A stretch of 64,000 bases of DNA, taken from Oscillospiraceae bacterium (GTDB lineage: Bacteria > Bacillota > Clostridia > Oscillospirales > Acutalibacteraceae). This document shows, in pieces, positions 1-64,000 of this stretch. The position numbers and the translations under genes were made by a program. Within the stretch, counting starts at the first letter, position 1, and every line of letters begins with the position of its first letter. The stretch is from assembly GCA_902790325.1 (NCBI GenBank), contig CADARP010000012.1, forward strand, positions 9,475-73,474. Reading direction: 5' to 3'. The notes under the pieces were generated by a model that saw only the letters and a program-made list of their open reading frames with translations, was not told the DNA's origin and searched no databases.

Positions 1-1
1 A

Positions 2-3000
2 TACTACCTGATCGATTCGGGCGAGAAACTTGCCTGGTTCTCGGCCAGGGTCAATTCCGGCTACGTCACGATCAAGGCGAAGCAGACGGCGGACCTTGAC
101 ATGGGCAGCCATCCGTTCACGCCCATCGGCACCGCGAGCCAGAAGTTCAAGGGCATCTATAACGGCGGCGGCTACACGATCTCCAACCTGAAGGTGACGG
201 GAGACGCGGAGGGACAAGGTCTGTTCGGGTATATTTCCACGACCGTGACGGTCGTGACGCTCCATGACGTGGATGAATACGGCAACCAGCTCTCAACGAC
301 TTACACGGAAAAAACATATACGCCCGCCGAGGTCAACAACGTGACGCTGACGGCGGCTTCGATCACCGGCAGCAAAAATGTCGGCGGCATCGTCGGCGTT
401 TCCGAGGGCGGCAAGGTGTTCGGCTGCTCTGTTGCGGGCACGGTGACGTCTACCGGCTCCAATGCGGGCGGCATCGTCGGCTATAACTATTCCGGCGCCA
501 TGATCATCAACTGCCAGAACGACGCGGCAGTCAGCGGCACGGTGCGTATCGCCGGTATTGCAGGCTACTGCTACGGCAACGCGGAGATCTACGGATGCTG
601 CAACACGGGCGCCGTGACCGGCAGTTCCTATGTCGGCGGCGCTGTCGGCACGAATGCCGGCTGCTTTCTCCACCACAGCTACAACAAGGGCGTCATCACC
701 GGCACGACCAACTCCACCGGCGGCCTGGTCGGCTACTGTACGTCCGGCGAACTGTTCTGCATGTACTCGATCGGTTCCGTGAGCTGCCCAGGCGAATATT
801 CCGGAGCCGTGCTCGGCAATATGATCTACGGCACGAAGATCGCGAAACTGTACTATGACCGCAGCGACACGACCGCGACCGACAGTTTTGCGACGGCGGC
901 CGAACACGAGCTGATGCTTGACGCAAGCTTCCTGACGGCGCTCAACTACAGTATGGAGATCTATGTCGGCGACTACTTCCATACCAACGACGGCTATCCG
1001 ATCCTGCGTTGGCAGTTGATCGGCTGGGACGGTTCGGTCGGCGAGCCCGAGACGAACAGCAGCGGCGAATACCTGATCACAAGCGGCAGCGAGCTTGCGT
1101 GGTTCGCGGGACTGGTCAACGGCACACTGTCCGGCGTTGCACAGAACAGAGCCGCCAAGGCGCAGGTCATGCGCGACATCCTGCTCAATCCCGGTATTTT
1201 TGACGATGACTCGAAGGTCTGGACGCCCATCGGTACGGAAACGTCCCCCTTTATCGGCACGTTTGACGGCGGCGAACACCGGATCAGCGGCGTGTATCTG
1301 CCCGACAAAGAGGCCAACTATTCCGGTCTGTTCGGCAGCGTCGGCTCCGGCGGCACGGTCAAGAACATTTTCCTGGAAAGTTCACTGATCCGCGGCAAGA
1401 ACTACAGCGGTGCAATCGCCGGTGCGGTTCTGGAAAACGGTTTGATCGAAAACTGCTTCAACTATTCCACGGTGCAGTCGCAGTACTATACCGGCGGTAT
1501 CGCCGGAATGAGCGCAGGCACGATCCGGACCTGCGGCAATGTCGGCAGCGTTGTGGGTGAATACTACTCCGGCGGCATCACCGGCGCGAACAACGGCGGC
1601 AGCGTCACGAGCTGCTTCAACAACGGCAAGGTCACCGGCGTTTCGCGCACGGGCGGCATTCTCGGCAACAATTACGGCGTGATCCGCAGCTGTTACAATA
1701 ACGGCATCGTGGAGGGCGGCGTTTCGGTCGGCGGTTTGGTCGCCTATCAGAACAGCGGCGCGGAAAACGGATTCACCGCATGCTACAACATCGGCTTCGT
1801 TAAGGGTACCATGCAGGTCGGCGCCGTGGTCGGCTACATGCAGAACGGCACGCTGACGTACTGCTACTACGACACCGAGCGTTCCGGAGCGGCGGACAAC
1901 GCGCTGGGCGCGACGGGCAAAACGTCGGCGCAGATGGCGGAGCCGACGTCTATCAGCGCGTTCGACGGCTTCTCCTATGCGGAATGGGTGGATCGCGGTG
2001 CGGATCAGTATTTTGACTACTGTCCGGAGCTGAAGGTGTTTTACAACTCCAACAACGCACTGCTGAAAGCGACGTCCAAGGAGAGCGCCGCCGTGGTCAA
2101 ACGGTCCTTTACCGTTATGGCGGAAGTCGACGGCGAAATGAATTCCTATTATGCATCCGTCAAACTCGGCGTGCAGCATATCGGCACGCACGAGGGTACG
2201 CTCACGCTCATCCGCGACGCGTCCGTCGTGGAAACGACCGTGGTGAACGGCAACGTCACGATTACCGACAACGCGCAGACGCGCACGCTCACGCGCGGCC
2301 TGGCGTTTTCCGGCAGTTTCTTCAGTGTCAACGGTATGCTGACGCTTGTCGGCACCGGCACAGATACGCTGTGTCTGAACGGCGGCGGTTTGTCGGTTTC
2401 CGGCGCCGCGCCCGTGTACGTCGCCTCGACCGGCCGCGTTACGCTGGAAAAAGGCGCGCTGATCACCGCCAACCGCGCTCCGTCATACGGCGGCGGCGTC
2501 TATGTGAACGGCGGTTCGCTGACGATGAAAGGCGGCAAGATCTCCGGCAACAGTGCCTCGTACGGCGGCGGTCTGTACAGCGCGGGCGGCGTGCTCGTGC
2601 TCGAGGGCGGTACGATCACATCCAATACCGCGCAGAACGGCGGCGGCGTGTATCTGCAGGGTGCCGGCGCGGAGGTCACGGTTTCCGGCACAGCGGTTAC
2701 AAACAACAGCGCGACGAACAACGGCGGCGGTATGTATAACCAAGACAGCCCCGTTGACTGGACGGGCGGTACGCTGACCGGCAACACGGCGGCGCAGCAG
2801 GGCGGCGGCGCGTACAATGCGGGCACGCTTCGTCTGTCCGGCGGCAGCATTTCGGGCAATACGGCTGCAGCCGGCGTCGGCGTCTATCAGGCGGGCGCGC
2901 TGGAAACATCCGGCAAAGTTTCACTCGCGTCGAGCGATGACATCTATCTGCCGTCCGGCCGCATCGTGACCAATACCGACCGCATCAGCACCAGCGGAAC

Positions 3001-4819
3001 GGTGGCGAATATCACGGCGGAGAATTACGCGGCGGGTACCCGTGTGCTCGGCGGTGAATTCTGTGCCGCAAACTATGCAAAATATGTCGTGAACGTCCCG
3101 GCAGGCGCGGATGAGCTGTTTATCAATTCCACGGGCTATCTCGTGGCTAAGGAAACGCACAACGTGGCGCGTGTGAGTATGTTCGGCGCGTACAGTGTCT
3201 ACTATACATCCCTCAAGGAGGCCGTCGAGGCAATCGGCAACGAAGCCGGCATGATTACGATGGTCGACAATGACAACATAGAAGAGACGATCAACGTACA
3301 GGGCAATATCATCGTCACCATTGTGGGCGACGAAAGCGCGTCCCGCACGCTGACGCGTTACCGCACCTGCACCGGCGCGATGTTCCGTGTCGCCGAGGGC
3401 GCGACGCTCGAATTCGGTGCGACCGGCACGGCGGACAACGCATCGCTTATTGTGGACGGCGGCAGCACGCTGTACGGCACATACGGTACCTGCATCGTTG
3501 AGAACCACGGCACGGTTCGCGTCAAGGACGGCGCGACGCTGCAGAACGCGTCTTCCTCCGGGGACGGCGCGGCGATCCGCAACAGCGGCACGCTGGAGAT
3601 CGCAGGCGGTCTGATCCAGAACTGTACATCCGCAAACGGCGGCGCGGTCTGGAACGAGGGAACGGTCGGAATGACCGGCGGTACGATCCGCAACAGCTCG
3701 GCAGTGAACGGCGGCGCGATCTACAACGCGGGCAGCCTTGCGTTCAACGGCGGTACGATCACAGCCAATACCGCATCGCAGAACGGCGGCGGCATCTGCT
3801 CCGCGTCCGGCTCTGCCGACATGGACGGCGGTGTTTTGGAGACGGTCGTGACCCACATTGTGGACGGTAAGGAAGAACCGGTCCTGGACGAGAACGGCAA
3901 TCCGACGATCATCGAAACGGTCATTTCCGGCACGCTGTCCGGCAATACCGCAAGAAACGGCGGCGGTATGTATGTTTCGGGCGGCACGGGATCGATCACG
4001 TCCGGCGAGATCACCGGCAACATGTCCCCGAACGGCGGCGGTATTTATCTTGCGGGCGGCAGCTATACCGTCAAGGGCGGCAGCATCGCATCCAATACAT
4101 CGTCCGCGCACGGCGAGGCGATCTACAACGCCGCAGAGCTGACGCTGGATTCCGTACAGATCGACCCGGACGGCGACATCTATCTTGTGACGGGACACAC
4201 GGTCGTTCCCATGGGCACGGCGCCGTCGGCTGTCCTGACGCCTGCGAGCTATGCCATCGGCACGCCGATGCTCTCCGGCAGCGGCACAGCGGCGCTGCAC
4301 GGCGGATTCACCGTATCCAACGACCGCTTCTTTGTCAACGCGTCCGGTCTTCTGGATACAACGACGATCTCGGTCAAGGAATCGTCGCACATGAAGGTCG
4401 GCTATACCGACGGCTTTATCACGGGCATCGATGTCGAACACCGAACCGTTTCCGAGATTCTTGCGCAGTTTGACAACGACGCTTCCTCGCTGAGCCTGCG
4501 CAGCCGGAAAGGCACGGCGCTTTCGGACGACGACCTCATCAGCACGGGCTGTGTGATCGTGTTGCAGGACGGCGCCGGAAATACGCTCGACAGCAAGACG
4601 TTCGTGGTGGTCGGCGATGTGAACGGCGACGGCGAAATCAACGGCGTCGACGCGTCGCACGTCTATTATTTCCTTGCCGGCATGCTGGATAAGAACAGCG
4701 CCGCCAACGCGGCGGATTACCGCGCCGCGGACGCCGACAACGACGGCAGAGTAGATGGGTCCGATGCGGATCTGCTGCGTGCGTGCGGTCTGTACAAGGC
4801 GACGGTCGCCCAGCCGTAA
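2..4819 (+). CDS. Giant secreted/cell-surface repeat protein (GLUG-motif repeats, PMP-like beta-helix repeats, C-terminal dockerin); 5' end cut by the window edge
   Basis: The frame is open from nt 2. The upstream residues YYLIDSGEKLAWFSARVNSG repeat the later module EYLITSGSELAWFAGLVNG, so the Met at 101 is internal. There are many GGIVG/GGLVGY (GLUG-like) units, then many NGGGVY/GGGLY/GGAIYN units (polymorphic-membrane-protein-like). The C-terminus GDVNGDGEINGVDASHVYY...ADADNDGRVDGSDADLL is a two-repeat type-I dockerin signature. Confidence 0.8.
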   Translation, partial: YYLIDSGEKLAWFSARVNSGYVTIKAKQTADLDMGSHPFTPIGTASQKFKGIYNGGGYTISNLKVTGDAEGQGLFGYISTTVTVVTLHDVDEYGNQLSTTYTEKTYTPAEVNNVTLTAASITGSKNVGGIVGVSEGGKVFGCSVAGTVTSTGSNAGGIVGYNYSGAMIINCQNDAAVSGTVRIAGIAGYCYGNAEIYGCCNTGAVTGSSYVGGAVGTNAGCFLHHSYNKGVITGTTNSTGGLVGYCTSGELFCMYSIGSVSCPGEYSGAVLGNMIYGTKIAKLYYDRSDTTATDSFATAAEHELMLDASFLTALNYSMEIYVGDYFHTNDGYPILRWQLIGWDGSVGEPETNSSGEYLITSGSELAWFAGLVNGTLSGVAQNRAAKAQVMRDILLNPGIFDDDSKVWTPIGTETSPFIGTFDGGEHRISGVYLPDKEANYSGLFGSVGSGGTVKNIFLESSLIRGKNYSGAIAGAVLENGLIENCFNYSTVQSQYYTGGIAGMSAGTIRTCGNVGSVVGEYYSGGITGANNGGSVTSCFNNGKVTGVSRTGGILGNNYGVIRSCYNNGIVEGGVSVGGLVAYQNSGAENGFTACYNIGFVKGTMQVGAVVGYMQNGTLTYCYYDTERSGAADNALGATGKTSAQMAEPTSISAFDGFSYAEWVDRGADQYFDYCPELKVFYNSNNALLKATSKESAAVVKRSFTVMAEVDGEMNSYYASVKLGVQHIGTHEGTLTLIRDASVVETTVVNGNVTITDNAQTRTLTRGLAFSGSFFSVNGMLTLVGTGTDTLCLNGGGLSVSGAAPVYVASTGRVTLEKGALITANRAPSYGGGVYVNGGSLTMKGGKISGNSASYGGGLYSAGGVLVLEGGTITSNTAQNGGGVYLQGAGAEVTVSGTAVTNNSATNNGGGMYNQDSPVDWTGGTLTGNTAAQQGGGAYNAGTLRLSGGSISGNTAAAGVGVYQAGALETSGKVSLASSDDIYLPSGRIVTNTDRISTSGTVANITAENYAAGTRVLGGEFCAANYAKYVVNVPAGADELFINSTGYLVAKETHNVARVSMFGAYSVYYTSLKEAVEAIGNEAGMITMVDNDNIEETINVQGNIIVTIVGDESASRTLTRYRTCTGAMFRVAEGATLEFGATGTADNASLIVDGGSTLYGTYGTCIVENHGTVRVKDGATLQNASSSGDGAAIRNSGTLEIAGGLIQNCTSANGGAVWNEGTVGMTGGTIRNSSAVNGGAIYNAGSLAFNGGTITANTASQNGGGICSASGSADMDGGVLETVVTHIVDGKEEPVLDENGNPTIIETVISGTLSGNTARNGGGMYVSGGTGSITSGEITGNMSPNGGGIYLAGGSYTVKGGSIASNTSSAHGEAIYNAAELTLDSVQIDPDGDIYLVTGHTVVPMGTAPSAVLTPASYAIGTPMLSGSGTAALHGGFTVSNDRFFVNASGLLDTTTISVKESSHMKVGYTDGFITGIDVEHRTVSEILAQFDNDASSLSLRSRKGTALSDDDLISTGCVIVLQDGAGNTLDSKTFVVVGDVNGDGEINGVDASHVYYFLAGMLDKNSAANAADYRAADADNDGRVDGSDADLLRACGLYKATVAQP

Positions 4820-4845
4820 GCCGGACGAAATGCAAATTGTATTAC

Positions 4846-4877
4846 AAAAGGCGCCGCAAAAGCAGCGCCTTTTTGTG
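4846..4877 (+). terminator. Rho-independent terminator after the surface-protein gene
   Basis: GC-rich hairpin aaaggcgccgc-aaaa-gcagcgccttt followed by a T-run, about 30 nt after the stop codon. Confidence 0.6.
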
Positions 4878-4951
4878 CGGGGGCCGGAAGTCCGGAATAC
4901 GGAGCTTTACATTCCGGCTGCAATCTTAAAAGCTGTGCAGGAGGCTGTTTT

Positions 4952-5803
4952 ATGACAAATCGGGAGATCAATATCCGCGATCCTTTTGTGCTGTGCGAGA
5001 ACGGCACGTATTATATGTACGGTACGCGCGCAAAGGATTTCGGCATGCGCACCGGCGGCTTTGACGTCTATGTCGGCACGGATCTCGAAAACTGGTCGGC
5101 GCCGCAGGCGGTGTTCGATTCCGCAAAGTACGGCATGAACGACGGCAGCAACTGGGCGCCGGAGGTGCATCGGTACGGCGGCCTTTACTATATGTTTGCG
5201 ACCTTCACGCAGCCCAACGGCAGGCGCGGGACGTATTCGCTGGTCAGCGAAAGTCCGGTCGGACCGTTCCGCCCGAACAGTGAAAAGCCGCTGACGCCCG
5301 AGGAATGGGAGAGTCTCGACGGCACGCTGTGGGTGGAGAACGGAAAACCGTATCTTGTGTTCTGTCATGAGCATGTGCAGATCCTCAACGGTACGGTCTG
5401 TATCGTGGAGCTGTCCCAAGATCTTGCGCGCGCGGTTTCGGAACCGACGCTGCTGTTTTACGGCTCCGATGCGTACGGCGTGCCGGAAAACCCGGACGGC
5501 AGATACGTCACGGACGGGCCGTTTCTGTACCGCGCGGCGAACGAAAAACTATTCATGATCTGGTCGACCTGCCCGCCGACCGGGTACTATCAGGGAATGT
5601 GCATATCCGAAACAGGATGCGCCGCGGGACCGTGGACGCAGCTTCCGCCGCTGTATACAAAGGACGGCGGTCATGGGATGCTGTTCCGCGACAGGGACGG
5701 AGCGCTCCGCCTGACGCTGCACAGCCCGAACCGTTCCCTGGAAGAAAGACCGGTGTTTTTCCGTGTGCGGGAAGGCATTGAGCGTTTGGATATTGCGGAA
5801 TAA
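4952..5803 (+). CDS. Glycoside hydrolase family 43 (beta-xylosidase/arabinofuranosidase-like)
   Basis: N-terminal IRDPFVLCENGTYYMYGT, WAPEVHRYGGLYYMFAT and DGTLWVENGKPYLVF match GH43 five-bladed propeller blade motifs. No signal peptide. Confidence 0.8.
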   Translation: MTNREINIRDPFVLCENGTYYMYGTRAKDFGMRTGGFDVYVGTDLENWSAPQAVFDSAKYGMNDGSNWAPEVHRYGGLYYMFATFTQPNGRRGTYSLVSESPVGPFRPNSEKPLTPEEWESLDGTLWVENGKPYLVFCHEHVQILNGTVCIVELSQDLARAVSEPTLLFYGSDAYGVPENPDGRYVTDGPFLYRAANEKLFMIWSTCPPTGYYQGMCISETGCAAGPWTQLPPLYTKDGGHGMLFRDRDGALRLTLHSPNRSLEERPVFFRVREGIERLDIAE

Positions 5804-6056
5804 AAGGAGAAGCGCACTGGCTTTCGGGATCTGCGGATCGTCGGCTTCTGCCGGACGCTGTCTTCCTTTCCGATGCCGACCGTTTGCATCGACCGGAGCC
5901 TGATGCGGGACGTTTCCTTACTGCCGCTGTCAACGCCGCTGCGCGGATCGACGGCGAACAGGTCGGGATCGTCCGCGGCAAGCGCCGCCGAAAAAAAGAA
6001 AACCGCGGGAATGAAACGACGTCAGTCACGGATTCCCGACGATCTGAGGTGTTTTT

Positions 6057-7169
6057 ATGAAAAAGATTCTGTGCTGCCTGCTGGCGCTGACACTGTGCTG
6101 CGCCTTTGCCGTCTGCACCGCGGCAGAAGAGGCAACGGTCGAAAAAACGCTGCACGTCATCTCGTTCAACGTGGACGGACTGCCGATCCCGTCGTTCCTG
6201 TCCTCGACGAAGCGTCCTGCGCGCGAGGCAACGCGTCTGATCGCACGTCAGGTGAACGAAACGGACTGCGATATTCTGTGTGCGCAGGAGGACTTCAACT
6301 ACCACGGTGTTCTCTCGCGCGAGCTGGATCTGAAAAACCGGACGGTCACGAGCGGGCCTGCCGTGATCGGCGACGGTCTGAATATCTTCTCGCGTTATCC
6401 GATCTACAATGTGCGGCGCGCGGCATGGGACGCGGCATACGGCGTGTTCGACTGCGGCTCGGACGAGCTGACGCCGAAGGGCGTCCTCGTCTGCACGGTT
6501 GAAATCGAAGACGGCGTGTTTGTCGATGTGTACACCTTACATGCGGATGCATGGGAGGACGACGACTCCATGCTCGCCAAAGCCGCGCAGTTCGACCAGT
6601 TGGCGGCGCTGATCGACGAAGTCTCCGGCACGGACAGAGCCGTGCTGCTGACCGGTGATTTCAATACGAATTATTCGACGTTCCGCGACGGATACAAAGC
6701 GGGCAGCTACAATATCGACCTGTGTCAGAAACTTCTCGACAACTTCGTCTCCGACGGGTTCAAAGACGCGTGGATCGAGGCGAACACCGGCGGCAATTAC
6801 GACTTCACCTATGCCGAGATGCGGGAGAAGTACGGCTGCGACTATCCGCGCACGTGGGATACGCTCGATCACATCTACTACCGCGACGGCGCAGGCGTCA
6901 CGCTGACGCTTGAGGACGCGTTTTACGACGACATGGACTGCGACGCCGTCACGTGGCCGGGACATCTGTCCGACCATGCGGCTGTACACGCTCGGTTCAC
7001 CGTGTCGATCGACAAGACGCTGACCAAAGCACCTGATTCGCTCGAAAAGGAGCGTCCGCGTCCTCTGCGGTATTTGTTCGATGCGGCCGCATCCATCGCC
7101 AAAACAGTTCGCACCGCCCTCGTTCACCTGCCCGACCTGTGGGAAAAAGGGATCGGATGGCTCAAGTGA
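6057..7169 (+). CDS. Secreted endonuclease/exonuclease/phosphatase (EEP) family protein
   Basis: Signal peptide MKKILCCLLALTLCCAFAVCTAA. EEP motifs ISFNVDGLP, ILCAQEDFN, LLTGDFN and LDHIYY. Confidence 0.75.
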   Translation: MKKILCCLLALTLCCAFAVCTAAEEATVEKTLHVISFNVDGLPIPSFLSSTKRPAREATRLIARQVNETDCDILCAQEDFNYHGVLSRELDLKNRTVTSGPAVIGDGLNIFSRYPIYNVRRAAWDAAYGVFDCGSDELTPKGVLVCTVEIEDGVFVDVYTLHADAWEDDDSMLAKAAQFDQLAALIDEVSGTDRAVLLTGDFNTNYSTFRDGYKAGSYNIDLCQKLLDNFVSDGFKDAWIEANTGGNYDFTYAEMREKYGCDYPRTWDTLDHIYYRDGAGVTLTLEDAFYDDMDCDAVTWPGHLSDHAAVHARFTVSIDKTLTKAPDSLEKERPRPLRYLFDAAASIAKTVRTALVHLPDLWEKGIGWLK

Positions 7170-7189
7170 ATACAGGAAAGCATGCAAAA

Positions 7190-7226
7190 ATGCCGGGTCA
7201 TTCCAAAAGCGGAATGCCCGGCATAT
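7190..7226. terminator. Bidirectional hairpin terminator between convergent genes
   Basis: atgccgggtcattcc-aaaagc-ggaatgcccggcat lies between the + strand EEP gene and the - strand 171-aa gene, flanked by A/T runs. Confidence 0.5.
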
Positions 7227-7247
7227 TTGATGGATATCGATTTCCGG

Positions 7248-7763
7248 CTAACTCTCTACTGTCTCGATCCTTGCCTCGCTGCCGTCTGTGAATACCGCGT
7301 ACAGCTGCGGCAGATCGCCCGAGGCGGTGCGCCGCGTCTTGTGGAACCGCGCTGTCAGGATCAGATCGAACGACGTCGTCTCTCCTGCTTCCAGCGAAAA
7401 GGTGCTGTACTCCTCGCCCCACATGCGCACGGACGCTTCGGGCGAGAGCAGGTACCCGCTCTTGTAGTCCGACGGAAGCTCGGCGCGCAGCGCAAAATCG
7501 GACAGATCCTTGTTTGTGCCGTTGCGCAGCGTGACGGTATATGTCAGCAGCACCGTATCCGACCGCTCCTCATACATCGAGAAATGGCTTGACGCCTTGA
7601 CCATGACGGGCGCTGTCCGGATATCGCTTTTGTGCAGCATCTTCGTCCCGAAGGTCAACAGCGCCACGACCGCCGCGGCAATGGCGAGCACGACCGCAAC
7701 GGGCATCCAGATTCTTCTCTTTTGTCTGCGCGAAGTTCCGACGGTCACGTCTGTCTGTCCCAT
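7248..7763 (-). CDS. Hypothetical single-pass membrane protein
   Basis: 171-aa ORF directly downstream of glyQS on the same strand. It has a basic N-terminus, then the hydrophobic helix IWMPVAVVLAIAAAVVALLTF. No recognisable family. Confidence 0.55.
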   Translation of the reverse strand: MGQTDVTVGTSRRQKRRIWMPVAVVLAIAAAVVALLTFGTKMLHKSDIRTAPVMVKASSHFSMYEERSDTVLLTYTVTLRNGTNKDLSDFALRAELPSDYKSGYLLSPEASVRMWGEEYSTFSLEAGETTSFDLILTARFHKTRRTASGDLPQLYAVFTDGSEARIETVES

Positions 7764-7775
7764 ACGAATCTTCCT

Positions 7776-9155
7776 TTAAAAGGCGAGTGATTTTTCGATA
7801 TAGCCGACCAGCTCGCTGATGGGCAGGCGCACCTGATCCATCGAGTCACGGTCACGCACCGTTACACAGCCGTCTTCTTCGGACTCGAAATCGTATGTGA
7901 TGCAGAACGGCGTGCCGATCTCGTCCTGGCGGCGATAGCGTTTGCCGATGGAGCCGGTTTCGTCAAAGTCGGTCATGAAGTATTTGCTCACTTCGTCGCG
8001 GATCTCCATCGCCTTGTCGCTGAGTTTCTTGCTCAGCGGAAGCACGGCCGCCTTATACGGCGCGACGGCGGGACTCAGATGCAGAACCACGCGCGTGTCG
8101 TTCTTTTCGGCGTCGATGACTTCTTCGTCGTATGCCTCGCAAAGCAGCGCCAGCACCGTGCGGTCGAGACCGTAGGTCGACTCGATGATATACGGGATGA
8201 ACCGCTCGTTTGTGACGGGATCGAGATAGTCCATCTTGGTGCCGCTGTATTCCTGGTGGCGCGTCAGATCGAAATCGGTGCGGTTGTGCGTGCCGTTGAT
8301 CTCGCCCCAGCCGAACGGGAACAGGAATTCGATGTCGCACGCGGCCTTGGCATAGTGCGCCAGCTTTTCGTGATCGTGGAAACGCAGATGCTCCGGCGCG
8401 ATGCCGAGATCCTCAAAGTATTTCTTGCCGTATTCCTTGAAGTAATCGTACAGTTCGCCGTCCGTGCCTTCCTTGCAGAAGGTCTGGAACTCCATCTGCT
8501 CAAACTCGATCGTGCGGAACGTGAAGTTGCCGGGCGTGATCTCGTTGCGGAACGCCTTGCCGATCTGGCCGATGGAGAACGGGAGCTTGGCGCGCATGGT
8601 GCGCTGCACGTTCAGGAAGTTGACATATTCGCCCTGCGCGTTTTCGGGGCGCAGATAGATGACGCTCTTGCTGTCGTTGGTCACGCCGCGGAACGTCTGG
8701 AACATCAGATTGAACTCGCGGATGTCCGTGAAGTTGTGCTTGCCGCAGTTGGGACAGGGAATAGAGTGTGCCTTGATGTAGTCGAACATCTCTTCCTTCG
8801 TCATGCCGTCGGCGTGCGCGTCGGGATCGAAGTCGTCGATCAGGTTGTCGGCGCGGTGGCGCATCTTGCATTCCTTGCAGTCAAGCAGCGGGTCGGAGAA
8901 CGATGCGACGTGGCCGCTCGCTTCCCAGACGCGCGGATTCATCAGGATGTCCGCGTCGACCTCAAAGCTGTTGTGGCGCTCCTGAATAAAGCGCTTTCTC
9001 CATGTGTCCTTGACATTGTTCTTCAGACGCGCGCCCAGGGGGCCGTAGTCCCACGTGTTGGCAAGTCCGCCGTAGATGTCGCTTCCGGGGAAGATGAAGC
9101 CTCTGCCTTTGCACAGCGCGACGATCGCGTCCATGGATTTCTGCGTGTTGTCCAT
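7776..9155 (-). CDS. glyQS: Glycine--tRNA ligase (single-chain class II GlyRS)
   Basis: N-terminal IVALCKGRGFIFPGSDIYGGLANTWDYGPLG and the overall 459-aa length are typical of GlyQS. Confidence 0.95.
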   Translation of the reverse strand: MDNTQKSMDAIVALCKGRGFIFPGSDIYGGLANTWDYGPLGARLKNNVKDTWRKRFIQERHNSFEVDADILMNPRVWEASGHVASFSDPLLDCKECKMRHRADNLIDDFDPDAHADGMTKEEMFDYIKAHSIPCPNCGKHNFTDIREFNLMFQTFRGVTNDSKSVIYLRPENAQGEYVNFLNVQRTMRAKLPFSIGQIGKAFRNEITPGNFTFRTIEFEQMEFQTFCKEGTDGELYDYFKEYGKKYFEDLGIAPEHLRFHDHEKLAHYAKAACDIEFLFPFGWGEINGTHNRTDFDLTRHQEYSGTKMDYLDPVTNERFIPYIIESTYGLDRTVLALLCEAYDEEVIDAEKNDTRVVLHLSPAVAPYKAAVLPLSKKLSDKAMEIRDEVSKYFMTDFDETGSIGKRYRRQDEIGTPFCITYDFESEEDGCVTVRDRDSMDQVRLPISELVGYIEKSLAF

Positions 9156-9357
9156 ACCATATCTCTCCTTACTCTGACAATACCATATTATGATACCGCA
9201 TTATCCGCAAAAACGCAACACGTTTTCTGTATTTTTTTCGGCTTTTTTATCGACAAAAGAACGCCGGCGCCCTTGCTTTTCTCCGATGATTGTGTTTAAA
9301 TAAAAACGGAAACCGAATAGAAATACAACCCGAAAACAGGAAACAGAGGTGTCTGTT

Positions 9358-11823
9358 ATGTCCAAACGTATCCATATGATCTGCAACGCGCATCTCGATC
9401 CCGTCTGGCAGTGGACGTGGGAAGAAGGCGCGGCGGAAACGCTGTCCACGTTCCGCGTGGCGGCGAGGCTCTGCCGGCAGTTTGACGGCTTTGTGTTCAA
9501 CCACAACGAGGCGCTTTTGTACCGCTGGATCGAGGAATTTGAACCGGCGCTGTTCGCCGAGATACAAGCGCTTGTCCGCGAAGGCAAGTGGCACATCATG
9601 GGCGGGTGGCATCTGCAGCCCGACTGCAATATGCCGTCCGGCGAAGGATTTGTGCGGCAGATCATGTCCGGCCGGCAGTATTTCAAGGAGAAATTCGGCA
9701 AGGAGCCGACCACGGCGATCAACTTTGATCCGTTCGGCCACACGCGCGGTCTTGTGCAGATCCTGGCGAAGTCCGGCTTCGACAGCTATCTGTTCGGCCG
9801 TCCCGGGCAAGGCGACACGCCGCTGCCTGCGGATCTGTTCACGTGGGTCGGCTACGACGGCTCGCGCGTGACGGCATACCGCCGCTGGGCGTACAACTCT
9901 CCGCTGGGTAAGGCGGCGAAGAAAGTCGAAGATATTGCGAACGCCTGCGAGGACGGCGGGACGGTGATCTGTCTGTGGGGCGTGGGCGACCACGGCGGCG
10001 GTCCGTCCGAGAAGGATCTGCGCGACATTGCACAGCTGCAGAAGGAGATGCGCGGCGCGGGCGTCGAGCTGATCCACTCCACGCCGGAGGACTTTTTCCG
10101 CGAGGTGCGGGGCAAGGCGCTGCCGGAACACGCGGGCGACCTGAATGCGTGGGCAGTCGGCTGCTACACGAGTATGGCGCGCATCAAGCGGCAGTACCGC
10201 CGCACAGAGAACGACTATTTTATGACCGAGCAGATGGCTGCGGCCGCCGCGGCGCAGGGACTCATGGAATACCCGAAAGACGAGCTGCGCGATGCGATGT
10301 ACGATCTGCTGACCGTGCAGTTCCACGACATTCTGCCCGGTTCCGCCGTCAAGCCGGCCGAAGACGCCGCGCTGCAGATGCTCTCACACGGCGCGGAGAT
10401 TCTGTCCCGTGTGCGCACGCGCGCGTTCTTTGCGCTTTCCGGCGGGCAGAAACCGCATTTGCCGGCGGCGATCCCGATTCTCGTATACAACCCCTTCCCG
10501 TACCCCGTGGAGGGCGATTTTGCCTGTGAGATGATGCTGTGGGATCAGAACTGGGCGGAAGAGTTTTCCGTGCCGCAGGTCATGCGCGACGGAGAAGTCC
10601 TGCCGACGCAGTGCGAGAAGGAGAACAGCAGCATCAATCTCGACTGGCGCAAACGGCCCGTGTTCCACGCGACGCTGCAGCCGATGCAGATGAACCGTTT
10701 CGACTGTGCGTTTACCAAGGCGGAAAAACGCCCCGTGCCCGAAACGCGCGGGGATGCAGACTATTTATATCTCGAAAACGATCGCGTGTGCGTGCGCATC
10801 AGCAAAGCGACCGGCTTCCCGGACAGCTATACGGTCGACGGACGCGAACTGCTCTCGGCGCCGTGCGCGCTGCATGTGGTGCGCGACGACAGCGATCCGT
10901 GGGGGATGTGCGTGCACGCGTTCCCCGACCGCATCGGAACGTTCCGCACATTGACGGCGGAAGAAACGGCGGAGTGGTTCGGCCTTTCCCGTCCGCTCGA
11001 CGCCGTGCACTGTATCGAAAGCGGCGCTGTGCGCACTACGGTTGAAGCCGCGCTCGGCTACGGCCGTTCCCGCGCCGCGGTTCGCTATACGCTGTCTAAG
11101 ACAGACGGTTTGCTGCGCGCGGATATCCATGTGCATTGGTGTGAAACGCAGAAGATGCTGAAATTTGCCGTGCCCGCCGCCCTTCCGCAGGCACGGTGCT
11201 TCGGCGAGGTTGCCTACGGCGAAGAAGCGTTTTCGCAGGACGGACAGGAACACTGCGCGCAGAGATACGTGCGGCTGGAAAACGGCGACGCCGCCCTGTC
11301 CGTGCTGACCGATTCGACCTACGGATTCAGCGCGGAGGACAGCACGCTGTACATGACGCTGCTGCGTTCGGCGGCATACTGCGCGCACCCGATCGGCGAC
11401 CGCGAGCGCATTCCGCAGGATCGTCGGACGGCACATATGGAACAGGGCGAGCGCGATTTTGCTTTTGAACTGTTCGGCGGCAGCGCGGAAACGGTGCGCC
11501 GGCAGACGCCCAGACGCGCGGCGCTGCTGAATACGCACATACCCTCTCTCTCCTTCTATCCGCCGCAGGCGGGCAGAAGGGACGCGCCCGTCTTTACGCT
11601 CGACGGCGACGCGGTTTTGCAGACGGCGTTCAAGCAGGCGGAGGACGGCGACGGCTATATCCTGCGGCTGTTCAATCCGTTCGATATCGTCGCGCAGACC
11701 GTGCTTCGCTCGGACGTGTTCTCACTTTGTGAAACGCTCCGCCTAAACCCGTTTGAGATCCGCACGCTGCGCCTGCAATCCGAAAAATATACCCGGACCG
11801 ATCTCATGGAAAAGGAAAGCTGA
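9358..11823 (+). CDS. Alpha-mannosidase, glycoside hydrolase family 38
   Basis: MICNAHLDPVWQW metal-site motif and GVGDHGGGP motif, about 820 aa. The ATG at 9358 is preceded by AGAGGTG with 6-nt spacing; the track ORF starts at GTG 9349. Confidence 0.8.
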   Translation: MSKRIHMICNAHLDPVWQWTWEEGAAETLSTFRVAARLCRQFDGFVFNHNEALLYRWIEEFEPALFAEIQALVREGKWHIMGGWHLQPDCNMPSGEGFVRQIMSGRQYFKEKFGKEPTTAINFDPFGHTRGLVQILAKSGFDSYLFGRPGQGDTPLPADLFTWVGYDGSRVTAYRRWAYNSPLGKAAKKVEDIANACEDGGTVICLWGVGDHGGGPSEKDLRDIAQLQKEMRGAGVELIHSTPEDFFREVRGKALPEHAGDLNAWAVGCYTSMARIKRQYRRTENDYFMTEQMAAAAAAQGLMEYPKDELRDAMYDLLTVQFHDILPGSAVKPAEDAALQMLSHGAEILSRVRTRAFFALSGGQKPHLPAAIPILVYNPFPYPVEGDFACEMMLWDQNWAEEFSVPQVMRDGEVLPTQCEKENSSINLDWRKRPVFHATLQPMQMNRFDCAFTKAEKRPVPETRGDADYLYLENDRVCVRISKATGFPDSYTVDGRELLSAPCALHVVRDDSDPWGMCVHAFPDRIGTFRTLTAEETAEWFGLSRPLDAVHCIESGAVRTTVEAALGYGRSRAAVRYTLSKTDGLLRADIHVHWCETQKMLKFAVPAALPQARCFGEVAYGEEAFSQDGQEHCAQRYVRLENGDAALSVLTDSTYGFSAEDSTLYMTLLRSAAYCAHPIGDRERIPQDRRTAHMEQGERDFAFELFGGSAETVRRQTPRRAALLNTHIPSLSFYPPQAGRRDAPVFTLDGDAVLQTAFKQAEDGDGYILRLFNPFDIVAQTVLRSDVFSLCETLRLNPFEIRTLRLQSEKYTRTDLMEKES

Positions 11824-11824
11824 T

Positions 11825-12538
11825 ATGGCAAACGAATGGATCCTGTACGGCGTGGACGAGCACGACCCGTACTGCCTCAAAAGTCCGCAAGCGCTGACTG
11901 CGTACATCCGCGAGGTCGGCTTCCTGCCGCTGTTCCGGTGCGGTATTCCGGGCTTTTCCGTCGAGGAACGCACCGTGCCGTACTATTGGTGGAGCGGCGA
12001 CGAGCGGCGCGATCCGTGGGAATGGCGTCGGCTTCTTGCCGCGAAAGGCGAGGTCGCATACGGTAAATTTTTCGACGGAAAAGCGGGCTTTATTTCGACC
12101 GACTGGCTGCCTTACTTTGCCAATTACCGGCGCGACGGTTATGATTTCGACGCGCTGTGGGATGAAGGAAAGGCGACGCACCGCCAGAAAAAGATCATGG
12201 ACTGCTTCGCGGACGGACAGGAGCTGTTCTCCCATGTGACGCGCCGCACGGCGGGGTTCGGCAAGGACGGCGAAAAGAATTTCGAGGGTACGGTCACATC
12301 GCTGCAAATGCAGTTGTATCTCGTGATCCGCGACTTCCGCCAGAAGCGCAATAAGGCGGGTCTGCCGTACGGGTGGCATCTGGCGGTCTACACCATGCCG
12401 GAAACGATCTGGGGATACGACCTGCTGTCGTCGGCGTACGGTGAGGAGCCCGCCGCATCGCGCGAGCGCATCTGCCGCCGCCTGCGCGAGGTATACCCCA
12501 TCGCATCGGATGAAGCGGTACAAAAGCTGTTGGGTTAA
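11825..12538 (+). CDS. Conserved hypothetical protein, possibly an AlkZ/YcaQ-related winged-helix protein
   Basis: The ATG at 11825 lies 1 nt after the GH38 stop. FLPLF...IPGFS...DPWEWR...YGKFF..KAGFIS is reminiscent of AlkZ-related proteins; this is recollection only and not verified. Confidence 0.5.
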   Translation: MANEWILYGVDEHDPYCLKSPQALTAYIREVGFLPLFRCGIPGFSVEERTVPYYWWSGDERRDPWEWRRLLAAKGEVAYGKFFDGKAGFISTDWLPYFANYRRDGYDFDALWDEGKATHRQKKIMDCFADGQELFSHVTRRTAGFGKDGEKNFEGTVTSLQMQLYLVIRDFRQKRNKAGLPYGWHLAVYTMPETIWGYDLLSSAYGEEPAASRERICRRLREVYPIASDEAVQKLLG

Positions 12539-12571
12539 AAGTACACGGACAAATCTTTCGGGAGAGATTGC

Positions 12572-14083
12572 ATGAAGATCATTTGCGGCCGCAAGCACGT
12601 TGTCGGTACGGCGGACAGGATGCTGTACGGCCATTTTTTGGAGCACTTTCACAGGCAGATCTATGCGGGCGTTTTCGATCCGTCCTCGCCGTTCGCCGAT
12701 GAAGACGGGTTCCGGCAGGACGTGCTCGACGCGCTGCGGCGCATCCGTACGCCGATCATTCGCTGGCCGGGCGGATGCTTCGTGTCCGCCTACAACTGGA
12801 AATACGGCGTCGGAAAAGACCGCGTCCCCGTTTATGACAAAGCGTGGCGGGTGGAAGAATCGAACCGGTTCGGCACGGACGAGTTTATAAAGCTCTGCCG
12901 CAAGATCGGCTGTGAGCCGTATATCTGCACCAACGCCGGAACAGGGACTGCCGAGGAGATGAGCGACTGGGTCGAATACTGCAATCTGCGCAGCATGGGC
13001 AGATACGCGAAACAGCGCATCGCAAACGGTTTTTCCGATCCGCACCGTGTACGCTACTGGAGCATCGGCAACGAGAACTGGGGCGCACATGAGATCGGCG
13101 CCAAGGAAGCGCGGGAATGGGGGCGTCTGGTGCGGGAATCCGCCAAAATGATGCTGCGTGTCGATCCGACCATCGAGCTGTCCGCCGCATCCATTCCGGA
13201 TCTCGACTGGAACCTCAACCTTCTGCGGGAAGCGGGACAGTACCTGGACTGGATCTCCATCCACGGTTATTGGGGCAACACGAAAAACGGTACCCTGCCC
13301 GACGATTATGATACAGTCATCCTGCACACGGGTGCAGATATCGCCGGCTCCATCGATCGCGTCCGTGCCTATCTGACGGCGGTCGGGCTGGAAAAGAAGA
13401 TCCGGATCGCATTTGACGAGTGGAATCTGCGCGGGTGGTATCACCCGAATCTGATGGATTCGTGGGACCGCGACAGTCTGTGCGGGGAGGACGAGGCGTT
13501 CTACCGCGACAAGGTGCTCGGCGAGCGCGATAAAAACGATATAAACGCGATTTACACGATGGCGGACGCCGTGTTTTCCGCGTCGTTCCTCAATACATGC
13601 CTGCGCAACTGCGATCTGGTGCGCATGGCGTGCTTCTCGCCCGTCGTCAACACGCGCGGCGCGATCTTTACGCATGCGGACGGGATCGTGCTGCGCCCGC
13701 AGTTCTTCGTTTTTGAGATGTATTCCGGTCTGCTGCGGGACACGGTGCTGCAGCAGTGGAGCGAAGACGTGCCGTCGATCAGCGGACACGCAGATGACGA
13801 GACGAAAACCGTCGATGCGATCGACGTCGTCGTGACGTGCGGCGATAAAGGATATGCCGTCTCCGCCGTCAATAAGGACCCGAAGACAGCACACACGGTC
13901 GAACTGCGCTTCCTCGACGGTACGCCGCGCGAAATGCGGATGCACACGCTGAACGGCCCCTCTCCCGACGCATACAACGACGTCGGGCAGACGCAGGTCG
14001 GTGTGACTGTCGGCACGTGGACGCCGTTTGACGGCACGTTCACACTCCCGCCGCACTCTGTCAATGTGATCGAGCTGCGCTGA
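12572..14083 (+). CDS. abfA: Alpha-L-arabinofuranosidase, glycoside hydrolase family 51
   Basis: GHFLEHFHRQIYAGVFDP, IRWPGGCFVSAYNW and IGNENWG motifs, about 500 aa. Confidence 0.85.
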   Translation: MKIICGRKHVVGTADRMLYGHFLEHFHRQIYAGVFDPSSPFADEDGFRQDVLDALRRIRTPIIRWPGGCFVSAYNWKYGVGKDRVPVYDKAWRVEESNRFGTDEFIKLCRKIGCEPYICTNAGTGTAEEMSDWVEYCNLRSMGRYAKQRIANGFSDPHRVRYWSIGNENWGAHEIGAKEAREWGRLVRESAKMMLRVDPTIELSAASIPDLDWNLNLLREAGQYLDWISIHGYWGNTKNGTLPDDYDTVILHTGADIAGSIDRVRAYLTAVGLEKKIRIAFDEWNLRGWYHPNLMDSWDRDSLCGEDEAFYRDKVLGERDKNDINAIYTMADAVFSASFLNTCLRNCDLVRMACFSPVVNTRGAIFTHADGIVLRPQFFVFEMYSGLLRDTVLQQWSEDVPSISGHADDETKTVDAIDVVVTCGDKGYAVSAVNKDPKTAHTVELRFLDGTPREMRMHTLNGPSPDAYNDVGQTQVGVTVGTWTPFDGTFTLPPHSVNVIELR

Positions 14084-14162
14084 CACGGGGAACGCCGCGC
14101 CTTGACAAAGGTTAGGCTCTCTTTTATAATGGAACAAACATCACGACACGGAGGTACGGAAC

Positions 14163-15206
14163 GTGCAGGAAACGATTTGGGTAGTCATTCCGGTCTACAA
14201 CGCGCAGCATGATGTGAAGCGCGCTGTGCGTGCTGTGCAGAAACAGACGTACGCGCCGCTGCGTATTGTGCTGGTGGACGACGGCTCCAAGGATCGCAGC
14301 CCGGAGATCTGCGACGCGCTGGCTGCGCAGGACGCGCGTATCCGTGTCGTGCACCAGGAGAACGGCGGCTCTTTTGCGGCGCGAAAAGCCGGTGTGCTCG
14401 CGTGCGACGCTGCCGACGGGGACTATATCTGCTTTTGCGACGCCGACGATCGGATGCCGCCGCATGCGCTGCAGGCGCTGTACACGGCGTGCAGCCGGTT
14501 CGACGCGGACATCAGTCTGGCTGTGCTGACCAGAATCTGGCACGGACTCAGGCTCCAAAAACCTGCGAAGGGACAGCCGGATCTGTGCATCGAGCGCAAG
14601 ACATTTTTTGAAAAATACTTCTGCAGTTGGTACGGGATCACGCTGATGCCGGTCAACTTGTGCGGAAAGCTGTATCGGGCGCCGCTGATCGCGGCGGCAT
14701 ACAACGCCGTTCCGCCGGGGACGACGCGATTCTTCGGCGAGGATCTTGTCGTGACGCTCAACGCATGCGCCGCGGCAAACCGGATCGTGTGGATCCCGGA
14801 CGAAGTCTACGATTATCGCATGGGCGGCGGATCGTCGCGCTATCGGCCGGACATGCTGCGGGAGTTTATCGGACTGTACCGCTACAAGATGGCGTTTTCC
14901 GAGAATTACACGGCGCCGCAGGATCTGCGTCTGCTCAGCGACATCGAGCTGTGCAATGTGACGCTGTCTTTCTGCCGCACCGTGATGGCGGAAAAAGCGC
15001 TGACGCCGCAGGAACGCCGTGCGGTCATCGGGGAGAGCGTGCGTCTGCCGGAGATCCTGGCTGCCGCCGAGCATGTGCTCGCGTCGGACTACACGGAAAA
15101 AACATACGCGCGGATGATCGCGCAGGCGGACGTGGATGCGATCGAGCGGGAAGCCGCGCCGGTCGGGTTCGTACACAAGGCGCTGCGCCGCGTTCTGCAC
15201 AGATAA
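14163..15206 (+). CDS. Glycosyltransferase family 2
   Basis: VVIPVYNAQHDVKRAVRAVQKQTY...IVLVDDGSKDRS...CDADD (DxD) is a typical GT-A fold signature. GTG start. Confidence 0.8.
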   Translation: MQETIWVVIPVYNAQHDVKRAVRAVQKQTYAPLRIVLVDDGSKDRSPEICDALAAQDARIRVVHQENGGSFAARKAGVLACDAADGDYICFCDADDRMPPHALQALYTACSRFDADISLAVLTRIWHGLRLQKPAKGQPDLCIERKTFFEKYFCSWYGITLMPVNLCGKLYRAPLIAAAYNAVPPGTTRFFGEDLVVTLNACAAANRIVWIPDEVYDYRMGGGSSRYRPDMLREFIGLYRYKMAFSENYTAPQDLRLLSDIELCNVTLSFCRTVMAEKALTPQERRAVIGESVRLPEILAAAEHVLASDYTEKTYARMIAQADVDAIEREAAPVGFVHKALRRVLHR

Positions 15207-15219
15207 ACACAAACAGAAA

Positions 15220-15262
15220 CCCCTCTGCCGGACTTGTTTGTTCGGCGGAGGGGCTGTTTCTT
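15220..15262. terminator. Hairpin terminator between the GT2 gene and the tRNA-Arg(CCU) gene
   Basis: cccctctgccg ... cggcggagggg stem followed by a T-rich tract. Confidence 0.5.
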
Positions 15263-15313
15263 GTCTCTTGACAGACAAAAACAAGAGCGCAGACAGACTG
15301 CACTCTTGCTCTC

Positions 15314-15388
15314 TGGCACCCCCTGGGGGAATCGAACCCTCAACTGACCCTTAGGAGGGGCCCGTTATATCCATTTAACTAAGGAGGC
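15314..15388 (-). tRNA. tRNA-Arg (anticodon CCU), CCA encoded
   Basis: Manual cloverleaf on the reverse complement. Acceptor stem GCCUCCU/AGGGGGU, D stem GUUA/UAAC. Anticodon stem GGCCC/GGGUC with loop CUCCUAA. T arm GAGGG-UUCGAUU-CCCCC, then G-CCA. There is a G1-U72 wobble and one A-C mismatch in the T stem. Confidence 0.75.
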
Positions 15389-15401
15389 ACAGAACGGTAT
15401 T

Positions 15402-15430
15402 ATACTATCAGAATTTTTGTGTGCTGTCAA
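15402..15430 (-). promoter_or_regulatory. Sigma-70-type promoter for tRNA-Arg(CCU)
   Basis: On the minus strand, TTGACA, a 17-nt spacer, then TAGTAT (overlapping TATAAT), ending about 14 nt upstream of the tRNA 5' end. Confidence 0.5.
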
Positions 15431-15492
15431 GGAGAAAAACCAAAAACGGCTGCCGCGTTCCGAACCGGAAAACGGCAGCCGATCGTATGTGC

Positions 15493-16701
15493 TTATCTTG
15501 CGGCAGGGACGTTCAAAACGAGATTGGTCAGCGGGAACGAGCAGCACGGATGGATGCAGTCGAACTTGTGGTCCGCCATGCGGCGGTACTCCATGTTCTT
15601 CGGCACATACACCTTGCCCGCGAGCAGATGCGAGTGGCAGAAGCCGCATTCGCCGCTGCGGCAGCGCGCCGGGACGGCGATGCCGTTCTTTTCGAGGATC
15701 TGCATGACGGAGTCGCCCGTAGAACCGGTAACGGTCTTCGTCTCATCTTGGATTGTGACCGTGATCTGCACTGTCTGGGGTACGTCAGACGGATAATCCG
15801 GCTGCGAAGCGGGGTTGTGGAATTCGCCGAACATCTCGTGGCGGATGTACTTGCGCGGAAGGTCGAGCTTCTCGAGCTCCTTGTCCACGAACGCATACAT
15901 CTGCTGCGGGCCGCACAGGAAGACCGAATACGGTTCGTCCGCGGGCGCGTACTTCTGGATGAGCTCCGCGGTGATGAATCCCTTCTCGGTGCCCTTGCGC
16001 ATTCTGCCGGCCGTCTTCTCGCTCAGGACATGGATGACCTTGACCTTGTCGGTCTTCTTCGCGATGGCGGCCAACTCGTCGCGGAACAGGATGCTTTCCC
16101 ACGTGCGGCTGCCGTAAAGCAGCGTCATCTCGAAATCCTCGTCGCCGTCGGCGATGGCTGCCGCCATGGACAGGAACGGCGTGATACCGCTGCCGCCCGC
16201 AAGGCAGATGACCTTTTTCGCGTCGCGCAGCGGCTGGTACTCGAACGTGCCGGACGGCGCGGAAACTTCGACAGGCGTACCGACAGCCCAGTTGTCGAGG
16301 ATGTAGCGGGACATAAGTCCGCCTTCGACGAGCTTGATGGTCAGCGTATATTTGCCTTCGACCGCCTCTTTGGGCGAACCGGAGATGGAGTATGCGCGCG
16401 TGACGCGCATGCCTTCGATCGTCTCGAATACGGTCAGATACTTGCCCGCGCCGAAGGGAGCGAGCGCCGTCGTGCCGCGTTCGGGATCGGGAACGAGCTC
16501 AAAGCTCTTGCAGTCTTCGCCGCGCTCGATGACGGCGGAAACGCGCAGATACTGCCGCACGGGATGCAGCGCGCGCGCGATCACGCGCGACTGGTCGGAG
16601 CCGGGAGGCAGCGTTGCGGGCGAAGCTTCAAAGCGATCCTGCCGGTCGGGCAGCATGGAAAGGAACTTTTTATAGTCGAGTGATTTGAGCGGACTTGCCA
16701 T
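15493..16701 (-). CDS. FAD/NAD(P)-binding ferredoxin-reductase-type oxidoreductase with a C-terminal plant-type 2Fe-2S ferredoxin domain
   Basis: RAYSISGSP (FAD RxYS motif), LAGGSGITP (NAD-binding motif) and the C-terminal CRSGECGFCHS...C cluster motif. Confidence 0.75.
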   Translation of the reverse strand: MASPLKSLDYKKFLSMLPDRQDRFEASPATLPPGSDQSRVIARALHPVRQYLRVSAVIERGEDCKSFELVPDPERGTTALAPFGAGKYLTVFETIEGMRVTRAYSISGSPKEAVEGKYTLTIKLVEGGLMSRYILDNWAVGTPVEVSAPSGTFEYQPLRDAKKVICLAGGSGITPFLSMAAAIADGDEDFEMTLLYGSRTWESILFRDELAAIAKKTDKVKVIHVLSEKTAGRMRKGTEKGFITAELIQKYAPADEPYSVFLCGPQQMYAFVDKELEKLDLPRKYIRHEMFGEFHNPASQPDYPSDVPQTVQITVTIQDETKTVTGSTGDSVMQILEKNGIAVPARCRSGECGFCHSHLLAGKVYVPKNMEYRRMADHKFDCIHPCCSFPLTNLVLNVPAAR

Positions 16702-16702
16702 C

Positions 16703-18268
16703 TTACTTGCCCTCCTTGAATGCTTTGATCGTCAGATTGGCGGCCTTTTCGCCGGTGTGGTATGCACAGCCGTAACCGTCGCCGCGTTCCTGCGATGCGC
16801 CGCAGAACAGGAAATTGTCGAACGGCTGATCCTTCATGTACTGGATGGTACGCGGGATCATGCTGTCCCATTTCTGGAGCATATAGCCGTAAGGCGTGCC
16901 GTGCGGGGTGTTCAGATAGCGCGAGAACGTCGGCGGCAGCGCGATCTCGATCTCTTCGATGTACGGCTGGATGGAGACGTTCAGCGCCTTTTCGCACGTT
17001 TCGATCATATCTTTGGCGACTTTGGTCTTGAACTTCTTATAGTCCTTCGGCTCAACATCCTGCATCACGTCGTCGAACGTCATGGACGTCAGGAACAGGA
17101 TGCTCGTGCCCTCGGGGGAGCAGTCGGGGATCGCGTTGTTCATGCAGTTGATGATGCAGTAGCCGCTGCCGTATTCCTTGCACAGTTCATACTGCGTATC
17201 GGAATCGGTATCGGGCGCGATGAAGATGGAGTAATCTTTGAAGCCGAGCTCCTCCGCGGTCTTGTTCATGCCGAGATAGACTGTCGTCAGGCTCACGGCG
17301 ACCTTGCGCGCGTTGGTCATCTGCAGCTGCTTTTTCGGAATGTCTTTGAGATCGAACAGATCGTTCCACACAAAGTTCGGCATACCGTTGCAGATGAAGC
17401 GCTTGCCGTACACTTCCTTTTCGCCGTTGACGACCACGCCGGCAGGTTTGCCGCCCTGCATGATGATCTTGGTCACTTCGGAGTTGTACCAGATGTCGCC
17501 GCCGTAGTCGCGGATGACCTTGTCGATCGCAAGACTCATCTCGTGGCTTCTGCGCTTGGGCATACCGGCGCCGTTCTTGATATAGCCGTGCAGCATGCAC
17601 ATATAGTACATGAAGTCGAACTGGGATGCGGGCACGCCCATGTAGCACCAGTAGGTGCAGAAAATATCCTGCGCTTTTTTCGGCATGCCGAGCGCGTCAA
17701 GGCCGTCTTTCAACGTGTGCGACGTCATGCGCATGATGTCGGGCAGCACTTTTGCCGCGCCGGCGCCGCCGCGCAGGAAGTCGCCGTCCTCGATCTTGTC
17801 GAGCGCTTTGAAGAAATCCTGGGCGATGCGGAACGCCGCCATGCTGCTCTCGTAGGAACCGGGGACAAGCTCGTCGAGCTTGCGGGAGAACGCCTCGAAC
17901 CCGACGGGCATGCGCACGTCCACGACGACCTCCACGCCGTCCTCGTTGACGAACGTGTCCGTGTCGCCCTCCTTGGCGGGAACGACGAGACGGAACGTGG
18001 ATTCGTCCCGGACCCAGTCGACCTGTCCGCCGATGCGGGCGAAGAACTTCTCAATATCGCCGGGATCTCCGGGCGCGCCGATGCCGGCCAGCTCGTGCAG
18101 CGACGGCTCGAATTCAAAACGGCCGCGCACGAATGAGGAGGCGGAGCCTCCGGGGATGTTGTGTCTCTCCAGCAGAAGCGTGGAAAGACCGGCTTTTGCG
18201 CAGGTCGCGGCTGCCGCCAGACCGCCGTTGCCCGCGCCGATCACAATTACGTCATAGGTTTTGGCCAT
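16703..18268 (-). CDS. NAD(P)/FAD-dependent oxidoreductase, phytoene-desaturase (CrtI)-like family
   Basis: The ATG at 18268 (MAKTYDVIVIGAGNGGLAAA dinucleotide-binding motif) has a GGAGG RBS upstream. Its stop lies 1 nt from the start of the downstream reductase gene. The track ORF extends further upstream without support. Confidence 0.75.
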   Translation of the reverse strand: MAKTYDVIVIGAGNGGLAAAATCAKAGLSTLLLERHNIPGGSASSFVRGRFEFEPSLHELAGIGAPGDPGDIEKFFARIGGQVDWVRDESTFRLVVPAKEGDTDTFVNEDGVEVVVDVRMPVGFEAFSRKLDELVPGSYESSMAAFRIAQDFFKALDKIEDGDFLRGGAGAAKVLPDIMRMTSHTLKDGLDALGMPKKAQDIFCTYWCYMGVPASQFDFMYYMCMLHGYIKNGAGMPKRRSHEMSLAIDKVIRDYGGDIWYNSEVTKIIMQGGKPAGVVVNGEKEVYGKRFICNGMPNFVWNDLFDLKDIPKKQLQMTNARKVAVSLTTVYLGMNKTAEELGFKDYSIFIAPDTDSDTQYELCKEYGSGYCIINCMNNAIPDCSPEGTSILFLTSMTFDDVMQDVEPKDYKKFKTKVAKDMIETCEKALNVSIQPYIEEIEIALPPTFSRYLNTPHGTPYGYMLQKWDSMIPRTIQYMKDQPFDNFLFCGASQERGDGYGCAYHTGEKAANLTIKAFKEGK

Positions 18269-18353
18269 AAGGAACTCCTCTCTTCTCAAAAGATTCTGCC
18301 TATTATATGTATCATACCATGATTTTACTGCTGTTGCAAGATTTTTTTGCGGC

Positions 18354-18959
18354 TTACGTCCACAATTCCTCCGGCAGGTGGCTGACGTCGTTGACGAGCT
18401 TCGCTTTGACACGGCCGTCCGGCAGAAACAGGATGCGGTCGACGCAGGCGTTGCGCTGGCTGAAATTGAACTGCGCCGGTTTCGGCAGCCCCATCGCCGC
18501 CAGCAGCAGATATGTGTTGAACTGCCCGTGCGCAACGAGCAGGACGGTGCCTTCCGGACATTTTTCGCGCACATAACGGATTGCGTACCGCGCGCGGTCG
18601 AGCGCGATCTCGTCCGTTTCCTGCGGCAGTGCGTGCCGGTCGGGATAGACGGCGGTCGGGCAGACTTCCCGCAGCTTCTCCGTCGGAAGGCCGCAGTAGT
18701 CCGGGACAGGCTGATGCTCCATCAGCTCCGGCAGCAGCTCGACCGGGATCGGGCGTTTCTGCCGCGAGAGGACGGCCTGCGCCGTCTCGACCGCACGCAG
18801 CAGCGGACTGCAAAAGATCGCGTCGAATGGTACGGATGCAAGGCGTTCCGCCAGGAGATTTGCCTGCGTGTGCCCGCGCTGCGTCAGCACGGGGTCGGCG
18901 GAGTCGTCCGCGCCCGTATTGCCGAACGTCTCCGCATGACGCACAAGATACAGATCCAT
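18354..18959 (-). CDS. Histidine phosphatase (phosphoglycerate mutase-like) family protein
   Basis: MDLYLVRHAETFGN is the catalytic RHG motif. The ATG at 18959 is preceded by AGGAGG. Confidence 0.8.
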   Translation of the reverse strand: MDLYLVRHAETFGNTGADDSADPVLTQRGHTQANLLAERLASVPFDAIFCSPLLRAVETAQAVLSRQKRPIPVELLPELMEHQPVPDYCGLPTEKLREVCPTAVYPDRHALPQETDEIALDRARYAIRYVREKCPEGTVLLVAHGQFNTYLLLAAMGLPKPAQFNFSQRNACVDRILFLPDGRVKAKLVNDVSHLPEELWT

Positions 18960-19022
18960 CCGGCACCTCCTTTTTGTTTCTTTACGGCTCAATATACCAT
19001 AAAAACGGCATAAAATCCACTC

Positions 19023-19051
19023 TTGCATCCTGCGCGGAAATGGTGTATAAT
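19023..19051 (+). promoter_or_regulatory. Sigma-70-type promoter upstream of miaB
   Basis: TTGCAT (19023-19028), a 17-nt spacer, then TATAAT (19046-19051). Confidence 0.6.
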
Positions 19052-19109
19052 ACTATGCTGTATAGTTGTATACTGTCATTCTATACCCTTTGCAGAAGGA
19101 GAACTCCCT

Positions 19110-20516
19110 TTGAGTCTGTACGATCCTATGAAAAACGTCGTTCCGCCTTCGGAAACGGCACGGCAAAATGAATACGCGGCGCTGGTGCGGACGGTGCTGG
19201 ACGCGCGTTTTTCCGACAAGCCGCGCGCCTTTGTGCACACCTACGGCTGCCAGGGCAACGTGTCCGACGGCGAGCGCATGAAGGGGATGCTGCGCGCGTG
19301 CGGCTTTGTCTTCACCGACACGCCGGACGACGCCGATCTGGTGCTGTACAATACATGCGCCGTGCGCGAGCATGCGCAGGACAGGGTGTTCGGCAACGTA
19401 GGCGCGTTAAAACCCATCAAGAACAAACGCCGCCACATGAAGATCGCGCTGTGCGGGTGCATGGTGCAGCAGCCGCATGTGGCGCAGCGCCTGCGCAGGA
19501 GCTATCCGTTCGTCGACCTGATCTTCGGCACACATGTGACGCACCGCCTTCCGGAGTTTTTGTACCGCCTGTACTGCACGGGCGAAAAGGTCTGCGAGAT
19601 CCCGCAGTCCGACGGCGTGATCGCGGAGAATATCCCCGTCTCGCGCGACAGCAGTTTCAAAGCGTGGGTGCCGATCATGTACGGCTGCAACAACTTCTGC
19701 AGCTACTGCATCGTGCCGTATGTGCGCGGACGCGAGCGAAGCCGCACCGTCGATGCGATCCTCGACGAGGTGCGTTCGGTCGTTGCGGCGGGATACAAAG
19801 AGATTACCCTCCTGGGACAAAACGTCAACTCCTATAAAGGCGAGCTGGACTTCGCGGGACTTCTGCGCGAGATCAACGCCATTCCCGGCGAATTCCTCAT
19901 CCGCTTCATGACCTCGCACCCGAAGGACTGTACGCGCGAGCTGATCGACACGATCGCCGCGTGTGAGAAGGTCGAGCGTCATCTGCACCTGCCGTTCCAG
20001 AGCGGCAGCGACCGTATCCTGCGCGAAATGAACCGGCACTATGACCGCGCGCAGTATCTTTCTTTGGTAAACTACGCGAAACAGACGATCCCCGATCTGC
20101 TGCTGACGAGCGATGTGATCGTCGGCTTTCCGGGCGAGACGGCGCAGGAGTTCGACGAAACGCTCTCGCTCGCGGACGAGGTGGGATTCTCATCGCTGTT
20201 TCTGTTCATCTATTCCCCGCGCGAGGGGACAAAGGCGGCGTCCATGCCGGACGAGACCGACCGTGCGGAAAAGGTGCGGCGGTTCCAGTCGCTCGAAAAA
20301 CTCCAGGCGCAGCACAGCACACGGATCGCCGAAAGTATGGTCGGACGGACATTCCGCGTCCTGTGCGAGGAGGAGAACCGCGAGGGTGTCCTCACAGGCA
20401 AGACGAGCGGCAGCATGCCGGTGGAGTTTCCGGGCGCGGCGGACCGCGTCGGTACGTTTGTCGATGTGCGCATCACCGAGCGCACGGGTTGGACGCTGAA
20501 GGGAGAGATCGTATGA
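19110..20516 (+). CDS. miaB: tRNA (N6-isopentenyl-adenosine37-C2)-methylthiotransferase MiaB
   Basis: TYGCQGNVSDGERM (UPF0004 domain), the radical SAM site MYGCNNFCSYCIVPYVRGRERS, and a TRAM-like C-terminus. The start is assigned to TTG 19110, 7 nt after GAAGGAG. ATG 19128 is the alternative. Confidence 0.85.
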   Translation: MSLYDPMKNVVPPSETARQNEYAALVRTVLDARFSDKPRAFVHTYGCQGNVSDGERMKGMLRACGFVFTDTPDDADLVLYNTCAVREHAQDRVFGNVGALKPIKNKRRHMKIALCGCMVQQPHVAQRLRRSYPFVDLIFGTHVTHRLPEFLYRLYCTGEKVCEIPQSDGVIAENIPVSRDSSFKAWVPIMYGCNNFCSYCIVPYVRGRERSRTVDAILDEVRSVVAAGYKEITLLGQNVNSYKGELDFAGLLREINAIPGEFLIRFMTSHPKDCTRELIDTIAACEKVERHLHLPFQSGSDRILREMNRHYDRAQYLSLVNYAKQTIPDLLLTSDVIVGFPGETAQEFDETLSLADEVGFSSLFLFIYSPREGTKAASMPDETDRAEKVRRFQSLEKLQAQHSTRIAESMVGRTFRVLCEEENREGVLTGKTSGSMPVEFPGAADRVGTFVDVRITERTGWTLKGEIV

Positions 20517-21337
20517 GAGCGCTGGGCATGAGTCTGACGGACGGCGAAACGCCGTGGCGTGAGCAGATGCGTCTGATTGCCGACGCGGGCTTCGACTGTA
20601 CGTTCTTCGACTGGGACGCGGATGTCAATACGCTTGAACGCACGGATTTTGCGCGAAACTGCGGCCTTTCGATCGACTCGCTGCACGCGCCGTTCGGCAG
20701 GATCAACAGCTTCTGGGAGGACACGCAGGAGGGCGCGGACTACCATGCGCTGATGCTTCGCATCCTCGACGAATGCGCCGCGGCCGGGATCAATAAGCTC
20801 GTCATGCATACCACCGTCGGCAACCATCCGCCGCAGACGTGCGAACGCGGATTTATTCGGTACCGAACGATGTGCGATTACGCAAAGGAAAAGGGCGTGC
20901 ACATCTGTTTTGAAAACCTCGAACCATTCCCGCATCTGCATGAGATTCTCGCCGTGATCGACGATCCGTTTCACGGATTCTGCTGGGACTGCGGCCACAA
21001 TTTGTGCTACACGCCGCATGTGGATATGATGGCGCGGTATGCGGATCGCCTCATGTGTCTGCACCTGCACGACAACAACGGCGTCACGCAGCCGGGCAAC
21101 ATCGACTTCCGCGACGATCTGCACATGCTGCCGTTCGACGGTGTGCTCGACTGGGAGTGGACCGCGCGCAAGATCGCGGACAGCGGCTATACGGGACCGC
21201 TGACATTTGAGTATTCTTCACGCACGGCGCGCCGTCACGCCGATAAGCCGTACGGCGCATTCGTGCGGACGGCAAAGGAGCGCGCGGTGCGGCTGCGCGA
21301 TATGATCGACAATATTGAAAAGGAAATAAAGGAGTAA
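20513..21337 (+). CDS. Sugar phosphate isomerase/epimerase (xylose-isomerase-like TIM barrel)
   Basis: ATGA overlap with the miaB stop. FENLEP, CWDCGHN and LHLHDNNG metal-site motifs. Confidence 0.7.
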   Translation: MRALGMSLTDGETPWREQMRLIADAGFDCTFFDWDADVNTLERTDFARNCGLSIDSLHAPFGRINSFWEDTQEGADYHALMLRILDECAAAGINKLVMHTTVGNHPPQTCERGFIRYRTMCDYAKEKGVHICFENLEPFPHLHEILAVIDDPFHGFCWDCGHNLCYTPHVDMMARYADRLMCLHLHDNNGVTQPGNIDFRDDLHMLPFDGVLDWEWTARKIADSGYTGPLTFEYSSRTARRHADKPYGAFVRTAKERAVRLRDMIDNIEKEIKE

Positions 21338-21340
21338 ACC

Positions 21341-21748
21341 ATGGATCTGATTCAAATGACAAGAGAGCTGGGCGCGGCGCTGCAGCAGGACGCGCGGTAC
21401 CTCGAATTCATGCAGGCGCATGACGAAAACGAAAAGGACAGCGCACTGCAGGCCCTCATCGGCAAAATCCAGCTCGTGCACATGTCCTACAACCGCGAGG
21501 CGTCCAAGGACGACAAGGACGAGGAAAAACTCAAGGAATACGACCGGCAGTTCAACACACTCTACAACGAAGTGATGTGCAATCCGAATATGCGCCGCTA
21601 TGAAAAAGCGCGCGACGAAGCGGACAAGCTCATGAAGGAGATCACCGGCATCCTGACGCTGTGCATGCGCGGCGAGGATCCGATGACGTGTGATCCGAAC
21701 GCGGGTTCGTGCGGCGGCGACTGCGGTTCATGCGGCGGATGCGGCTGA
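21341..21748 (+). CDS. YlbF/YmcA-family regulatory protein with a Cys-rich C-terminal tail
   Basis: N-terminal LGAALQQDARYLEFMQA...LIGKIQL pattern of the YlbF family. The C-terminus is CDPNAGSCGGDCGSCGGCG. Confidence 0.65.
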   Translation: MDLIQMTRELGAALQQDARYLEFMQAHDENEKDSALQALIGKIQLVHMSYNREASKDDKDEEKLKEYDRQFNTLYNEVMCNPNMRRYEKARDEADKLMKEITGILTLCMRGEDPMTCDPNAGSCGGDCGSCGGCG

Positions 21749-21785
21749 TTTTTTACAGAGTCTGAATGAATAGGAAGTGCGGAGC

Positions 21786-24398
21786 ATGGCGGAATTGACG
21801 CCGATGATGCGCCAGTATTTTGAGATCAAAAAAGAATACAGCGACACGATTCTGATGTTCCGGCTCGGAGACTTTTACGAAATGTTCTTTGACGATGCCA
21901 AAACGGCGTCGCGCGAGCTGGAGCTGGTGTTGACCGGCCGCGACTGCGGACAGGAGGAGCGCGCGCCGATGTGCGGCGTGCCGTTCCACAGTGCCGATTC
22001 CTATATTGCGCGTTTGGTGCAAAAAGGCTACAAGGTCGCCATCTGTGAGCAGACCGAGGACCCCGCGCTGGCCAAGGGTCTGGTGAAACGCGCTGTGGTG
22101 CGCGTCATCACGCCCGGTACGGTCATCGAGAGCAGTATGCTCGACGAGTCGCGCAACAATTATCTCGGGTGTATCGTGCTCGACAAAAAAGAGGCGGGCG
22201 TCTGCTTTGCCGACGTGTCCACGGGCGAGGTGCACGCGGCGCAGTTGAGCGGCAAGGACGTCGCTGCCAAGATCATCAACGAGCTGTGCCGGTTCTCCCC
22301 GACGGAGGTGCTGCTCTCGCCGCAGGTCTGTGCGCAGAGCGAGATCGTCGAATTCGTTCGGGATCGAATCCACGCCGCCGCAGAGACGATGGATGCAGAC
22401 TTTTTCTCCGTTTCCGACTGCGGCACGGAGGTTTTGCGCCACTTCAAGGTCGCTTCATCGGCCGAGATCGGCGTGGAGGGCGAGCAGGCGACGGTTGCGC
22501 TGGGTGCATCACTTCGGTACCTGAAGGATGTGCAGAAATCGGAATTGGACAACATCCGCTCCGTCGACTATTACAGTGACGCACGTTTCATGAAGCTGGA
22601 CGCGTCGTCCCGCCGCAATCTGGAACTGACCGAAACCATGCGCACGCGCGAGAAGCGCGGGACGCTGCTGTGGGTGTTGGACAAGACGCGTACCCCTATG
22701 GGGAAGCGTCTGATACGCAGTTGGCTCGAACAGCCGCTTCTGAGCATTCCGCGCATTACCAGACGGCAGGGTGCGATCGACGAATTGGTGCGCGAAGGCA
22801 TTCTGCGCGAGGAGATCCGCGCGATCCTTTCGGACATCGGCGATATGGAACGCGTGATGGCGCGCGTTGTCTACGGTACCGCAAATGCCAAGGAACTCAA
22901 AGCGCTCGAACAGACGGCGGACAAGCTGCCTGCGCTCAAGGCGCTGCTTGACGGCTGCGGTTCGACGCTGCTGCGGGAACTGTACGCGCAGCTTGATCCG
23001 CTCGAGGATGTGACCGCGTGGATCCGCGAGGCGATTGTCGAGGACCCGCCGTTCTCCGTGCGTGAGGGCGGCATGATCGCCGCAGGCTTCAACGAGGAAC
23101 TTGACGCGCTGCGCAGCATCGTGACGGACAACAAGGGATTCATCGCGTCCATCCAGATGCAGGAGCAGGAAAAGACCGGCATCAAGAAGCTGAAAATCGG
23201 ATACAATCGTGTATTCGGCTATTATATAGAGGTACCGAACGCCTTTAAGGAGCTGGTACCCGAAACATACATCCGCAAGCAGACACTTGCCAACTGCGAG
23301 CGGTACATCACGGAGGAGCTCAAGACGCTCGAAGCCAAGGTGCTTTCGGCGCAGGAGCGCATCACGGGACTGGAATACGAGATCTTTTCCGCCGTGCGTG
23401 AAAAGGTGGCGGATCAGTTTTCCCGCATCCAAAAGACGGCGGTTTCCGTTGCCGCGCTCGACACGCTCGCCTCGCTTGCGCAGGTCGCACAGGATCACGG
23501 ATATGTATGCCCGCAGATCACGGACGACCGCACGCTCGACATCCGCGACGGCCGCCATCCCGTGGTCGAGCAGATGCTCGGCGGGCTGCCGTTTGTGCCC
23601 AATGACACCGTGCTTGACTGCGCGGAAAACCGATGCGCGATCATCACCGGTCCTAATATGGCGGGTAAATCGACATATATGCGGCAGGTTGCGCTGATTA
23701 CGCTCATGGCGCAGATCGGCTCGTTCGTACCGGCCAAAGCGGCGACAATCGGCGTCTGCGACAGCATATTCACACGCGTGGGCGCATCGGATGATCTCGC
23801 ATCCGGACAGTCCACATTCATGGTCGAAATGAGTGAGGTCGCCTCGATCCTCAAAAATGCGACGAGCAAGAGTCTGATCATCTTTGACGAGATCGGCCGC
23901 GGTACATCGACGTTCGACGGCATGAGCATCGCCCGCGCGGTGCTGGAATATGCTGCGGATCCGAAGAAACTCGGGGCAAAGACGCTGTTCGCTACGCATT
24001 ACCATGAGCTGACGGAGCTCGAGGAGACGATCCCCGGTGTGCGTAACTATAACATTGCCGTCAAAAAACGCGGCGACGACATCACGTTCTTGCGCCGGAT
24101 CGTGCGCGGCGGTGCCGACGGCAGCTACGGTATTGAGGTAGCGAAGCTTGCAGGCGTGCCGAACGGTGTCGTTCAGCGGGCAAAAATCATCCTGCAGGAG
24201 CTGGAGGAGAAGGGATACTGCGCCCGGACGCCGCAGGATCATACGGTACCGAAAGATGATTCGCCGCAGATGACATTCGGCGGCGGCCGGGAAAGTGAGA
24301 TCGTCGGGAAGCTGCGCAGTCTGGACGTCAATACGCTCACGCCGATCGAGGCGTTGACGGAGCTGTTCACGCTCTGCGCCGAGGCGAAATCGATTTGA
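21786..24398 (+). CDS. mutS: DNA mismatch repair protein MutS
   Basis: TPMMRQYFEIKKEY N-terminus, Walker A GPNMAGKSTYMRQ, DEIGRGTSTFDG. Confidence 0.95.
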   Translation: MAELTPMMRQYFEIKKEYSDTILMFRLGDFYEMFFDDAKTASRELELVLTGRDCGQEERAPMCGVPFHSADSYIARLVQKGYKVAICEQTEDPALAKGLVKRAVVRVITPGTVIESSMLDESRNNYLGCIVLDKKEAGVCFADVSTGEVHAAQLSGKDVAAKIINELCRFSPTEVLLSPQVCAQSEIVEFVRDRIHAAAETMDADFFSVSDCGTEVLRHFKVASSAEIGVEGEQATVALGASLRYLKDVQKSELDNIRSVDYYSDARFMKLDASSRRNLELTETMRTREKRGTLLWVLDKTRTPMGKRLIRSWLEQPLLSIPRITRRQGAIDELVREGILREEIRAILSDIGDMERVMARVVYGTANAKELKALEQTADKLPALKALLDGCGSTLLRELYAQLDPLEDVTAWIREAIVEDPPFSVREGGMIAAGFNEELDALRSIVTDNKGFIASIQMQEQEKTGIKKLKIGYNRVFGYYIEVPNAFKELVPETYIRKQTLANCERYITEELKTLEAKVLSAQERITGLEYEIFSAVREKVADQFSRIQKTAVSVAALDTLASLAQVAQDHGYVCPQITDDRTLDIRDGRHPVVEQMLGGLPFVPNDTVLDCAENRCAIITGPNMAGKSTYMRQVALITLMAQIGSFVPAKAATIGVCDSIFTRVGASDDLASGQSTFMVEMSEVASILKNATSKSLIIFDEIGRGTSTFDGMSIARAVLEYAADPKKLGAKTLFATHYHELTELEETIPGVRNYNIAVKKRGDDITFLRRIVRGGADGSYGIEVAKLAGVPNGVVQRAKIILQELEEKGYCARTPQDHTVPKDDSPQMTFGGGRESEIVGKLRSLDVNTLTPIEALTELFTLCAEAKSI

Positions 24399-24438
24399 TC
24401 GGATTTGATTTAACTGATATACGAAAGGTGGGACTTTT

Positions 24439-26409
24439 GTGCCGAAGATCGTACGACTGCCGAAATCGGTGGCGGATCTGATCGCGGCCGGCGAGGTCGT
24501 TGAGCGTCCGTCGTCGGTCGTGAAGGAACTTTTGGAAAACAGCATAGACGCCGGCGCAAAAAAGATCACCGTCGAGATCCGCCGCGGCGGGGTGCAGTAC
24601 ATCCGTGTCACGGACGACGGCTGCGGCATCGCCCGCGAGGACGTGCGCAACGCGTTTGTCAGCCACGCCACAAGCAAAATCACCGGCGCAGATGATCTGA
24701 ATCGCATCTTCACGCTTGGATTCCGCGGCGAAGCGCTTGCATCGGCAGCGGCTGTGAGCCGTGTCGAAGTCATGACGCGCATGGCGGACGAGCCCATCGG
24801 CACACATTACTGCATCGAAGGCGGCGAAGAGACGCTGCTCGACGACGCGGGCTGTCCGGTCGGTACGACGCTGATCGTGCGTGACCTTTTCTACAACACG
24901 CCCGCGCGCATGAAGTTTCTGAAAAAAGACGTTGTTGAAGCCAACTCTGTGGCGGGTGTTGTGGACCGCATTGCGCTCTCGCATCCCGAGATCAGTATCC
25001 GGTTCATCCGCGAGGACAAGCAGACACTGCTCACGCCCGGAGACGGCAAAACAGAAAGCGCGATCTATGCTGTGTTCGGACGGGAATTCCTCGCAAGCCT
25101 TCTGCCGGTGTCCTATACGTGCGACGGTGTAACGGTCGATGGATTCGTCTCGAAGCCGAGTGCTTCGCGCCCGAATCGAAGCATGCAGTTCTTTTACCTG
25201 AACGGACGGTTTATCAAGACGGGAACCGGCTCCGCCGCGTTGTCCGAAGCATACAAACACGCGATCATGGCCGGAAAGTTTCCTGCCTGTGTTCTGAATA
25301 TTACGGTGCCGAACCAACTGGTGGACGTCAATGTCCATCCGGCAAAGATCGAAGTGCGGTTTGCCAATGAAAAGATGATTTTCAACGCGGTATACTACGC
25401 GGTGAAGAACACGCTTGAGGGGGATCGATCCAAAGCGCCGCTGCATATAAACCCCGACAAGAATGCGCTGCGCAATTTCTACGCAATGGCCGGAGAAGAA
25501 AAGCCGCAGCAGATGGAACTGCGCACTGCGGTGCAAAAAAGGGACGACTTTTTTGTACATACGTCGGATGTATCCGCTCTTTTTGATTCGGCACCGAAAC
25601 GTGCGCCGAAACCGACAGACAGCGTAACGCTGCGCGCACCGGCGGCGATACAGGATGCGGCGGACGAATTTGCGTTTCTTGCGCAGCCTTCCGTGCGCAA
25701 ACCTCCCGCGGCGGCCGAAAATGCTCCGCCCCCTGCTCCGGAACCCGTGCCGGTCGAGTCCGGAACCGAACGACCCGCCGAACCCGCACAGACGGCAGAA
25801 CCTGCACAGACCGCAGAATCTGTTCAGACAGAGGATGCGGCGCCGGAATTCCGCGTGATCGGCGAGGCGTTCCGCACATATATATTTGTCGAAACCGAAA
25901 ACAAAATCTGGATTATAGATAAACATGCCGCGCATGAGCGGATGCTGTATGAGCAGCTTCGCGCATCGCCGGACGGAAAAGCTTCGCAGATGCTGCTCGC
26001 GCCGATCCCCGTGACGCTGCGCAAGGACGAGTACGACGCTGTCCTGGAGCATGCCGGTATGCTTGCCGACGCGGGATTTACCGTGGAAGACTTCGGTACC
26101 GGAACAATTTCTGTGACGTCATGCCCGATCTTGCTGGACGCATCGGATGTTCCGGACGCGATCGCGGAGCTTGCAGGCTATCTCTGCCGCAGTTCGCAGC
26201 AGATCCTGACCGAAAAGATGGACTGGATCTACCACAACACCGCATGCCGCGCCGCAATCAAAGGCGGCGATTTCACTTCTGAATATGAGCTGCGGCAGTT
26301 TACCGAAAAACTGCTGTCCATGCCGCAGATTCGTACGTGTCCGCACGGCCGTCCCGTGATGATCGAGATGACGCGTCGGGAAATGGAGAAGAGCTTTGGA
26401 CGCGTGTGA
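24439..26409 (+). CDS. mutL: DNA mismatch repair endonuclease MutL
   Basis: LIAAGEVVERPSSVVKELLENSIDAG GHKL ATPase N-terminus and C-terminal dimerisation/endonuclease region. GTG start. Confidence 0.95.
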   Translation: MPKIVRLPKSVADLIAAGEVVERPSSVVKELLENSIDAGAKKITVEIRRGGVQYIRVTDDGCGIAREDVRNAFVSHATSKITGADDLNRIFTLGFRGEALASAAAVSRVEVMTRMADEPIGTHYCIEGGEETLLDDAGCPVGTTLIVRDLFYNTPARMKFLKKDVVEANSVAGVVDRIALSHPEISIRFIREDKQTLLTPGDGKTESAIYAVFGREFLASLLPVSYTCDGVTVDGFVSKPSASRPNRSMQFFYLNGRFIKTGTGSAALSEAYKHAIMAGKFPACVLNITVPNQLVDVNVHPAKIEVRFANEKMIFNAVYYAVKNTLEGDRSKAPLHINPDKNALRNFYAMAGEEKPQQMELRTAVQKRDDFFVHTSDVSALFDSAPKRAPKPTDSVTLRAPAAIQDAADEFAFLAQPSVRKPPAAAENAPPPAPEPVPVESGTERPAEPAQTAEPAQTAESVQTEDAAPEFRVIGEAFRTYIFVETENKIWIIDKHAAHERMLYEQLRASPDGKASQMLLAPIPVTLRKDEYDAVLEHAGMLADAGFTVEDFGTGTISVTSCPILLDASDVPDAIAELAGYLCRSSQQILTEKMDWIYHNTACRAAIKGGDFTSEYELRQFTEKLLSMPQIRTCPHGRPVMIEMTRREMEKSFGRV

Positions 26410-27355
26410 GAAGATACCCGTGCTTGCGGTCGTCGGACCGACCGCGTCCGGCAAGACGGCGCTGGCTGTGCGGCTGGCAAAAAAGTTCGGCGCCGAAATT
26501 ATTTCGGCGGACTCGATGCAGATCTATTCGGATTTGTATGTTTCGACTGCCAGACCTGACGAAACAGAGATGCAGGGCGTCCCGCACCACCTGCTCGGAT
26601 TTCTGCCTGCCGATCAGCCGTACAGCGCCGCGGACTTCTGCGCGATGGCCAAGGCGTGCGCCGCCGATATTCATTCGCGCGGCAAACGCGTGATCCTGTG
26701 CGGCGGGACGGGACTGTATGTGCAGTCATTTTTGGAGAATATCACGTTTACCGGCGAGGGCGGCGATCCGGACTTCCGGGCGAAGATGCACCGCCTTGCC
26801 GAAGAACAGGGCAATGAGGCCGTCTGGCGCGAGCTGTGTGCCGTCGATCCGGACGGTGCGCAGGCGCTGCACCCCAACAATCTCGGACGTGTGATCCGCG
26901 CACTGGAGATTTATCGCAGTACAGGTCTTACGACCGCGCAGCAGCGGGTACAGTCGCGGCTTGAGCCGTCTCCGTACCGCTCGCTTGTGCTGTGCCTTGA
27001 CTTTCAGGATCGGCAGAAGCTGTATGCGCGCATCGACCTGCGCGTGCAGGAAATGCTGCGCCGCGGTCTGGAAGCGGAGGCGCGTCGCTTTTTTGAACGT
27101 TACGGAACGGACAGCGGAACCGCGCGGCAGGCAATCGGCTGCAAGGAGTTCCTGCCGTATTTCCGCGGCGAGATCCCGTATGCGCAGGCAGTGGAATCAA
27201 TCTGCCGCGGGACGCGCCGCTATGCCAAGCGGCAGCTGACATGGTTCCGGCGTATGCCGGGCATTCAAACGATTTATGCGGACGCACAGCAGGATGTGTT
27301 CGATCAGGCGCTGGAGCGGATCGACGCGGACGGGCTGTTCTCTTCGGGAGGATAA
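26396..27355 (+). CDS. miaA: tRNA dimethylallyltransferase MiaA
   Basis: VVGPTASGKTALAV P-loop, ISADSMQIY, and conserved mutS-mutL-miaA synteny. Confidence 0.9.
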   Translation: MDACEKIPVLAVVGPTASGKTALAVRLAKKFGAEIISADSMQIYSDLYVSTARPDETEMQGVPHHLLGFLPADQPYSAADFCAMAKACAADIHSRGKRVILCGGTGLYVQSFLENITFTGEGGDPDFRAKMHRLAEEQGNEAVWRELCAVDPDGAQALHPNNLGRVIRALEIYRSTGLTTAQQRVQSRLEPSPYRSLVLCLDFQDRQKLYARIDLRVQEMLRRGLEAEARRFFERYGTDSGTARQAIGCKEFLPYFRGEIPYAQAVESICRGTRRYAKRQLTWFRRMPGIQTIYADAQQDVFDQALERIDADGLFSSGG

Positions 27356-27359
27356 AGCA

Positions 27360-28700
27360 GTGGCAAAGAAAACGGAACGAAATCGCACGAAAAATGCGCG
27401 CACACGAATGCTCGTGCAGCGCGTTGTGGTCGTGCTTGTCGTATTGGGACTTGCCGGCACGCTCATCTACCAGATCGCAAAGCTGCGGCAAAATCCGATC
27501 CGTACCACGACGGCATTGGAAGAGACGGTATACGACGAGCTGGATACGGACGTCTTCGTGCTGCGGGACGAGCAGGCCGTGCAGGCGGATCTGTCCGGTT
27601 ACACGGTCCTGTTTGTGCAGGACGGCGAGCGCGTCGAGGCAGGCGCGCAGATCGCCGCGCGGTTTGCGGATTCCGGTTCGGCCAAACGATATGCGGATCT
27701 GATGGAGCTGCGCGCGGAATACGATCGCTACGCGGCGCTTTCGAGCGGACGGGAGTATTCATCCATGAAGGTCGAAGCGCTCATGCAGAGGGCGGCGGAC
27801 AGGGTGTGCGCGTTCATCGACGCGGCCGACACCGGCAATATCGCCGCGGCCAAAACATACGAGAATGATTTCCTCGGGCAGGAGACGGCGCTGGAGATCG
27901 CGGTCACCGGCGATCTCGATCTTTCGTCCAAGATCGCCGATCTTTCCCAGAAACTGCAGGCGCAGGAGGCGACTGTCGGGGAGTATACGTCCGTCACAAC
28001 CGAAGTCCAGTCGGCGGGGTATTTCTTCAGCCGGACGGACGGATGCGAGGACGTGCTGTCTTATGCGGACGCCGACAAGCTGACCGTCGAACAGATTGAG
28101 CTTGCGCTGGGCGAAAAGCCGGCGCAGTCATCCGGCAGCAAGATCGTCAAGAGCCACGTCTGGTATGTCGCGGCGATTCTCGATACGCAGACGGCGGAAA
28201 AGCTGACGGTCAAAAAGAGTACCGTGCGCATCGCGTTCCCGAAGGCGGGCGTCCCGGACGTGCACGCGACCGTGTACGCGCTCAACCCGGATACCGACGG
28301 GAAGTGTGCGGCGGTATTCCGCTGCATCGAAGTCAGCGAATCGCTGCTGCGGCTGCGCCGGAGCGAGGCACGCATCATCCTCGGGGAGAAGACCGGCTTC
28401 AGGGTGCCGCAGAGCGCGGTACGCTATCTCGACATGAACACATACGACGAGAACGGAAAGGCGATCGTCGATGAAAACGGCAACAATGTGACGGCAAAGA
28501 CACGCTGCGTGTTCATCTTGCGCGGCAACGTCGTTTCACAGCGCAGATTGTATGTGGTCTACACGGGCGACGATTATCTGCTGTCCGGAACGCCGGATAT
28601 GGAAAAAGATAAGACGCTCACGGGCAATTACGTCGGGCGGTACGATGAGATCATTACGGGAGGGAAGAATCTGTATGCAGGCGCAGTCATATACGAATGA
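27360..28700 (+). CDS. Membrane-anchored HlyD-like (coiled-coil plus barrel-sandwich) protein
   Basis: GTG at 27360, 8 nt after GGGAGG. Basic N-terminus, then the TM helix VVVVLVVLGLAGTLIY. The family call rests on architecture only. Confidence 0.5.
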   Translation: MAKKTERNRTKNARTRMLVQRVVVVLVVLGLAGTLIYQIAKLRQNPIRTTTALEETVYDELDTDVFVLRDEQAVQADLSGYTVLFVQDGERVEAGAQIAARFADSGSAKRYADLMELRAEYDRYAALSSGREYSSMKVEALMQRAADRVCAFIDAADTGNIAAAKTYENDFLGQETALEIAVTGDLDLSSKIADLSQKLQAQEATVGEYTSVTTEVQSAGYFFSRTDGCEDVLSYADADKLTVEQIELALGEKPAQSSGSKIVKSHVWYVAAILDTQTAEKLTVKKSTVRIAFPKAGVPDVHATVYALNPDTDGKCAAVFRCIEVSESLLRLRRSEARIILGEKTGFRVPQSAVRYLDMNTYDENGKAIVDENGNNVTAKTRCVFILRGNVVSQRRLYVVYTGDDYLLSGTPDMEKDKTLTGNYVGRYDEIITGGKNLYAGAVIYE

Positions 28701-29409
28701 GCTCCTTGCGGGGATGCAGCGCGTGGAGGAGAGCTGGAAACGTGTGCGTTCCGACGTGGAGGAGGCGGCGATCCGCGCCGGACGCAATCCGGACGACGTG
28801 CGGCTGATGGCGGTCACCAAGACGGTGGAACCGGTTTTCATCAACCACGCGATCTCCCTGGGCGCGACGCTGATCGGCGAGAATAAGGTGCAGGAATTCC
28901 TCGCAAAGAAACCGTCGCTCGAGGGTGCGTACGAGGCGCATCTGATCGGCCATCTGCAAACGAACAAGGTGCGCCAGATCGTCGGGCAGGTCGACATGAT
29001 CCAGTCGGTCGACAGCGTGAAGCTCGCGCGCGAGATCGGCAAAGAATCCGAAAAAAAGGGCGTCGTCAGCGACATTCTGCTCGAGGTGAACATCGGTCTC
29101 GACCCCAACAAATTCGGCATTTTGCCCGACGCGCTGGAGGAAACGGCATGCGAGATCGCGGAGATTTCCGGCGTTCGGGTGTGCGGATTGATGACTGTGC
29201 CGCCTTTTGATGCGGATTTGGAAAAAACACGCAGATTTTTTTCAAATATGTATCGGCTATATATTGACATTACAGAGAAAAAAATACATAATATATTTAT
29301 GCATGTTTTGTCCATGGGCATGAGCGGAGATTATGCGCAGGCAATCGCCGAGGGCGCGACGCTTGTGCGCGTGGGCACGGCGATCTTCGGATCGCGCAAT
29401 TACCGGTGA
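28675..29409 (+). CDS. yggS: YggS/YlmE-family pyridoxal-phosphate homeostasis protein
   Basis: VRLMAVTKTV (PLP lysine) and IGENKVQE. Located upstream of sepF as in dcw-distal clusters. Confidence 0.85.
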   Translation: MQAQSYTNELLAGMQRVEESWKRVRSDVEEAAIRAGRNPDDVRLMAVTKTVEPVFINHAISLGATLIGENKVQEFLAKKPSLEGAYEAHLIGHLQTNKVRQIVGQVDMIQSVDSVKLAREIGKESEKKGVVSDILLEVNIGLDPNKFGILPDALEETACEIAEISGVRVCGLMTVPPFDADLEKTRRFFSNMYRLYIDITEKKIHNIFMHVLSMGMSGDYAQAIAEGATLVRVGTAIFGSRNYR

Positions 29410-29466
29410 AATCCGGTCGGAATCGGTCAGGAATGAATATTTTAAAATATCAGGAGGAACAACATC

Positions 29467-29991
29467 ATGGGATTCATTGACAAGCTCAAGGAAATGGCAA
29501 AAATCACAGACGAGGACTACATCGACGGCACGGACGACTATCAGGGTTACGAGGACGACTACGCGGCGGACGACTATGCCGCGGAAGAACCCGCCTCCTT
29601 CGCCGCGCCTGCCCGCGAGAGCGAGCCGCCGCGTGAGGAATCGTATGCCCGCCGCCGCGTCAACTACCAGCCGGCAGAGCGCGAGAGCGGCCGTGTCGTG
29701 GACATCCACTCCGGCAACCGCTCGCAGGTCGTCTTCAAGAAGCTGGACAAGTTCGAGGACGCCGGCGCCGTTGCGGACGTGCTGAACGAAAAGAAGATCG
29801 TCATCCTCAATCTGGAGACTTGCCCCAACGATATTTCCAGACGCGTGCTGGATTTCCTGTACGGCGTCGCCTATGCCAACAACGGCGAGATCAAGCGCGT
29901 TGCGGGCAGAGCGTATATCATCACCCCCTATAATGTTCCCGTTTCCGGCGAAATGCTGGATGATATTGAAAACGCCGGCGCGAATCTGTAA
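29467..29991 (+). CDS. sepF: Cell division protein SepF
   Basis: C-terminal KIVILNLE...RRVLDFLYGVAYANNGEIKRVAGRAYIITP is the SepF core. Confidence 0.9.
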   Translation: MGFIDKLKEMAKITDEDYIDGTDDYQGYEDDYAADDYAAEEPASFAAPARESEPPREESYARRRVNYQPAERESGRVVDIHSGNRSQVVFKKLDKFEDAGAVADVLNEKKIVILNLETCPNDISRRVLDFLYGVAYANNGEIKRVAGRAYIITPYNVPVSGEMLDDIENAGANL

Positions 29992-30026
29992 GTGACAGTC
30001 GGGTCGTGCGGGAAGGAGAGAGTACA

Positions 30027-31505
30027 ATGCTGGCACCCAAACAAATCAGAAGCTACCAATTCCAGTCTGCGGGCGAGGGTCTGTACAGAGCGGACGAGGT
30101 CGATGCGTTTTTCGGCACCGTCGGCAGCGCGTATGAAAAGATCTACAACGACAACGGCGACATGATCAAGCGCATCAACATGCTTGCCGATAAGGTCAAG
30201 GCGTACAAGGAAGAGGAAGAGCTCATCAAGAAGACGCTGCTCGTTGCGCAGAAACAGGCGGACGAGCTCGAGGAGACGTCCAAGCGCAAGAGCGAGGCGC
30301 TTGTCGCCTCGGCGCAGAAGCAGGCGCAGGAAAAGACGGCCGCGGCCGAGAAGCGCTCCAAGGATCTGCTGAATGCTTCCGAGGATCGCGCGCGTGTGAC
30401 GCTGGCCGACGCCAACCAGAAGGCTGCCGCCATCCTCAAGGGCGCGAGCGAGACCGCGGAAAACACGCTCACCACCGCCAGAAACAAGGCTGCGATGATG
30501 CTCAGCGAGGCGAAGTCGCGCGCGGAAAAGATGCTCACGGACGCACAGTCGAAATCCAACGAGATCCTCGGCTCCATCAAGAGCGAGACGGAGTCCGAAA
30601 AGAAAGCGCTCGAATCCGTCCGCGCACAGACCAAGGCATTCAAGCAGCAGCTGCTCGACTCTTATGACCAGCAGCGTATCATGGCTCTGCAGACGCTCGG
30701 CTTTGTCGACGCGGAAGACAGCGTGACGCGCAATGCGGTGCAGGCCGCGGCTGCCGTGACGCCGATTGCGGCGCCGGCGCCGATCGAACTGCCGGAGGAA
30801 CCCGCGATCGAACCGTCGATCCTGCCGATCGACACGAGTACATACTCCACCGAGGACGACGATCTGTTCATTGCGACCTTTGCCGAAACGGTCGACTCCG
30901 ATACGGCGGAGGAGCCGGCGGCGGAAACTGTCGAGCCGCAGCCCGAAACCACGCAAGCGCCTGCCGAGGACGAGAACGACGGTTTCTCGTTTGTGCAGAG
31001 TTTTGACGCGCTCATGTCCGAGCCCGAGCCTGTGAAGGCGGACGAGGAGGAGATCCCCGAGGTCGAACTTGCCGACATCGACGAGATCTTCAGCAGCGCG
31101 CTTGCGGCGCCTGCCGATCCCGAACCGCAGGAGCCGGAATTTGATTTTGTCACGCCGTTCGACGAGCTGAAGGATTCGTTCAGCGCGCCGGCCGCGCCGC
31201 AGGAACCGGAACAGGACAGCGCATTCAGCGCACGTATGCAGCAGATGCTGTCCGAGGAGCCGGAGGAGCCGACGCAGGTCGTGGAGCCGCTCGACCCGCC
31301 GAAGATGGCGAAGCAGCCGCAGGCGCCGGTCGAAGCGGAAGAGGATGACGACGACAAGCCGGAAAAGAAGCACCGCCGTTTTTCTCTGTTCAGCCGTTAT
31401 GAAGACGATGACGATGAAGATGAAGACGACGAGGATGACGATGAGGACGAGGACGACGACGAGGACGACGGCGACAGCAGTTTCCGCGGCTTCTTCCGCA
31501 GATAA
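30027..31505 (+). CDS. divIVA: DivIVA-domain protein with a long coiled coil and a poly-acidic C-terminal tail
   Basis: The DivIVA N-domain is FQSAGEGLYRADEVDAFFGTV. The ATG at 30027 follows GGAAGGAG. The tail is EDDDDEDEDDEDDDEDEDDDEDDGDSS. Confidence 0.8.
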   Translation: MLAPKQIRSYQFQSAGEGLYRADEVDAFFGTVGSAYEKIYNDNGDMIKRINMLADKVKAYKEEEELIKKTLLVAQKQADELEETSKRKSEALVASAQKQAQEKTAAAEKRSKDLLNASEDRARVTLADANQKAAAILKGASETAENTLTTARNKAAMMLSEAKSRAEKMLTDAQSKSNEILGSIKSETESEKKALESVRAQTKAFKQQLLDSYDQQRIMALQTLGFVDAEDSVTRNAVQAAAAVTPIAAPAPIELPEEPAIEPSILPIDTSTYSTEDDDLFIATFAETVDSDTAEEPAAETVEPQPETTQAPAEDENDGFSFVQSFDALMSEPEPVKADEEEIPEVELADIDEIFSSALAAPADPEPQEPEFDFVTPFDELKDSFSAPAAPQEPEQDSAFSARMQQMLSEEPEEPTQVVEPLDPPKMAKQPQAPVEAEEDDDDKPEKKHRRFSLFSRYEDDDDEDEDDEDDDEDEDDDEDDGDSSFRGFFRR

Positions 31506-31511
31506 TCGTCC

Positions 31512-32003
31512 ATGAAGAACCGAAAGGCGTTTCGGATCGCAGGCGAGCTGCTGCTGATCGGTATTTTGATCGGCGCAGACCAGCTTCTGAAGCAGTGGGC
31601 GGAGCGATCCCTCGGCAGCGGTCGTGTGCTGCAGGCTGACGGCTTCATGGCGCTGCGGTATGTGCGCAACACCGGTGCGGCATTCAGCATCCTGTCGGGC
31701 AGGACGGTCGTTCTGGTCTGGGGCACGGGGATCGTGCTGCTCGGCCTGACGGTATATCTGCTGCTCGGCCGCAGCAAAAACCGCCTGCTTGACGCGGCGC
31801 TGCTTCTGGTGATCGCGGGCGGCGCGGGCAATTTGATCGACCGCGTGCGGCTGGGATATGTGATCGACTATATCGAGCCGCTGTTTGTGGATTTTGCCGT
31901 GTTCAACTTTGCGGACTGTCTGATCACCGTCGGCGCCGCGCTGATGGTTGTGTGGGCGATCCGCGGAACGACACGGAAAAAGTCCCGAAAGGAAACGACG
32001 TGA
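31512..32003 (+). CDS. lspA: Lipoprotein signal peptidase II
   Basis: VRNTGAAFS, GGAGNLIDR and FNFADCLITVG motifs. Confidence 0.9.
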   Translation: MKNRKAFRIAGELLLIGILIGADQLLKQWAERSLGSGRVLQADGFMALRYVRNTGAAFSILSGRTVVLVWGTGIVLLGLTVYLLLGRSKNRLLDAALLLVIAGGAGNLIDRVRLGYVIDYIEPLFVDFAVFNFADCLITVGAALMVVWAIRGTTRKKSRKETT

Positions 32004-32938
32004 GAACATTCACCGTAGGACCCGAGGACGAGGGTCAGCGAGCCGATAAATATCTGGCGCTCACGGAACCGGAGTGGTCGCGTGCATTCATCCAGAAACT
32101 GCTGGAAGAGGAACGCGTCCTCCTGCGCGGCAAGGCCGTGCGCAAGAGCGGCAGGGTCAGCGCAGGCGACGTGCTGGAAGTGGATGTTCCGCCGGCGCGC
32201 GAGACCGCGGTCGTGCCGCAGGACATACCGCTCGACGTGCGGTACGAGGACGACTGGCTCCTGGTCGTCAACAAGCCGCGCGGCATGGTGGTACATCCCG
32301 CCGCAGGCAACCCGGACGGCACACTGGTCAATGCGCTGCTTTACCACTGCGGCGACAGTTTGTCCGGTATCAACGGCGAGATCCGTCCCGGCATCGTACA
32401 CCGCATCGACAAAGATACGAGCGGGCTTCTGATCGTAGCCAAGACCGACGCCGCGCATCGGGCGCTCGCCTCGCAGATCGAGGCGCATACGTTCCGCCGG
32501 GAATACCGCGCTGTGCTGCACGGTCATTTCCGGGACACGGCCGGTACGGTCGACGCGCCCATCGGGCGCAGCGAAAAGGACCGCAAAAAGATGTGCGTGA
32601 CGCAGAAAAACGCACGTCACGCGGTCACGCATTACAAGATACTGGAAGATTTCGGCGCGTTTTCCTACGCCGCGCTGCGGCTGGAGACCGGACGCACGCA
32701 CCAGATCCGCGTACACATGGCGCACATCGGTCATCCCGTTGCGGGAGATCCGGTGTACGGGCCGAAAAACGGTGTGACCGAGCTGCACGGCCAGTGCCTG
32801 CACGCCGGCCTGATCGGCTTCCGGCATCCGCAAGACGGACGTTATATCGAGATCGTTTCCGAGCTTCCGCCTTATTTTGAGGCGTTTCTGCGAAAGCTGC
32901 GGAATCAATATGGGAGAGACACGCATGCAGAAGGATAG
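32000..32938 (+). CDS. rluD: RluA-family 23S rRNA pseudouridine synthase (RluD-like)
   Basis: The GTG at 32000 overlaps the lspA stop (GTGA). S4 domain, catalytic HRIDKDTSGLL, TGRTHQIRVH. Confidence 0.85.
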   Translation: MRTFTVGPEDEGQRADKYLALTEPEWSRAFIQKLLEEERVLLRGKAVRKSGRVSAGDVLEVDVPPARETAVVPQDIPLDVRYEDDWLLVVNKPRGMVVHPAAGNPDGTLVNALLYHCGDSLSGINGEIRPGIVHRIDKDTSGLLIVAKTDAAHRALASQIEAHTFRREYRAVLHGHFRDTAGTVDAPIGRSEKDRKKMCVTQKNARHAVTHYKILEDFGAFSYAALRLETGRTHQIRVHMAHIGHPVAGDPVYGPKNGVTELHGQCLHAGLIGFRHPQDGRYIEIVSELPPYFEAFLRKLRNQYGRDTHAEG

Positions 32939-33404
32939 CAAGATCATTCTTATCATCACCTCGGTGATCGCCGCCGTGGCGGTCTGTATACTGCTGTTCC
33001 TGGGAATCCACTACCTGTTCGGCAATCCGGCAGGCTGGGTTTTCAAGGCGGATATGAAGACGTTCACGGTCGTGACCGGCGGCGACTATTCCGCGCAGCA
33101 GATCGCAAGCTATATGCGCCAGATGCGCGAGGACGATCTGACCTATCTGCGCGTCACGGACAAAGTCTACTGCGCCGTGGGCGGCGAGGATGTCTACGGG
33201 CATCTCGACGGCATGATGCAGGAACAGGGCTTCCAGTTCATCGGGTGCGACGGCAATCTGCAGAATATGCGCTGCTACTACAAGGACGGCAAGGCGTGCT
33301 GGGTGCGTGTGGAATTCGACATCAACGGCGTCTGGAGCATTTGGAACATCGGCAATCTGTTTGATTATGATCTGGCCAAGGACGGCTATAAGAATATGCA
33401 GTGA
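32925..33404 (+). CDS. Hypothetical membrane-anchored protein
   Basis: The ATG at 32925 follows GGGAGAG. N-terminal TM helix IILIITSVIAAVAVCILLFLG. No recognisable family. Confidence 0.5.
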   Translation: MQKDSKIILIITSVIAAVAVCILLFLGIHYLFGNPAGWVFKADMKTFTVVTGGDYSAQQIASYMRQMREDDLTYLRVTDKVYCAVGGEDVYGHLDGMMQEQGFQFIGCDGNLQNMRCYYKDGKACWVRVEFDINGVWSIWNIGNLFDYDLAKDGYKNMQ

Positions 33405-33464
33405 CACAGGGCTGCGCCGCACCGACTGCGGCGCGCTTTGCGTTGAATTTTGGAGGTGGCTGTT

Positions 33465-34307
33465 TTGAACGCAGCAGAAAAGAAAAATTTGCAAATCACC
33501 GCCTGTAAGGTACGCATGGGCATTATCGAGGGCGTATTTCAGGCAAAGTCGGGTCATCCCGGCGGCAGTCTTTCGGCGGCGGATATCATGACATACCTGT
33601 ATTTCAAGGTCATGCGCGTGGACCCGCAGAACCCGAAGTGGGAGGATCGTGACCGTTTTGTCCTCTCAAAAGGACACATCGCTCCGTGTCTGTACTCTGT
33701 GCTCGCACAGCGCGGCTTTTTCCCGGTCGAGGAACTCAAGACGCTGCGCAAGGTAGATTCGCGGCTGCAGGGACATCCGAGCATGCACTATACGCCCGGT
33801 GTGGACATGAGCTCCGGTTCGCTCGGCCAGGGCATTTCGACCGCGGTCGGTATGGCGCTGGGCGCGAAGATCGCCAAAAAGGACGTGCGCGTCTACACGG
33901 TGCTCGGCGACGGCGAGATCGGCGAGGGACAGGTTTGGGAGGCGGCTATGTATGCCGCGGCCAAGAAGCTCGATAACCTGGTCGCTGTGATCGACAACAA
34001 CAATCTGCAGATCGACGGTACGCTCGAGGAGGTCAATTCTCCCTATCCGATCCCCGAAAAATTCGCGGCGTTCGGCTGGAACGTCGTCGAGATCGATGCG
34101 CATGACTTCGACCAGATCGAGGATGCATTCGCAAAAGCGGCGGCGTGCAAGGGCAAACCCACCGCGATCGTTGCCAAGAGCGTCAAGGGCAAGGGCGTTT
34201 CCTTCATGGAGAACGAGTGCAAGTGGCACGGCTCTGCGCCCAACGCGGAACAGTACGAGCAGGCGATGCGTGAGCTGAACGCAGCGCTGGCGGAATTGGA
34301 GGGCTGA
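33465..34307 (+). CDS. Transketolase, N-terminal (TPP-binding) subunit
   Basis: SGHPGGSLSAADI and GDGEIGEGQVWEA motifs. The start is probably TTG 33465 after GGAGGTGG; the track starts at 33450. Confidence 0.85.
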   Translation: MNAAEKKNLQITACKVRMGIIEGVFQAKSGHPGGSLSAADIMTYLYFKVMRVDPQNPKWEDRDRFVLSKGHIAPCLYSVLAQRGFFPVEELKTLRKVDSRLQGHPSMHYTPGVDMSSGSLGQGISTAVGMALGAKIAKKDVRVYTVLGDGEIGEGQVWEAAMYAAAKKLDNLVAVIDNNNLQIDGTLEEVNSPYPIPEKFAAFGWNVVEIDAHDFDQIEDAFAKAAACKGKPTAIVAKSVKGKGVSFMENECKWHGSAPNAEQYEQAMRELNAALAELEG

Positions 34308-34309
34308 TC

Positions 34310-35257
34310 ATGGCAGATATCGTAAAAATCGCGACACGCGACAGCTACGGCAAGGCGCTCGTCGAAATGGGCGCAACGAACGATAAACTGGTTGTGCTGG
34401 ACGCCGACCTTGCGGCGGCGACCAAGACGGCAGGTTTCAAAAAGGCGTATCCCGACCGGTTCTTTGATACCGGCATCGCCGAGAGCAACATGATGTGCGT
34501 GGCGGGCGGACTTGCCACGATGGGCTTTACCGTGTTTGCCAGCACGTTCGCGATGTTCGCTGCGGGACGTGCGTTTGAGCAGGTGCGCAACACCATCGGC
34601 TATCCGCACCTGAACGTCAAGATCGGCGCGACGCACGCGGGCATCTCCGTCGGCGAGGACGGTGCGAGCCACCAGTGCTGTGAGGATATCGCGCTCATGC
34701 GCACGATCCCCGGCATGACGATCATCAATCCCGCCGACGATGTGGAAGCGCGTCAGGCGGTCTATGCGGCCGCCGCGATGGACGGCCCCGTGTATATGCG
34801 GTTCGGCAGACTGGCCGTGCCGGTGATCTTCGACGAGAGCTACAAGTTCGAGATCGGCAAGGGCGCACAGCTTGTGGACGGCACGGATGTGACAATCATC
34901 GCCACCGGCCTGATGGTCGGCGAAGCGCTCGCCGCCGCGGAGCTTCTGAAGGCGGACGGCATTTCCGCCGCCGTCGTCAACATGGCGACCATCAAGCCGA
35001 TCGACCGCGACATCATTGTCAATGCCGCGAACAAGACCGGTGCGATTGTGACGGCCGAGGAGCACAATATCATCGGAGGCCTGGGCGGCGCCGTGGCGGA
35101 GGTCATCTGCGAGACGGTTCCCGTTCCCGTGGTTCGTCTGGGCGTGGAGGACACGTTCGGTCGTTCCGGCCCCGCGCTTGAGCTGCTGCATGTGTTCGGA
35201 CTGGACGCGGCGCACATCGCCGAGAAGGCGAAGGCTGCCGTGGCGATGAAGAAATAA
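34310..35257 (+). CDS. Transketolase, C-terminal (pyrimidine-binding) subunit
   Basis: FFDTGIAESNMM and GASHQCCEDIALMR motifs. Immediately follows the N-terminal subunit. Confidence 0.9.
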   Translation: MADIVKIATRDSYGKALVEMGATNDKLVVLDADLAAATKTAGFKKAYPDRFFDTGIAESNMMCVAGGLATMGFTVFASTFAMFAAGRAFEQVRNTIGYPHLNVKIGATHAGISVGEDGASHQCCEDIALMRTIPGMTIINPADDVEARQAVYAAAAMDGPVYMRFGRLAVPVIFDESYKFEIGKGAQLVDGTDVTIIATGLMVGEALAAAELLKADGISAAVVNMATIKPIDRDIIVNAANKTGAIVTAEEHNIIGGLGGAVAEVICETVPVPVVRLGVEDTFGRSGPALELLHVFGLDAAHIAEKAKAAVAMKK

Positions 35258-35348
35258 AATGATTGCCGTTCGGTACGGCTTATGCTGTCCGGTGGAGAGC
35301 CGGACAGCATTTTACACTTTTTAACTATTCAGTCTTTTGGAGTGGCAT

Positions 35349-35723
35349 ATGGGAGAAACGGGCGACGTCCTGTTCGGCAGATCCGCATTCGGCGGATTCA
35401 ACCGCAGGGACGTGATGGACTATATCGACAAACTGCAGCGCGACGCCGCCGCAAAAAGCGGCGATCCCGATCTGCGTGCGCAGATCGAACGGGAGCTTGA
35501 CGCGCTGGAGCGGGAGAATCGCTCTTTGCGGGCGGAGAACGAGCGCCTTCGCGCACAGCTGCATGCGCAACAGACGGCGGACGCGAAACAGACGGATGCG
35601 CCGCGATCTGCCGCGCTGGCGGACGACGTGTTTTCCGCGACGGCCGAGACGGTGCGCGAATCCGAAACAAAGGGACTGTCCATGGGCGATGTTGATGAGA
35701 TGGTACAAAAATATTTCGGTTGA
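35349..35723 (+). CDS. Small DivIVA-like coiled-coil protein
   Basis: FGGFNRRDVMDYIDKL resembles the DivIVA N-domain, followed by a heptad-rich segment (ELDALERENRSLRAENERLRAQL). The ATG at 35349 follows GGAGTGG. Confidence 0.5.
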   Translation: MGETGDVLFGRSAFGGFNRRDVMDYIDKLQRDAAAKSGDPDLRAQIERELDALERENRSLRAENERLRAQLHAQQTADAKQTDAPRSAALADDVFSATAETVRESETKGLSMGDVDEMVQKYFG

Positions 35724-35748
35724 ATGACTGTTTTGAAGGATAATTTCG

Positions 35749-36279
35749 ATGGCAGAGCATAGGATTAAGGTTGAAGAACTGAAAGAAAAAGCGCCGATGC
35801 TGCATGCGGGCGACCGTGTGCTGCTGTCCGGCACCGTTTATACGGCGCGAGACGCCGCGCACAAGCGCATCACGGCGCTGCTCGATGCGGGCGAAGAATT
35901 GCCGTTTCCGCTTGCGGGCGCCTGCATCTATTATGCGGGACCTACGCCGGCGGAACCGGGCGCGGTGATCGGAAGCTGCGGACCGACGACGTCCGGCCGC
36001 ATGGATCGGTTTGCGCCGCGTCTTTTGGATCTGGGGCTTGCGGCCATGATCGGCAAGGGACAGCGGAACGCCGACGTTGTATCGGCGATCAAGCGCAACG
36101 GCGCGGTATATCTGTGCGCCGTGGGCGGCGCGGGCGCATTGGCCGCGCAGAGTGTGCAAAAGTGCGAGGAGATCGCGTTCAAAGATCTGGGATGTGAAAG
36201 TATCAAGCGTATGACGGTACTGGATTTCCCGCTGATCGTAGCCATTGATTCGGAGGGAAACGATCTTTTCAAGAGGTGA
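35749..36279 (+). CDS. Fe-S hydro-lyase beta subunit (class I fumarate hydratase / L-tartrate dehydratase C-terminal domain)
   Basis: LSGTVYTARDAAHKRI, YYAGPTPA, CGPTTSGRMD and MIGKGQR motifs of the FumA/TtdB C-terminal domain. Confidence 0.8.
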   Translation: MAEHRIKVEELKEKAPMLHAGDRVLLSGTVYTARDAAHKRITALLDAGEELPFPLAGACIYYAGPTPAEPGAVIGSCGPTTSGRMDRFAPRLLDLGLAAMIGKGQRNADVVSAIKRNGAVYLCAVGGAGALAAQSVQKCEEIAFKDLGCESIKRMTVLDFPLIVAIDSEGNDLFKR

Positions 36280-36283
36280 AGAC

Positions 36284-37318
36284 GTGTCCCTTTCCCTGTT
36301 CCTGCGGCAGATCATCGCGTCGCCCCCGCTCGGTTGGACGACGCTTCTGATTCTCGGCGTGGTCTTCGTCAACGGATGGACGGACGCGCCGAACGCGATC
36401 GCTACCTGCGTGTCGACCCGGTGTATGCCGGTGCGTGCGGCGGTGTTGATGGCGGCCGTCTGCAATCTTCTGGGCGTACTGGTCATGACGAGCCTCGGCG
36501 CGCTTGTCGCCGAGACCATCTACAACATTGCGGATTTCGGCGGCGACAAAAGCCGTGCGCTCATTGCGCTGTGCGCGGCGATGACGGCGATCGTGCTGTG
36601 GGCGGTCGCGGCTTGGGCATTCGGCATCCCGACCAGCGAAAGCCACGCGCTGATCGCGGGCGTATCCGGTGCGGCTGTTGCGCTTGAGGGGTTCGGCGCA
36701 CTGCACGGCGGAGAATGGATGAAAGTCCTGCTCGGACTGGTTTTGTCCGCTGTGCTCGGTTTTGCCTCCGGATTCTGCGTGGTCAAGGCCGTGGCGCGGC
36801 TGTTCCGGAATGTGCGTCTTGCGCCGGCGCAGCGGTTTTTCCGCGCGGCGCAGATCTTCGGCGGCGCGGCTATGGCATTTATGCACGGCGCGCAGGACGG
36901 ACAAAAATTTATCGGCATTTTTCTTCTGGGGATCTCTCTGGCGGGCGGCGCATCCGGTTTCACGGTCCCGCTTTGGCTGATGATCCTGTGCGCGTCGACG
37001 ATGGGGCTGGGCACATGCGTCGGCGGGTACAAGATCATCAAATCCGTCGGAATGGATATGGTGAAGCTCGAAAAATACGAGGGCTTCTCCGCGGATCTTG
37101 CAGGTGCGTTCTGTCTGTTTCTGTCTACGGTGACGGGACTGCCTGTCAGTACGACGCACACCAAGACCACGGCGATCATGGGCGTCGGTGCGGCGTCGCG
37201 TGTGCGGTCCGTGCGCTGGAGCGTGGCGCGGGATATGGCGCTCGCATGGGTGCTGACGTTTCCCGGCTGTTCGGCAGTCGGCTATTTGACGGCGCGGTTG
37301 TTCATGCGCCTGTTTTGA
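36284..37318 (+). CDS. pit: Inorganic phosphate transporter, PiT family
   Basis: NGWTDAPNAIAT signature and a multi-TM profile. GTG at 36284 after AGAGGTGA. Confidence 0.85.
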   Translation: MSLSLFLRQIIASPPLGWTTLLILGVVFVNGWTDAPNAIATCVSTRCMPVRAAVLMAAVCNLLGVLVMTSLGALVAETIYNIADFGGDKSRALIALCAAMTAIVLWAVAAWAFGIPTSESHALIAGVSGAAVALEGFGALHGGEWMKVLLGLVLSAVLGFASGFCVVKAVARLFRNVRLAPAQRFFRAAQIFGGAAMAFMHGAQDGQKFIGIFLLGISLAGGASGFTVPLWLMILCASTMGLGTCVGGYKIIKSVGMDMVKLEKYEGFSADLAGAFCLFLSTVTGLPVSTTHTKTTAIMGVGAASRVRSVRWSVARDMALAWVLTFPGCSAVGYLTARLFMRLF

Positions 37319-37334
37319 GCGAAAGGAACGTGCT

Positions 37335-37958
37335 ATGCAGCGAGCGCATAAACAGGACTATTTCCAAACACTCGAGCGCCAATCCGCATACGGCGTGCAG
37401 GCGTCGCAGATCGTGCGGGATTTTCTCACGGACTTCGACGCGTTCCGTATGCCCGGAACGGTGCGCGAGATGCACCGCATCGAGCAGGAGGCGGACAGTC
37501 TGCGCCGCGAGATGACCGAGGCGCTCTCTCGCGAGTTTCTGCCGCCGATCGAGCGCGAGGATTTGCTGGCGCTGTCGATGGGACTTGACGACGTGACCGA
37601 CGCGGCAGAGGACACGCTGCGGCATTTATATATGTTTAACGTAGAATCGGCGACTTCCGACGCGGCGGAGCTTGCGGACGCGGCGCTCTCGTGCTGCGGC
37701 GCGCTGCACCGCGCGGTGTGCGCCTTCCGGGAATTCAAAAAGATCGACAAACTGCGGCCGCTGCTGCTGACCGTTCATGAATGGGAATCAAAAAGCGACG
37801 CGTTATATACCGAAAGCGTGCGGCGGCTCTACTGCGGGACGAACGACCCGCGCCGGCTGCTGCGCTGGACGCAGATCTACGGCAATTTAGAAAGCTGCTG
37901 CGACGTGTGCGAGCGCGCTGCGGATCTGATGGAGACCGTGATGTTCAAAAATGCATAG
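37335..37958 (+). CDS. DUF47-family (PhoU-like) Pit accessory protein
   Basis: About 205 aa, helical, adjacent to pit. Pattern DYF...E.E.D......L...F..P..RED is typical of DUF47. Confidence 0.75.
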   Translation: MQRAHKQDYFQTLERQSAYGVQASQIVRDFLTDFDAFRMPGTVREMHRIEQEADSLRREMTEALSREFLPPIEREDLLALSMGLDDVTDAAEDTLRHLYMFNVESATSDAAELADAALSCCGALHRAVCAFREFKKIDKLRPLLLTVHEWESKSDALYTESVRRLYCGTNDPRRLLRWTQIYGNLESCCDVCERAADLMETVMFKNA

Positions 37959-37982
37959 CATTTTATCAGAAAGGAATAAGAA

Positions 37983-39308
37983 ATGGCATATCCAATTGTA
38001 GCGATCGTCGGCAGACCCAACGTGGGCAAATCCACGCTGTTCAACAAGCTGACCGGCAGCCGTCTGTCCATCGTGGACGATACGCCCGGCGTGACGCGCG
38101 ACCGCATCTTCGGCGAGTGCGAGTGGCTGGGACACACGTTTCTGCTGGTGGATACCGGCGGTATCGAGCCGTTCTCGGACGACGTGATCCTCTCGCAGAT
38201 GCGCCGTCAGGCGGAGCTGGCGATCGACAGCGCCGACGTGATCGTGCTCGTGACGGATATCCGTTCCGGTGTGGTCGCGACCGACGCGGAAGTTGCAAAC
38301 ATGCTGCAAAAGAGCGGCAAACCCATCGTTCTCTGCGTCAACAAGTGCGATGCCGTGGGCGAGACGCCTGCGGAGTTTTATGAGTTTTATAATCTGGGTC
38401 TGGGCGATCCGATCGCCGTTTCCTCCGTCCACGGACACGGGACGGGCGATCTGCTCGACGAAGTGCTGCGGTATCTGCCGGAACATGCGGCCGAGGAAGA
38501 GGAGGACGACCGCATCCGTGTCGCCGTGATCGGCAAGCCCAACGTCGGCAAGTCGTCGCTGGTCAACGCCATCTGCGGCGAGAACCGCATGATCGTCTCC
38601 AACATCGCCGGTACGACGCGCGACGCGACCGACACGGCGGTGGAAAACAAATACGGAAAATTCATCTTCATCGACACCGCCGGACTGCGGCGCAAGAGCC
38701 GTGTCGATACGGCGATCGAAAAATACTCCGTCATCCGCGCGCGCATGGCAGTGGAACGCGCACAGGTCTGCGTCATCATGATCGACGCGACCGAGGGTTT
38801 CACCGAGCAGGATTCCAAGGTTGCGGGCATTGCGCACGAGCAGGGCAAGGCATGCATCATTGCGGTCAACAAGTGGGACGCGGTGGAAAAGGACGGCAAA
38901 ACGATGGACGCCGCGCGCAAGAAGCTGATGAACGATTTCTCGTTCATGTCCTATGCGCCCATCATTTTCATTTCCGCCAAGACCGGACAGCGGCTCGACC
39001 GGCTGTTCGAGCTGATCAAATACGTCGACGACCAGAACGCCATGCGCATCAAGACCGGTCGGCTCAATGAGATCCTTGCCGCGGCGACAACGCGTGTGCA
39101 GCCGCCGACGGACAAGGGCAGACGGCTCAAGATCTACTACATGACGCAGGCGTCGACGCGTCCGCCGACGTTCGTCTGCTTCGTCAACCGCAAGGATCTG
39201 TTCCATTACAGCTACCAGCGGTATCTGGACAACCAGATCCGCGAGGTGTTCGGACTCGAGGGTACGCCGACGCGATGGATCGTGCGGGAAAGAGAGCAGA
39301 AGTCATGA
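37983..39308 (+). CDS. der: Ribosome biogenesis GTPase Der (EngA)
   Basis: Two G domains (GRPNVGKSTLFN and GKPNVGKSSLVN) plus a KH-like C-terminus. Confidence 0.95.
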   Translation: MAYPIVAIVGRPNVGKSTLFNKLTGSRLSIVDDTPGVTRDRIFGECEWLGHTFLLVDTGGIEPFSDDVILSQMRRQAELAIDSADVIVLVTDIRSGVVATDAEVANMLQKSGKPIVLCVNKCDAVGETPAEFYEFYNLGLGDPIAVSSVHGHGTGDLLDEVLRYLPEHAAEEEEDDRIRVAVIGKPNVGKSSLVNAICGENRMIVSNIAGTTRDATDTAVENKYGKFIFIDTAGLRRKSRVDTAIEKYSVIRARMAVERAQVCVIMIDATEGFTEQDSKVAGIAHEQGKACIIAVNKWDAVEKDGKTMDAARKKLMNDFSFMSYAPIIFISAKTGQRLDRLFELIKYVDDQNAMRIKTGRLNEILAAATTRVQPPTDKGRRLKIYYMTQASTRPPTFVCFVNRKDLFHYSYQRYLDNQIREVFGLEGTPTRWIVREREQKS

Positions 39309-39826
39309 GGATCCTCGGCATCGACCCCGGCTACGCGATCGTCGGCTACGGCGTGATCGACTATCAGAATACGCGCTTTTCCGTCGTGGATTACGGCGCG
39401 ATCCTGACCGACGCCGGCACGCCCTTCAACGAGCGGCTCGAGCAGATCTACGACGAGACGTTTGCTCTCATGCAGCGATGGAAGCCGCAGGCAATGGCAA
39501 TCGAGAAGCTGTTTTACAACACCAACGCAAAGACCGTCATCGACGTCGGTCAGGCGCGCGGCGCGCTGATCCTCGCGGCGCAGAAAAACGCGCTCGAGAT
39601 TGCGGAATATACGCCCCTGCAGGTCAAGCAGAGCGTGGTCGGCTACGGCCGCGCAGAGAAAAAGCAGGTGCAGGAGATGACAAAGCTGATTCTGAACCTT
39701 GCAAAGATTCCCAAGCCCGACGACACCGCGGACGCGCTGGCGATCGCAATCTGCCATGCCCATGCGGGCGGCTCGCTGTTCGCAGGCGGCAAGATCGACA
39801 TGTCGCGTGTGCGCAACGGGATATGA
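39305..39826 (+). CDS. ruvC: Crossover junction endodeoxyribonuclease RuvC
   Basis: MRILGIDPGYAIVGYG N-terminus. ATGA overlap with the der stop. Confidence 0.9.
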   Translation: MRILGIDPGYAIVGYGVIDYQNTRFSVVDYGAILTDAGTPFNERLEQIYDETFALMQRWKPQAMAIEKLFYNTNAKTVIDVGQARGALILAAQKNALEIAEYTPLQVKQSVVGYGRAEKKQVQEMTKLILNLAKIPKPDDTADALAIAICHAHAGGSLFAGGKIDMSRVRNGI

Positions 39827-39842
39827 TATGGAGTAAAAACGC

Positions 39843-40448
39843 ATGATTTACAGTTTGACGGGAAAAATCGTACATACAGACGTTTCCGGCGTGGCCGTGC
39901 AGTGCGGCGGCGTGGCGTTCTACTGCGCCGCCTCCTTCAATACGCTGCGGCGTATCGGCAATATCGGCGCGGACGTGACGCTGTATACCTATTTAAGTGT
40001 ACGTGAAGACGCGATGGAGCTGTTCGGCTTTCACGACGCACAGGAGCTGCAGTGTTTCAAGCTCCTGATCGGCGTGACAGGCGTGGGGCCGAAGGCGGCG
40101 CTGGCGATTCTGTCGCAGTTCGAGCCGGAGCGTCTGGCGCTGTGCGTCGCGTCCGGCGACAGCAAGAGCATCACCAAGGCGCAGGGCGTGGGCAACAAGC
40201 TTGCGCAGCGCGTGGTGCTGGAACTGAAGGACAAATTCAAGGCGGAGGTACCTGCCGCGTTCGGCGCCGAGGTCGAAGCGGCAGGCGTCGCTTCCGCGTC
40301 CGCGAACTGCGAGGAAGCGGTCAGCGCGCTGGAAATGCTCGGTTACAGCCGCAGCGAAGCGTCCGCCGCAATCGGGAAGTTGGACAGCGCGCTGCCGACG
40401 GAGACGCTGATCCGTCAGGCGCTGCGGAATCTATCGAAACTATCATAA
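39843..40448 (+). CDS. ruvA: Holliday junction branch migration protein RuvA
   Basis: MIYSLTGKI N-terminus, HhH motifs (GVGPKAALAIL, GVGNKLAQRV), ruvCAB order. Confidence 0.95.
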   Translation: MIYSLTGKIVHTDVSGVAVQCGGVAFYCAASFNTLRRIGNIGADVTLYTYLSVREDAMELFGFHDAQELQCFKLLIGVTGVGPKAALAILSQFEPERLALCVASGDSKSITKAQGVGNKLAQRVVLELKDKFKAEVPAAFGAEVEAAGVASASANCEEAVSALEMLGYSRSEASAAIGKLDSALPTETLIRQALRNLSKLS

Positions 40449-40460
40449 CGGAGAAAGAGT

Positions 40461-41486
40461 ATGGATACGGATTACGAAAACCGGATCGTGGCGCCCGAAT
40501 ATACGTCCGAGGATCAGGACGTGGAGCTGTCGCTGCGCCCGCGCAGACTCAGCGAATACATCGGACAGGAAAAGGTCAAGGAAAACCTGAAAATCTATAT
40601 CGAAGCAGCCAAAAAGCGCGGAGAGAGCCTGGACCATGTGCTGCTTTACGGCCCGCCCGGACTGGGCAAAACGACGCTGTCCGGTATCATCGCCAACGAG
40701 ATGGGCGTGAATCTGCGTGTGACGTCCGGTCCCGCGATCGAAAAGCAGGGGGATCTTGCGGCGCTGCTGACAAACCTCAACGAGGGCGACATTCTCTTTA
40801 TCGACGAAGTGCACCGTCTCAACCGCAGTGTGGAGGAGGTGCTGTATCCCGCGATGGAGGACAACGCGCTGGACATCATCATCGGCAAGGGGCCGTCCGC
40901 GCGTTCCATCCGGCTTGATTTGCCGCGTTTCACGCTTGTGGGCGCGACGACGCGTGCCGGCCAGCTTTCGGCGCCGCTGCGCGACCGTTTCGGCGTGATC
41001 TTCCGACTCGAGATGTACACGCCGGAGGAGCTGGCGATGATCGTGCGGCGCAGCGCGGACATTCTCGGCATCGGCATCGACGAGGCAGGCGCGCTCGAGA
41101 TCGCGTCGCGCTCCAGAGGTACGCCGCGAATCGCAAACCGGCTTCTCAAACGCGCGCGGGATTTTGCGCAGGTGATCGGCGACGGCCATATCGACGCGGA
41201 CAATGCCCGCATCGCGCTTGACCGCATGGAGATCGACCGCTTGGGTCTGGATGCGATCGACCGGCTTCTGCTGACATCGATGATCCGCAATTACAACGGC
41301 GGCCCTGTCGGCCTCGATACGATCGCTGCGGCCATCGGCGAAGAGGCGGTCACGATCGAGGACGTCTATGAGCCGTATCTCATGCAGATCGGTTTTCTGT
41401 CCCGCACGCCGCGCGGCCGTATGGTCACGCCGGCGGGTTACGCCCATGTGGGCATCCCTATGCCGGGGCAGCAGCAATTATTCTGA
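40461..41486 (+). CDS. ruvB: Holliday junction DNA helicase RuvB
   Basis: [37 protein letters not shown]. Confidence 0.97.
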
Positions 41487-41513
41487 ATCCAACTTTGAAA
41501 GGAAGAGCGAGAC

Positions 41514-42863
41514 ATGGGCAGACTGTTCGGAACGGATGGCGCGCGCGGCGTCGCCAACAGCGAATTGACATGCGAGCTGGCGATGCAGATCGGCCGTGCC
41601 GCCGCGATGGTGCTGGCGGCCAAGGATATCCGCCGTCCGCGGGTGATGATCGGCAAGGACACGCGCATGAGTTCGGATATGCTGGAATCCGCGATCGCGG
41701 CGGGACTGTGTTCCGTCGGTGCGGATGTGCTGCTGCTGGGCGTTGTGCCGACGCCGGCAGTCGCGTTTCTCGTGCGGGAGAAGGGGTATGACGCGGGCGT
41801 CATGATCTCCGCCTCGCACAATCCGTGTGAATACAACGGCATCAAGATTTTTAAATCGGACGGCTACAAACTGCCGGATGCGGTTGAGGAACAGATCGAG
41901 CAGATCATTCTCGATGAGGCAGCTGTCCCGCCGGTACGCATCGGCGGCGATGTGGGCACGGTGCGTTCCGATCCGTCGATGCGTGAGGAATATATCCGTC
42001 ACATCTACCGCACGTCCGATTTCATTTTTACGGATATGCATATTGCGCTGGACTGCGCCAACGGCAGCGCGTCCTTTACGGCACCGAAGCTGTTTGCCGA
42101 TCTCGGTGCGCAGTGCGATCTGCTCGCGTACGAGCCGGACGGCGTCAACATCAACCGCGGCTGCGGCTCGACGCATCTCGAAGCGCTGCAGGAATACGTG
42201 CGCACGCATAAGCTGGACGCCGGCTTCGCCTTCGACGGCGACGCAGACCGGCTTCTGTGCGTGGACAGCGACGGCAACGTCGTGGACGGCGACAAGATCA
42301 TGGCCGTCTGCGCCGCGGATCTGCAGCGGCGCGGCAAGTTGAAGAATGATACGCTGGTCGTGACGGTTATGAGCAACATGGGACTTTTGCGGTTCTGCGA
42401 TGCGCACGGCATCTCCACGGAGAAGACCAAGGTCGGCGACCGGTACGTGCTGGAAAATATGCTGCAGAACGGCCATGTACTCGGCGGCGAGCAGTCCGGT
42501 CACGTGATCTTTCTGGACTTCGCCAACACAGGCGACGGCCAGCTCACGGCGGTGCAGGTGCTTGGCGTCATGAAGCGCACGGGCAGAACGCTGGCGGATC
42601 TCGCGGGCGAAATGGAAGTGTACCCGCAGGTCATGCAGAATGTGCGTGTGTCCAACATGGGCAAGGTGCGCATGTCCTCCGATCCGGAGATCCGTGCGGC
42701 AATCGACGAGGCGGAGAAGGAACTCGGCGCAAACGGGCGCGTGCTTGTGCGCGTGTCCGGTACGGAGCCGCTGGTACGCGTGATGCTCGAGGGCAAGGAC
42801 GAAGCGCTGATCCGGAAACTGTGCGGCGAGATCGCAGAAGTCGTACGGGAGAGACTGATCTGA
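41514..42863 (+). CDS. glmM: Phosphoglucosamine mutase
   Basis: FGTDGARGVAN and the active-site SASHNP. Confidence 0.95.
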   Translation: MGRLFGTDGARGVANSELTCELAMQIGRAAAMVLAAKDIRRPRVMIGKDTRMSSDMLESAIAAGLCSVGADVLLLGVVPTPAVAFLVREKGYDAGVMISASHNPCEYNGIKIFKSDGYKLPDAVEEQIEQIILDEAAVPPVRIGGDVGTVRSDPSMREEYIRHIYRTSDFIFTDMHIALDCANGSASFTAPKLFADLGAQCDLLAYEPDGVNINRGCGSTHLEALQEYVRTHKLDAGFAFDGDADRLLCVDSDGNVVDGDKIMAVCAADLQRRGKLKNDTLVVTVMSNMGLLRFCDAHGISTEKTKVGDRYVLENMLQNGHVLGGEQSGHVIFLDFANTGDGQLTAVQVLGVMKRTGRTLADLAGEMEVYPQVMQNVRVSNMGKVRMSSDPEIRAAIDEAEKELGANGRVLVRVSGTEPLVRVMLEGKDEALIRKLCGEIAEVVRERLI

Positions 42864-42896
42864 AAAAACGAAGGCAAAAACAGAGGAAGTTAGAGT

Positions 42897-43775
42897 ATGA
42901 GAATCGCGGACAAATGGCAGGATTACGAACTGATCGACTGTTCCGAAGGAGAGCGGCTTGAGCGGTGGGGCAATACCATTCTCATCCGCCCCGATCCGCA
43001 GGTGATCTGGAAAACGGAAAAGACAAACGCGCTCTGGCGGCAGGCACACGGACGATATCTGCGCTCGAACACGGGCGGCGGACGCTGGACGATGTACAAA
43101 GATGTTCCGGGACACTGGGCGATCGGTTACGGAGAACTGCAATTCAATATCAAGACCATGGGCTTCAAGCACACGGGACTGTTTCCCGAGCAGGCGGTCA
43201 ACTGGGACAGAACGATGGACATCATCCGCAAAGCCGGCCGCGAGGTCAAAGTGCTGAACCTGTTTGCCTACACGGGCGGCGCGACGGTCGCCGCGCTCAA
43301 AGCGGGCGCTTCGGTCGTGCATGTGGACGCGTCCAAGGGCATGGTCACATGGGCAAAGGAAAACGCCGTACAGTCGGGCGTGGGAGACAGACCGGTGCGC
43401 TGGATTGTGGACGACTGCATCAAGTTCGTCCAGCGTGAGATCCGCCGCGGAAACCGCTACGACATCATCATCATGGACCCGCCGTCCTACGGGCGCGGAC
43501 CGAACGGCGAGGTGTGGACGCTCGAGGACAAGATCTATGACCTTGTGCAGAACTGTATGAAGCTGTTGTCCGACGATCCGCTGATGATGCTGATCAATTC
43601 GTATACGGCGGGTCTGGCGCCTTCTGTCATGCAGTATATCCTCGGCACGGGCGTCACGCCGCAGCTCGGCGGCACAATCGAATGCGATGAGATCGGCCTT
43701 CCGGTGACCGAGTCGGGCATGGTGCTGCCGTGCGGTGCGTCCGCATTCTGGATTTCACAAGAAGCAGGATTATAA
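42897..43775 (+). CDS. Class I SAM-dependent (rRNA m5C RlmI/K-like) methyltransferase
   Basis: NLFAYTGGATVAALKAGA (SAM motif I) and IIMDPPSYGRG (motif IV). Confidence 0.7.
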   Translation: MRIADKWQDYELIDCSEGERLERWGNTILIRPDPQVIWKTEKTNALWRQAHGRYLRSNTGGGRWTMYKDVPGHWAIGYGELQFNIKTMGFKHTGLFPEQAVNWDRTMDIIRKAGREVKVLNLFAYTGGATVAALKAGASVVHVDASKGMVTWAKENAVQSGVGDRPVRWIVDDCIKFVQREIRRGNRYDIIIMDPPSYGRGPNGEVWTLEDKIYDLVQNCMKLLSDDPLMMLINSYTAGLAPSVMQYILGTGVTPQLGGTIECDEIGLPVTESGMVLPCGASAFWISQEAGL

Positions 43776-43781
43776 ACGTCT

Positions 43782-44636
43782 ATGGACACGATTATTCAAC
43801 TGAGAAACGTCAGCTTTGCCTATGAGACGGAGGAGGAAAAGAACCTCGCCGTGCAGGGCGTCGATCTGGACGTGCGCCGCGGTGAGTTTCTTGCCGTGGT
43901 GGGACACAACGGTTCCGGCAAATCGACGCTGGCAAAGCTGTTCAACGCAATATTGCTGCCGACCGAAGGTCACGTGCTCGTGGAGGGCATGGACACTTCG
44001 GACGAAGAGAAGGTCTACGAGATCCGTCGGCGCGTGGGCATGGTGTTTCAGAACCCCGACAACCAGATCGTTGCGACCATCGTCGAGGATGATGTGGCGT
44101 TCGGTCCGGAGAATCTGGGCGTCCCGCCTGCGGAGATCCGCGCACGCGTGGACGAAGCGCTGCGCGCGGTCGGCATGTACGAATACCGCCTGTACGAGCC
44201 GCACAAGCTCTCCGGCGGACAAAAGCAGCGCGTTGCCGTGGCGGGGATCATCGCCATGCGCACGGACTGCGTGATTTTCGACGAATCCACGGCTATGATC
44301 GATCCCAAGGGACGGCGCGAGGTGCTGGAAACGGTGCGCAAACTCAACCGGGAGCTGGGGATCACGGTCGTGTTTATCACGCATTTCATGGAGGAGGCGG
44401 CGCTGGCAGACCGCGTCGTCGTGATGGACAGCGGAACCATTGCCGCCGAAGGAACGCCTGCGCAGATCTTTGCCGATACGGCGCTGCTGCAGCGCACGGG
44501 ACTGGAGCTGCCCCCCGCGGCGCAGCTTGCACGCACGCTGCGGGAACACGGCGTGGAGCTCCCGGATGAGACGCTGACGCCGGAACAATGTGCGGACGCA
44601 TTGTTTCGCGCGGCGCAGAAAGCGGGGGTGGTCTGA
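43782..44636 (+). CDS. ecfA1: Energy-coupling factor transporter ATPase EcfA1
   Basis: GHNGSGKSTL Walker A, LSGGQKQRVAVA signature, and ecfA-ecfA-ecfT-truA synteny. Confidence 0.9.
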   Translation: MDTIIQLRNVSFAYETEEEKNLAVQGVDLDVRRGEFLAVVGHNGSGKSTLAKLFNAILLPTEGHVLVEGMDTSDEEKVYEIRRRVGMVFQNPDNQIVATIVEDDVAFGPENLGVPPAEIRARVDEALRAVGMYEYRLYEPHKLSGGQKQRVAVAGIIAMRTDCVIFDESTAMIDPKGRREVLETVRKLNRELGITVVFITHFMEEAALADRVVVMDSGTIAAEGTPAQIFADTALLQRTGLELPPAAQLARTLREHGVELPDETLTPEQCADALFRAAQKAGVV

Positions 44637-45499
44637 TGGCGGTTCTGGAGGTGCGCAATTTGTCGCACTGCTACGGCGCGAAGACGCAGATGCAGGTGTT
44701 TGCCGTCAAAAACGTGAGCCTGCGCGTAGAAGCGGGCGAGCTGCTGGGCGTGATCGGACACACCGGTTCCGGCAAGTCTACGCTCATCCAGCATTTCAAC
44801 GGACTGCTCACGCCGACGAGCGGCGAGGTGCTGCTCGACGGCGAAAACATATTCAAGGATAAAGCGACGACCCACGCGGCACGCTTCCGCGTCGGAATGT
44901 GTTTCCAGTATCCGGAGTATCAACTTTTTGAAGAAACAGTCTATAAGGATATTTCGTTCGGCCCGCGCAACATGAAACTGTCCGACGACGAGATCGACCG
45001 CCGTGTGCGCAAAGCCGCGCAGTTTGTCGGACTGCCGGATGCGCTGCTCGAGAAATCACCGTTTGATCTGTCCGGAGGCGAGAAGCGCCGCGCGGCGATT
45101 GCGGGCGTGATGGCAATGGAACCGGAGATCCTTGTGCTTGACGAGCCGACGGCCGGACTGGATCCCAGGGGACGCGATACGATCCTGCGGCTGGTCGAGC
45201 ATTACCGCACGGAAACGGGCAGCACGGTCATCCTCGTTTCCCACAGCATGGAGGACATCGCGCGTATGGCGACGAAAGCGCTGGTGATGAACCGCGGCGA
45301 AGCGGCGCTGTACGGTACGGTGGACGAAGTGTTTTCACAGGGAGATAAGCTCGTTTCCATGGGATTGGACGTACCGGCGGTGACGCGCATCTTTTTGTCG
45401 CTGCATGACCGCGGCGTGCCGGTGCGTACGGACGTCTACACAAACGAGCAGGCGGCTGCGGAGTTTCGGCGCCTCTTGGGAAAGGAGGCGCGCGCATGA
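44636..45499 (+). CDS. ecfA2: Energy-coupling factor transporter ATPase EcfA2
   Basis: The ATG overlaps the ecfA1 TGA by 1 nt. GHTGSGKSTL, LSGGEKRRAAIA. Confidence 0.9.
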   Translation: MAVLEVRNLSHCYGAKTQMQVFAVKNVSLRVEAGELLGVIGHTGSGKSTLIQHFNGLLTPTSGEVLLDGENIFKDKATTHAARFRVGMCFQYPEYQLFEETVYKDISFGPRNMKLSDDEIDRRVRKAAQFVGLPDALLEKSPFDLSGGEKRRAAIAGVMAMEPEILVLDEPTAGLDPRGRDTILRLVEHYRTETGSTVILVSHSMEDIARMATKALVMNRGEAALYGTVDEVFSQGDKLVSMGLDVPAVTRIFLSLHDRGVPVRTDVYTNEQAAAEFRRLLGKEARA

Positions 45500-46311
45500 T
45501 CCGGGACATCACGATCGGACAGTATCTGTCCGGCACGTCGTTTATGCACAAGCTCGACGCGCGCGTCAAAATTGTCTGTACGTTTGCCTATATCATCACG
45601 ATCTTTCTGTGCAAAAACTTCTGGTCGCTCGGCCTGATGGTTGCTTTTGCTGCGCTGATGACGCTGCTCTCGCGCGTGCCGGTGCGCATGCTTCTGCGTT
45701 CGCTGCGCCCGGTGGCCTTTATCCTGTTGTTTACGGCGGTGCTGAACCTTTTCTATACAAAGACAGGCAGCGTGCTGTTCCAGTGGAAATTCCTCATTCT
45801 GACAGACAAGGGCTTGTACACGGCCGTCTTCATGGCGGTGCGCATTCTGAGCCTTGTTTCGGTCAGCGCGCTGCTGACGTATACGACAACGCCGACCGCG
45901 CTGACGGACGGTATCGAAAAACTGCTCTCGCCCCTCAAGCTCATCAAAGTCCCGGTGCATTCGCTGGCGATGATGATGACGCTGGCGCTGCGGTTCATCC
46001 CGACGCTGATCGAGGAGATCGACCGCATCATGAGCGCACAGAAAGCACGCGGTGCCGACCTCGAGACCGGCGGATTCATCCAGCGCGCCAAGGCGCTGCT
46101 GCCGGTGCTGATCCCGCTGTTCGTTTCGGCGTTCCGGCGCGCATATGAGCTGGCGTTCGCCATGGAGTGCCGCTGCTACCGCGGCGGCGAGGGCAGGACG
46201 CGCATGAAACAGATGAAGCTCGGCGTGCGCGACGCGGTCACGGCCGTCTGCTTTGTCCTGTTGATCGCAGGCGTTGTTCTGCTTGGCCGGTTCTTCCCGG
46301 CGGTGATTTAG
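45496..46311 (+). CDS. ecfT: Energy-coupling factor transporter transmembrane component EcfT
   Basis: GQYLSGTSFMHKLDARVK N-terminus, ARGAD motif, multi-TM profile. Confidence 0.9.
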   Translation: MIRDITIGQYLSGTSFMHKLDARVKIVCTFAYIITIFLCKNFWSLGLMVAFAALMTLLSRVPVRMLLRSLRPVAFILLFTAVLNLFYTKTGSVLFQWKFLILTDKGLYTAVFMAVRILSLVSVSALLTYTTTPTALTDGIEKLLSPLKLIKVPVHSLAMMMTLALRFIPTLIEEIDRIMSAQKARGADLETGGFIQRAKALLPVLIPLFVSAFRRAYELAFAMECRCYRGGEGRTRMKQMKLGVRDAVTAVCFVLLIAGVVLLGRFFPAVI

Positions 46312-46316
46312 GGAAT

Positions 46317-47069
46317 ATGAGAAATCTTCTTTTGACCTTGCGTTATGACGGCGGCGCCTACCACGGCTGGCAGGTGCAGGAAAACGCCGTTACGGTGCAG
46401 CAGACGCTGCAGGACGCGATCGAAGCCGTATTCGGCGCGCGGCTGCCGGTGATCGGCTGTTCCCGCACGGACGCGGGCGTTCATGCAAGAATGTTCTGCG
46501 TCAATTTTCGCACCGACTCCGCGATCGACTGTGCGCGCATTCCGTATGCGCTCAACGCGCATCTGCCGGACGATATCGGCGTATACGACTGCCGGCAGGT
46601 ACCGGACGACTTTCACGCACGCTACAGCTGCGTTTCAAAGACGTATGTGTACGTGATCCGGAACAGCCCGTTCCGTGATCCGTTCGCTGTCGGACGGGCG
46701 GCGACGGTACGCTGGCCGCTCGATGAAAACATGCTGCATGACCAGGCGCAGGCATTTGTCGGCACGCATGATTTCGCAGCGTTTGCGGCCGCGGGCGGCA
46801 GCGTGGAGGACACCGTGCGCACCGTGCGCAGCGCATGTGTGCGGCGCGACGGGGAGACGGTCCTGTTTTCGGTTCGGGCGAACGGCTTTTTGTACAATAT
46901 GGTGCGCATCATGGTCGGTACGCTTCTGGACATTGCGTCGGGCAAGATTCCCCGGGGGAGCATCCCGGAGATACTGCAATCGCTCGACCGTTCCCGCGCC
47001 GGTGCGACCGCGCCGCCGCAGGGCTTATATCTTCAATCTGTTGAATACAATTTTCGGGATGTGGAATAA
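46317..47069 (+). CDS. truA: tRNA pseudouridine(38-40) synthase TruA
   Basis: LTLRYDGGAYHGWQVQ and GCSRTDAGVHA (catalytic Asp). Confidence 0.9.
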   Translation: MRNLLLTLRYDGGAYHGWQVQENAVTVQQTLQDAIEAVFGARLPVIGCSRTDAGVHARMFCVNFRTDSAIDCARIPYALNAHLPDDIGVYDCRQVPDDFHARYSCVSKTYVYVIRNSPFRDPFAVGRAATVRWPLDENMLHDQAQAFVGTHDFAAFAAAGGSVEDTVRTVRSACVRRDGETVLFSVRANGFLYNMVRIMVGTLLDIASGKIPRGSIPEILQSLDRSRAGATAPPQGLYLQSVEYNFRDVE

Positions 47070-48265
47070 TGGCGGAACGAAAACGTTTTTTGCAGCGGAA
47101 AACGCTGCGGCGTATACTGCTGATCCTGTTTGCTGCTCTGGTGGTGATCTTCGGCTCTCTGTATGCCGTATCGCGCACGTTCGGGCGTGTACCGCTGTCG
47201 AATGTGGCGGATGTATTCACCGCGTTCTCGGTCAAAGGGAATGATGCGTTTCCTTACGTCACGGATGCGGGAAGCGTGGTGCGGATGGTGCCGATCGGCG
47301 GCGGCGTAGGCGTGCTGCGCATGGACAGGTTCGATATCCTCACCAAATCCGGCGCGACGCTGCAGTCGGTGCAGCATACGTATACGTCTCCCGCGGTGGA
47401 AGTTTGCGGCGGCCGCGCGCTGCTGTACGATCGCGGCGGCACGCGGTATATGCTGCTGAGCAAGACGGGCAAGCTGCGCACAGGTCAGATCAAAGAGAAG
47501 GACGATACGGACGACAAGACGGACAAAAAGGACAAGCAGATCCTGACTGCCGCGCTGGACGAGCACGGCCGGATTGCGATCGCCGTATCCTCCGAAAACA
47601 CAAAGAGTGTTCTGACGGTGTACAAAGCGAACGGTGCCGGATTATATCAGTACAAATGTGTATCGGAATATATCACGGATATTGCGTTTACGCCGAACGG
47701 GATCGCGATGACGGTCGTCGGCGCCAAAAATGCGACGGCATATTCGCGGCTGCTGTCGATGCGTTTCGGCAAAACGGAGCTTCTTGCGGACTATACGTAT
47801 GACGATACGTCTTTGTTTCATGTGCACGCGAGCGGGAATACCGTCACGGCGTGCAGCAGTACACTGCTGACGACGCTGCACCGCAAGGTGCAGCAGCCGG
47901 ACGTTTTGTTCGGCAGCGATACGCTGCAGTTTTTCTGCGCAGACGAAAGCGGCAAATCGACCCTGACGCTTCTGACGTACGGCAACGAGCATGAGTCAAA
48001 ACTGCGCGGTCTTTCCGCAAAGGGCGAGACGGCGTTTGAGACGGAATGCGGCGAGAAGATCAAGGACACATCACGCAGCAGCGTATATACCTGCGTCCTG
48101 ACGGACGATGCGGTGCTGACGTACAATAATGCCGGCGCGTGTGTCGGCACACTGACGCTTACCCAGGCGGCGCGCGGCATCTGCGTGAACGACCGCACGG
48201 TGTTCGTGCTGTTCAATGACCACATCGACGCGTTCCCCGCGGCCGGTGAGCACACGGACAGTTGA
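47069..48265 (+). CDS. Hypothetical membrane-anchored protein (beta-rich ectodomain)
   Basis: The ATG overlaps the truA TAA. Basic N-terminus plus the TM helix ILLILFAALVVIFGSLY. No family recognised. Confidence 0.55.
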   Translation: MAERKRFLQRKTLRRILLILFAALVVIFGSLYAVSRTFGRVPLSNVADVFTAFSVKGNDAFPYVTDAGSVVRMVPIGGGVGVLRMDRFDILTKSGATLQSVQHTYTSPAVEVCGGRALLYDRGGTRYMLLSKTGKLRTGQIKEKDDTDDKTDKKDKQILTAALDEHGRIAIAVSSENTKSVLTVYKANGAGLYQYKCVSEYITDIAFTPNGIAMTVVGAKNATAYSRLLSMRFGKTELLADYTYDDTSLFHVHASGNTVTACSSTLLTTLHRKVQQPDVLFGSDTLQFFCADESGKSTLTLLTYGNEHESKLRGLSAKGETAFETECGEKIKDTSRSSVYTCVLTDDAVLTYNNAGACVGTLTLTQAARGICVNDRTVFVLFNDHIDAFPAAGEHTDS

Positions 48266-48301
48266 CGCGGGGATGTCCAAAGTGGTATACTGGAGTGACA
48301 G

Positions 48302-49381
48302 ATGATGAAACGGCTGATTTCTGCGGCGGTTTGCGCCGCGCTTTTGTGGACGACGGTTTGCTTTGCCGTCTGGGCACAGGACGAGGTTTCTGCGGAATGC
48401 GCGCTCTCGAAAGACGGCGCGGTCGACGCGGCGGACGTGCTGCAATCGCTCATTGACGAAAACCCGAACCGCACGATCTGGTTTCCGGACGGCGAGTATC
48501 TGCTTTCACATCCGATCTGCACGCCGGCAGATCCGCGCAAAAGCGTGGATTTGCGTTTGTCCAATTACGCGATCCTGCGTGCCGCGCCGGACTTTTCCGG
48601 CGAAGCGCTTGTGCGGCTCGGCGCAAAGGACCCCGCCAACGATACGGCGACGCCCGGCAGCAACTATGCGCTCAGCGGCGGCGTGCTCGACGGCAGCGGT
48701 GTGACCGGCGGCGTGACGATCGAGGGCGGCAGAGAAACGGCGATCCGCGAACTGTCGATCAAAAACGCGATCGTCGGCATCCATATTTTCTACGGTGCGA
48801 ATGCCGGCTCGTCCGACGCGGATGTACGCGATGTGAACATCATCGGAACGGGCGGCACGGATTCGGTGGGCATCTTCGCGGAGGGGTACGACAACACTTT
48901 CACGAACATCCGCATCGGACACGTTTTTGTGGGTGTGCATCTGCGTTCGGGGGCGAATGTGCTGCGCAATATCCACCCGCTGTACTACTCGGACTACACG
49001 GACTATGAAAACAGTTGCGGATTCCTGGATGCGTCCGGCAGCAACGTGTACGATTTTTGCTACAGCGATCAGTTCTGCGTCGGCTTTCGCACGCTCGGAG
49101 ATATATCCAATGTCTATTCCAACTGCTATTGCTATTGGTACTCCGCGGCGGGCGGTCGCGAGATCGGCTTCCGCGCGGACGGCAAATTCAACTCTGTCGT
49201 GACGAATGCGCGCCTGACGTTCCGGAGCGACACGAACAACGCTGTGCTGCAGACGACACGATTCTTCGGCAAAGGGACGTTTGACAACTTGCTGGTCCAA
49301 TCGTCTCTTGTGAAAGACAGGAGCTATCGGCGATTCCTGCGCGGCAGCTTTTTCTGGCTGCTCAACCGATGGTTCGGATAA
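48302..49381 (+). CDS. Secreted right-handed beta-helix protein (pectate-lyase-superfamily / GH28-related N-domain)
   Basis: Signal peptide. DAADVLQSLIDENPNRTIWFPDGEYLLSHPI matches the Pectate_lyase_3-type N-terminal motif. Confidence 0.6.
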   Translation: MMKRLISAAVCAALLWTTVCFAVWAQDEVSAECALSKDGAVDAADVLQSLIDENPNRTIWFPDGEYLLSHPICTPADPRKSVDLRLSNYAILRAAPDFSGEALVRLGAKDPANDTATPGSNYALSGGVLDGSGVTGGVTIEGGRETAIRELSIKNAIVGIHIFYGANAGSSDADVRDVNIIGTGGTDSVGIFAEGYDNTFTNIRIGHVFVGVHLRSGANVLRNIHPLYYSDYTDYENSCGFLDASGSNVYDFCYSDQFCVGFRTLGDISNVYSNCYCYWYSAAGGREIGFRADGKFNSVVTNARLTFRSDTNNAVLQTTRFFGKGTFDNLLVQSSLVKDRSYRRFLRGSFFWLLNRWFG

Positions 49382-49391
49382 GGAGTATTTT

Positions 49392-50099
49392 GTGGAATAT
49401 GTGATTTTGTATGCGGTGGACGGCGCTTTGCTGCTTCTGCTGTTGTGTACGATCCTGCGGTGTGCGCATCTGGGATTTGTGCGCTCGCTCGCAGGCATCA
49501 TCGCATGGATTGCGGCTTCCGCGATCTCTCTGCATTACTGCGCGCCGCTGGCAACGGCCTGCTATGATCGTCTCCTGCACGAGCGTGTGGTGGCGATGGC
49601 CGAGCAGAATATCCGGGACGCCGCAGACGCGACGTTCACGGTCGAGTATACGAACGATATTCTGGACGGTCTGCCGGGATTTGCGGTGAAGGCCGCGGAA
49701 AGCGTGGGCGTCGATGTCGCTGCGCTGCAGAGCAAGACGGTGCAGCTGCCGCACGAAACGGCTGAGGCTGTGGAGCGGGTGTGTCTTGCGCCGATCATCA
49801 CGGCGGCTGTGAAGGTGCTGCTGTTCATCGTGATCCTGCTTGTGACCGGCGGCCTCGTACAGGCCGTTCTGTCGCCTGTCGGCAAGGTGCTGCACAAAGC
49901 ACCCGTGATCGGCACAACGGACCGTGCGCTCGGTGCGGTGTTCGGCCTTTTGAAAGGCGCGGTGCTGGTCGCGGTTCTGGCAATGCTGCTGCTTGTTGCG
50001 GGCGGCGTTGTTGAGGGACGATTTGCCGAAGCGGTGAACCATTCCCGGATCGTATCATTCGTCGAGAGCAGTCCGTTTGCGGACGGACTGTTCAGATAA
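49392..50099 (+). CDS. CvpA-family membrane protein
   Basis: GTG start. Four hydrophobic helices with a CvpA-like N-terminal arrangement (DGALLLLLLCTILRCAHLGFVRSL). Confidence 0.55.
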   Translation: MEYVILYAVDGALLLLLLCTILRCAHLGFVRSLAGIIAWIAASAISLHYCAPLATACYDRLLHERVVAMAEQNIRDAADATFTVEYTNDILDGLPGFAVKAAESVGVDVAALQSKTVQLPHETAEAVERVCLAPIITAAVKVLLFIVILLVTGGLVQAVLSPVGKVLHKAPVIGTTDRALGAVFGLLKGAVLVAVLAMLLLVAGGVVEGRFAEAVNHSRIVSFVESSPFADGLFR

Positions 50100-50132
50100 A
50101 ATCATTTGCGGAGTATCCGCGGAGGAAACATT

Positions 50133-50801
50133 ATGCAAAGTCTTGGAGACAACATAAAAGGATTGTTTAAAAACTGGAAGACCGTTCCAAACCTGCTGTC
50201 GGCGCTGCGTATCGTCATGGTGCCGATCATGGCTGTGTTGTTCGTGAAGGGGTATCCGCTCTGGGCGGTGTTCGTGCTGTTTTTGTCGGGACTGTCCGAT
50301 TTCGTCGACGGCAAGATCGCCCGCCGCTTCAACCAGATCAGCGACCTGGGCAAGATACTCGATCCGCTTGCCGACAAGTTGACGCAGATCACCGTGGCGG
50401 TGCTGCTGTTCCTGTTTTTCCGCAGTGCGCAGGAGTCACCGGAAATGCGCGCGTTCAGCTGGGTGTTCCTGCTGTTCGTGGGCAAAGAGCTGTTTATGGT
50501 CGTGATGAGCGTCTGGCTGCTGAGTATCGGGCTGCGCCCCGGCGCGGCGGAAATCTACGGCAAGGTCGCTACATTCGCGTATTATCTTGTGATGCTGTTC
50601 ATCGTCGCGTTCGGCCCCGAGGTCGGTGCGTTCCGCAATTTCTGGACAGCGCCTTCGCTGCTTTTGCAGATCCTCGTCGTGGTGTCCGTGGTGCTGTGCT
50701 TCATTGCGCTGTTCAGCTATTTCCCGGGCGTGTGGCGGCTGCTGCAGGAGCGTAAACAGAAACTCCAGCAAGAACAAAATCAACAAGGAGACGATCAATG
50801 A
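50133..50801 (+). CDS. pgsA: CDP-alcohol phosphatidyltransferase (phosphatidylglycerophosphate synthase-like)
   Basis: Signature D-G-x2-A-R-x8-G-x3-D-x3-D: SDFVDGKIARRFNQISDLGKILDPLADK. The ATG at 50133 follows GGAGGAA. Confidence 0.85.
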   Translation: MQSLGDNIKGLFKNWKTVPNLLSALRIVMVPIMAVLFVKGYPLWAVFVLFLSGLSDFVDGKIARRFNQISDLGKILDPLADKLTQITVAVLLFLFFRSAQESPEMRAFSWVFLLFVGKELFMVVMSVWLLSIGLRPGAAEIYGKVATFAYYLVMLFIVAFGPEVGAFRNFWTAPSLLLQILVVVSVVLCFIALFSYFPGVWRLLQERKQKLQQEQNQQGDDQ

Positions 50802-53074
50802 AACAGGTACTTTGCAGCAGATGCAAAAAACGGCCGGCGATGTTTTTTATCACCAAGATGGAAGGCGATAAAAGCACGCAGGAAGGGCTTTGCATGAAGT
50901 GCGCGATGGATATGAATATTGGCCCCATCAAGCAGATGATGCAGAGCATGGGCATATCCGAGGACGAGATTGACGACGTGTCCGCACACTATGACGAGAT
51001 GTTCGGCACGGACGGTTCGTTTGAATCCGGCGGCGCCGGAACGCTGCCGTTTATGCAGATGTTCGGACAAGGCGACGCACAGCAGCCGGATCAGGACGCG
51101 CCCGCCGAAGAAGATAAAAAGAAAAAGCGCAGAAAAGAAAAGAAACCGCAGGAGAAAAAGGAACGTAAATTCCTTTCGCTCTACTGTACGGATCTGACGG
51201 AAAAAGCGCGCGCAGGCAAGATCGACCGCATCATCGGCCGCGAAAAAGAGATCGAGCGCACGGTGCAGATTCTGTGCCGCCGCTCGAAGAACAATCCCTG
51301 CCTGATCGGCGAGCCGGGCGTGGGCAAGACAGCGATCGCCGAAGGACTTGCGATCCGGATCGCATCGGGAAACGTTCCGGTGCGGCTGCTGGATAAAGAG
51401 ATCCATCTGCTGGATCTGACCGCGCTTGTTGCGGGCACCCAGTTCCGCGGCCAGTTCGAGAGCCGCATCAAGGGATTGGTCGAAGAGGTCAAGCAGGAGG
51501 GGAACATTATTCTGTTTATCGACGAGGTGCATTCTCTCGTCGGTACGGGCGACGCCGAGGGTTCCATGAACGCGGCGAATATCCTCAAACCTTCGCTATC
51601 GCGCGGTGAGATCCAGATCATCGGCGCGACGACATTCACGGAATACCGCAAATATATCGAAAAGGATGCGGCGCTCGAGCGGCGTCTGCAGCCGGTCAAG
51701 GTCGAGGAGCCGTCCATCGACGATACGTGCGAGATGCTGGCCGGCGTGAAATCGTACTATGAAAACTTCCATGCCGTGCGCGTGAGCGATTCTCTCATCC
51801 GCAAGGCAGTGGTGCTGTCCGAGCGATACATCAACGACCGTTTCCTGCCCGACAAGGCGATCGATCTGCTCGATGAGGCGTGCACATGCGCGAATCTGCG
51901 CAACAAAGCGATCGGTGAGCTGGAGCTCTGCCGCCGTCGTATCGACGAGCTGAACGCGCAGCAGCAGTCGCTCATGGAGCAGCCGGACCAGACGGATTAC
52001 GAGGAGATCGCCAAGATCAAATCCGAGCTGATCGTCGAGGAAGAAAACCGCGAGAAGCTGGAAGCGCAGGCGGCGGACTGCTATGTGACCGAAGACGACC
52101 TTGCGCATGTTATCCAGCTTTGGACAGGCATTCCCGCCAGCAAGATCATCGAGAGCGATATGCGCCGTCTGGCCGGACTTGCCGACCGGCTGCGCGAAAA
52201 GATCATCGGCCAGGACGAAGCGATCGACGTTGTGGCGGCGGCAGTGCGCCGCAGCCGCGTGCAGATCAGTCCGCGCCGCAGACCGTCGTCGTTCATCTTT
52301 GTCGGCCCCACCGGCGTGGGCAAAACGGAGCTGGTCAAGCAGCTTGCCGCGGAGCTTTTCGATACGCCGGAAACACTCATTCGGCTCGATATGTCCGAGT
52401 TTATGGAGAAGCACTCCGTGTCGCGCATCATCGGCTCGCCGCCCGGTTACGTCGGTTATGACGAAGCGGGACAGTTGACGGAAAAAGTACGCCGCAAACC
52501 GTATTCGGTGATCCTGTTTGACGAGATCGAAAAGGCACATCCGGACGTGATGAACATCCTGCTGCAGATCCTTGACGAAGGGCGCATCACCGACGCGCAG
52601 GGACGCACGGTCAACTTTGAAAACACCGTCATCATCATGACGTCCAACGCAGGGTCCGACCGCAGAGAGGGCGCGCTCGGTTTCGGCAAGACGAAACAGG
52701 AAGCGTCTGCGGAGAAAGCGATGAAGGCGCTGCGGGATTTCCTGCGGCCGGAATTCATCGGACGTGTGGACGAGATCGTGGTATTCCATGATTTGTCTGG
52801 CGAGTCGATGAAAAAGATCGCGAATCTGATGCTCACGGAGCTTGTGGAACCGCTGCGCGACAAGGGCGTGAAGCTGACGTGGACGCAGGACGTTCCGGCT
52901 GCGCTGGCGGAGAAGGCGAGCGGCGGCGAACGCGGTGCGCGTGACCTGCGCAACGCAGTGCGCAAGAACGTCGAGGACAGGATTGCGTCGATCCTGGTCA
53001 ACCGTATTGACACGCCGCCGACCGAAATGCGTGTCACAGCCTTTGCAGGCGATATATTCGTAGAAGCAGACTAA
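50798..53074 (+). CDS. Clp/Hsp100-family AAA+ ATPase (ClpC/ClpA-like, two NBDs) with an N-terminal C4 zinc-ribbon in place of Clp_N repeats
   Basis: CSRCKK...CMKC at the N-terminus and a KKKKRRKEKKPQEKKERK linker. NBD1 GEPGVGKTAI and NBD2 GPTGVGKTEL, with a sensor/arginine-finger region. Confidence 0.85.
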   Translation: MKQVLCSRCKKRPAMFFITKMEGDKSTQEGLCMKCAMDMNIGPIKQMMQSMGISEDEIDDVSAHYDEMFGTDGSFESGGAGTLPFMQMFGQGDAQQPDQDAPAEEDKKKKRRKEKKPQEKKERKFLSLYCTDLTEKARAGKIDRIIGREKEIERTVQILCRRSKNNPCLIGEPGVGKTAIAEGLAIRIASGNVPVRLLDKEIHLLDLTALVAGTQFRGQFESRIKGLVEEVKQEGNIILFIDEVHSLVGTGDAEGSMNAANILKPSLSRGEIQIIGATTFTEYRKYIEKDAALERRLQPVKVEEPSIDDTCEMLAGVKSYYENFHAVRVSDSLIRKAVVLSERYINDRFLPDKAIDLLDEACTCANLRNKAIGELELCRRRIDELNAQQQSLMEQPDQTDYEEIAKIKSELIVEEENREKLEAQAADCYVTEDDLAHVIQLWTGIPASKIIESDMRRLAGLADRLREKIIGQDEAIDVVAAAVRRSRVQISPRRRPSSFIFVGPTGVGKTELVKQLAAELFDTPETLIRLDMSEFMEKHSVSRIIGSPPGYVGYDEAGQLTEKVRRKPYSVILFDEIEKAHPDVMNILLQILDEGRITDAQGRTVNFENTVIIMTSNAGSDRREGALGFGKTKQEASAEKAMKALRDFLRPEFIGRVDEIVVFHDLSGESMKKIANLMLTELVEPLRDKGVKLTWTQDVPAALAEKASGGERGARDLRNAVRKNVEDRIASILVNRIDTPPTEMRVTAFAGDIFVEAD

Positions 53075-53124
53075 AGCGATCCGAACAAAATGCAATATTG
53101 CATTGAGTTTTTCACCGGAATCTC

Positions 53125-53153
53125 TTGACAAAACGGCGGTGATTTGCTACAAT
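53125..53153 (+). promoter_or_regulatory. Consensus sigma-70 promoter of the tRNA-Gly/tRNA-Arg pair
   Basis: TTGACA (53125-53130), a 17-nt spacer, then TACAAT (53148-53153), about 19 nt upstream of the first tRNA. Confidence 0.7.
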
Positions 53154-53171
53154 AATCACCGTCGTAAATAT

Positions 53172-53245
53172 GCGGGTGTAGTTCAATGGCAGAATCCCAG
53201 CCTTCCAAGCTGGTTGTGTGGGTTCGATTCCCATCACCCGCTCCA
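53172..53245 (+). tRNA. tRNA-Gly (anticodon UCC), CCA encoded
   Basis: Acceptor stem GCGGGUG/CACCCGC, anticodon stem CCAGC/GCUGG with loop CUUCCAA, T loop UUCGAUU. Confidence 0.9.
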
Positions 53246-53249
53246 TTTT

Positions 53250-53326
53250 GCGCCTGTAGCTCAGCTGGATAGAGCATCTGCCTTCTAAGCAGAGGGCCAG
53301 GGGTTCGAGTCCCTTCAGGCGCGCCA
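53250..53326 (+). tRNA. tRNA-Arg (anticodon UCU), CCA encoded
   Basis: Acceptor stem GCGCCUG/CAGGCGC, D arm AGCUCAGCUGGAUAGAGC, anticodon loop CUUCUAA, T loop UUCGAGU. Confidence 0.9.
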
Positions 53327-53328
53327 CG

Positions 53329-53377
53329 CTGGAACGACTATTTTGATACAATGTAGTCGTTCCAGCTTTTTCTTTTC
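53329..53377 (+). terminator. Rho-independent terminator of the tRNA operon
   Basis: Perfect 12-bp stem ctggaacgacta / tagtcgttccag followed by ctttttcttttc. Confidence 0.8.
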
Positions 53378-53437
53378 AAATCGTTGATAAATAAGGGATT
53401 GCGACGAGCCACAGGTTCAAAATGAATACGTTATACG

Positions 53438-53481
53438 GCGCAGAAGAGCACAATTTGAGGCTTTTCTGCGCTGCTTTTTTT
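53438..53481 (+). terminator. Second terminator-like hairpin inside the island junction
   Basis: 11-bp stem gcgcagaagag / cttttctgcgc (one G-T pair) followed by tgcttttttt. There is no obvious upstream gene for it to terminate. Confidence 0.45.
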
Positions 53482-53498
53482 ATGGGCTTTCGGCAAAA

Positions 53499-53545
53499 TT
53501 GCAACCGGTTGCAGGGGGTTGCAGGGGGTTGCAAGGGGGTTGCAT
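53499..53545 (+). repeat. Helically phased direct-repeat array (5 x TTGCA; core GGTTGCAGGGG) beginning with the palindrome TGCAACCGGTTGCA
   Basis: TTGCA occurs at 53499, 53509, 53519, 53529 and 53540 (spacing 10, 10, 10, 11 bp): ttgcaaccgg ttgcaggggg ttgcaggggg ttgcaaggggg ttgca. An AT-rich tract follows, and the array lies 75 nt upstream of the HTH gene. Confidence 0.85.
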
Positions 53546-53619
53546 TTCAAAAAATTTTAAATTTAGGGGGGAAACATTGGCCGTTTTCGTGTCCGTGTAG
53601 TGGAAGGGAGTGTTTTTTC

Positions 53620-54003
53620 GTGACGGAACGAGATAAATCTATCATCCTTGCTATGCGAGAAAACGGCGAATCATATTCGGAAATTGCGAACGCTCTCCGG
53701 ATTCCTGTCGGAACCGTAAAGGCATTATGCAGCCGCGAAAAGAAAACGGACACGAACGCGGGTGTCCTCTGTCTGACCTGTGGCGCACCAATCCCTGCGT
53801 TATCTCACGGGAAAGCGAAGAGGTTCTGCAGTCGACGCTGCTACAACAAGTGGTGGCACGCAAACCATACCGATCGGACGACGTACAACCGCACCTGCCC
53901 GGTCTGCGGTAAGGTGTTCACCGTCCGATCCAATAAGTGTCAGAAGTATTGCTCGGCAGATTGCTATCAGGCGGCGCGAAAGGCAGGCGGCGAACATGAA
54001 TAA
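53620..54003 (+). CDS. Sigma-70 region-4-like HTH protein with a C-terminal double zinc-ribbon (recombinase-module accessory/regulator)
   Basis: GTG at 53620 after GGAAGGGAG. ENGESYSEIANALRIPVGTVKALCSR is the HTH. CLTCG...CSRRCYNKWWH...CPVCG...YCSADCY are the Cys clusters. The upstream part of the track ORF (53422-53619) reads through the repeat array and is rejected. Confidence 0.7.
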   Translation: MTERDKSIILAMRENGESYSEIANALRIPVGTVKALCSREKKTDTNAGVLCLTCGAPIPALSHGKAKRFCSRRCYNKWWHANHTDRTTYNRTCPVCGKVFTVRSNKCQKYCSADCYQAARKAGGEHE

Positions 54004-54166
54004 GGATCTATTTGAATCGCTGCTTGCCTACAAAAGCATCATGGCACAGGCGAAGGTTCTGCTCCGGCGGGGCATCATAACGAAACGAGAGTACGCGCAT
54101 TTTGATACAATGTTCACCAAAAAGTACGGGTTATCTTTGGATAGTATTTTTCGGGAAAAGAGTTGA
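53996..54166 (+). CDS. Small (56 aa) SHOCT-like protein
   Basis: The ATG at 53996 overlaps the end of the HTH gene by 8 nt. LLRRGIITKREYAHFDTMFTKKY resembles the SHOCT G-x-I[TS]-x-x-E[YF] motif. Confidence 0.5.
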   Translation: MNKDLFESLLAYKSIMAQAKVLLRRGIITKREYAHFDTMFTKKYGLSLDSIFREKS

Positions 54167-54212
54167 AGTGTAGGCGGTTTAGAGCAAATATGGAGGCGGA
54201 GGTGAAAACGCA

Positions 54213-55511
54213 ATGCAAATCAAAAAACTGCCGACACTTCCGACGCTCCAGAAGAAAAAACAGGTTGCCGCATACGCACGTGTGTCAACGGGCAAGGACG
54301 CAATGCTGCACTCTTTGTCGGCGCAGGTCAGCTATTACAGCGCATACATCCAAAAACAGCCGGAATGGCTGTACTGCGGTGTGTATGTGGACGAAGCGAT
54401 CACAGGGACCAAAACGGAACGACCGGAGTTTCAGCGGCTTCTTGCCGACTGCCGTTCCGGAAAGATCGATATGATCATCACAAAGTCCATTTCCCGCTTT
54501 GCGCGAAACACTGTCACACTGCTTGAAACGGTGCGTGAATTAAAGGCACTTGGCATCGACGTATTTTTTGAAGAGCCGAATATTCACACGTTGAGCGCAG
54601 CCGGTGAAATGATGCTGACGATTCTGGCGTCGGTCGCACAGGAAGAGAGCCGTATGACGAGTGAGCGCATGAAATGGCGCGTGCGGAAGAATTTTGAAGA
54701 AGGCGTTCCATGGAATGTGACGATCCTCGGCTACACTCTACGCAACGGGCGCTTTGTAGTCGTACCGGAAGAAGCCGCGGTCGTGCGTCAGATTTTCGAC
54801 CTGTATATGGAGGGAAAAGGCTACGCCGCTATCGCCGACATACTGAACGCGGCTGACGCGAAAACGCGGTACGGACGCACGTGGAACCACACATCCGTGC
54901 GCTGGGTGCTGCGGAACTACGCCTACACCGGAAACCTTCTCCTGCAGACGACATACTCCGAAAACCATATCACGAAGCGCATGCGTCCAAATACGGGCGA
55001 AATGCCCATGTACCACGCGCAAGGTACACACGAGGCGATCATACCGCAAGAACTCTATGATGCCGTACAGCGCGAAATAGAGCGTCGTGACGCGAAGTAT
55101 TCTGACGCCGATAAACGCAGACAGACGCCGCTGGCGGGAAAAGTGTTCTGCGGCATCTGCGGCAAACGCTGTAGACGTAAGAAACGGCATGATAGGCAGG
55201 TGTGGATTTGCAACACGTTCAACGTGCACGGAAAAGACGCCTGTCCTGCAAGAGCAGTACCGGAGGATATTCTGATGCCGCTGGTTGAGGGCATCGACGT
55301 TGAACGAATTGATATTTGTAATAATAATCTGATCCGGATTCAGACAACCGGCGGTGACGTAGTGGAGCGCACATGGGCGCTGACGTCACGCCGCGACAGT
55401 TGGACACCGGAGATGAGAGAGAAAGCGAGGGAAAGAGCCAATGGCAGTTGTAACCAAAATACCAGCGACGAAAAACAAATTCACGTCGGCGTCGGCATCG
55501 CAAACGCATAA
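54213..55511 (+). CDS. Large serine recombinase 1 (resolvase catalytic domain, recombinase domain, zinc ribbon)
   Basis: VAAYARVSTGKD (catalytic Ser), IDMIITKSISRFARNT, recombinase-domain YGRTWNHTSVRWVLRNYAYTG, zinc ribbon CGICGKRC...CNTF...CP. Confidence 0.9.
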   Translation: MQIKKLPTLPTLQKKKQVAAYARVSTGKDAMLHSLSAQVSYYSAYIQKQPEWLYCGVYVDEAITGTKTERPEFQRLLADCRSGKIDMIITKSISRFARNTVTLLETVRELKALGIDVFFEEPNIHTLSAAGEMMLTILASVAQEESRMTSERMKWRVRKNFEEGVPWNVTILGYTLRNGRFVVVPEEAAVVRQIFDLYMEGKGYAAIADILNAADAKTRYGRTWNHTSVRWVLRNYAYTGNLLLQTTYSENHITKRMRPNTGEMPMYHAQGTHEAIIPQELYDAVQREIERRDAKYSDADKRRQTPLAGKVFCGICGKRCRRKKRHDRQVWICNTFNVHGKDACPARAVPEDILMPLVEGIDVERIDICNNNLIRIQTTGGDVVERTWALTSRRDSWTPEMREKARERANGSCNQNTSDEKQIHVGVGIANA

Positions 55512-57021
55512 ACGCCGCGTCGCCGCATACGCCCGTGTATCCACGGATAAGGACGAGCAGCTCACCAGCTATAAGGCGCAGGTGGACTATTACAAAAAAT
55601 ACATTCAGAACAACGATGAGTGGGAATACGTCGATGTGTATGCAGACGAAGGCATCACGGGGACGAGCACGAAAAGCCGTAAGAGATTTAACGAAATGAT
55701 CGCCGACGCGCTTGCCGGAAAGATCGACTTGATTATCACAAAATCGGTTTCCCGTTTCGCTCGGAACACGGTGGACACGCTCGTCAACATCCGCAAGCTG
55801 AAAGATGCCGGTGTCGAGTGTTTTTTTGAAGAACAGGGCATTTGGACGTTCGATAGCACGGGTGAACTGATGATCACTATGCTCTCCTCTATCGCACAGG
55901 AAGAAGCCCGCAATATTTCCGAGAACGTTACATGGGGACACCGTAAGCGGTTTGAGGACGGCAAGATTATGCTGGCGTACAAACGCTTTCTCGGTTATGA
56001 CCGTGGTGAAGATGGTAAGCCGGTCATCAATCCGGAAGAAGCTGAGATTGTACGTCAGATTTACAGATGGTTTATTGAAGGCAAGACGCCGTTCATGATC
56101 TGTAAGGAATTGGAGGCGCTGGGGATTAAAACGCCCGGTGAGAAAGAGAAATGGGGGCGGAGTACGGTTATCAGTATTCTCTCCAATGAAAAATACAAAG
56201 GTGATGCCCTGTTGCAGAAGAGCTTCACGGTGGATTTCCTGACGAAAAAGACCAAAAAGAATGAGGGGGAAGTTCCGCAGTATTACGTCGAGGGCAGCCA
56301 TCCTGCCATTATCAATCCGAAGGAATGGGATTATGTGCAGGCGGAACTTGCCCGCCGCAAAATCATCGGTAAAGCGTACAGTGGTACGAGTGTATTCTCT
56401 TCTCGATTGGTCTGCGCCGACTGCGGTGATTTCTTCGGGCAGAAAGTATGGCACTCCACTGATGCGTACAGAAAAGAGATATGGCGATGCAACCACAAAT
56501 TTGACGGCGATAAGCAATGCAGCACGCCACACCTTGTCGTGGAGCAGATTCAGGCTCTATTTCTGCAGGCGTACAACGAACTGATGCGTGATCGCAGTCA
56601 GGTGATCGCCGACTGTGGAGTTATGCGTGACGCTCTTTTGGATACTACAGACATTCAGAAGCAGATCGCAAAGGTCGATGAGGAGATGGAGATCACCGCA
56701 GCTTTGGTCGCTGCCGCCGTCAAAGAGAACGCAACGTTGCCTCAGTCGCAGGAAGAATACAATGAGAAATATGCTGCGCTTGAGGAACGGTTCTTGGAAC
56801 AGAAAGACAAACGCGCCGCCCTTGAGGCGAAGATCGCAGAACGAAAAGCGAGAGCGCATGAACTGGATTTGTTCACATACGCTCTCGCGGAAAGTGATTT
56901 AATTGTGTCAGAGTGGGATGAACAGTTGTGGTTGACACTGATCGAAAAAGGCACTGTCCTGCCGGAAGGCAGCATCAGTTTTCTGTTCAAAAACGGAACG
57001 GAGATATTGGCGGCAATGTAA
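55441..57021 (+). CDS. Large serine recombinase 2 (with a C-terminal coiled coil)
   Basis: VAAYARVSTDKDEQ, IDLIITKSVSRFARNT, WGRSTVISILSNEKYKGD, zinc ribbon CADCG...CNHKF...C. Its start overlaps recombinase 1 by 71 nt. Confidence 0.9.
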   Translation: MAVVTKIPATKNKFTSASASQTHKRRVAAYARVSTDKDEQLTSYKAQVDYYKKYIQNNDEWEYVDVYADEGITGTSTKSRKRFNEMIADALAGKIDLIITKSVSRFARNTVDTLVNIRKLKDAGVECFFEEQGIWTFDSTGELMITMLSSIAQEEARNISENVTWGHRKRFEDGKIMLAYKRFLGYDRGEDGKPVINPEEAEIVRQIYRWFIEGKTPFMICKELEALGIKTPGEKEKWGRSTVISILSNEKYKGDALLQKSFTVDFLTKKTKKNEGEVPQYYVEGSHPAIINPKEWDYVQAELARRKIIGKAYSGTSVFSSRLVCADCGDFFGQKVWHSTDAYRKEIWRCNHKFDGDKQCSTPHLVVEQIQALFLQAYNELMRDRSQVIADCGVMRDALLDTTDIQKQIAKVDEEMEITAALVAAAVKENATLPQSQEEYNEKYAALEERFLEQKDKRAALEAKIAERKARAHELDLFTYALAESDLIVSEWDEQLWLTLIEKGTVLPEGSISFLFKNGTEILAAM

Positions 57022-57114
57022 GTACATTCATCTACAAAGAAAACAATGAAACGAAAAAGTGTTTGTATAAATTGGTTGCAGGGCTAAAGAAGTTCACCTT
57101 GAGGATAAATGCCA

Positions 57115-57321
57115 TCAATTTTTATCCCAGCGATTTGCGTCTGTCCAGCGAAACTTGGGCGTTGTTTCTTTTCGATCACATCCTGCTTTGCATTTGTCTC
57201 TTCCCCAGATATTACACACTTCATGTGTCATCCCATCAATAGGATAAACGTGGTGATGAATGCAATCAATGCAATACTCTGTTTCTGGTATACCATCCAC
57301 ATTATTGTGATAAACGTCCAA
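57115..57321 (-). CDS. Mini Cys/His-rich protein, possible minimal HNH-like fold (68 aa)
   Basis: CIDC-I-HHHVYPIDG...N-IW...CKAGCD follows the CxxC...HH.xP..G...N...CxxC[H/D] order of HNH nucleases. Same strand as the operon, 100 nt downstream of it. A short ORF, so it could be spurious. Confidence 0.35.
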   Translation of the reverse strand: MDVYHNNVDGIPETEYCIDCIHHHVYPIDGMTHEVCNIWGRDKCKAGCDRKETTPKFRWTDANRWDKN

Positions 57322-57420
57322 TTACGCTCACTCCTTTAAAAATGAAAAATGATGTAATAAATCATAAGGTTGTAGTATTAGTTCGTTTGTTTTCTTTTGA
57401 GATCTTTCCTTAGGTGAATG

Positions 57421-57852
57421 TCAAGGGTTTGCAGCAACATTCTTCTCATACAAGAATTGTAAATCCTGTAATACGCGCTTCTCCAGTAATTCTTGATCAC
57501 CTCCAGCGGAATTAATAATGTCTCTCAGCTTTTTGAATCCGGACTCAGCACACCGTTCTGCTTCATCGTAATTGATTTCGCGATTTGCATATCGATCGAT
57601 GTCGTCTTTATTTTCTGGGATCCCAAGCAAAATTGAAGCAAACAGTGCAAGGTCATATGATTTAATGTTTTTGAGCAAGAAATACCCGTCTTTTTTTCCT
57701 TTCATTTCTTCTGGTGAGTCTAAACCAAGTGCCGTTGCTAAAAGGAAGATGTCTTTTGCGTCCATCATATGCATCCCAAGTGTATTGTTTTCATTGCACT
57801 CATGAAGCAGACCATCTCGCAGGGAACTATTGATGAAAATTCTATCACGCAT
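57421..57852 (-). CDS. Hypothetical protein, DndE-sized and possibly DndE-like (143 aa from ATG 57852; the track ORF extends to 57960)
   Basis: The ATG at 57852 overlaps the last codons and TGA of the upstream ATPase gene (GATGCGTGA), which suggests translational coupling. It sits directly after a DndD-like gene, as dndE does. KKDGYFLLKNI...LALFASILLG is loosely reminiscent of DndE; this is recollection and needs an HMM check. Confidence 0.45.
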   Translation of the reverse strand: MRDRIFINSSLRDGLLHECNENNTLGMHMMDAKDIFLLATALGLDSPEEMKGKKDGYFLLKNIKSYDLALFASILLGIPENKDDIDRYANREINYDEAERCAESGFKKLRDIINSAGGDQELLEKRVLQDLQFLYEKNVAANP

Positions 57853-59872
57853 CGCCTTTACCAATCCCTTCAATTTGTTCTTCGTTATCAGAGAGTGCAA
57901 TATCTCGAATAGATGCTGCTCTTTCATCGTAAAGACTTTGGACTTCATTGGAGTATTCATCCGGAGTGAAAAGCATAATAATCTGCTTATACCTCGAAAC
58001 CTTTAAGAGTTCCGCAGCCATGTTTGCGCGATTTGAATCGGAAACCCTTCCCAATGGTGAGTCGACAACAAGGGGACAGTTTTTGCCTGATGCATCATGA
58101 ATTGCGAGAGTAAAAGAATATGCCAATGCCATGTATTCTGTAGCACTCAAGGAACCAGTCATCTGATTACCTTGCATATTATATACAGTTAATTCATATT
58201 TGTCGTTGATGTCGATTTTTCCAAAGGTATTCTTTTTCCAAATCATGGCGTTGAAACGTTCCCAAGTCTGACGCTGAATGTCCTCTTTGATCTCATCCAT
58301 AATGGCTTTTTCGACAGCGTCGTACTGTGAATTCAGAGTTCTAAAGGCGACCACTTCCCTCGACAACAGATCTTTCCTTTGCCTCTTTTCCTCAATTTTA
58401 CCTCTCTCCGCTATTTTTGTGGCTAAAGTTTCAGAGAGCCTTTTAATATCACTTTGGTTCAATGCCAGACGTTGTTGCAAAGATACAAGCTCATCGTTTG
58501 CATTTTTGCGTTCTGATTCTATTTTTCGTACGTCAATTCCGCCACTTTCGTCAGAGTATCGAGCTAAAAAAGCGCTTATATCATCGAGAGCCTTTTGTGT
58601 TTCTGCGATGGTTTCGGTATAATAATTATCTCGTTTCACCAGCTTTTTATATTCAGATGGGAACTCTTTGCAGCGGGCGATAATTGTTTCAAGGCCCCCT
58701 TTAATCTCCATCAGAAAATTTGATGTCGCTGAAGAAACATCCAACTCATCTAATAGCTTTTGCAAGTGCTGAATGGCCTTTTCATCAAGTGCGCCGTTGC
58801 AGATAGGACAGAATTTTGCATGATCAGATAGCAGAGATTGAATCTGCTCTTTATCGATATTGGGTGGTAATGTGCCTGCATTTTGCTTTTCGTGAATTAG
58901 GTCTAATGCAAACTTCACGCGCGGATAAAAACTTAGAAGCGTCCAGTATGTAGTAATAAATGCGTTTTTCTCCGCAATAAAGCTTTCATAATCGCTTTGG
59001 AGTTCTTTTAGCTCTTTACTCAAGGCTAACCGTTTTCCGATGTTTAGCCTAATAGGTGCGTATCCTTGCAAAGTTGCGTCTGCATCTGCAATTATACGTC
59101 GTAGTTCAGGCAACCGAGCTTCAATCTCGCTGTTTTGTGCCTTAAGATCGGATATTTTTCCTTCAAGAATGCGGATTTCGTCTGCTAAATCCGGAGCGCT
59201 TTCCTTCCCCAGTTTGGTAGCTTGCCGATACTTTTCATCGGCCATTGTACGCACATGATTGCTGGCGTTCCTCAAAAGCGTAACTTGCGAAATGTTGAAA
59301 ATTGAAGACTTTATCTTTTCGGACTTTTCGCTTGTAAAGTAGCTTTTTAGGTTTTCACCATCAAAGAAGTAGTAGTCATAAATTGCCTCATCGAAGTATT
59401 GCTTAACGATACTTTGAACTTCAGCTTCATCTTCGATAACAACAGAGTTCGCAGCGCTGTCGGTTGGGGTCTTGATTACCTTCAACTTTGACTGCCCTGG
59501 TCGTGCGCTTTTTGCATTGGTCAGGGGACTTTCAATCACGAAGAAAGATTGAGTGCGTTCAAATACTATGATTTCCCCGTCATTGTTCAAGGTCAAGCGG
59601 GCAGTAACGCTAAGCGAGTCTTTTGGATTTGAGCGCTGAACGAGTGCACTGTTAACTATAGGAAGCGCTTTATCTTTGTCACTCAGATAATGCTCTGACG
59701 CATAAAGACACCAGAGAATGCCATTTAGAAAAGTTGTTTTTCCCGTTCCGTTTTTTGCGCGAAGAATGTGCAAATCACAGTCCTCTCCACTTTGGAAGGA
59801 CACATTAACAGACCTGTACTGGCGATAGTTTTCAAATTCAACTTTAGTTATTCTGATCATCACTATCACCAT
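57845..59872 (-). CDS. SMC/Rad50-like ABC ATPase of the DndD type
   Basis: N-terminal IRITKVEFENYRQY, Walker A AKNGTGKTTFLNGILWCLY and FFDGE. A long coiled-coil middle contains CPICNG (hook-like CxxC, residues 355-358). LSATEYMALAYSF is the ABC signature. Walker B/D-loop PLVVDSPLGRVSDSNR is followed by QIIMLFTPDE. The alternative start ATG 59860 gives MIRITKV. Confidence 0.75.
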   Translation of the reverse strand: MVIVMIRITKVEFENYRQYRSVNVSFQSGEDCDLHILRAKNGTGKTTFLNGILWCLYASEHYLSDKDKALPIVNSALVQRSNPKDSLSVTARLTLNNDGEIIVFERTQSFFVIESPLTNAKSARPGQSKLKVIKTPTDSAANSVVIEDEAEVQSIVKQYFDEAIYDYYFFDGENLKSYFTSEKSEKIKSSIFNISQVTLLRNASNHVRTMADEKYRQATKLGKESAPDLADEIRILEGKISDLKAQNSEIEARLPELRRIIADADATLQGYAPIRLNIGKRLALSKELKELQSDYESFIAEKNAFITTYWTLLSFYPRVKFALDLIHEKQNAGTLPPNIDKEQIQSLLSDHAKFCPICNGALDEKAIQHLQKLLDELDVSSATSNFLMEIKGGLETIIARCKEFPSEYKKLVKRDNYYTETIAETQKALDDISAFLARYSDESGGIDVRKIESERKNANDELVSLQQRLALNQSDIKRLSETLATKIAERGKIEEKRQRKDLLSREVVAFRTLNSQYDAVEKAIMDEIKEDIQRQTWERFNAMIWKKNTFGKIDINDKYELTVYNMQGNQMTGSLSATEYMALAYSFTLAIHDASGKNCPLVVDSPLGRVSDSNRANMAAELLKVSRYKQIIMLFTPDEYSNEVQSLYDERAASIRDIALSDNEEQIEGIGKGDA

Positions 59873-60032
59873 CCATTTCCTTTAGGTAATCAATAACCAG
59901 CCGCTCATATGTTTCCTTGAACCTATGATTCCCCTTATCCTCTTCTTCAAGAATGGCGAGCATAAGCATTTTTAGATCTTCCGGCACATCGAGCGCAACA
60001 ATTTTTTCAAATATCTTCTCACTGATAGGCAT
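59844..60032 (-). CDS. Small acidic protein (62 aa), unknown function
   Basis: The ORF overlaps the helicase stop by 14 nt and the ATPase start by 17-29 nt, so it fills the junction exactly. The C-terminus is DGDSDDQNN. No family recognised. Confidence 0.45.
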   Translation of the reverse strand: MPISEKIFEKIVALDVPEDLKMLMLAILEEEDKGNHRFKETYERLVIDYLKEMDGDSDDQNN

Positions 60033-62106
60033 CTTCGCTTACCCCGTTTCTTTTAAAGATTTCAATCACTTCATCTCGGTTTATTGCGTTATCTGCGATT
60101 TGCATTGCGCGACGGAATTCTTTTTGGAGGATCCTAATATCTATTTCACTACCACTGGACGGGCTGACAATTAAATCATAGATGTGAGAAAAGGATTTTC
60201 CTTTGCATGGCCTAATAACCCTACCAACTCTTTGGACGAATTCTCGTGGATTTGTGCTGCTTGCCATCAAAATTGCAATTCTTGCTGTGGTAATATCGAT
60301 TCCTTCGTCCAAACATTTGATTCCTATCAGAACTTGCACACGCCCATTTCTAAACTGATCAATGGCTTCTTGCCGCTCTGTATTGCCATGGACGCCTACT
60401 TTTTTCGAGGCCGATATTTCTTCAGTGATTTTGCAACGTGATATTTCGTGACTACTGAGCATATTCAGTAGAGGGGACACCTGTTTATCTGTTGCAAAAA
60501 TAATTGTGTCTTTGATGCGAGACTCATTATTGAGCTGTAAAACAATCTCTTCAACAGACGCGAGTTTCATTTCTGCATTCTTTAAGATATTAGCTCTTCG
60601 AATCAGGAGCATGTTCAAACGCTCAACGTCAACTTCTTCCGCAGAAGAAACAACGGCAATCTCACGGCTCAACTTCGAATAGTCTCTACACTCTGATTCT
60701 GACAGTTCAACAAAAACAGGATGATAATAGAACGGATTAAGAAACGGCTTTCCGGTTAAAGGATTAATTGTTCCCAACGCGTCTTTAATTGTGAATTCAA
60801 ATGATTGATTGCCGAAATACTCCCGAATAATACTGGTTCCATATTCATCAAACATGCGTTCCGGTGTTGCACTTAATCCAACACGATAGCGGTATATATC
60901 TAATAATGCCTGTTTCTGATGATCTGAGCCAATAGCATGAACTTCGTCGCAGATAAACATAATTTCCGCTTTGCCATGATTCTTGCTGATGATTTCAATA
61001 AAAGCGTTGCTCGAAACCGTATTATGCGTTGTGTATACTATCGCATTTTTATAACGATCTGCGTTAAGATCTAATAAGCATATTTCAAGATCCTTTTTCC
61101 ACCTGGGATTACTCCCGTCGATAATACGCGAACGATCACTTTCAATACCAAGTGATTCGATATCCGTTTGCCACTGCCGTGACAAGGTGTTTTGCGGAGT
61201 CGCAATAATCACGAGAAGCCTCTTGGTATGCGAAAGAAGAGTCAGCATGCATCCAATTGCTGTCCTCGTTTTTCCTGTTCCAGTTGCCATCTCCATGAGG
61301 AGACTACGGTCGTTTTCAAGCCATTTATTCACAGCCTTTTGCTGATGGCTAAATAGCGAAATCTCATTTACTTTTTCTTTTTGTCTATCCCTGTATTTTT
61401 TCATTATTGAGAGATCGCTCACATTGCGTGGCGCCACCTCAATAATCTTGTGTGTTATTGACTCAGGAATGGTATATACAGCTGCAACATCGTCCCTTTC
61501 GCCATTCCAAAACTCATTAAATTTTTTTAAATCAGCAAGCAAATACTCTCTTTGACCAGGTTCCCATGATTTGAACGTTTTGAATTCCTCAATGTTACTT
61601 AACCATGCTTGCGCAGACTCATTGATCGACCCACTGAAAGATATCATGTCTCCATTAGAATCGTAACCAATACCAATCTTTTGGTGGAATAAACTATCTG
61701 ACGAATGTCGGTCAACGACGATTTTAATATCGAGTTTTTTATTTGCCAGTAACCAAGCGAGGGCTTGTAAGTTGTCCAATTGTTTAAATGCTTCTATATC
61801 GAACTGCTGAAAAAAAGAAAGCGCTTCAGGTGCGACATTCGATTGGGATTCTCTTAGAACGCGTGCGTCCTGCTCCGATAACCGTGGAGAAATCAGTAGA
61901 CGCATAAACCCGCCATTTCGTATTAACCCTTCTATCCCTTTTGAAGCGACGGCAAGACTGCTGCTGCTAAAGAATCCTGCAATCCGGAAATATTGCTTCG
62001 TCTGCTCAAGCATCGGAATGTAAAAAGCGTCAAGAAGCTGAGAACGATCGCTGGATGTTTCATAGCTGATTTTTATATCCAGATTTCTGTAACCCATCAT
62101 TGCCAC
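60019..62106 (-). CDS. PLD-family (HKD) nuclease domain fused to an SF2 DEAH-box helicase (ResIII plus Helicase_C)
   Basis: The HKD motif FHQKIGIGYDSNGDMISFSGSINES is at residues 140-164 (nt about 61621-61686). Helicase motif I MATGTGKT (274-281), motif II ICDEVH (385-390), motif III GLSATPER, motif VI QRVGRVIRP. An in-frame ATG at 62100 forms an ATGA overlap with the upstream stop and may be the true start. Confidence 0.85.
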   Translation of the reverse strand: MAMMGYRNLDIKISYETSSDRSQLLDAFYIPMLEQTKQYFRIAGFFSSSSLAVASKGIEGLIRNGGFMRLLISPRLSEQDARVLRESQSNVAPEALSFFQQFDIEAFKQLDNLQALAWLLANKKLDIKIVVDRHSSDSLFHQKIGIGYDSNGDMISFSGSINESAQAWLSNIEEFKTFKSWEPGQREYLLADLKKFNEFWNGERDDVAAVYTIPESITHKIIEVAPRNVSDLSIMKKYRDRQKEKVNEISLFSHQQKAVNKWLENDRSLLMEMATGTGKTRTAIGCMLTLLSHTKRLLVIIATPQNTLSRQWQTDIESLGIESDRSRIIDGSNPRWKKDLEICLLDLNADRYKNAIVYTTHNTVSSNAFIEIISKNHGKAEIMFICDEVHAIGSDHQKQALLDIYRYRVGLSATPERMFDEYGTSIIREYFGNQSFEFTIKDALGTINPLTGKPFLNPFYYHPVFVELSESECRDYSKLSREIAVVSSAEEVDVERLNMLLIRRANILKNAEMKLASVEEIVLQLNNESRIKDTIIFATDKQVSPLLNMLSSHEISRCKITEEISASKKVGVHGNTERQEAIDQFRNGRVQVLIGIKCLDEGIDITTARIAILMASSTNPREFVQRVGRVIRPCKGKSFSHIYDLIVSPSSGSEIDIRILQKEFRRAMQIADNAINRDEVIEIFKRNGVSEDAYQ

Positions 62107-62792
62107 CTTATTTGATCTTTAAGCGGAAGATCCTCAAGTATTAGGTTCATAATAATCTCATTATTATGTTTCCTTCTAATAATCGTTTGCCCAGAAAGTG
62201 CAACTGATACAGTATCAATATAAGACGCATATCCGTTCGTCTTTGCTTCGTAGATTAGTGTTTTAATCAATGGATTTCTTACCGCTAACCGTTTGATTAG
62301 TTCGTGCTTTTCCTCGACAGATAGCATTGTAGACACACTGCCTAATGAAGATATTCGCACCATATTACATTTTCGATCTGGCTCTCGTCCAATAAGAACA
62401 AGAGTGAGCATCGCGGCAGTTTTGGCATGGTTTTCTCCGTATTTGATACATGCATACTGCTGTGATGCGTGTGTTAGCCTTTGACCGGCCTCTTCGTAAG
62501 AAAGCCGATTTTCTTCAAATTCCAAAATGGTGCACAACGTGTCTGTCGCATCATCGAGTTTGCTGTATTGGAAAATATCTTTTGGCGATAACGGATAAGG
62601 ATGGTTGATGGCGTCGAGTAACCTTAAAATAGGAATTGAAAGCAATAACCTTATTGCCTCAACAACATCATCGTTATCACCCACGGTTAGTGTTTCTAAA
62701 GATTCTGGTGAATAGTCGAGATACTGTTGTAAAAAAACATTTTCTTTTTCCGTGTTTCCTGTCGCCAAAAGCCAATCCCTATAAAAGCTCAT
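62097..62792 (-). CDS. Hypothetical protein (231 aa), no recognisable family
   Basis: The ORF is tightly packed between the radical SAM and PLD-helicase genes (19-nt gap upstream, overlapping stop/start downstream). The AT-rich codon usage matches its neighbours. Confidence 0.6.
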   Translation of the reverse strand: MSFYRDWLLATGNTEKENVFLQQYLDYSPESLETLTVGDNDDVVEAIRLLLSIPILRLLDAINHPYPLSPKDIFQYSKLDDATDTLCTILEFEENRLSYEEAGQRLTHASQQYACIKYGENHAKTAAMLTLVLIGREPDRKCNMVRISSLGSVSTMLSVEEKHELIKRLAVRNPLIKTLIYEAKTNGYASYIDTVSVALSGQTIIRRKHNNEIIMNLILEDLPLKDQIRWQ

Positions 62793-62811
62793 AGTCCTTG
62801 CCTCGGTATCT

Positions 62812-63987
62812 TTAATCTTTCATATGAAGATCCTGATAATCTTCATATCGCAAATCAAAGTATCTTTCTGCGATTTCTGGGTGCTTTGCCTCAAAATCAA
62901 GCATTGCTTTATATGATGAGCACAGTGTCCCCTCGGTTTTGTGAAGTTTCTGATTTTCTTCGCAAAAACGTCTGAAGCTCATTTTTTTATATATGCTCGG
63001 CTGGTTGCCCCAACGTGCAATGGCAATATACATACCGGCGTATTCGGACTCTTTCCATGGCTTATAGTTTTTGTCTTGATAACGCATGATATAAGGGAGA
63101 CACTGATAATGCATTAACAATTCCAGCCGCTTGAAACAGTTTTCAATGTCAATCGCATCCGTTCCTTCAAAACCAACAAGAACATAAAACTTGATATTCC
63201 GTGCTTTGGAGTATCTTCTGATCATCTCAAGTTTTTGCTTGATCAGTTCATAATCTGCGATATTATCAAATGCGAAAGTATAGTCTCCGTCGTATTTTGC
63301 CGCAAACAGTATTTTACATTTTTCATCTGTTAAAAGTCTCTCGTCGAGCCCTTGCTTGAATTTAAATGGGTACCCAGTATTGATTAACTGCTGAAGTAGT
63401 TCCCTCCAGTTTGGATAGCCGAGAAAATTGTCATCCAATAAGCAAATTGCCCTGCGGTTTCTGTCAAAAAACTCATCAAGGGGACTACTTGGGAAAACAT
63501 GGTCGTATTTTTTGTTTACGCAGAACTCACATTTCCGAAAACATCCGCGAGTTAAGAATCCTATACTATAGTCCGTATACTCTTTGAACTTAACCAGGAA
63601 AGCCTTTCTGTTAAAGGACTCGCCCCTCTCTTGTTCTGCTTTTCTTACTTCACTTTCAATCCATTCATCATACAGAGTATAATCAGGCATGTGGTGTTCG
63701 ATTCTCGGATCGAGGTTGGGTGCTTTGTCAAAAAAGAATCCCGTCCCTCCATAGCTCACTTTATCCCTATCCTCCATATAGTGCTGTATCCATTCAGGAA
63801 CGGGGGTATCTGTAAACACCTTTGAAATATAAATATGATCGTATTCGTGTATATCCACTTGTTGTAAAATTAATGTAACTTCAGCACCTTGCTCCTTCCA
63901 GTATCCAGATATCTTCTCACATATGAGGTTTGGAAAACGGTGCTTTTTTCTGCCTATTAAATCGGCGTCTATGATTCCTATTTTCAT
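62812..63987 (-). CDS. Radical SAM enzyme with an N-terminal roughly 140-aa Rossmann/B12-binding-like domain
   Basis: The canonical 4Fe-4S/SAM motif GFLTRGCFRKCEFCV (C149-x3-C153-x2-C156; nt 63520-63543) follows the N-terminal domain MKIGIIDADL.... The ATG at 63987 has GGGAAGTGA upstream. Only 13 nt of upstream sequence are in the window. Confidence 0.8.
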   Translation of the reverse strand: MKIGIIDADLIGRKKHRFPNLICEKISGYWKEQGAEVTLILQQVDIHEYDHIYISKVFTDTPVPEWIQHYMEDRDKVSYGGTGFFFDKAPNLDPRIEHHMPDYTLYDEWIESEVRKAEQERGESFNRKAFLVKFKEYTDYSIGFLTRGCFRKCEFCVNKKYDHVFPSSPLDEFFDRNRRAICLLDDNFLGYPNWRELLQQLINTGYPFKFKQGLDERLLTDEKCKILFAAKYDGDYTFAFDNIADYELIKQKLEMIRRYSKARNIKFYVLVGFEGTDAIDIENCFKRLELLMHYQCLPYIMRYQDKNYKPWKESEYAGMYIAIARWGNQPSIYKKMSFRRFCEENQKLHKTEGTLCSSYKAMLDFEAKHPEIAERYFDLRYEDYQDLHMKD

Positions 63988-64000
63988 CTGGTCACTTCCC

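Follow-up and report, generated by a model that had tools for sequence, protein, structure and literature searches.

The described systems closest to the locus reported here are the PbeABCD or CxC ABC ATPase-DndE-anchored systems (Xiong et al. 2019; Rakesh, Aravind and Krishnan 2024, PMC10853773), which have been found linked to dndCDEA or to cytosine methylases, or alone (PMC10853773). PbeABCD and DndFGH are classically paired with a phosphorothioate mark on DNA, and the authors who re-analysed Dnd and Pbe systems raised the possibility that some of them ‘mediate entirely different modifications’, with radical SAM mentioned only regarding DndC (PMC10853773). The CxC ABC systems were reportedly first described by Krishnan et al. 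2020 (NAR 48:10045). Radical SAM enzymes, for their part, occur in several anti-phage loci (viperins, Dpd QueE and Ophion OpnA), and phage M6 encodes one, the isomerase gp53, that acts post-replicatively on DNA in thymidine hypermodification (Lee et al. 2021, PMC8989533).

Here we analysed a stretch of 64,000 nucleotides from an Oscillospiraceae bacterium (assembly GCA_902790325.1, contig CADARP010000012.1, positions 9,475 to 73,474), referred to as the window. It carries PbeA, a small protein, PbeC and a protein in the PbeD position in the canonical order, and differs from the described Pbe systems in that a radical SAM enzyme (RS) and a 231-aa protein (p231) are encoded 5′ of them.

Results

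A six-gene operon on a low-GC mobile island

Six tightly packed genes follow each other in the order RS, p231, PbeA, a 62-aa acidic protein, PbeC and a PbeD-like protein, with one gap of 19 nt and otherwise overlaps of 1-29 nt. They form one operon, which is a Pbe-type system (a CxC ABC ATPase with a DndE-like protein). The features, in window coordinates, are:

62812..63987, (-) strand: RS, a divergent radical SAM enzyme of 391 aa (open reading frame and translation, AlphaFold2, Foldseek, PHROG 9298)
63688..63987, (-) strand: predicted N-terminal flavodoxin/Rossmann-like, B12-binding-like domain of RS, about residues 1-100 (alternating strands and helices by DSSP, Foldseek)
63520..63543, (-) strand: codons of the CX3CXPhiC [4Fe-4S]/SAM-binding motif of RS, C149-F-R-K-C153-E-F155-C156 (sequence GCFRKCEFC)
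62097..62792, (-) strand: p231, a fast-evolving, mostly helical protein of 231 aa with a predicted winged-helix-like core (AlphaFold2, weak Foldseek)
60019..62106, (-) strand: PbeA, an HKD (PLD-type) nuclease fused to an SF2 helicase (PADLOC PbeA, 1.4e-196)
59844..60032, (-) strand: acidic small protein of 62 aa in the PbeB position (called as a gene on public contigs)
57845..59872, (-) strand: PbeC, a DndD-like (CxC-clade) ABC ATPase with a coiled coil (PADLOC PbeC, 2e-82)
57421..57852, (-) strand: PbeD-position protein of 143 aa, probable DndE cognate (gene call on the related loci L002 and L003)
54213..57021, (+) strand: two tandem large serine recombinases at the island edge (Resolvase, Recombinase and Zn_ribbon_recom domains on an identical element)

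The RS frame opens with ATG, with a Shine-Dalgarno-like site (GGGAAG) 7 nt 5′. In L001, a copy of the same element for which upstream sequence is available, a gap of ~350 bp with only small ORFs lies 5′ of RS, and RS therefore leads the operon. This had been claimed in an earlier sequence-only reading, whose further claim of a defence operon with a nuclease-helicase and a DndD-like ATPase was confirmed by the PbeA and PbeC matches listed above; its direct link between RS and the nuclease-helicase required correction because the p231 gene (62097-62792) intervenes. Promoter and terminator scans gave results no better than shuffled sequence.

PbeA, whose start overlaps the end of p231, also matched NCBIfam dnd_restrict_1 (1.5e-100), Pfam ResIII and Helicase_C and, weakly, PLDc_2, and it carries the HKD-like motif HQKIGIGYD...GSIN at residue 141, GTGKT at 276 and DEVH at 387. 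The small protein that follows (17 D/E and 8 K/R residues) overlaps PbeA by 14 nt, and similarity searches recovered a counterpart at the corresponding site in 11 of 24 Pbe-type loci; PbeB is known as a small protein that evolves rapidly (PMC10853773). PbeC additionally matched PADLOC DndD (1.1e-32), NCBIfam DndD (1.6e-27) and Pfam AAA_23, and the Cys pair of its coiled coil, CPIC at residue 355, is a CxxC and not a literal CxC. In Pbe systems, PbeD is a DndE cognate with two RHH domains; the PbeD-position protein here overlaps PbeC by 8 nt, in an open frame that runs upstream to 57960. Its family, of 140-150 aa, was conserved at that site in 21 loci, and PADLOC PbeD was matched by two of 20 family members (best 9.4e-5) and not by the window copy.

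Of the five operon proteins scanned, none matched a model of DndA-C or DndE, and the sole Dnd match was that of PbeC to DndD. Linkage to the dndCDEA phosphorothioation genes, by which Pbe systems were originally defined, was found neither at the operon nor upstream of it on L001 (6.7 kb), where the genes called have no recorded PAPS-reductase or desulfurase domain. The GC content drops from 50-60% to 39-41% at ~57 kb, and the operon is carried on a low-GC mobile island.

RS is a highly divergent radical SAM enzyme

Conservation of the motif triad (C149/C153/C156) was 95% among 43 diverse RS homologues and 100% among 131 closer ones, and F155, likewise 95-100% conserved, is the aromatic residue that canonical radical SAM enzymes have just before the last motif Cys. 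RS carries no SPASM or auxiliary-cluster signature, since all Cys outside the triad were at most 47% conserved in the diverse alignment. Homologues numbered more than 5,800 in 90% clusters, with 1,769 50%-identity representatives (E<=1e-3), and the size of the family together with its conserved motif is far beyond chance.

The fold of RS rests on an AlphaFold2 model (pLDDT 93.1, pTM 0.89), in which residues 140 to 302 form six strand-helix units of a partial (beta/alpha)6 barrel and residues 310-391 are entirely helical. Foldseek matched this model to MiaB (7mjz, 1e-7), MgmA (9ccb, 1.2e-7) and RimO (4jc0, 2.6e-6), and its alignments to MiaB, MtaB, MgmA and RimO spanned the whole length (probability 1.0, E 1e-7 to 2e-5); all four likewise have an N-terminal flavodoxin/Rossmann-type domain followed by a radical SAM barrel. 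A search of a viral structure library with RS also gave COG1032-type ‘Fe-S oxidoreductases’. Invariant residues of the RS N-domain are D7, P19-N20-L21, K25, F58, G80-G-T-G83 and E97, and the only Cys in residues 1-140, C23, was 33% conserved among diverse members.

MiaB, MtaB and RimO, which act on macromolecules and share the two-domain order of RS, matched its fold best overall. A role of RS as a methylthiotransferase was considered and rejected: the three N-domain auxiliary-cluster Cys and the C-terminal TRAM beta-barrel are missing. RS is not of the MiaB type because no auxiliary-cluster Cys is conserved, and it has no TRAM domain because its C-terminus is helical. The order of Rossmann-type domain and barrel is also that of class B (cobalamin-dependent) radical SAM methylases such as MgmA (9ccb), although identity to these enzymes is 12-14% and PF02310 and PF04055 were not reached at threshold. 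The known substrates of class B methylases are small molecules, peptides and proteins, not DNA.

Among the profile searches, PHROG 9298 (‘radical SAM domain protein’) matched RS at 3.6e-50. The Pfam search gave no PF04055 match to the window protein (E<=0.1), with sub-threshold matches in 25 of the 43 relatives (best 5.7e-4); we regard the missing match as a limit of the profile that does not contradict the fold evidence. PF02310 was matched by no member of the RS family examined. As both profiles miss RS, its binding of cobalamin is unproven; the S55-x-V...G80-G81 spacing is reminiscent of SxL...GG, a part of the classical B12 motif, on a reading of the sequence only. None of 5,027 PADLOC defence models matched RS and no NCBIfam model rose above noise, the sole hint being MiaB-like-B (E 0.046), and neither Pfam, NCBIfam nor PADLOC returned anything meaningful for RS or p231. 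The two weak Pfam matches in these searches, to Herpes_ORF32 and TnsA-like_N, were below threshold and dismissed as noise. Searches of the PDB by sequence and profile returned nothing for RS, p231 or the PbeD family, and the literature searched (without Krishnan et al. 2020) gave no account of the RS family, including radical SAM in combination with DndFGH, DndD, restriction-modification or phage DNA modification.

RS is thus a genuine but highly divergent radical SAM enzyme, with its fold predicted by a model, and is the founding example of a family without name or annotation. It looks active, although cleavage of SAM to the 5′-deoxyadenosyl radical is inferred without biochemical data.

The enzyme identity claimed in the sequence-only reading therefore held (by motif conservation, AlphaFold2/Foldseek, PHROG 9298 and the sub-threshold PF04055 matches), as did its placing of a CxxxCxxC cluster at residues 149-156 and of a Rossmann-like N-domain in a class-B-type architecture (model and Foldseek), and the absence of a SPASM-type C-terminal Cys cluster (alignment conservation). 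The B12 part of its N-domain claim found no PF02310 support. Its statement that RS is unlike the known defence-associated types, viperins and Dpd QueE, also held in PADLOC and NCBIfam. Viperins are proteins of ~300 aa with an N-terminal motif; the RS motif starts at residue 149 of 391. Ophion combines its radical SAM enzyme with PHP and PRTase partners, and RS differs in both architecture and partners.

The partner protein p231 co-varies with the restriction module

The p231 gene starts 19 nt past the RS stop codon, and in many homologues p231 is joined to the C-terminus of RS as a fusion. Its AlphaFold2 model (pLDDT 95.5) gave only weak Foldseek matches (E 0.03-1), namely to ROQ-, MarR- and ORC-type winged-helix proteins, and residues 117-124 hold an invariant KYGENHxK. 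DNA binding by p231 is weakly supported, because the protein is acidic (pI 5.3) and its likeness to winged-helix proteins is not significant even at its best. The similarity of p231 correlated with that of PbeA, PbeC and PbeD (Spearman 0.86, 0.87 and 0.76, respectively) and not with that of RS (0.04), and p231 sequences grouped by restriction class. It was detected solely in defence-type loci (43 of the 80 GTDB loci described below) and was undetectable in some Pbe-linked RS loci (L034, L064, L088). We consider p231 the key to how RS couples to the restriction system.

RS is coupled to four restriction modules

In all, 84 loci were classified, 80 of which came from a scan of GTDB species genomes with a 14-sequence RS alignment as query. 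RS was located directly 5′ of PbeA-PbeC-PbeD in 25 loci, with 3 more that are truncated, 5′ of DndF, DndG and DndH in 4 (5.8e-146, 1.2e-115 and 0), 5′ of DUF262(GmrSD_N)-HNH proteins in 6 and 5′ of a ParB-like/SNF2 module in ~11. RS is recurrently coupled to these four restriction modules (Pbe, DndFGH, DUF262-HNH and ParB/SNF2). A metagenome scan with PbeA as query gave 4 loci only.

The four defence classes were interleaved in the RS tree, so that RS acts like an exchangeable cassette. Relative to the window copies, median identity was 61% for RS, 46% for PbeA and 33-34% for p231, PbeC and PbeD, a gradient that by analogy resembles the catalytic and specificity parts of restriction-modification (R-M) systems. 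The hosts named in RS records are almost all anaerobes, which fits RS because the enzyme is expected to be oxygen-labile. Cultured carriers of RS include Clostridium cavendishii DSM 21758, C. hydrogeniformans DSM 21757, Lachnospiraceae bacterium JC7, Anaerovibrio sp. JC8, Peptacetobacter hominis and Eubacterium plexicaudatum ASF492.

Phage copies of RS lie beside DNA methyltransferases

Phage copies of RS share all 47 invariant residues examined with the defence copies, including the motif Cys, and occur without p231. They are flanked by ParB-N6/N4 and C5 DNA methyltransferases and lie 5′ of terminase genes. In IMG/VR, a methyltransferase was present within 5 kb of RS in 57 of 80 loci, with a ParB-methyltransferase directly adjacent in 39 and a C5 methyltransferase in 19. 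In some viral loci, a PAPS-reductase (DndC-superfamily) gene adjoins RS.

Discussion

RS as a putative self-marking arm

We lean towards the explanation that RS supplies the self mark on DNA in an R-M-like system and that phages have copied it. RS probably marks DNA because its family adjoins DNA-cutting modules in defence loci of gut anaerobes and DNA methylases in the phages of these hosts. The DNA substrate, the protective logic and the chemistry are all inferred; the whole of the evidence is genomic or structural prediction. Three roles had been proposed for RS at the outset (direct modification of DNA, synthesis of a modified nucleotide, action on an invading nucleic acid); comparative genomics favours the first without proving it.

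In this view, RS and p231 would be an accessory arm of the Pbe-type restriction system. p231, co-evolving with the restriction module, would dock RS, the conserved catalytic subunit, either on the DNA-scanning complex of PbeC/PbeD or at particular DNA sites. RS would reductively cleave SAM at its [4Fe-4S] cluster and would use the 5′-deoxyadenosyl radical, possibly with cobalamin as a methyl carrier, to mark host DNA covalently, at a C-H position out of reach for ordinary methyltransferases. This mark would signal PbeA to spare self DNA, and phages of the same anaerobes may use RS without p231, beside their own methyltransferases, to counterfeit it.

A precedent is gp53, a phage-encoded radical SAM enzyme that installs a DNA modification. 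However, gp53 is related to spore photoproduct lyase and its substrate is an amino-acid-decorated 5-hmdU in a kinase/transferase pathway; unlike RS, it has neither an N-terminal Rossmann domain nor a link to a restriction module.

Several points count against self-marking. No modified base has been observed, and the nearest solved folds act on tRNA, ribosomal protein or protein glutamine and not on DNA. Adjacency to DndFGH need not imply a protective mark, because DndFGH, as Rakesh et al. (PMC10853773) argue, can work stand-alone without a cognate modification. GmrSD-like partners usually attack modified DNA, which is in conflict with a protective mark unless they are SspE-like. The use of cobalamin is supported by no profile match. 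The Pbe-linked RS loci in which p231 was undetectable and the weak support for DNA binding by p231 also count against the proposed mechanism.

A bolder reading, which we consider somewhat less likely than not, is that RS and p231 represent the first R-M-like immunity with a self mark written by a radical SAM enzyme, possibly cobalamin-dependent: a chemically new DNA modification (e.g. C-methylation or some other C-H functionalisation of base or sugar), read by four modules and counterfeited by phages.

Alternative explanations

An alternative explanation is that RS, possibly with p231, is a synthase of a signal or antiviral nucleotide, making either a messenger for the nuclease or ATPase or a chain-terminating analogue. 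The radical SAM enzymes of validated defence systems act via small molecules or nucleic-acid interference (Ophion, bioRxiv 2025.09.30.679545); prokaryotic viperins poison phage replication and the same has been proposed for Ophion OpnA. DndF is predicted to hold a nucleotide-sensing kinase-like domain, and a synthase would explain how one conserved enzyme serves four unrelated effector modules. However, the phage copies with identical invariants sit in a methyltransferase/packaging block and not in accessory (moron) positions, p231 co-evolves with DNA-handling proteins and resembles a winged-helix adaptor (a weak label), and no PADLOC defence model was matched by RS. We consider this explanation unlikely.

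RS could also act on protein, as a maturase of p231 or of the restriction complex, or on invading nucleic acid as a damaging effector. A protein target is supported by p231 being the sole constant companion of RS in defence loci, often fused to it, and by two near folds, MgmA, which methylates protein glutamine, and RimO, which modifies a ribosomal protein. However, phage RS keeps its catalytic residues without p231, so p231 is not a universal substrate, and the four unrelated architectures of the restriction partners make a shared substrate unlikely. A conserved phage gene next to methyltransferases would be an unexpected place for a DNA-damaging effector. Both forms of this explanation seem improbable.

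Much less credible is a tRNA or rRNA modifier (MiaB/MtaB-like or Cfr/RlmN-like) that has been recruited to defence islands and phages and tunes translation during infection. The top structural matches are tRNA methylthiotransferases, the one NCBIfam hint is MiaB-like-B, and the weak fold matches of p231 include the RNA-binding ROQ domain. Against this, RS has neither conserved N-domain Cys nor a TRAM domain, and its steady neighbours are DNA enzymes (HKD nuclease-helicase, DndFGH, DUF262-HNH, ParB-like proteins and DNA methyltransferases).

Finally, RS with p231 as an alternative phosphorothioate writer replacing DndA/DndC or SspA/SspD would fit partner modules known from phosphorothioate systems (Pbe, DndFGH, SspE-like), the absence of dnd/ssp modification genes both from the operon and from 6.7 kb of upstream sequence on L001, and the reported use of SAM by DndC at a 4Fe-4S cluster (quoted in PMC10853773), but we give it little weight, because only the triad Cys are conserved and RS, unlike sulfur-inserting radical SAM enzymes and DndC, has no auxiliary cluster or persulfide Cys pair, and the operon is without a PP-loop or desulfurase partner. 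Exchange of O for S at phosphorus is atypical of radical SAM chemistry.

Significance

A large number of Pbe and DndFGH modules lack phosphorothioation genes, and the RS family is a concrete and testable candidate for the different modifications that have been suggested for them. If RS does mark DNA, radical chemistry would join methylation, phosphorothioation and 7-deazaguanine as a label of self DNA, and a new modified nucleoside would be probable in abundant gut anaerobes and their phages; the bolder reading would set a new modification in gut and rumen anaerobes. The RS cassette with its swappable adaptor could become a tool for site-directed C-H functionalisation of DNA. In Clostridia, such a mark could give rise to unexplained sequencing-kinetics signals and hinder genetic manipulation.

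The radical SAM operon and its genomic island

We confirmed that the ORF of the divergent radical SAM enzyme (RS) is real, with a GGGAAG ribosome-binding-like site 7 nt 5' of its ATG. It belongs to an operon of six tightly packed minus-strand genes, which are separated by a 19-nt gap or overlap by 1-29 nt.

Genes of the operon
62812-63987 (-): RS, 391 aa, first gene of the operon
62097-62792 (-): p231, partner protein of 231 aa
60019-62106 (-): PbeA, 695 aa (PADLOC 1.4e-196), with an HKD-like motif at 141 and helicase motifs at 276 and 387
59844-60032 (-): small acidic protein, 62 aa, in the PbeB position
57845-59872 (-): PbeC, 675 aa (PADLOC 2e-82), with CPIC at 355
57421-57852 (-): PbeD-position protein, 143 aa, itself conserved in this place in 21 loci

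Compared to described systems, the restriction side is of a known kind, namely PbeABCD, the "CxC ABC ATPase-DndE-anchored" system (Rakesh, Aravind and Krishnan, PMC10853773), in which PbeA is a nuclease-helicase, PbeC an ABC ATPase, PbeD a DndE cognate and PbeB a protein that is small and evolves rapidly. It was reported there next to phosphorothioation genes, next to cytosine methylases or alone, and radical SAM was mentioned in relation to DndC only. The 62-aa protein of our operon is strongly acidic (17 D/E, 8 K/R); its ORF extends into the 3' end of PbeA and into the 5' end of PbeC, is annotated by public gene callers, and was detected by similarity in 11 of 24 Pbe-type loci.

The GC content is 39-41% from approximately 57 kb to the end of the window, compared to 50-60% elsewhere in it, and two large serine recombinases lie at the border of the low-GC segment. 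The remainder encodes a dockerin protein, glycoside hydrolases, MutS, MutL and a ClpB-like ATPase, and was inferred to be the chromosome of a fibre-degrading anaerobic Firmicute. Between the ClpB-like gene (50798-53074) and the island, 53422-57021 (+) carries a sigma-70 region-4 protein, a SHOCT-domain ORF and two tandem large serine recombinases; together with the GC shift at ~57000, these genes likely mark one end of the mobile element bearing the defence operon, the other end lying beyond the window. A 1,572-aa protein (101-4819, +) ends in a C-terminal type I dockerin, and GH38 and arabinofuranosidase-like genes lie nearby, which suggests a cellulosome-bearing anaerobe as host.

The sequence-only reading had claimed that RS leads the visible operon, and this held when upstream sequence was inspected on L001, a public contig with an identical copy of the element. 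There, a gap of ~350 bp lies upstream of RS. Farther upstream, 6.7 kb hold genes for a 103-aa protein, an SRAP-domain protein and a Fic-domain protein as well as two smaller ORFs, and no Dnd-type domain is recorded in this stretch; RS therefore leads the operon.

RS is a genuine radical SAM enzyme

The same reading had described a CxxxCxxC cluster motif without SPASM-type cysteines, and this also held. The motif is G-C149-F-R-K-C153-E-F155-C156. Its three cysteines were invariant in 131 closer homologues, and no other cysteine exceeded 47% conservation when 43 diverse homologues (35-51% identical) were aligned, so that no SPASM-type or auxiliary-cluster signature is present. Roughly 47 residues distributed across both domains were invariant in the family alignments, including D7, P19-N20-L21, K25, F58, G80-G-T-G83, E97, P101-D-Y103, Y106, D185-D-N187, Q212-G-x-D215-x-R217, F238-A-F-D241, R287, Y299, M301 and N328.

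The profile search proposed in that reading gave no match of RS to PF04055 or PF02310 at E ≤ 0.1. NCBIfam returned nothing beyond a MiaB-like hint (E 0.046), and sequence and profile searches against the PDB were empty. The family is large (5,813 clusters at E ≤ 1e-3; 1,769 representatives at 50% identity), all clusters being unnamed or "hypothetical" and without a precomputed Pfam domain. RS matched PHROG 9298 ("radical SAM domain protein") at 3.6e-50, and 25 of the 43 relatives matched PF04055, all below threshold. The AlphaFold2 model, built from 131 sequences, was confident (pLDDT 93.1, pTM 0.89) and comprises an N-terminal strand-helix domain (approximately residues 1-100), two long linker helices, and six strand-helix units (residues 140-302), after which the C-terminus is helical. 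A Foldseek search of the PDB found MiaB (1e-7), MtaB, MgmA (1.2e-7), a cobalamin-dependent glutamine methylase, and RimO, with probability 1.0 throughout and moderate TM-scores (0.45-0.51); a viral structure library returned unnamed phage proteins, an MtaB-like protein and COG1032 "Fe-S oxidoreductases". On the PHROG, sub-threshold PF04055 and model evidence, RS is a genuine radical SAM enzyme, and its domains are arranged as in class B enzymes and methylthiotransferases, the fold being predicted by the model. It lacks both the N-domain cysteines and the TRAM domain that define methylthiotransferases, and membership in that family was rejected. Cobalamin binding remains possible, neither shown nor excluded.

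At least one RS homologue (protein P0174) carries a LAGLIDADG intein-like insertion, and the annotation of an archaeal plasmid homologue (LC711081.1, 24554-25036) names a radical SAM enzyme with an intein. Inteins occur mostly in enzymes of DNA and nucleotide metabolism.

The partner protein p231

No match to p231 was found in Pfam or PHROG, and neither p231 nor RS matched any PADLOC model, candidate (PDC) families included. Many homologues carry p231 as a C-terminal fusion to RS, which implies that the two act together. This acidic protein (pI 5.3) was modelled with confidence (pLDDT 95.5) as a mostly helical fold that contains a helix-helix-hairpin unit at approximately residues 99-147, and an invariant KYGENHxK lies in the putative recognition helix. 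Foldseek matches to ROQ, MarR and ORC winged-helix proteins were weak (E 0.03-1), and the predicted DNA-binding fold is thus not a significant assignment.

By HMM, p231 was present in 43 of 80 loci and never in prophage-type loci (class E below). Three Pbe-type loci, L034 (3591-6998), L064 and L088 (616-4160), carry a slightly longer RS (~425 aa) directly before PbeA and no detectable p231; either these loci do not need the adaptor, or they have a diverged counterpart that escaped detection. RS is duplicated in L063, two p231 domains each occur in L049 and L051 (fused plus separate in some), and L052 has a convergent RS-like gene (11256-12368, -) with a partial p231-like region.

RS is shuffled among four restriction modules

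Scanning the GTDB species, each represented by one genome, yielded 449 RS relatives, and the best 80 loci were analysed. RS was recurrently found 5' of four unrelated restriction modules.

Classes among 84 loci (the 80 GTDB loci, the window's own element and three phage records)
Class A: RS-p231-PbeA-(small protein)-PbeC-PbeD; 25 loci plus 3 truncated; the window's arrangement
Class B: RS, ParB-like, 136-aa protein, SNF2 helicase, ParB-like, p231; ~11 loci
Class C: RS-p231, then a DUF262(GmrSD_N)-HNH protein; 6 loci
Class D: RS::p231 fusion, then DndF, DndG, DndH (PADLOC 5.8e-146, 1.2e-115, 0); 4 loci
Class E: prophage-type; 21 loci

Class B (L009, 9986-15734; also L012, L013, L016, L022, L025, L028, L049, L053, L061 and L075) is a second conserved operon built around RS; it combines a ParB-like protein of ~335 aa, a 136-aa protein without family match, an SNF2 helicase of ~490 aa (ZorD/DpdE-like, 1e-47), a further ParB-like protein and p231, components that match only scattered PADLOC models of differing systems. 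In class D (L079, 10001-20408; L071, L051 and L024), found in Clostridium hydrogeniformans, C. cavendishii, a Clostridium MAG and a Fibrobacter MAG, the fusion lies directly upstream of full-length DndF, DndG and DndH, and no Dnd modification gene was seen among the recurring neighbour families scanned in these stretches.

RS is shuffled against these modules, while p231 co-evolves with them. Classes A-D were interleaved in the neighbour-joining tree of RS, where the window copy was sister to a class C copy, whereas the p231 tree grouped by restriction class. Across 23 class A loci, p231 similarity to the window copy tracked that of PbeA (Spearman 0.86), PbeC (0.87) and PbeD (0.76) but not that of RS (0.04); these values are descriptive rather than formal probabilities, as the loci are related and were compared with a single reference sequence. 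Median identity to the window copy was 61% for RS, 46% for PbeA and 33-34% for p231, PbeC and PbeD. From these patterns we infer that RS behaves as a conserved, exchangeable catalytic cassette, and p231 as an adaptor that evolves fast and stays bound to its restriction module.

A WYL-WCX regulator gene adjoins the RS operon in several loci (L011, 8759-9859, -; L012; L015). Such regulators often accompany defence systems.

Phage copies of RS

RS is also found in phage methyltransferase blocks. Homologues occur in 17 GenBank phage records, with Oscillospiraceae, Methanomassiliicoccales, Clostridium tetani, Bacteroides and Phocaeicola as recorded hosts and one Marinitoga virus. In class E, the neighbour of RS is a ParB-N6/N4 DNA methyltransferase, a C5 cytosine methyltransferase or both, usually followed by an Amidoligase_2 gene and then terminase genes. 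One of these methyltransferases was within 5 kb of RS in 57 of 80 IMG/VR loci, the ParB type directly adjoining it in 39 and the C5 type in 19. In prophages L065, L070 and L073, a PAPS-reductase-domain gene (DndC superfamily) lies immediately upstream. Every invariant residue examined is common to phage and defence copies, and we therefore infer that both very likely catalyse the same reaction.

A recurring block (L004, L040, L043, L050, L058 and IMG/VR L106-L169) comprises the ParB-N6/N4 methyltransferase, RS, the C5 methyltransferase, Amidoligase_2, small proteins including DUF7698, and terminase genes; in 35 of 80 viral loci, Amidoligase_2 was no more than 5 kb away. One speculative possibility is that these genes, with a C5 methylase, a radical enzyme and an amide-forming ligase among their products, make up a pathway for the anaerobic hypermodification of cytosine. 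In L004, a PAPS-reductase-domain protein (12428-13080) follows the terminase.

Proposed function and alternatives

The cluster motif, operon membership and p231 fusion of RS are shown, and its fold is predicted. We lean, by a modest margin, towards RS being the modification arm of a restriction-modification-like system; this is inferred, no modified base having been demonstrated, and our confidence in any specific chemistry is far lower. RS would cleave SAM and use the radical to mark host DNA, possibly with methyl transfer mediated by cobalamin, p231 would link RS either to target sites or to the scanning complex of PbeC/PbeD, and PbeA would spare marked DNA. Phages encoding RS without the adaptor would broadly mark their own genomes, like orphan methyltransferases. 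A precedent is phage M6 gp53; according to its authors, no radical SAM enzyme had previously been known to introduce a DNA modification. As far as is known, RS hosts are almost all anaerobes. Against the modification-arm reading, DndFGH has been argued to function without a cognate modification, and GmrSD-like partners usually attack modified rather than unmodified DNA; the acidic p231, its non-significant DNA-binding fold and the Pbe-linked copies without p231 are further weak points.

An alternative explanation is that RS synthesises a nucleotide signal or antiviral nucleotide, which would account for one enzyme serving many effectors and for the predicted nucleotide sensor of DndF; it fits the phage context and p231 poorly and is unlikely. 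That RS is a protein maturase or a direct radical effector on foreign DNA is also improbable, given the phage copies without p231 and the unrelated partner modules. An RNA modifier would agree with the fold resemblance, but the missing methylthiotransferase features and the neighbourhood of DNA enzymes make it very unlikely. A phosphorothioate writer would suit the partners but can be largely discounted, as there is neither an additional conserved cysteine nor, in the operon, a sulfur-mobilising partner.

Within the library searched, no paper connects Pbe, DndFGH or another restriction-modification-like system with a radical SAM enzyme, and Ophion is unrelated to the RS system in composition. 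Neither the arm formed by RS and p231, nor its modular coupling to the four restriction modules, nor its counterpart in phages appears to have been described before, and the RS system would be of greater interest if a new DNA mark were confirmed.
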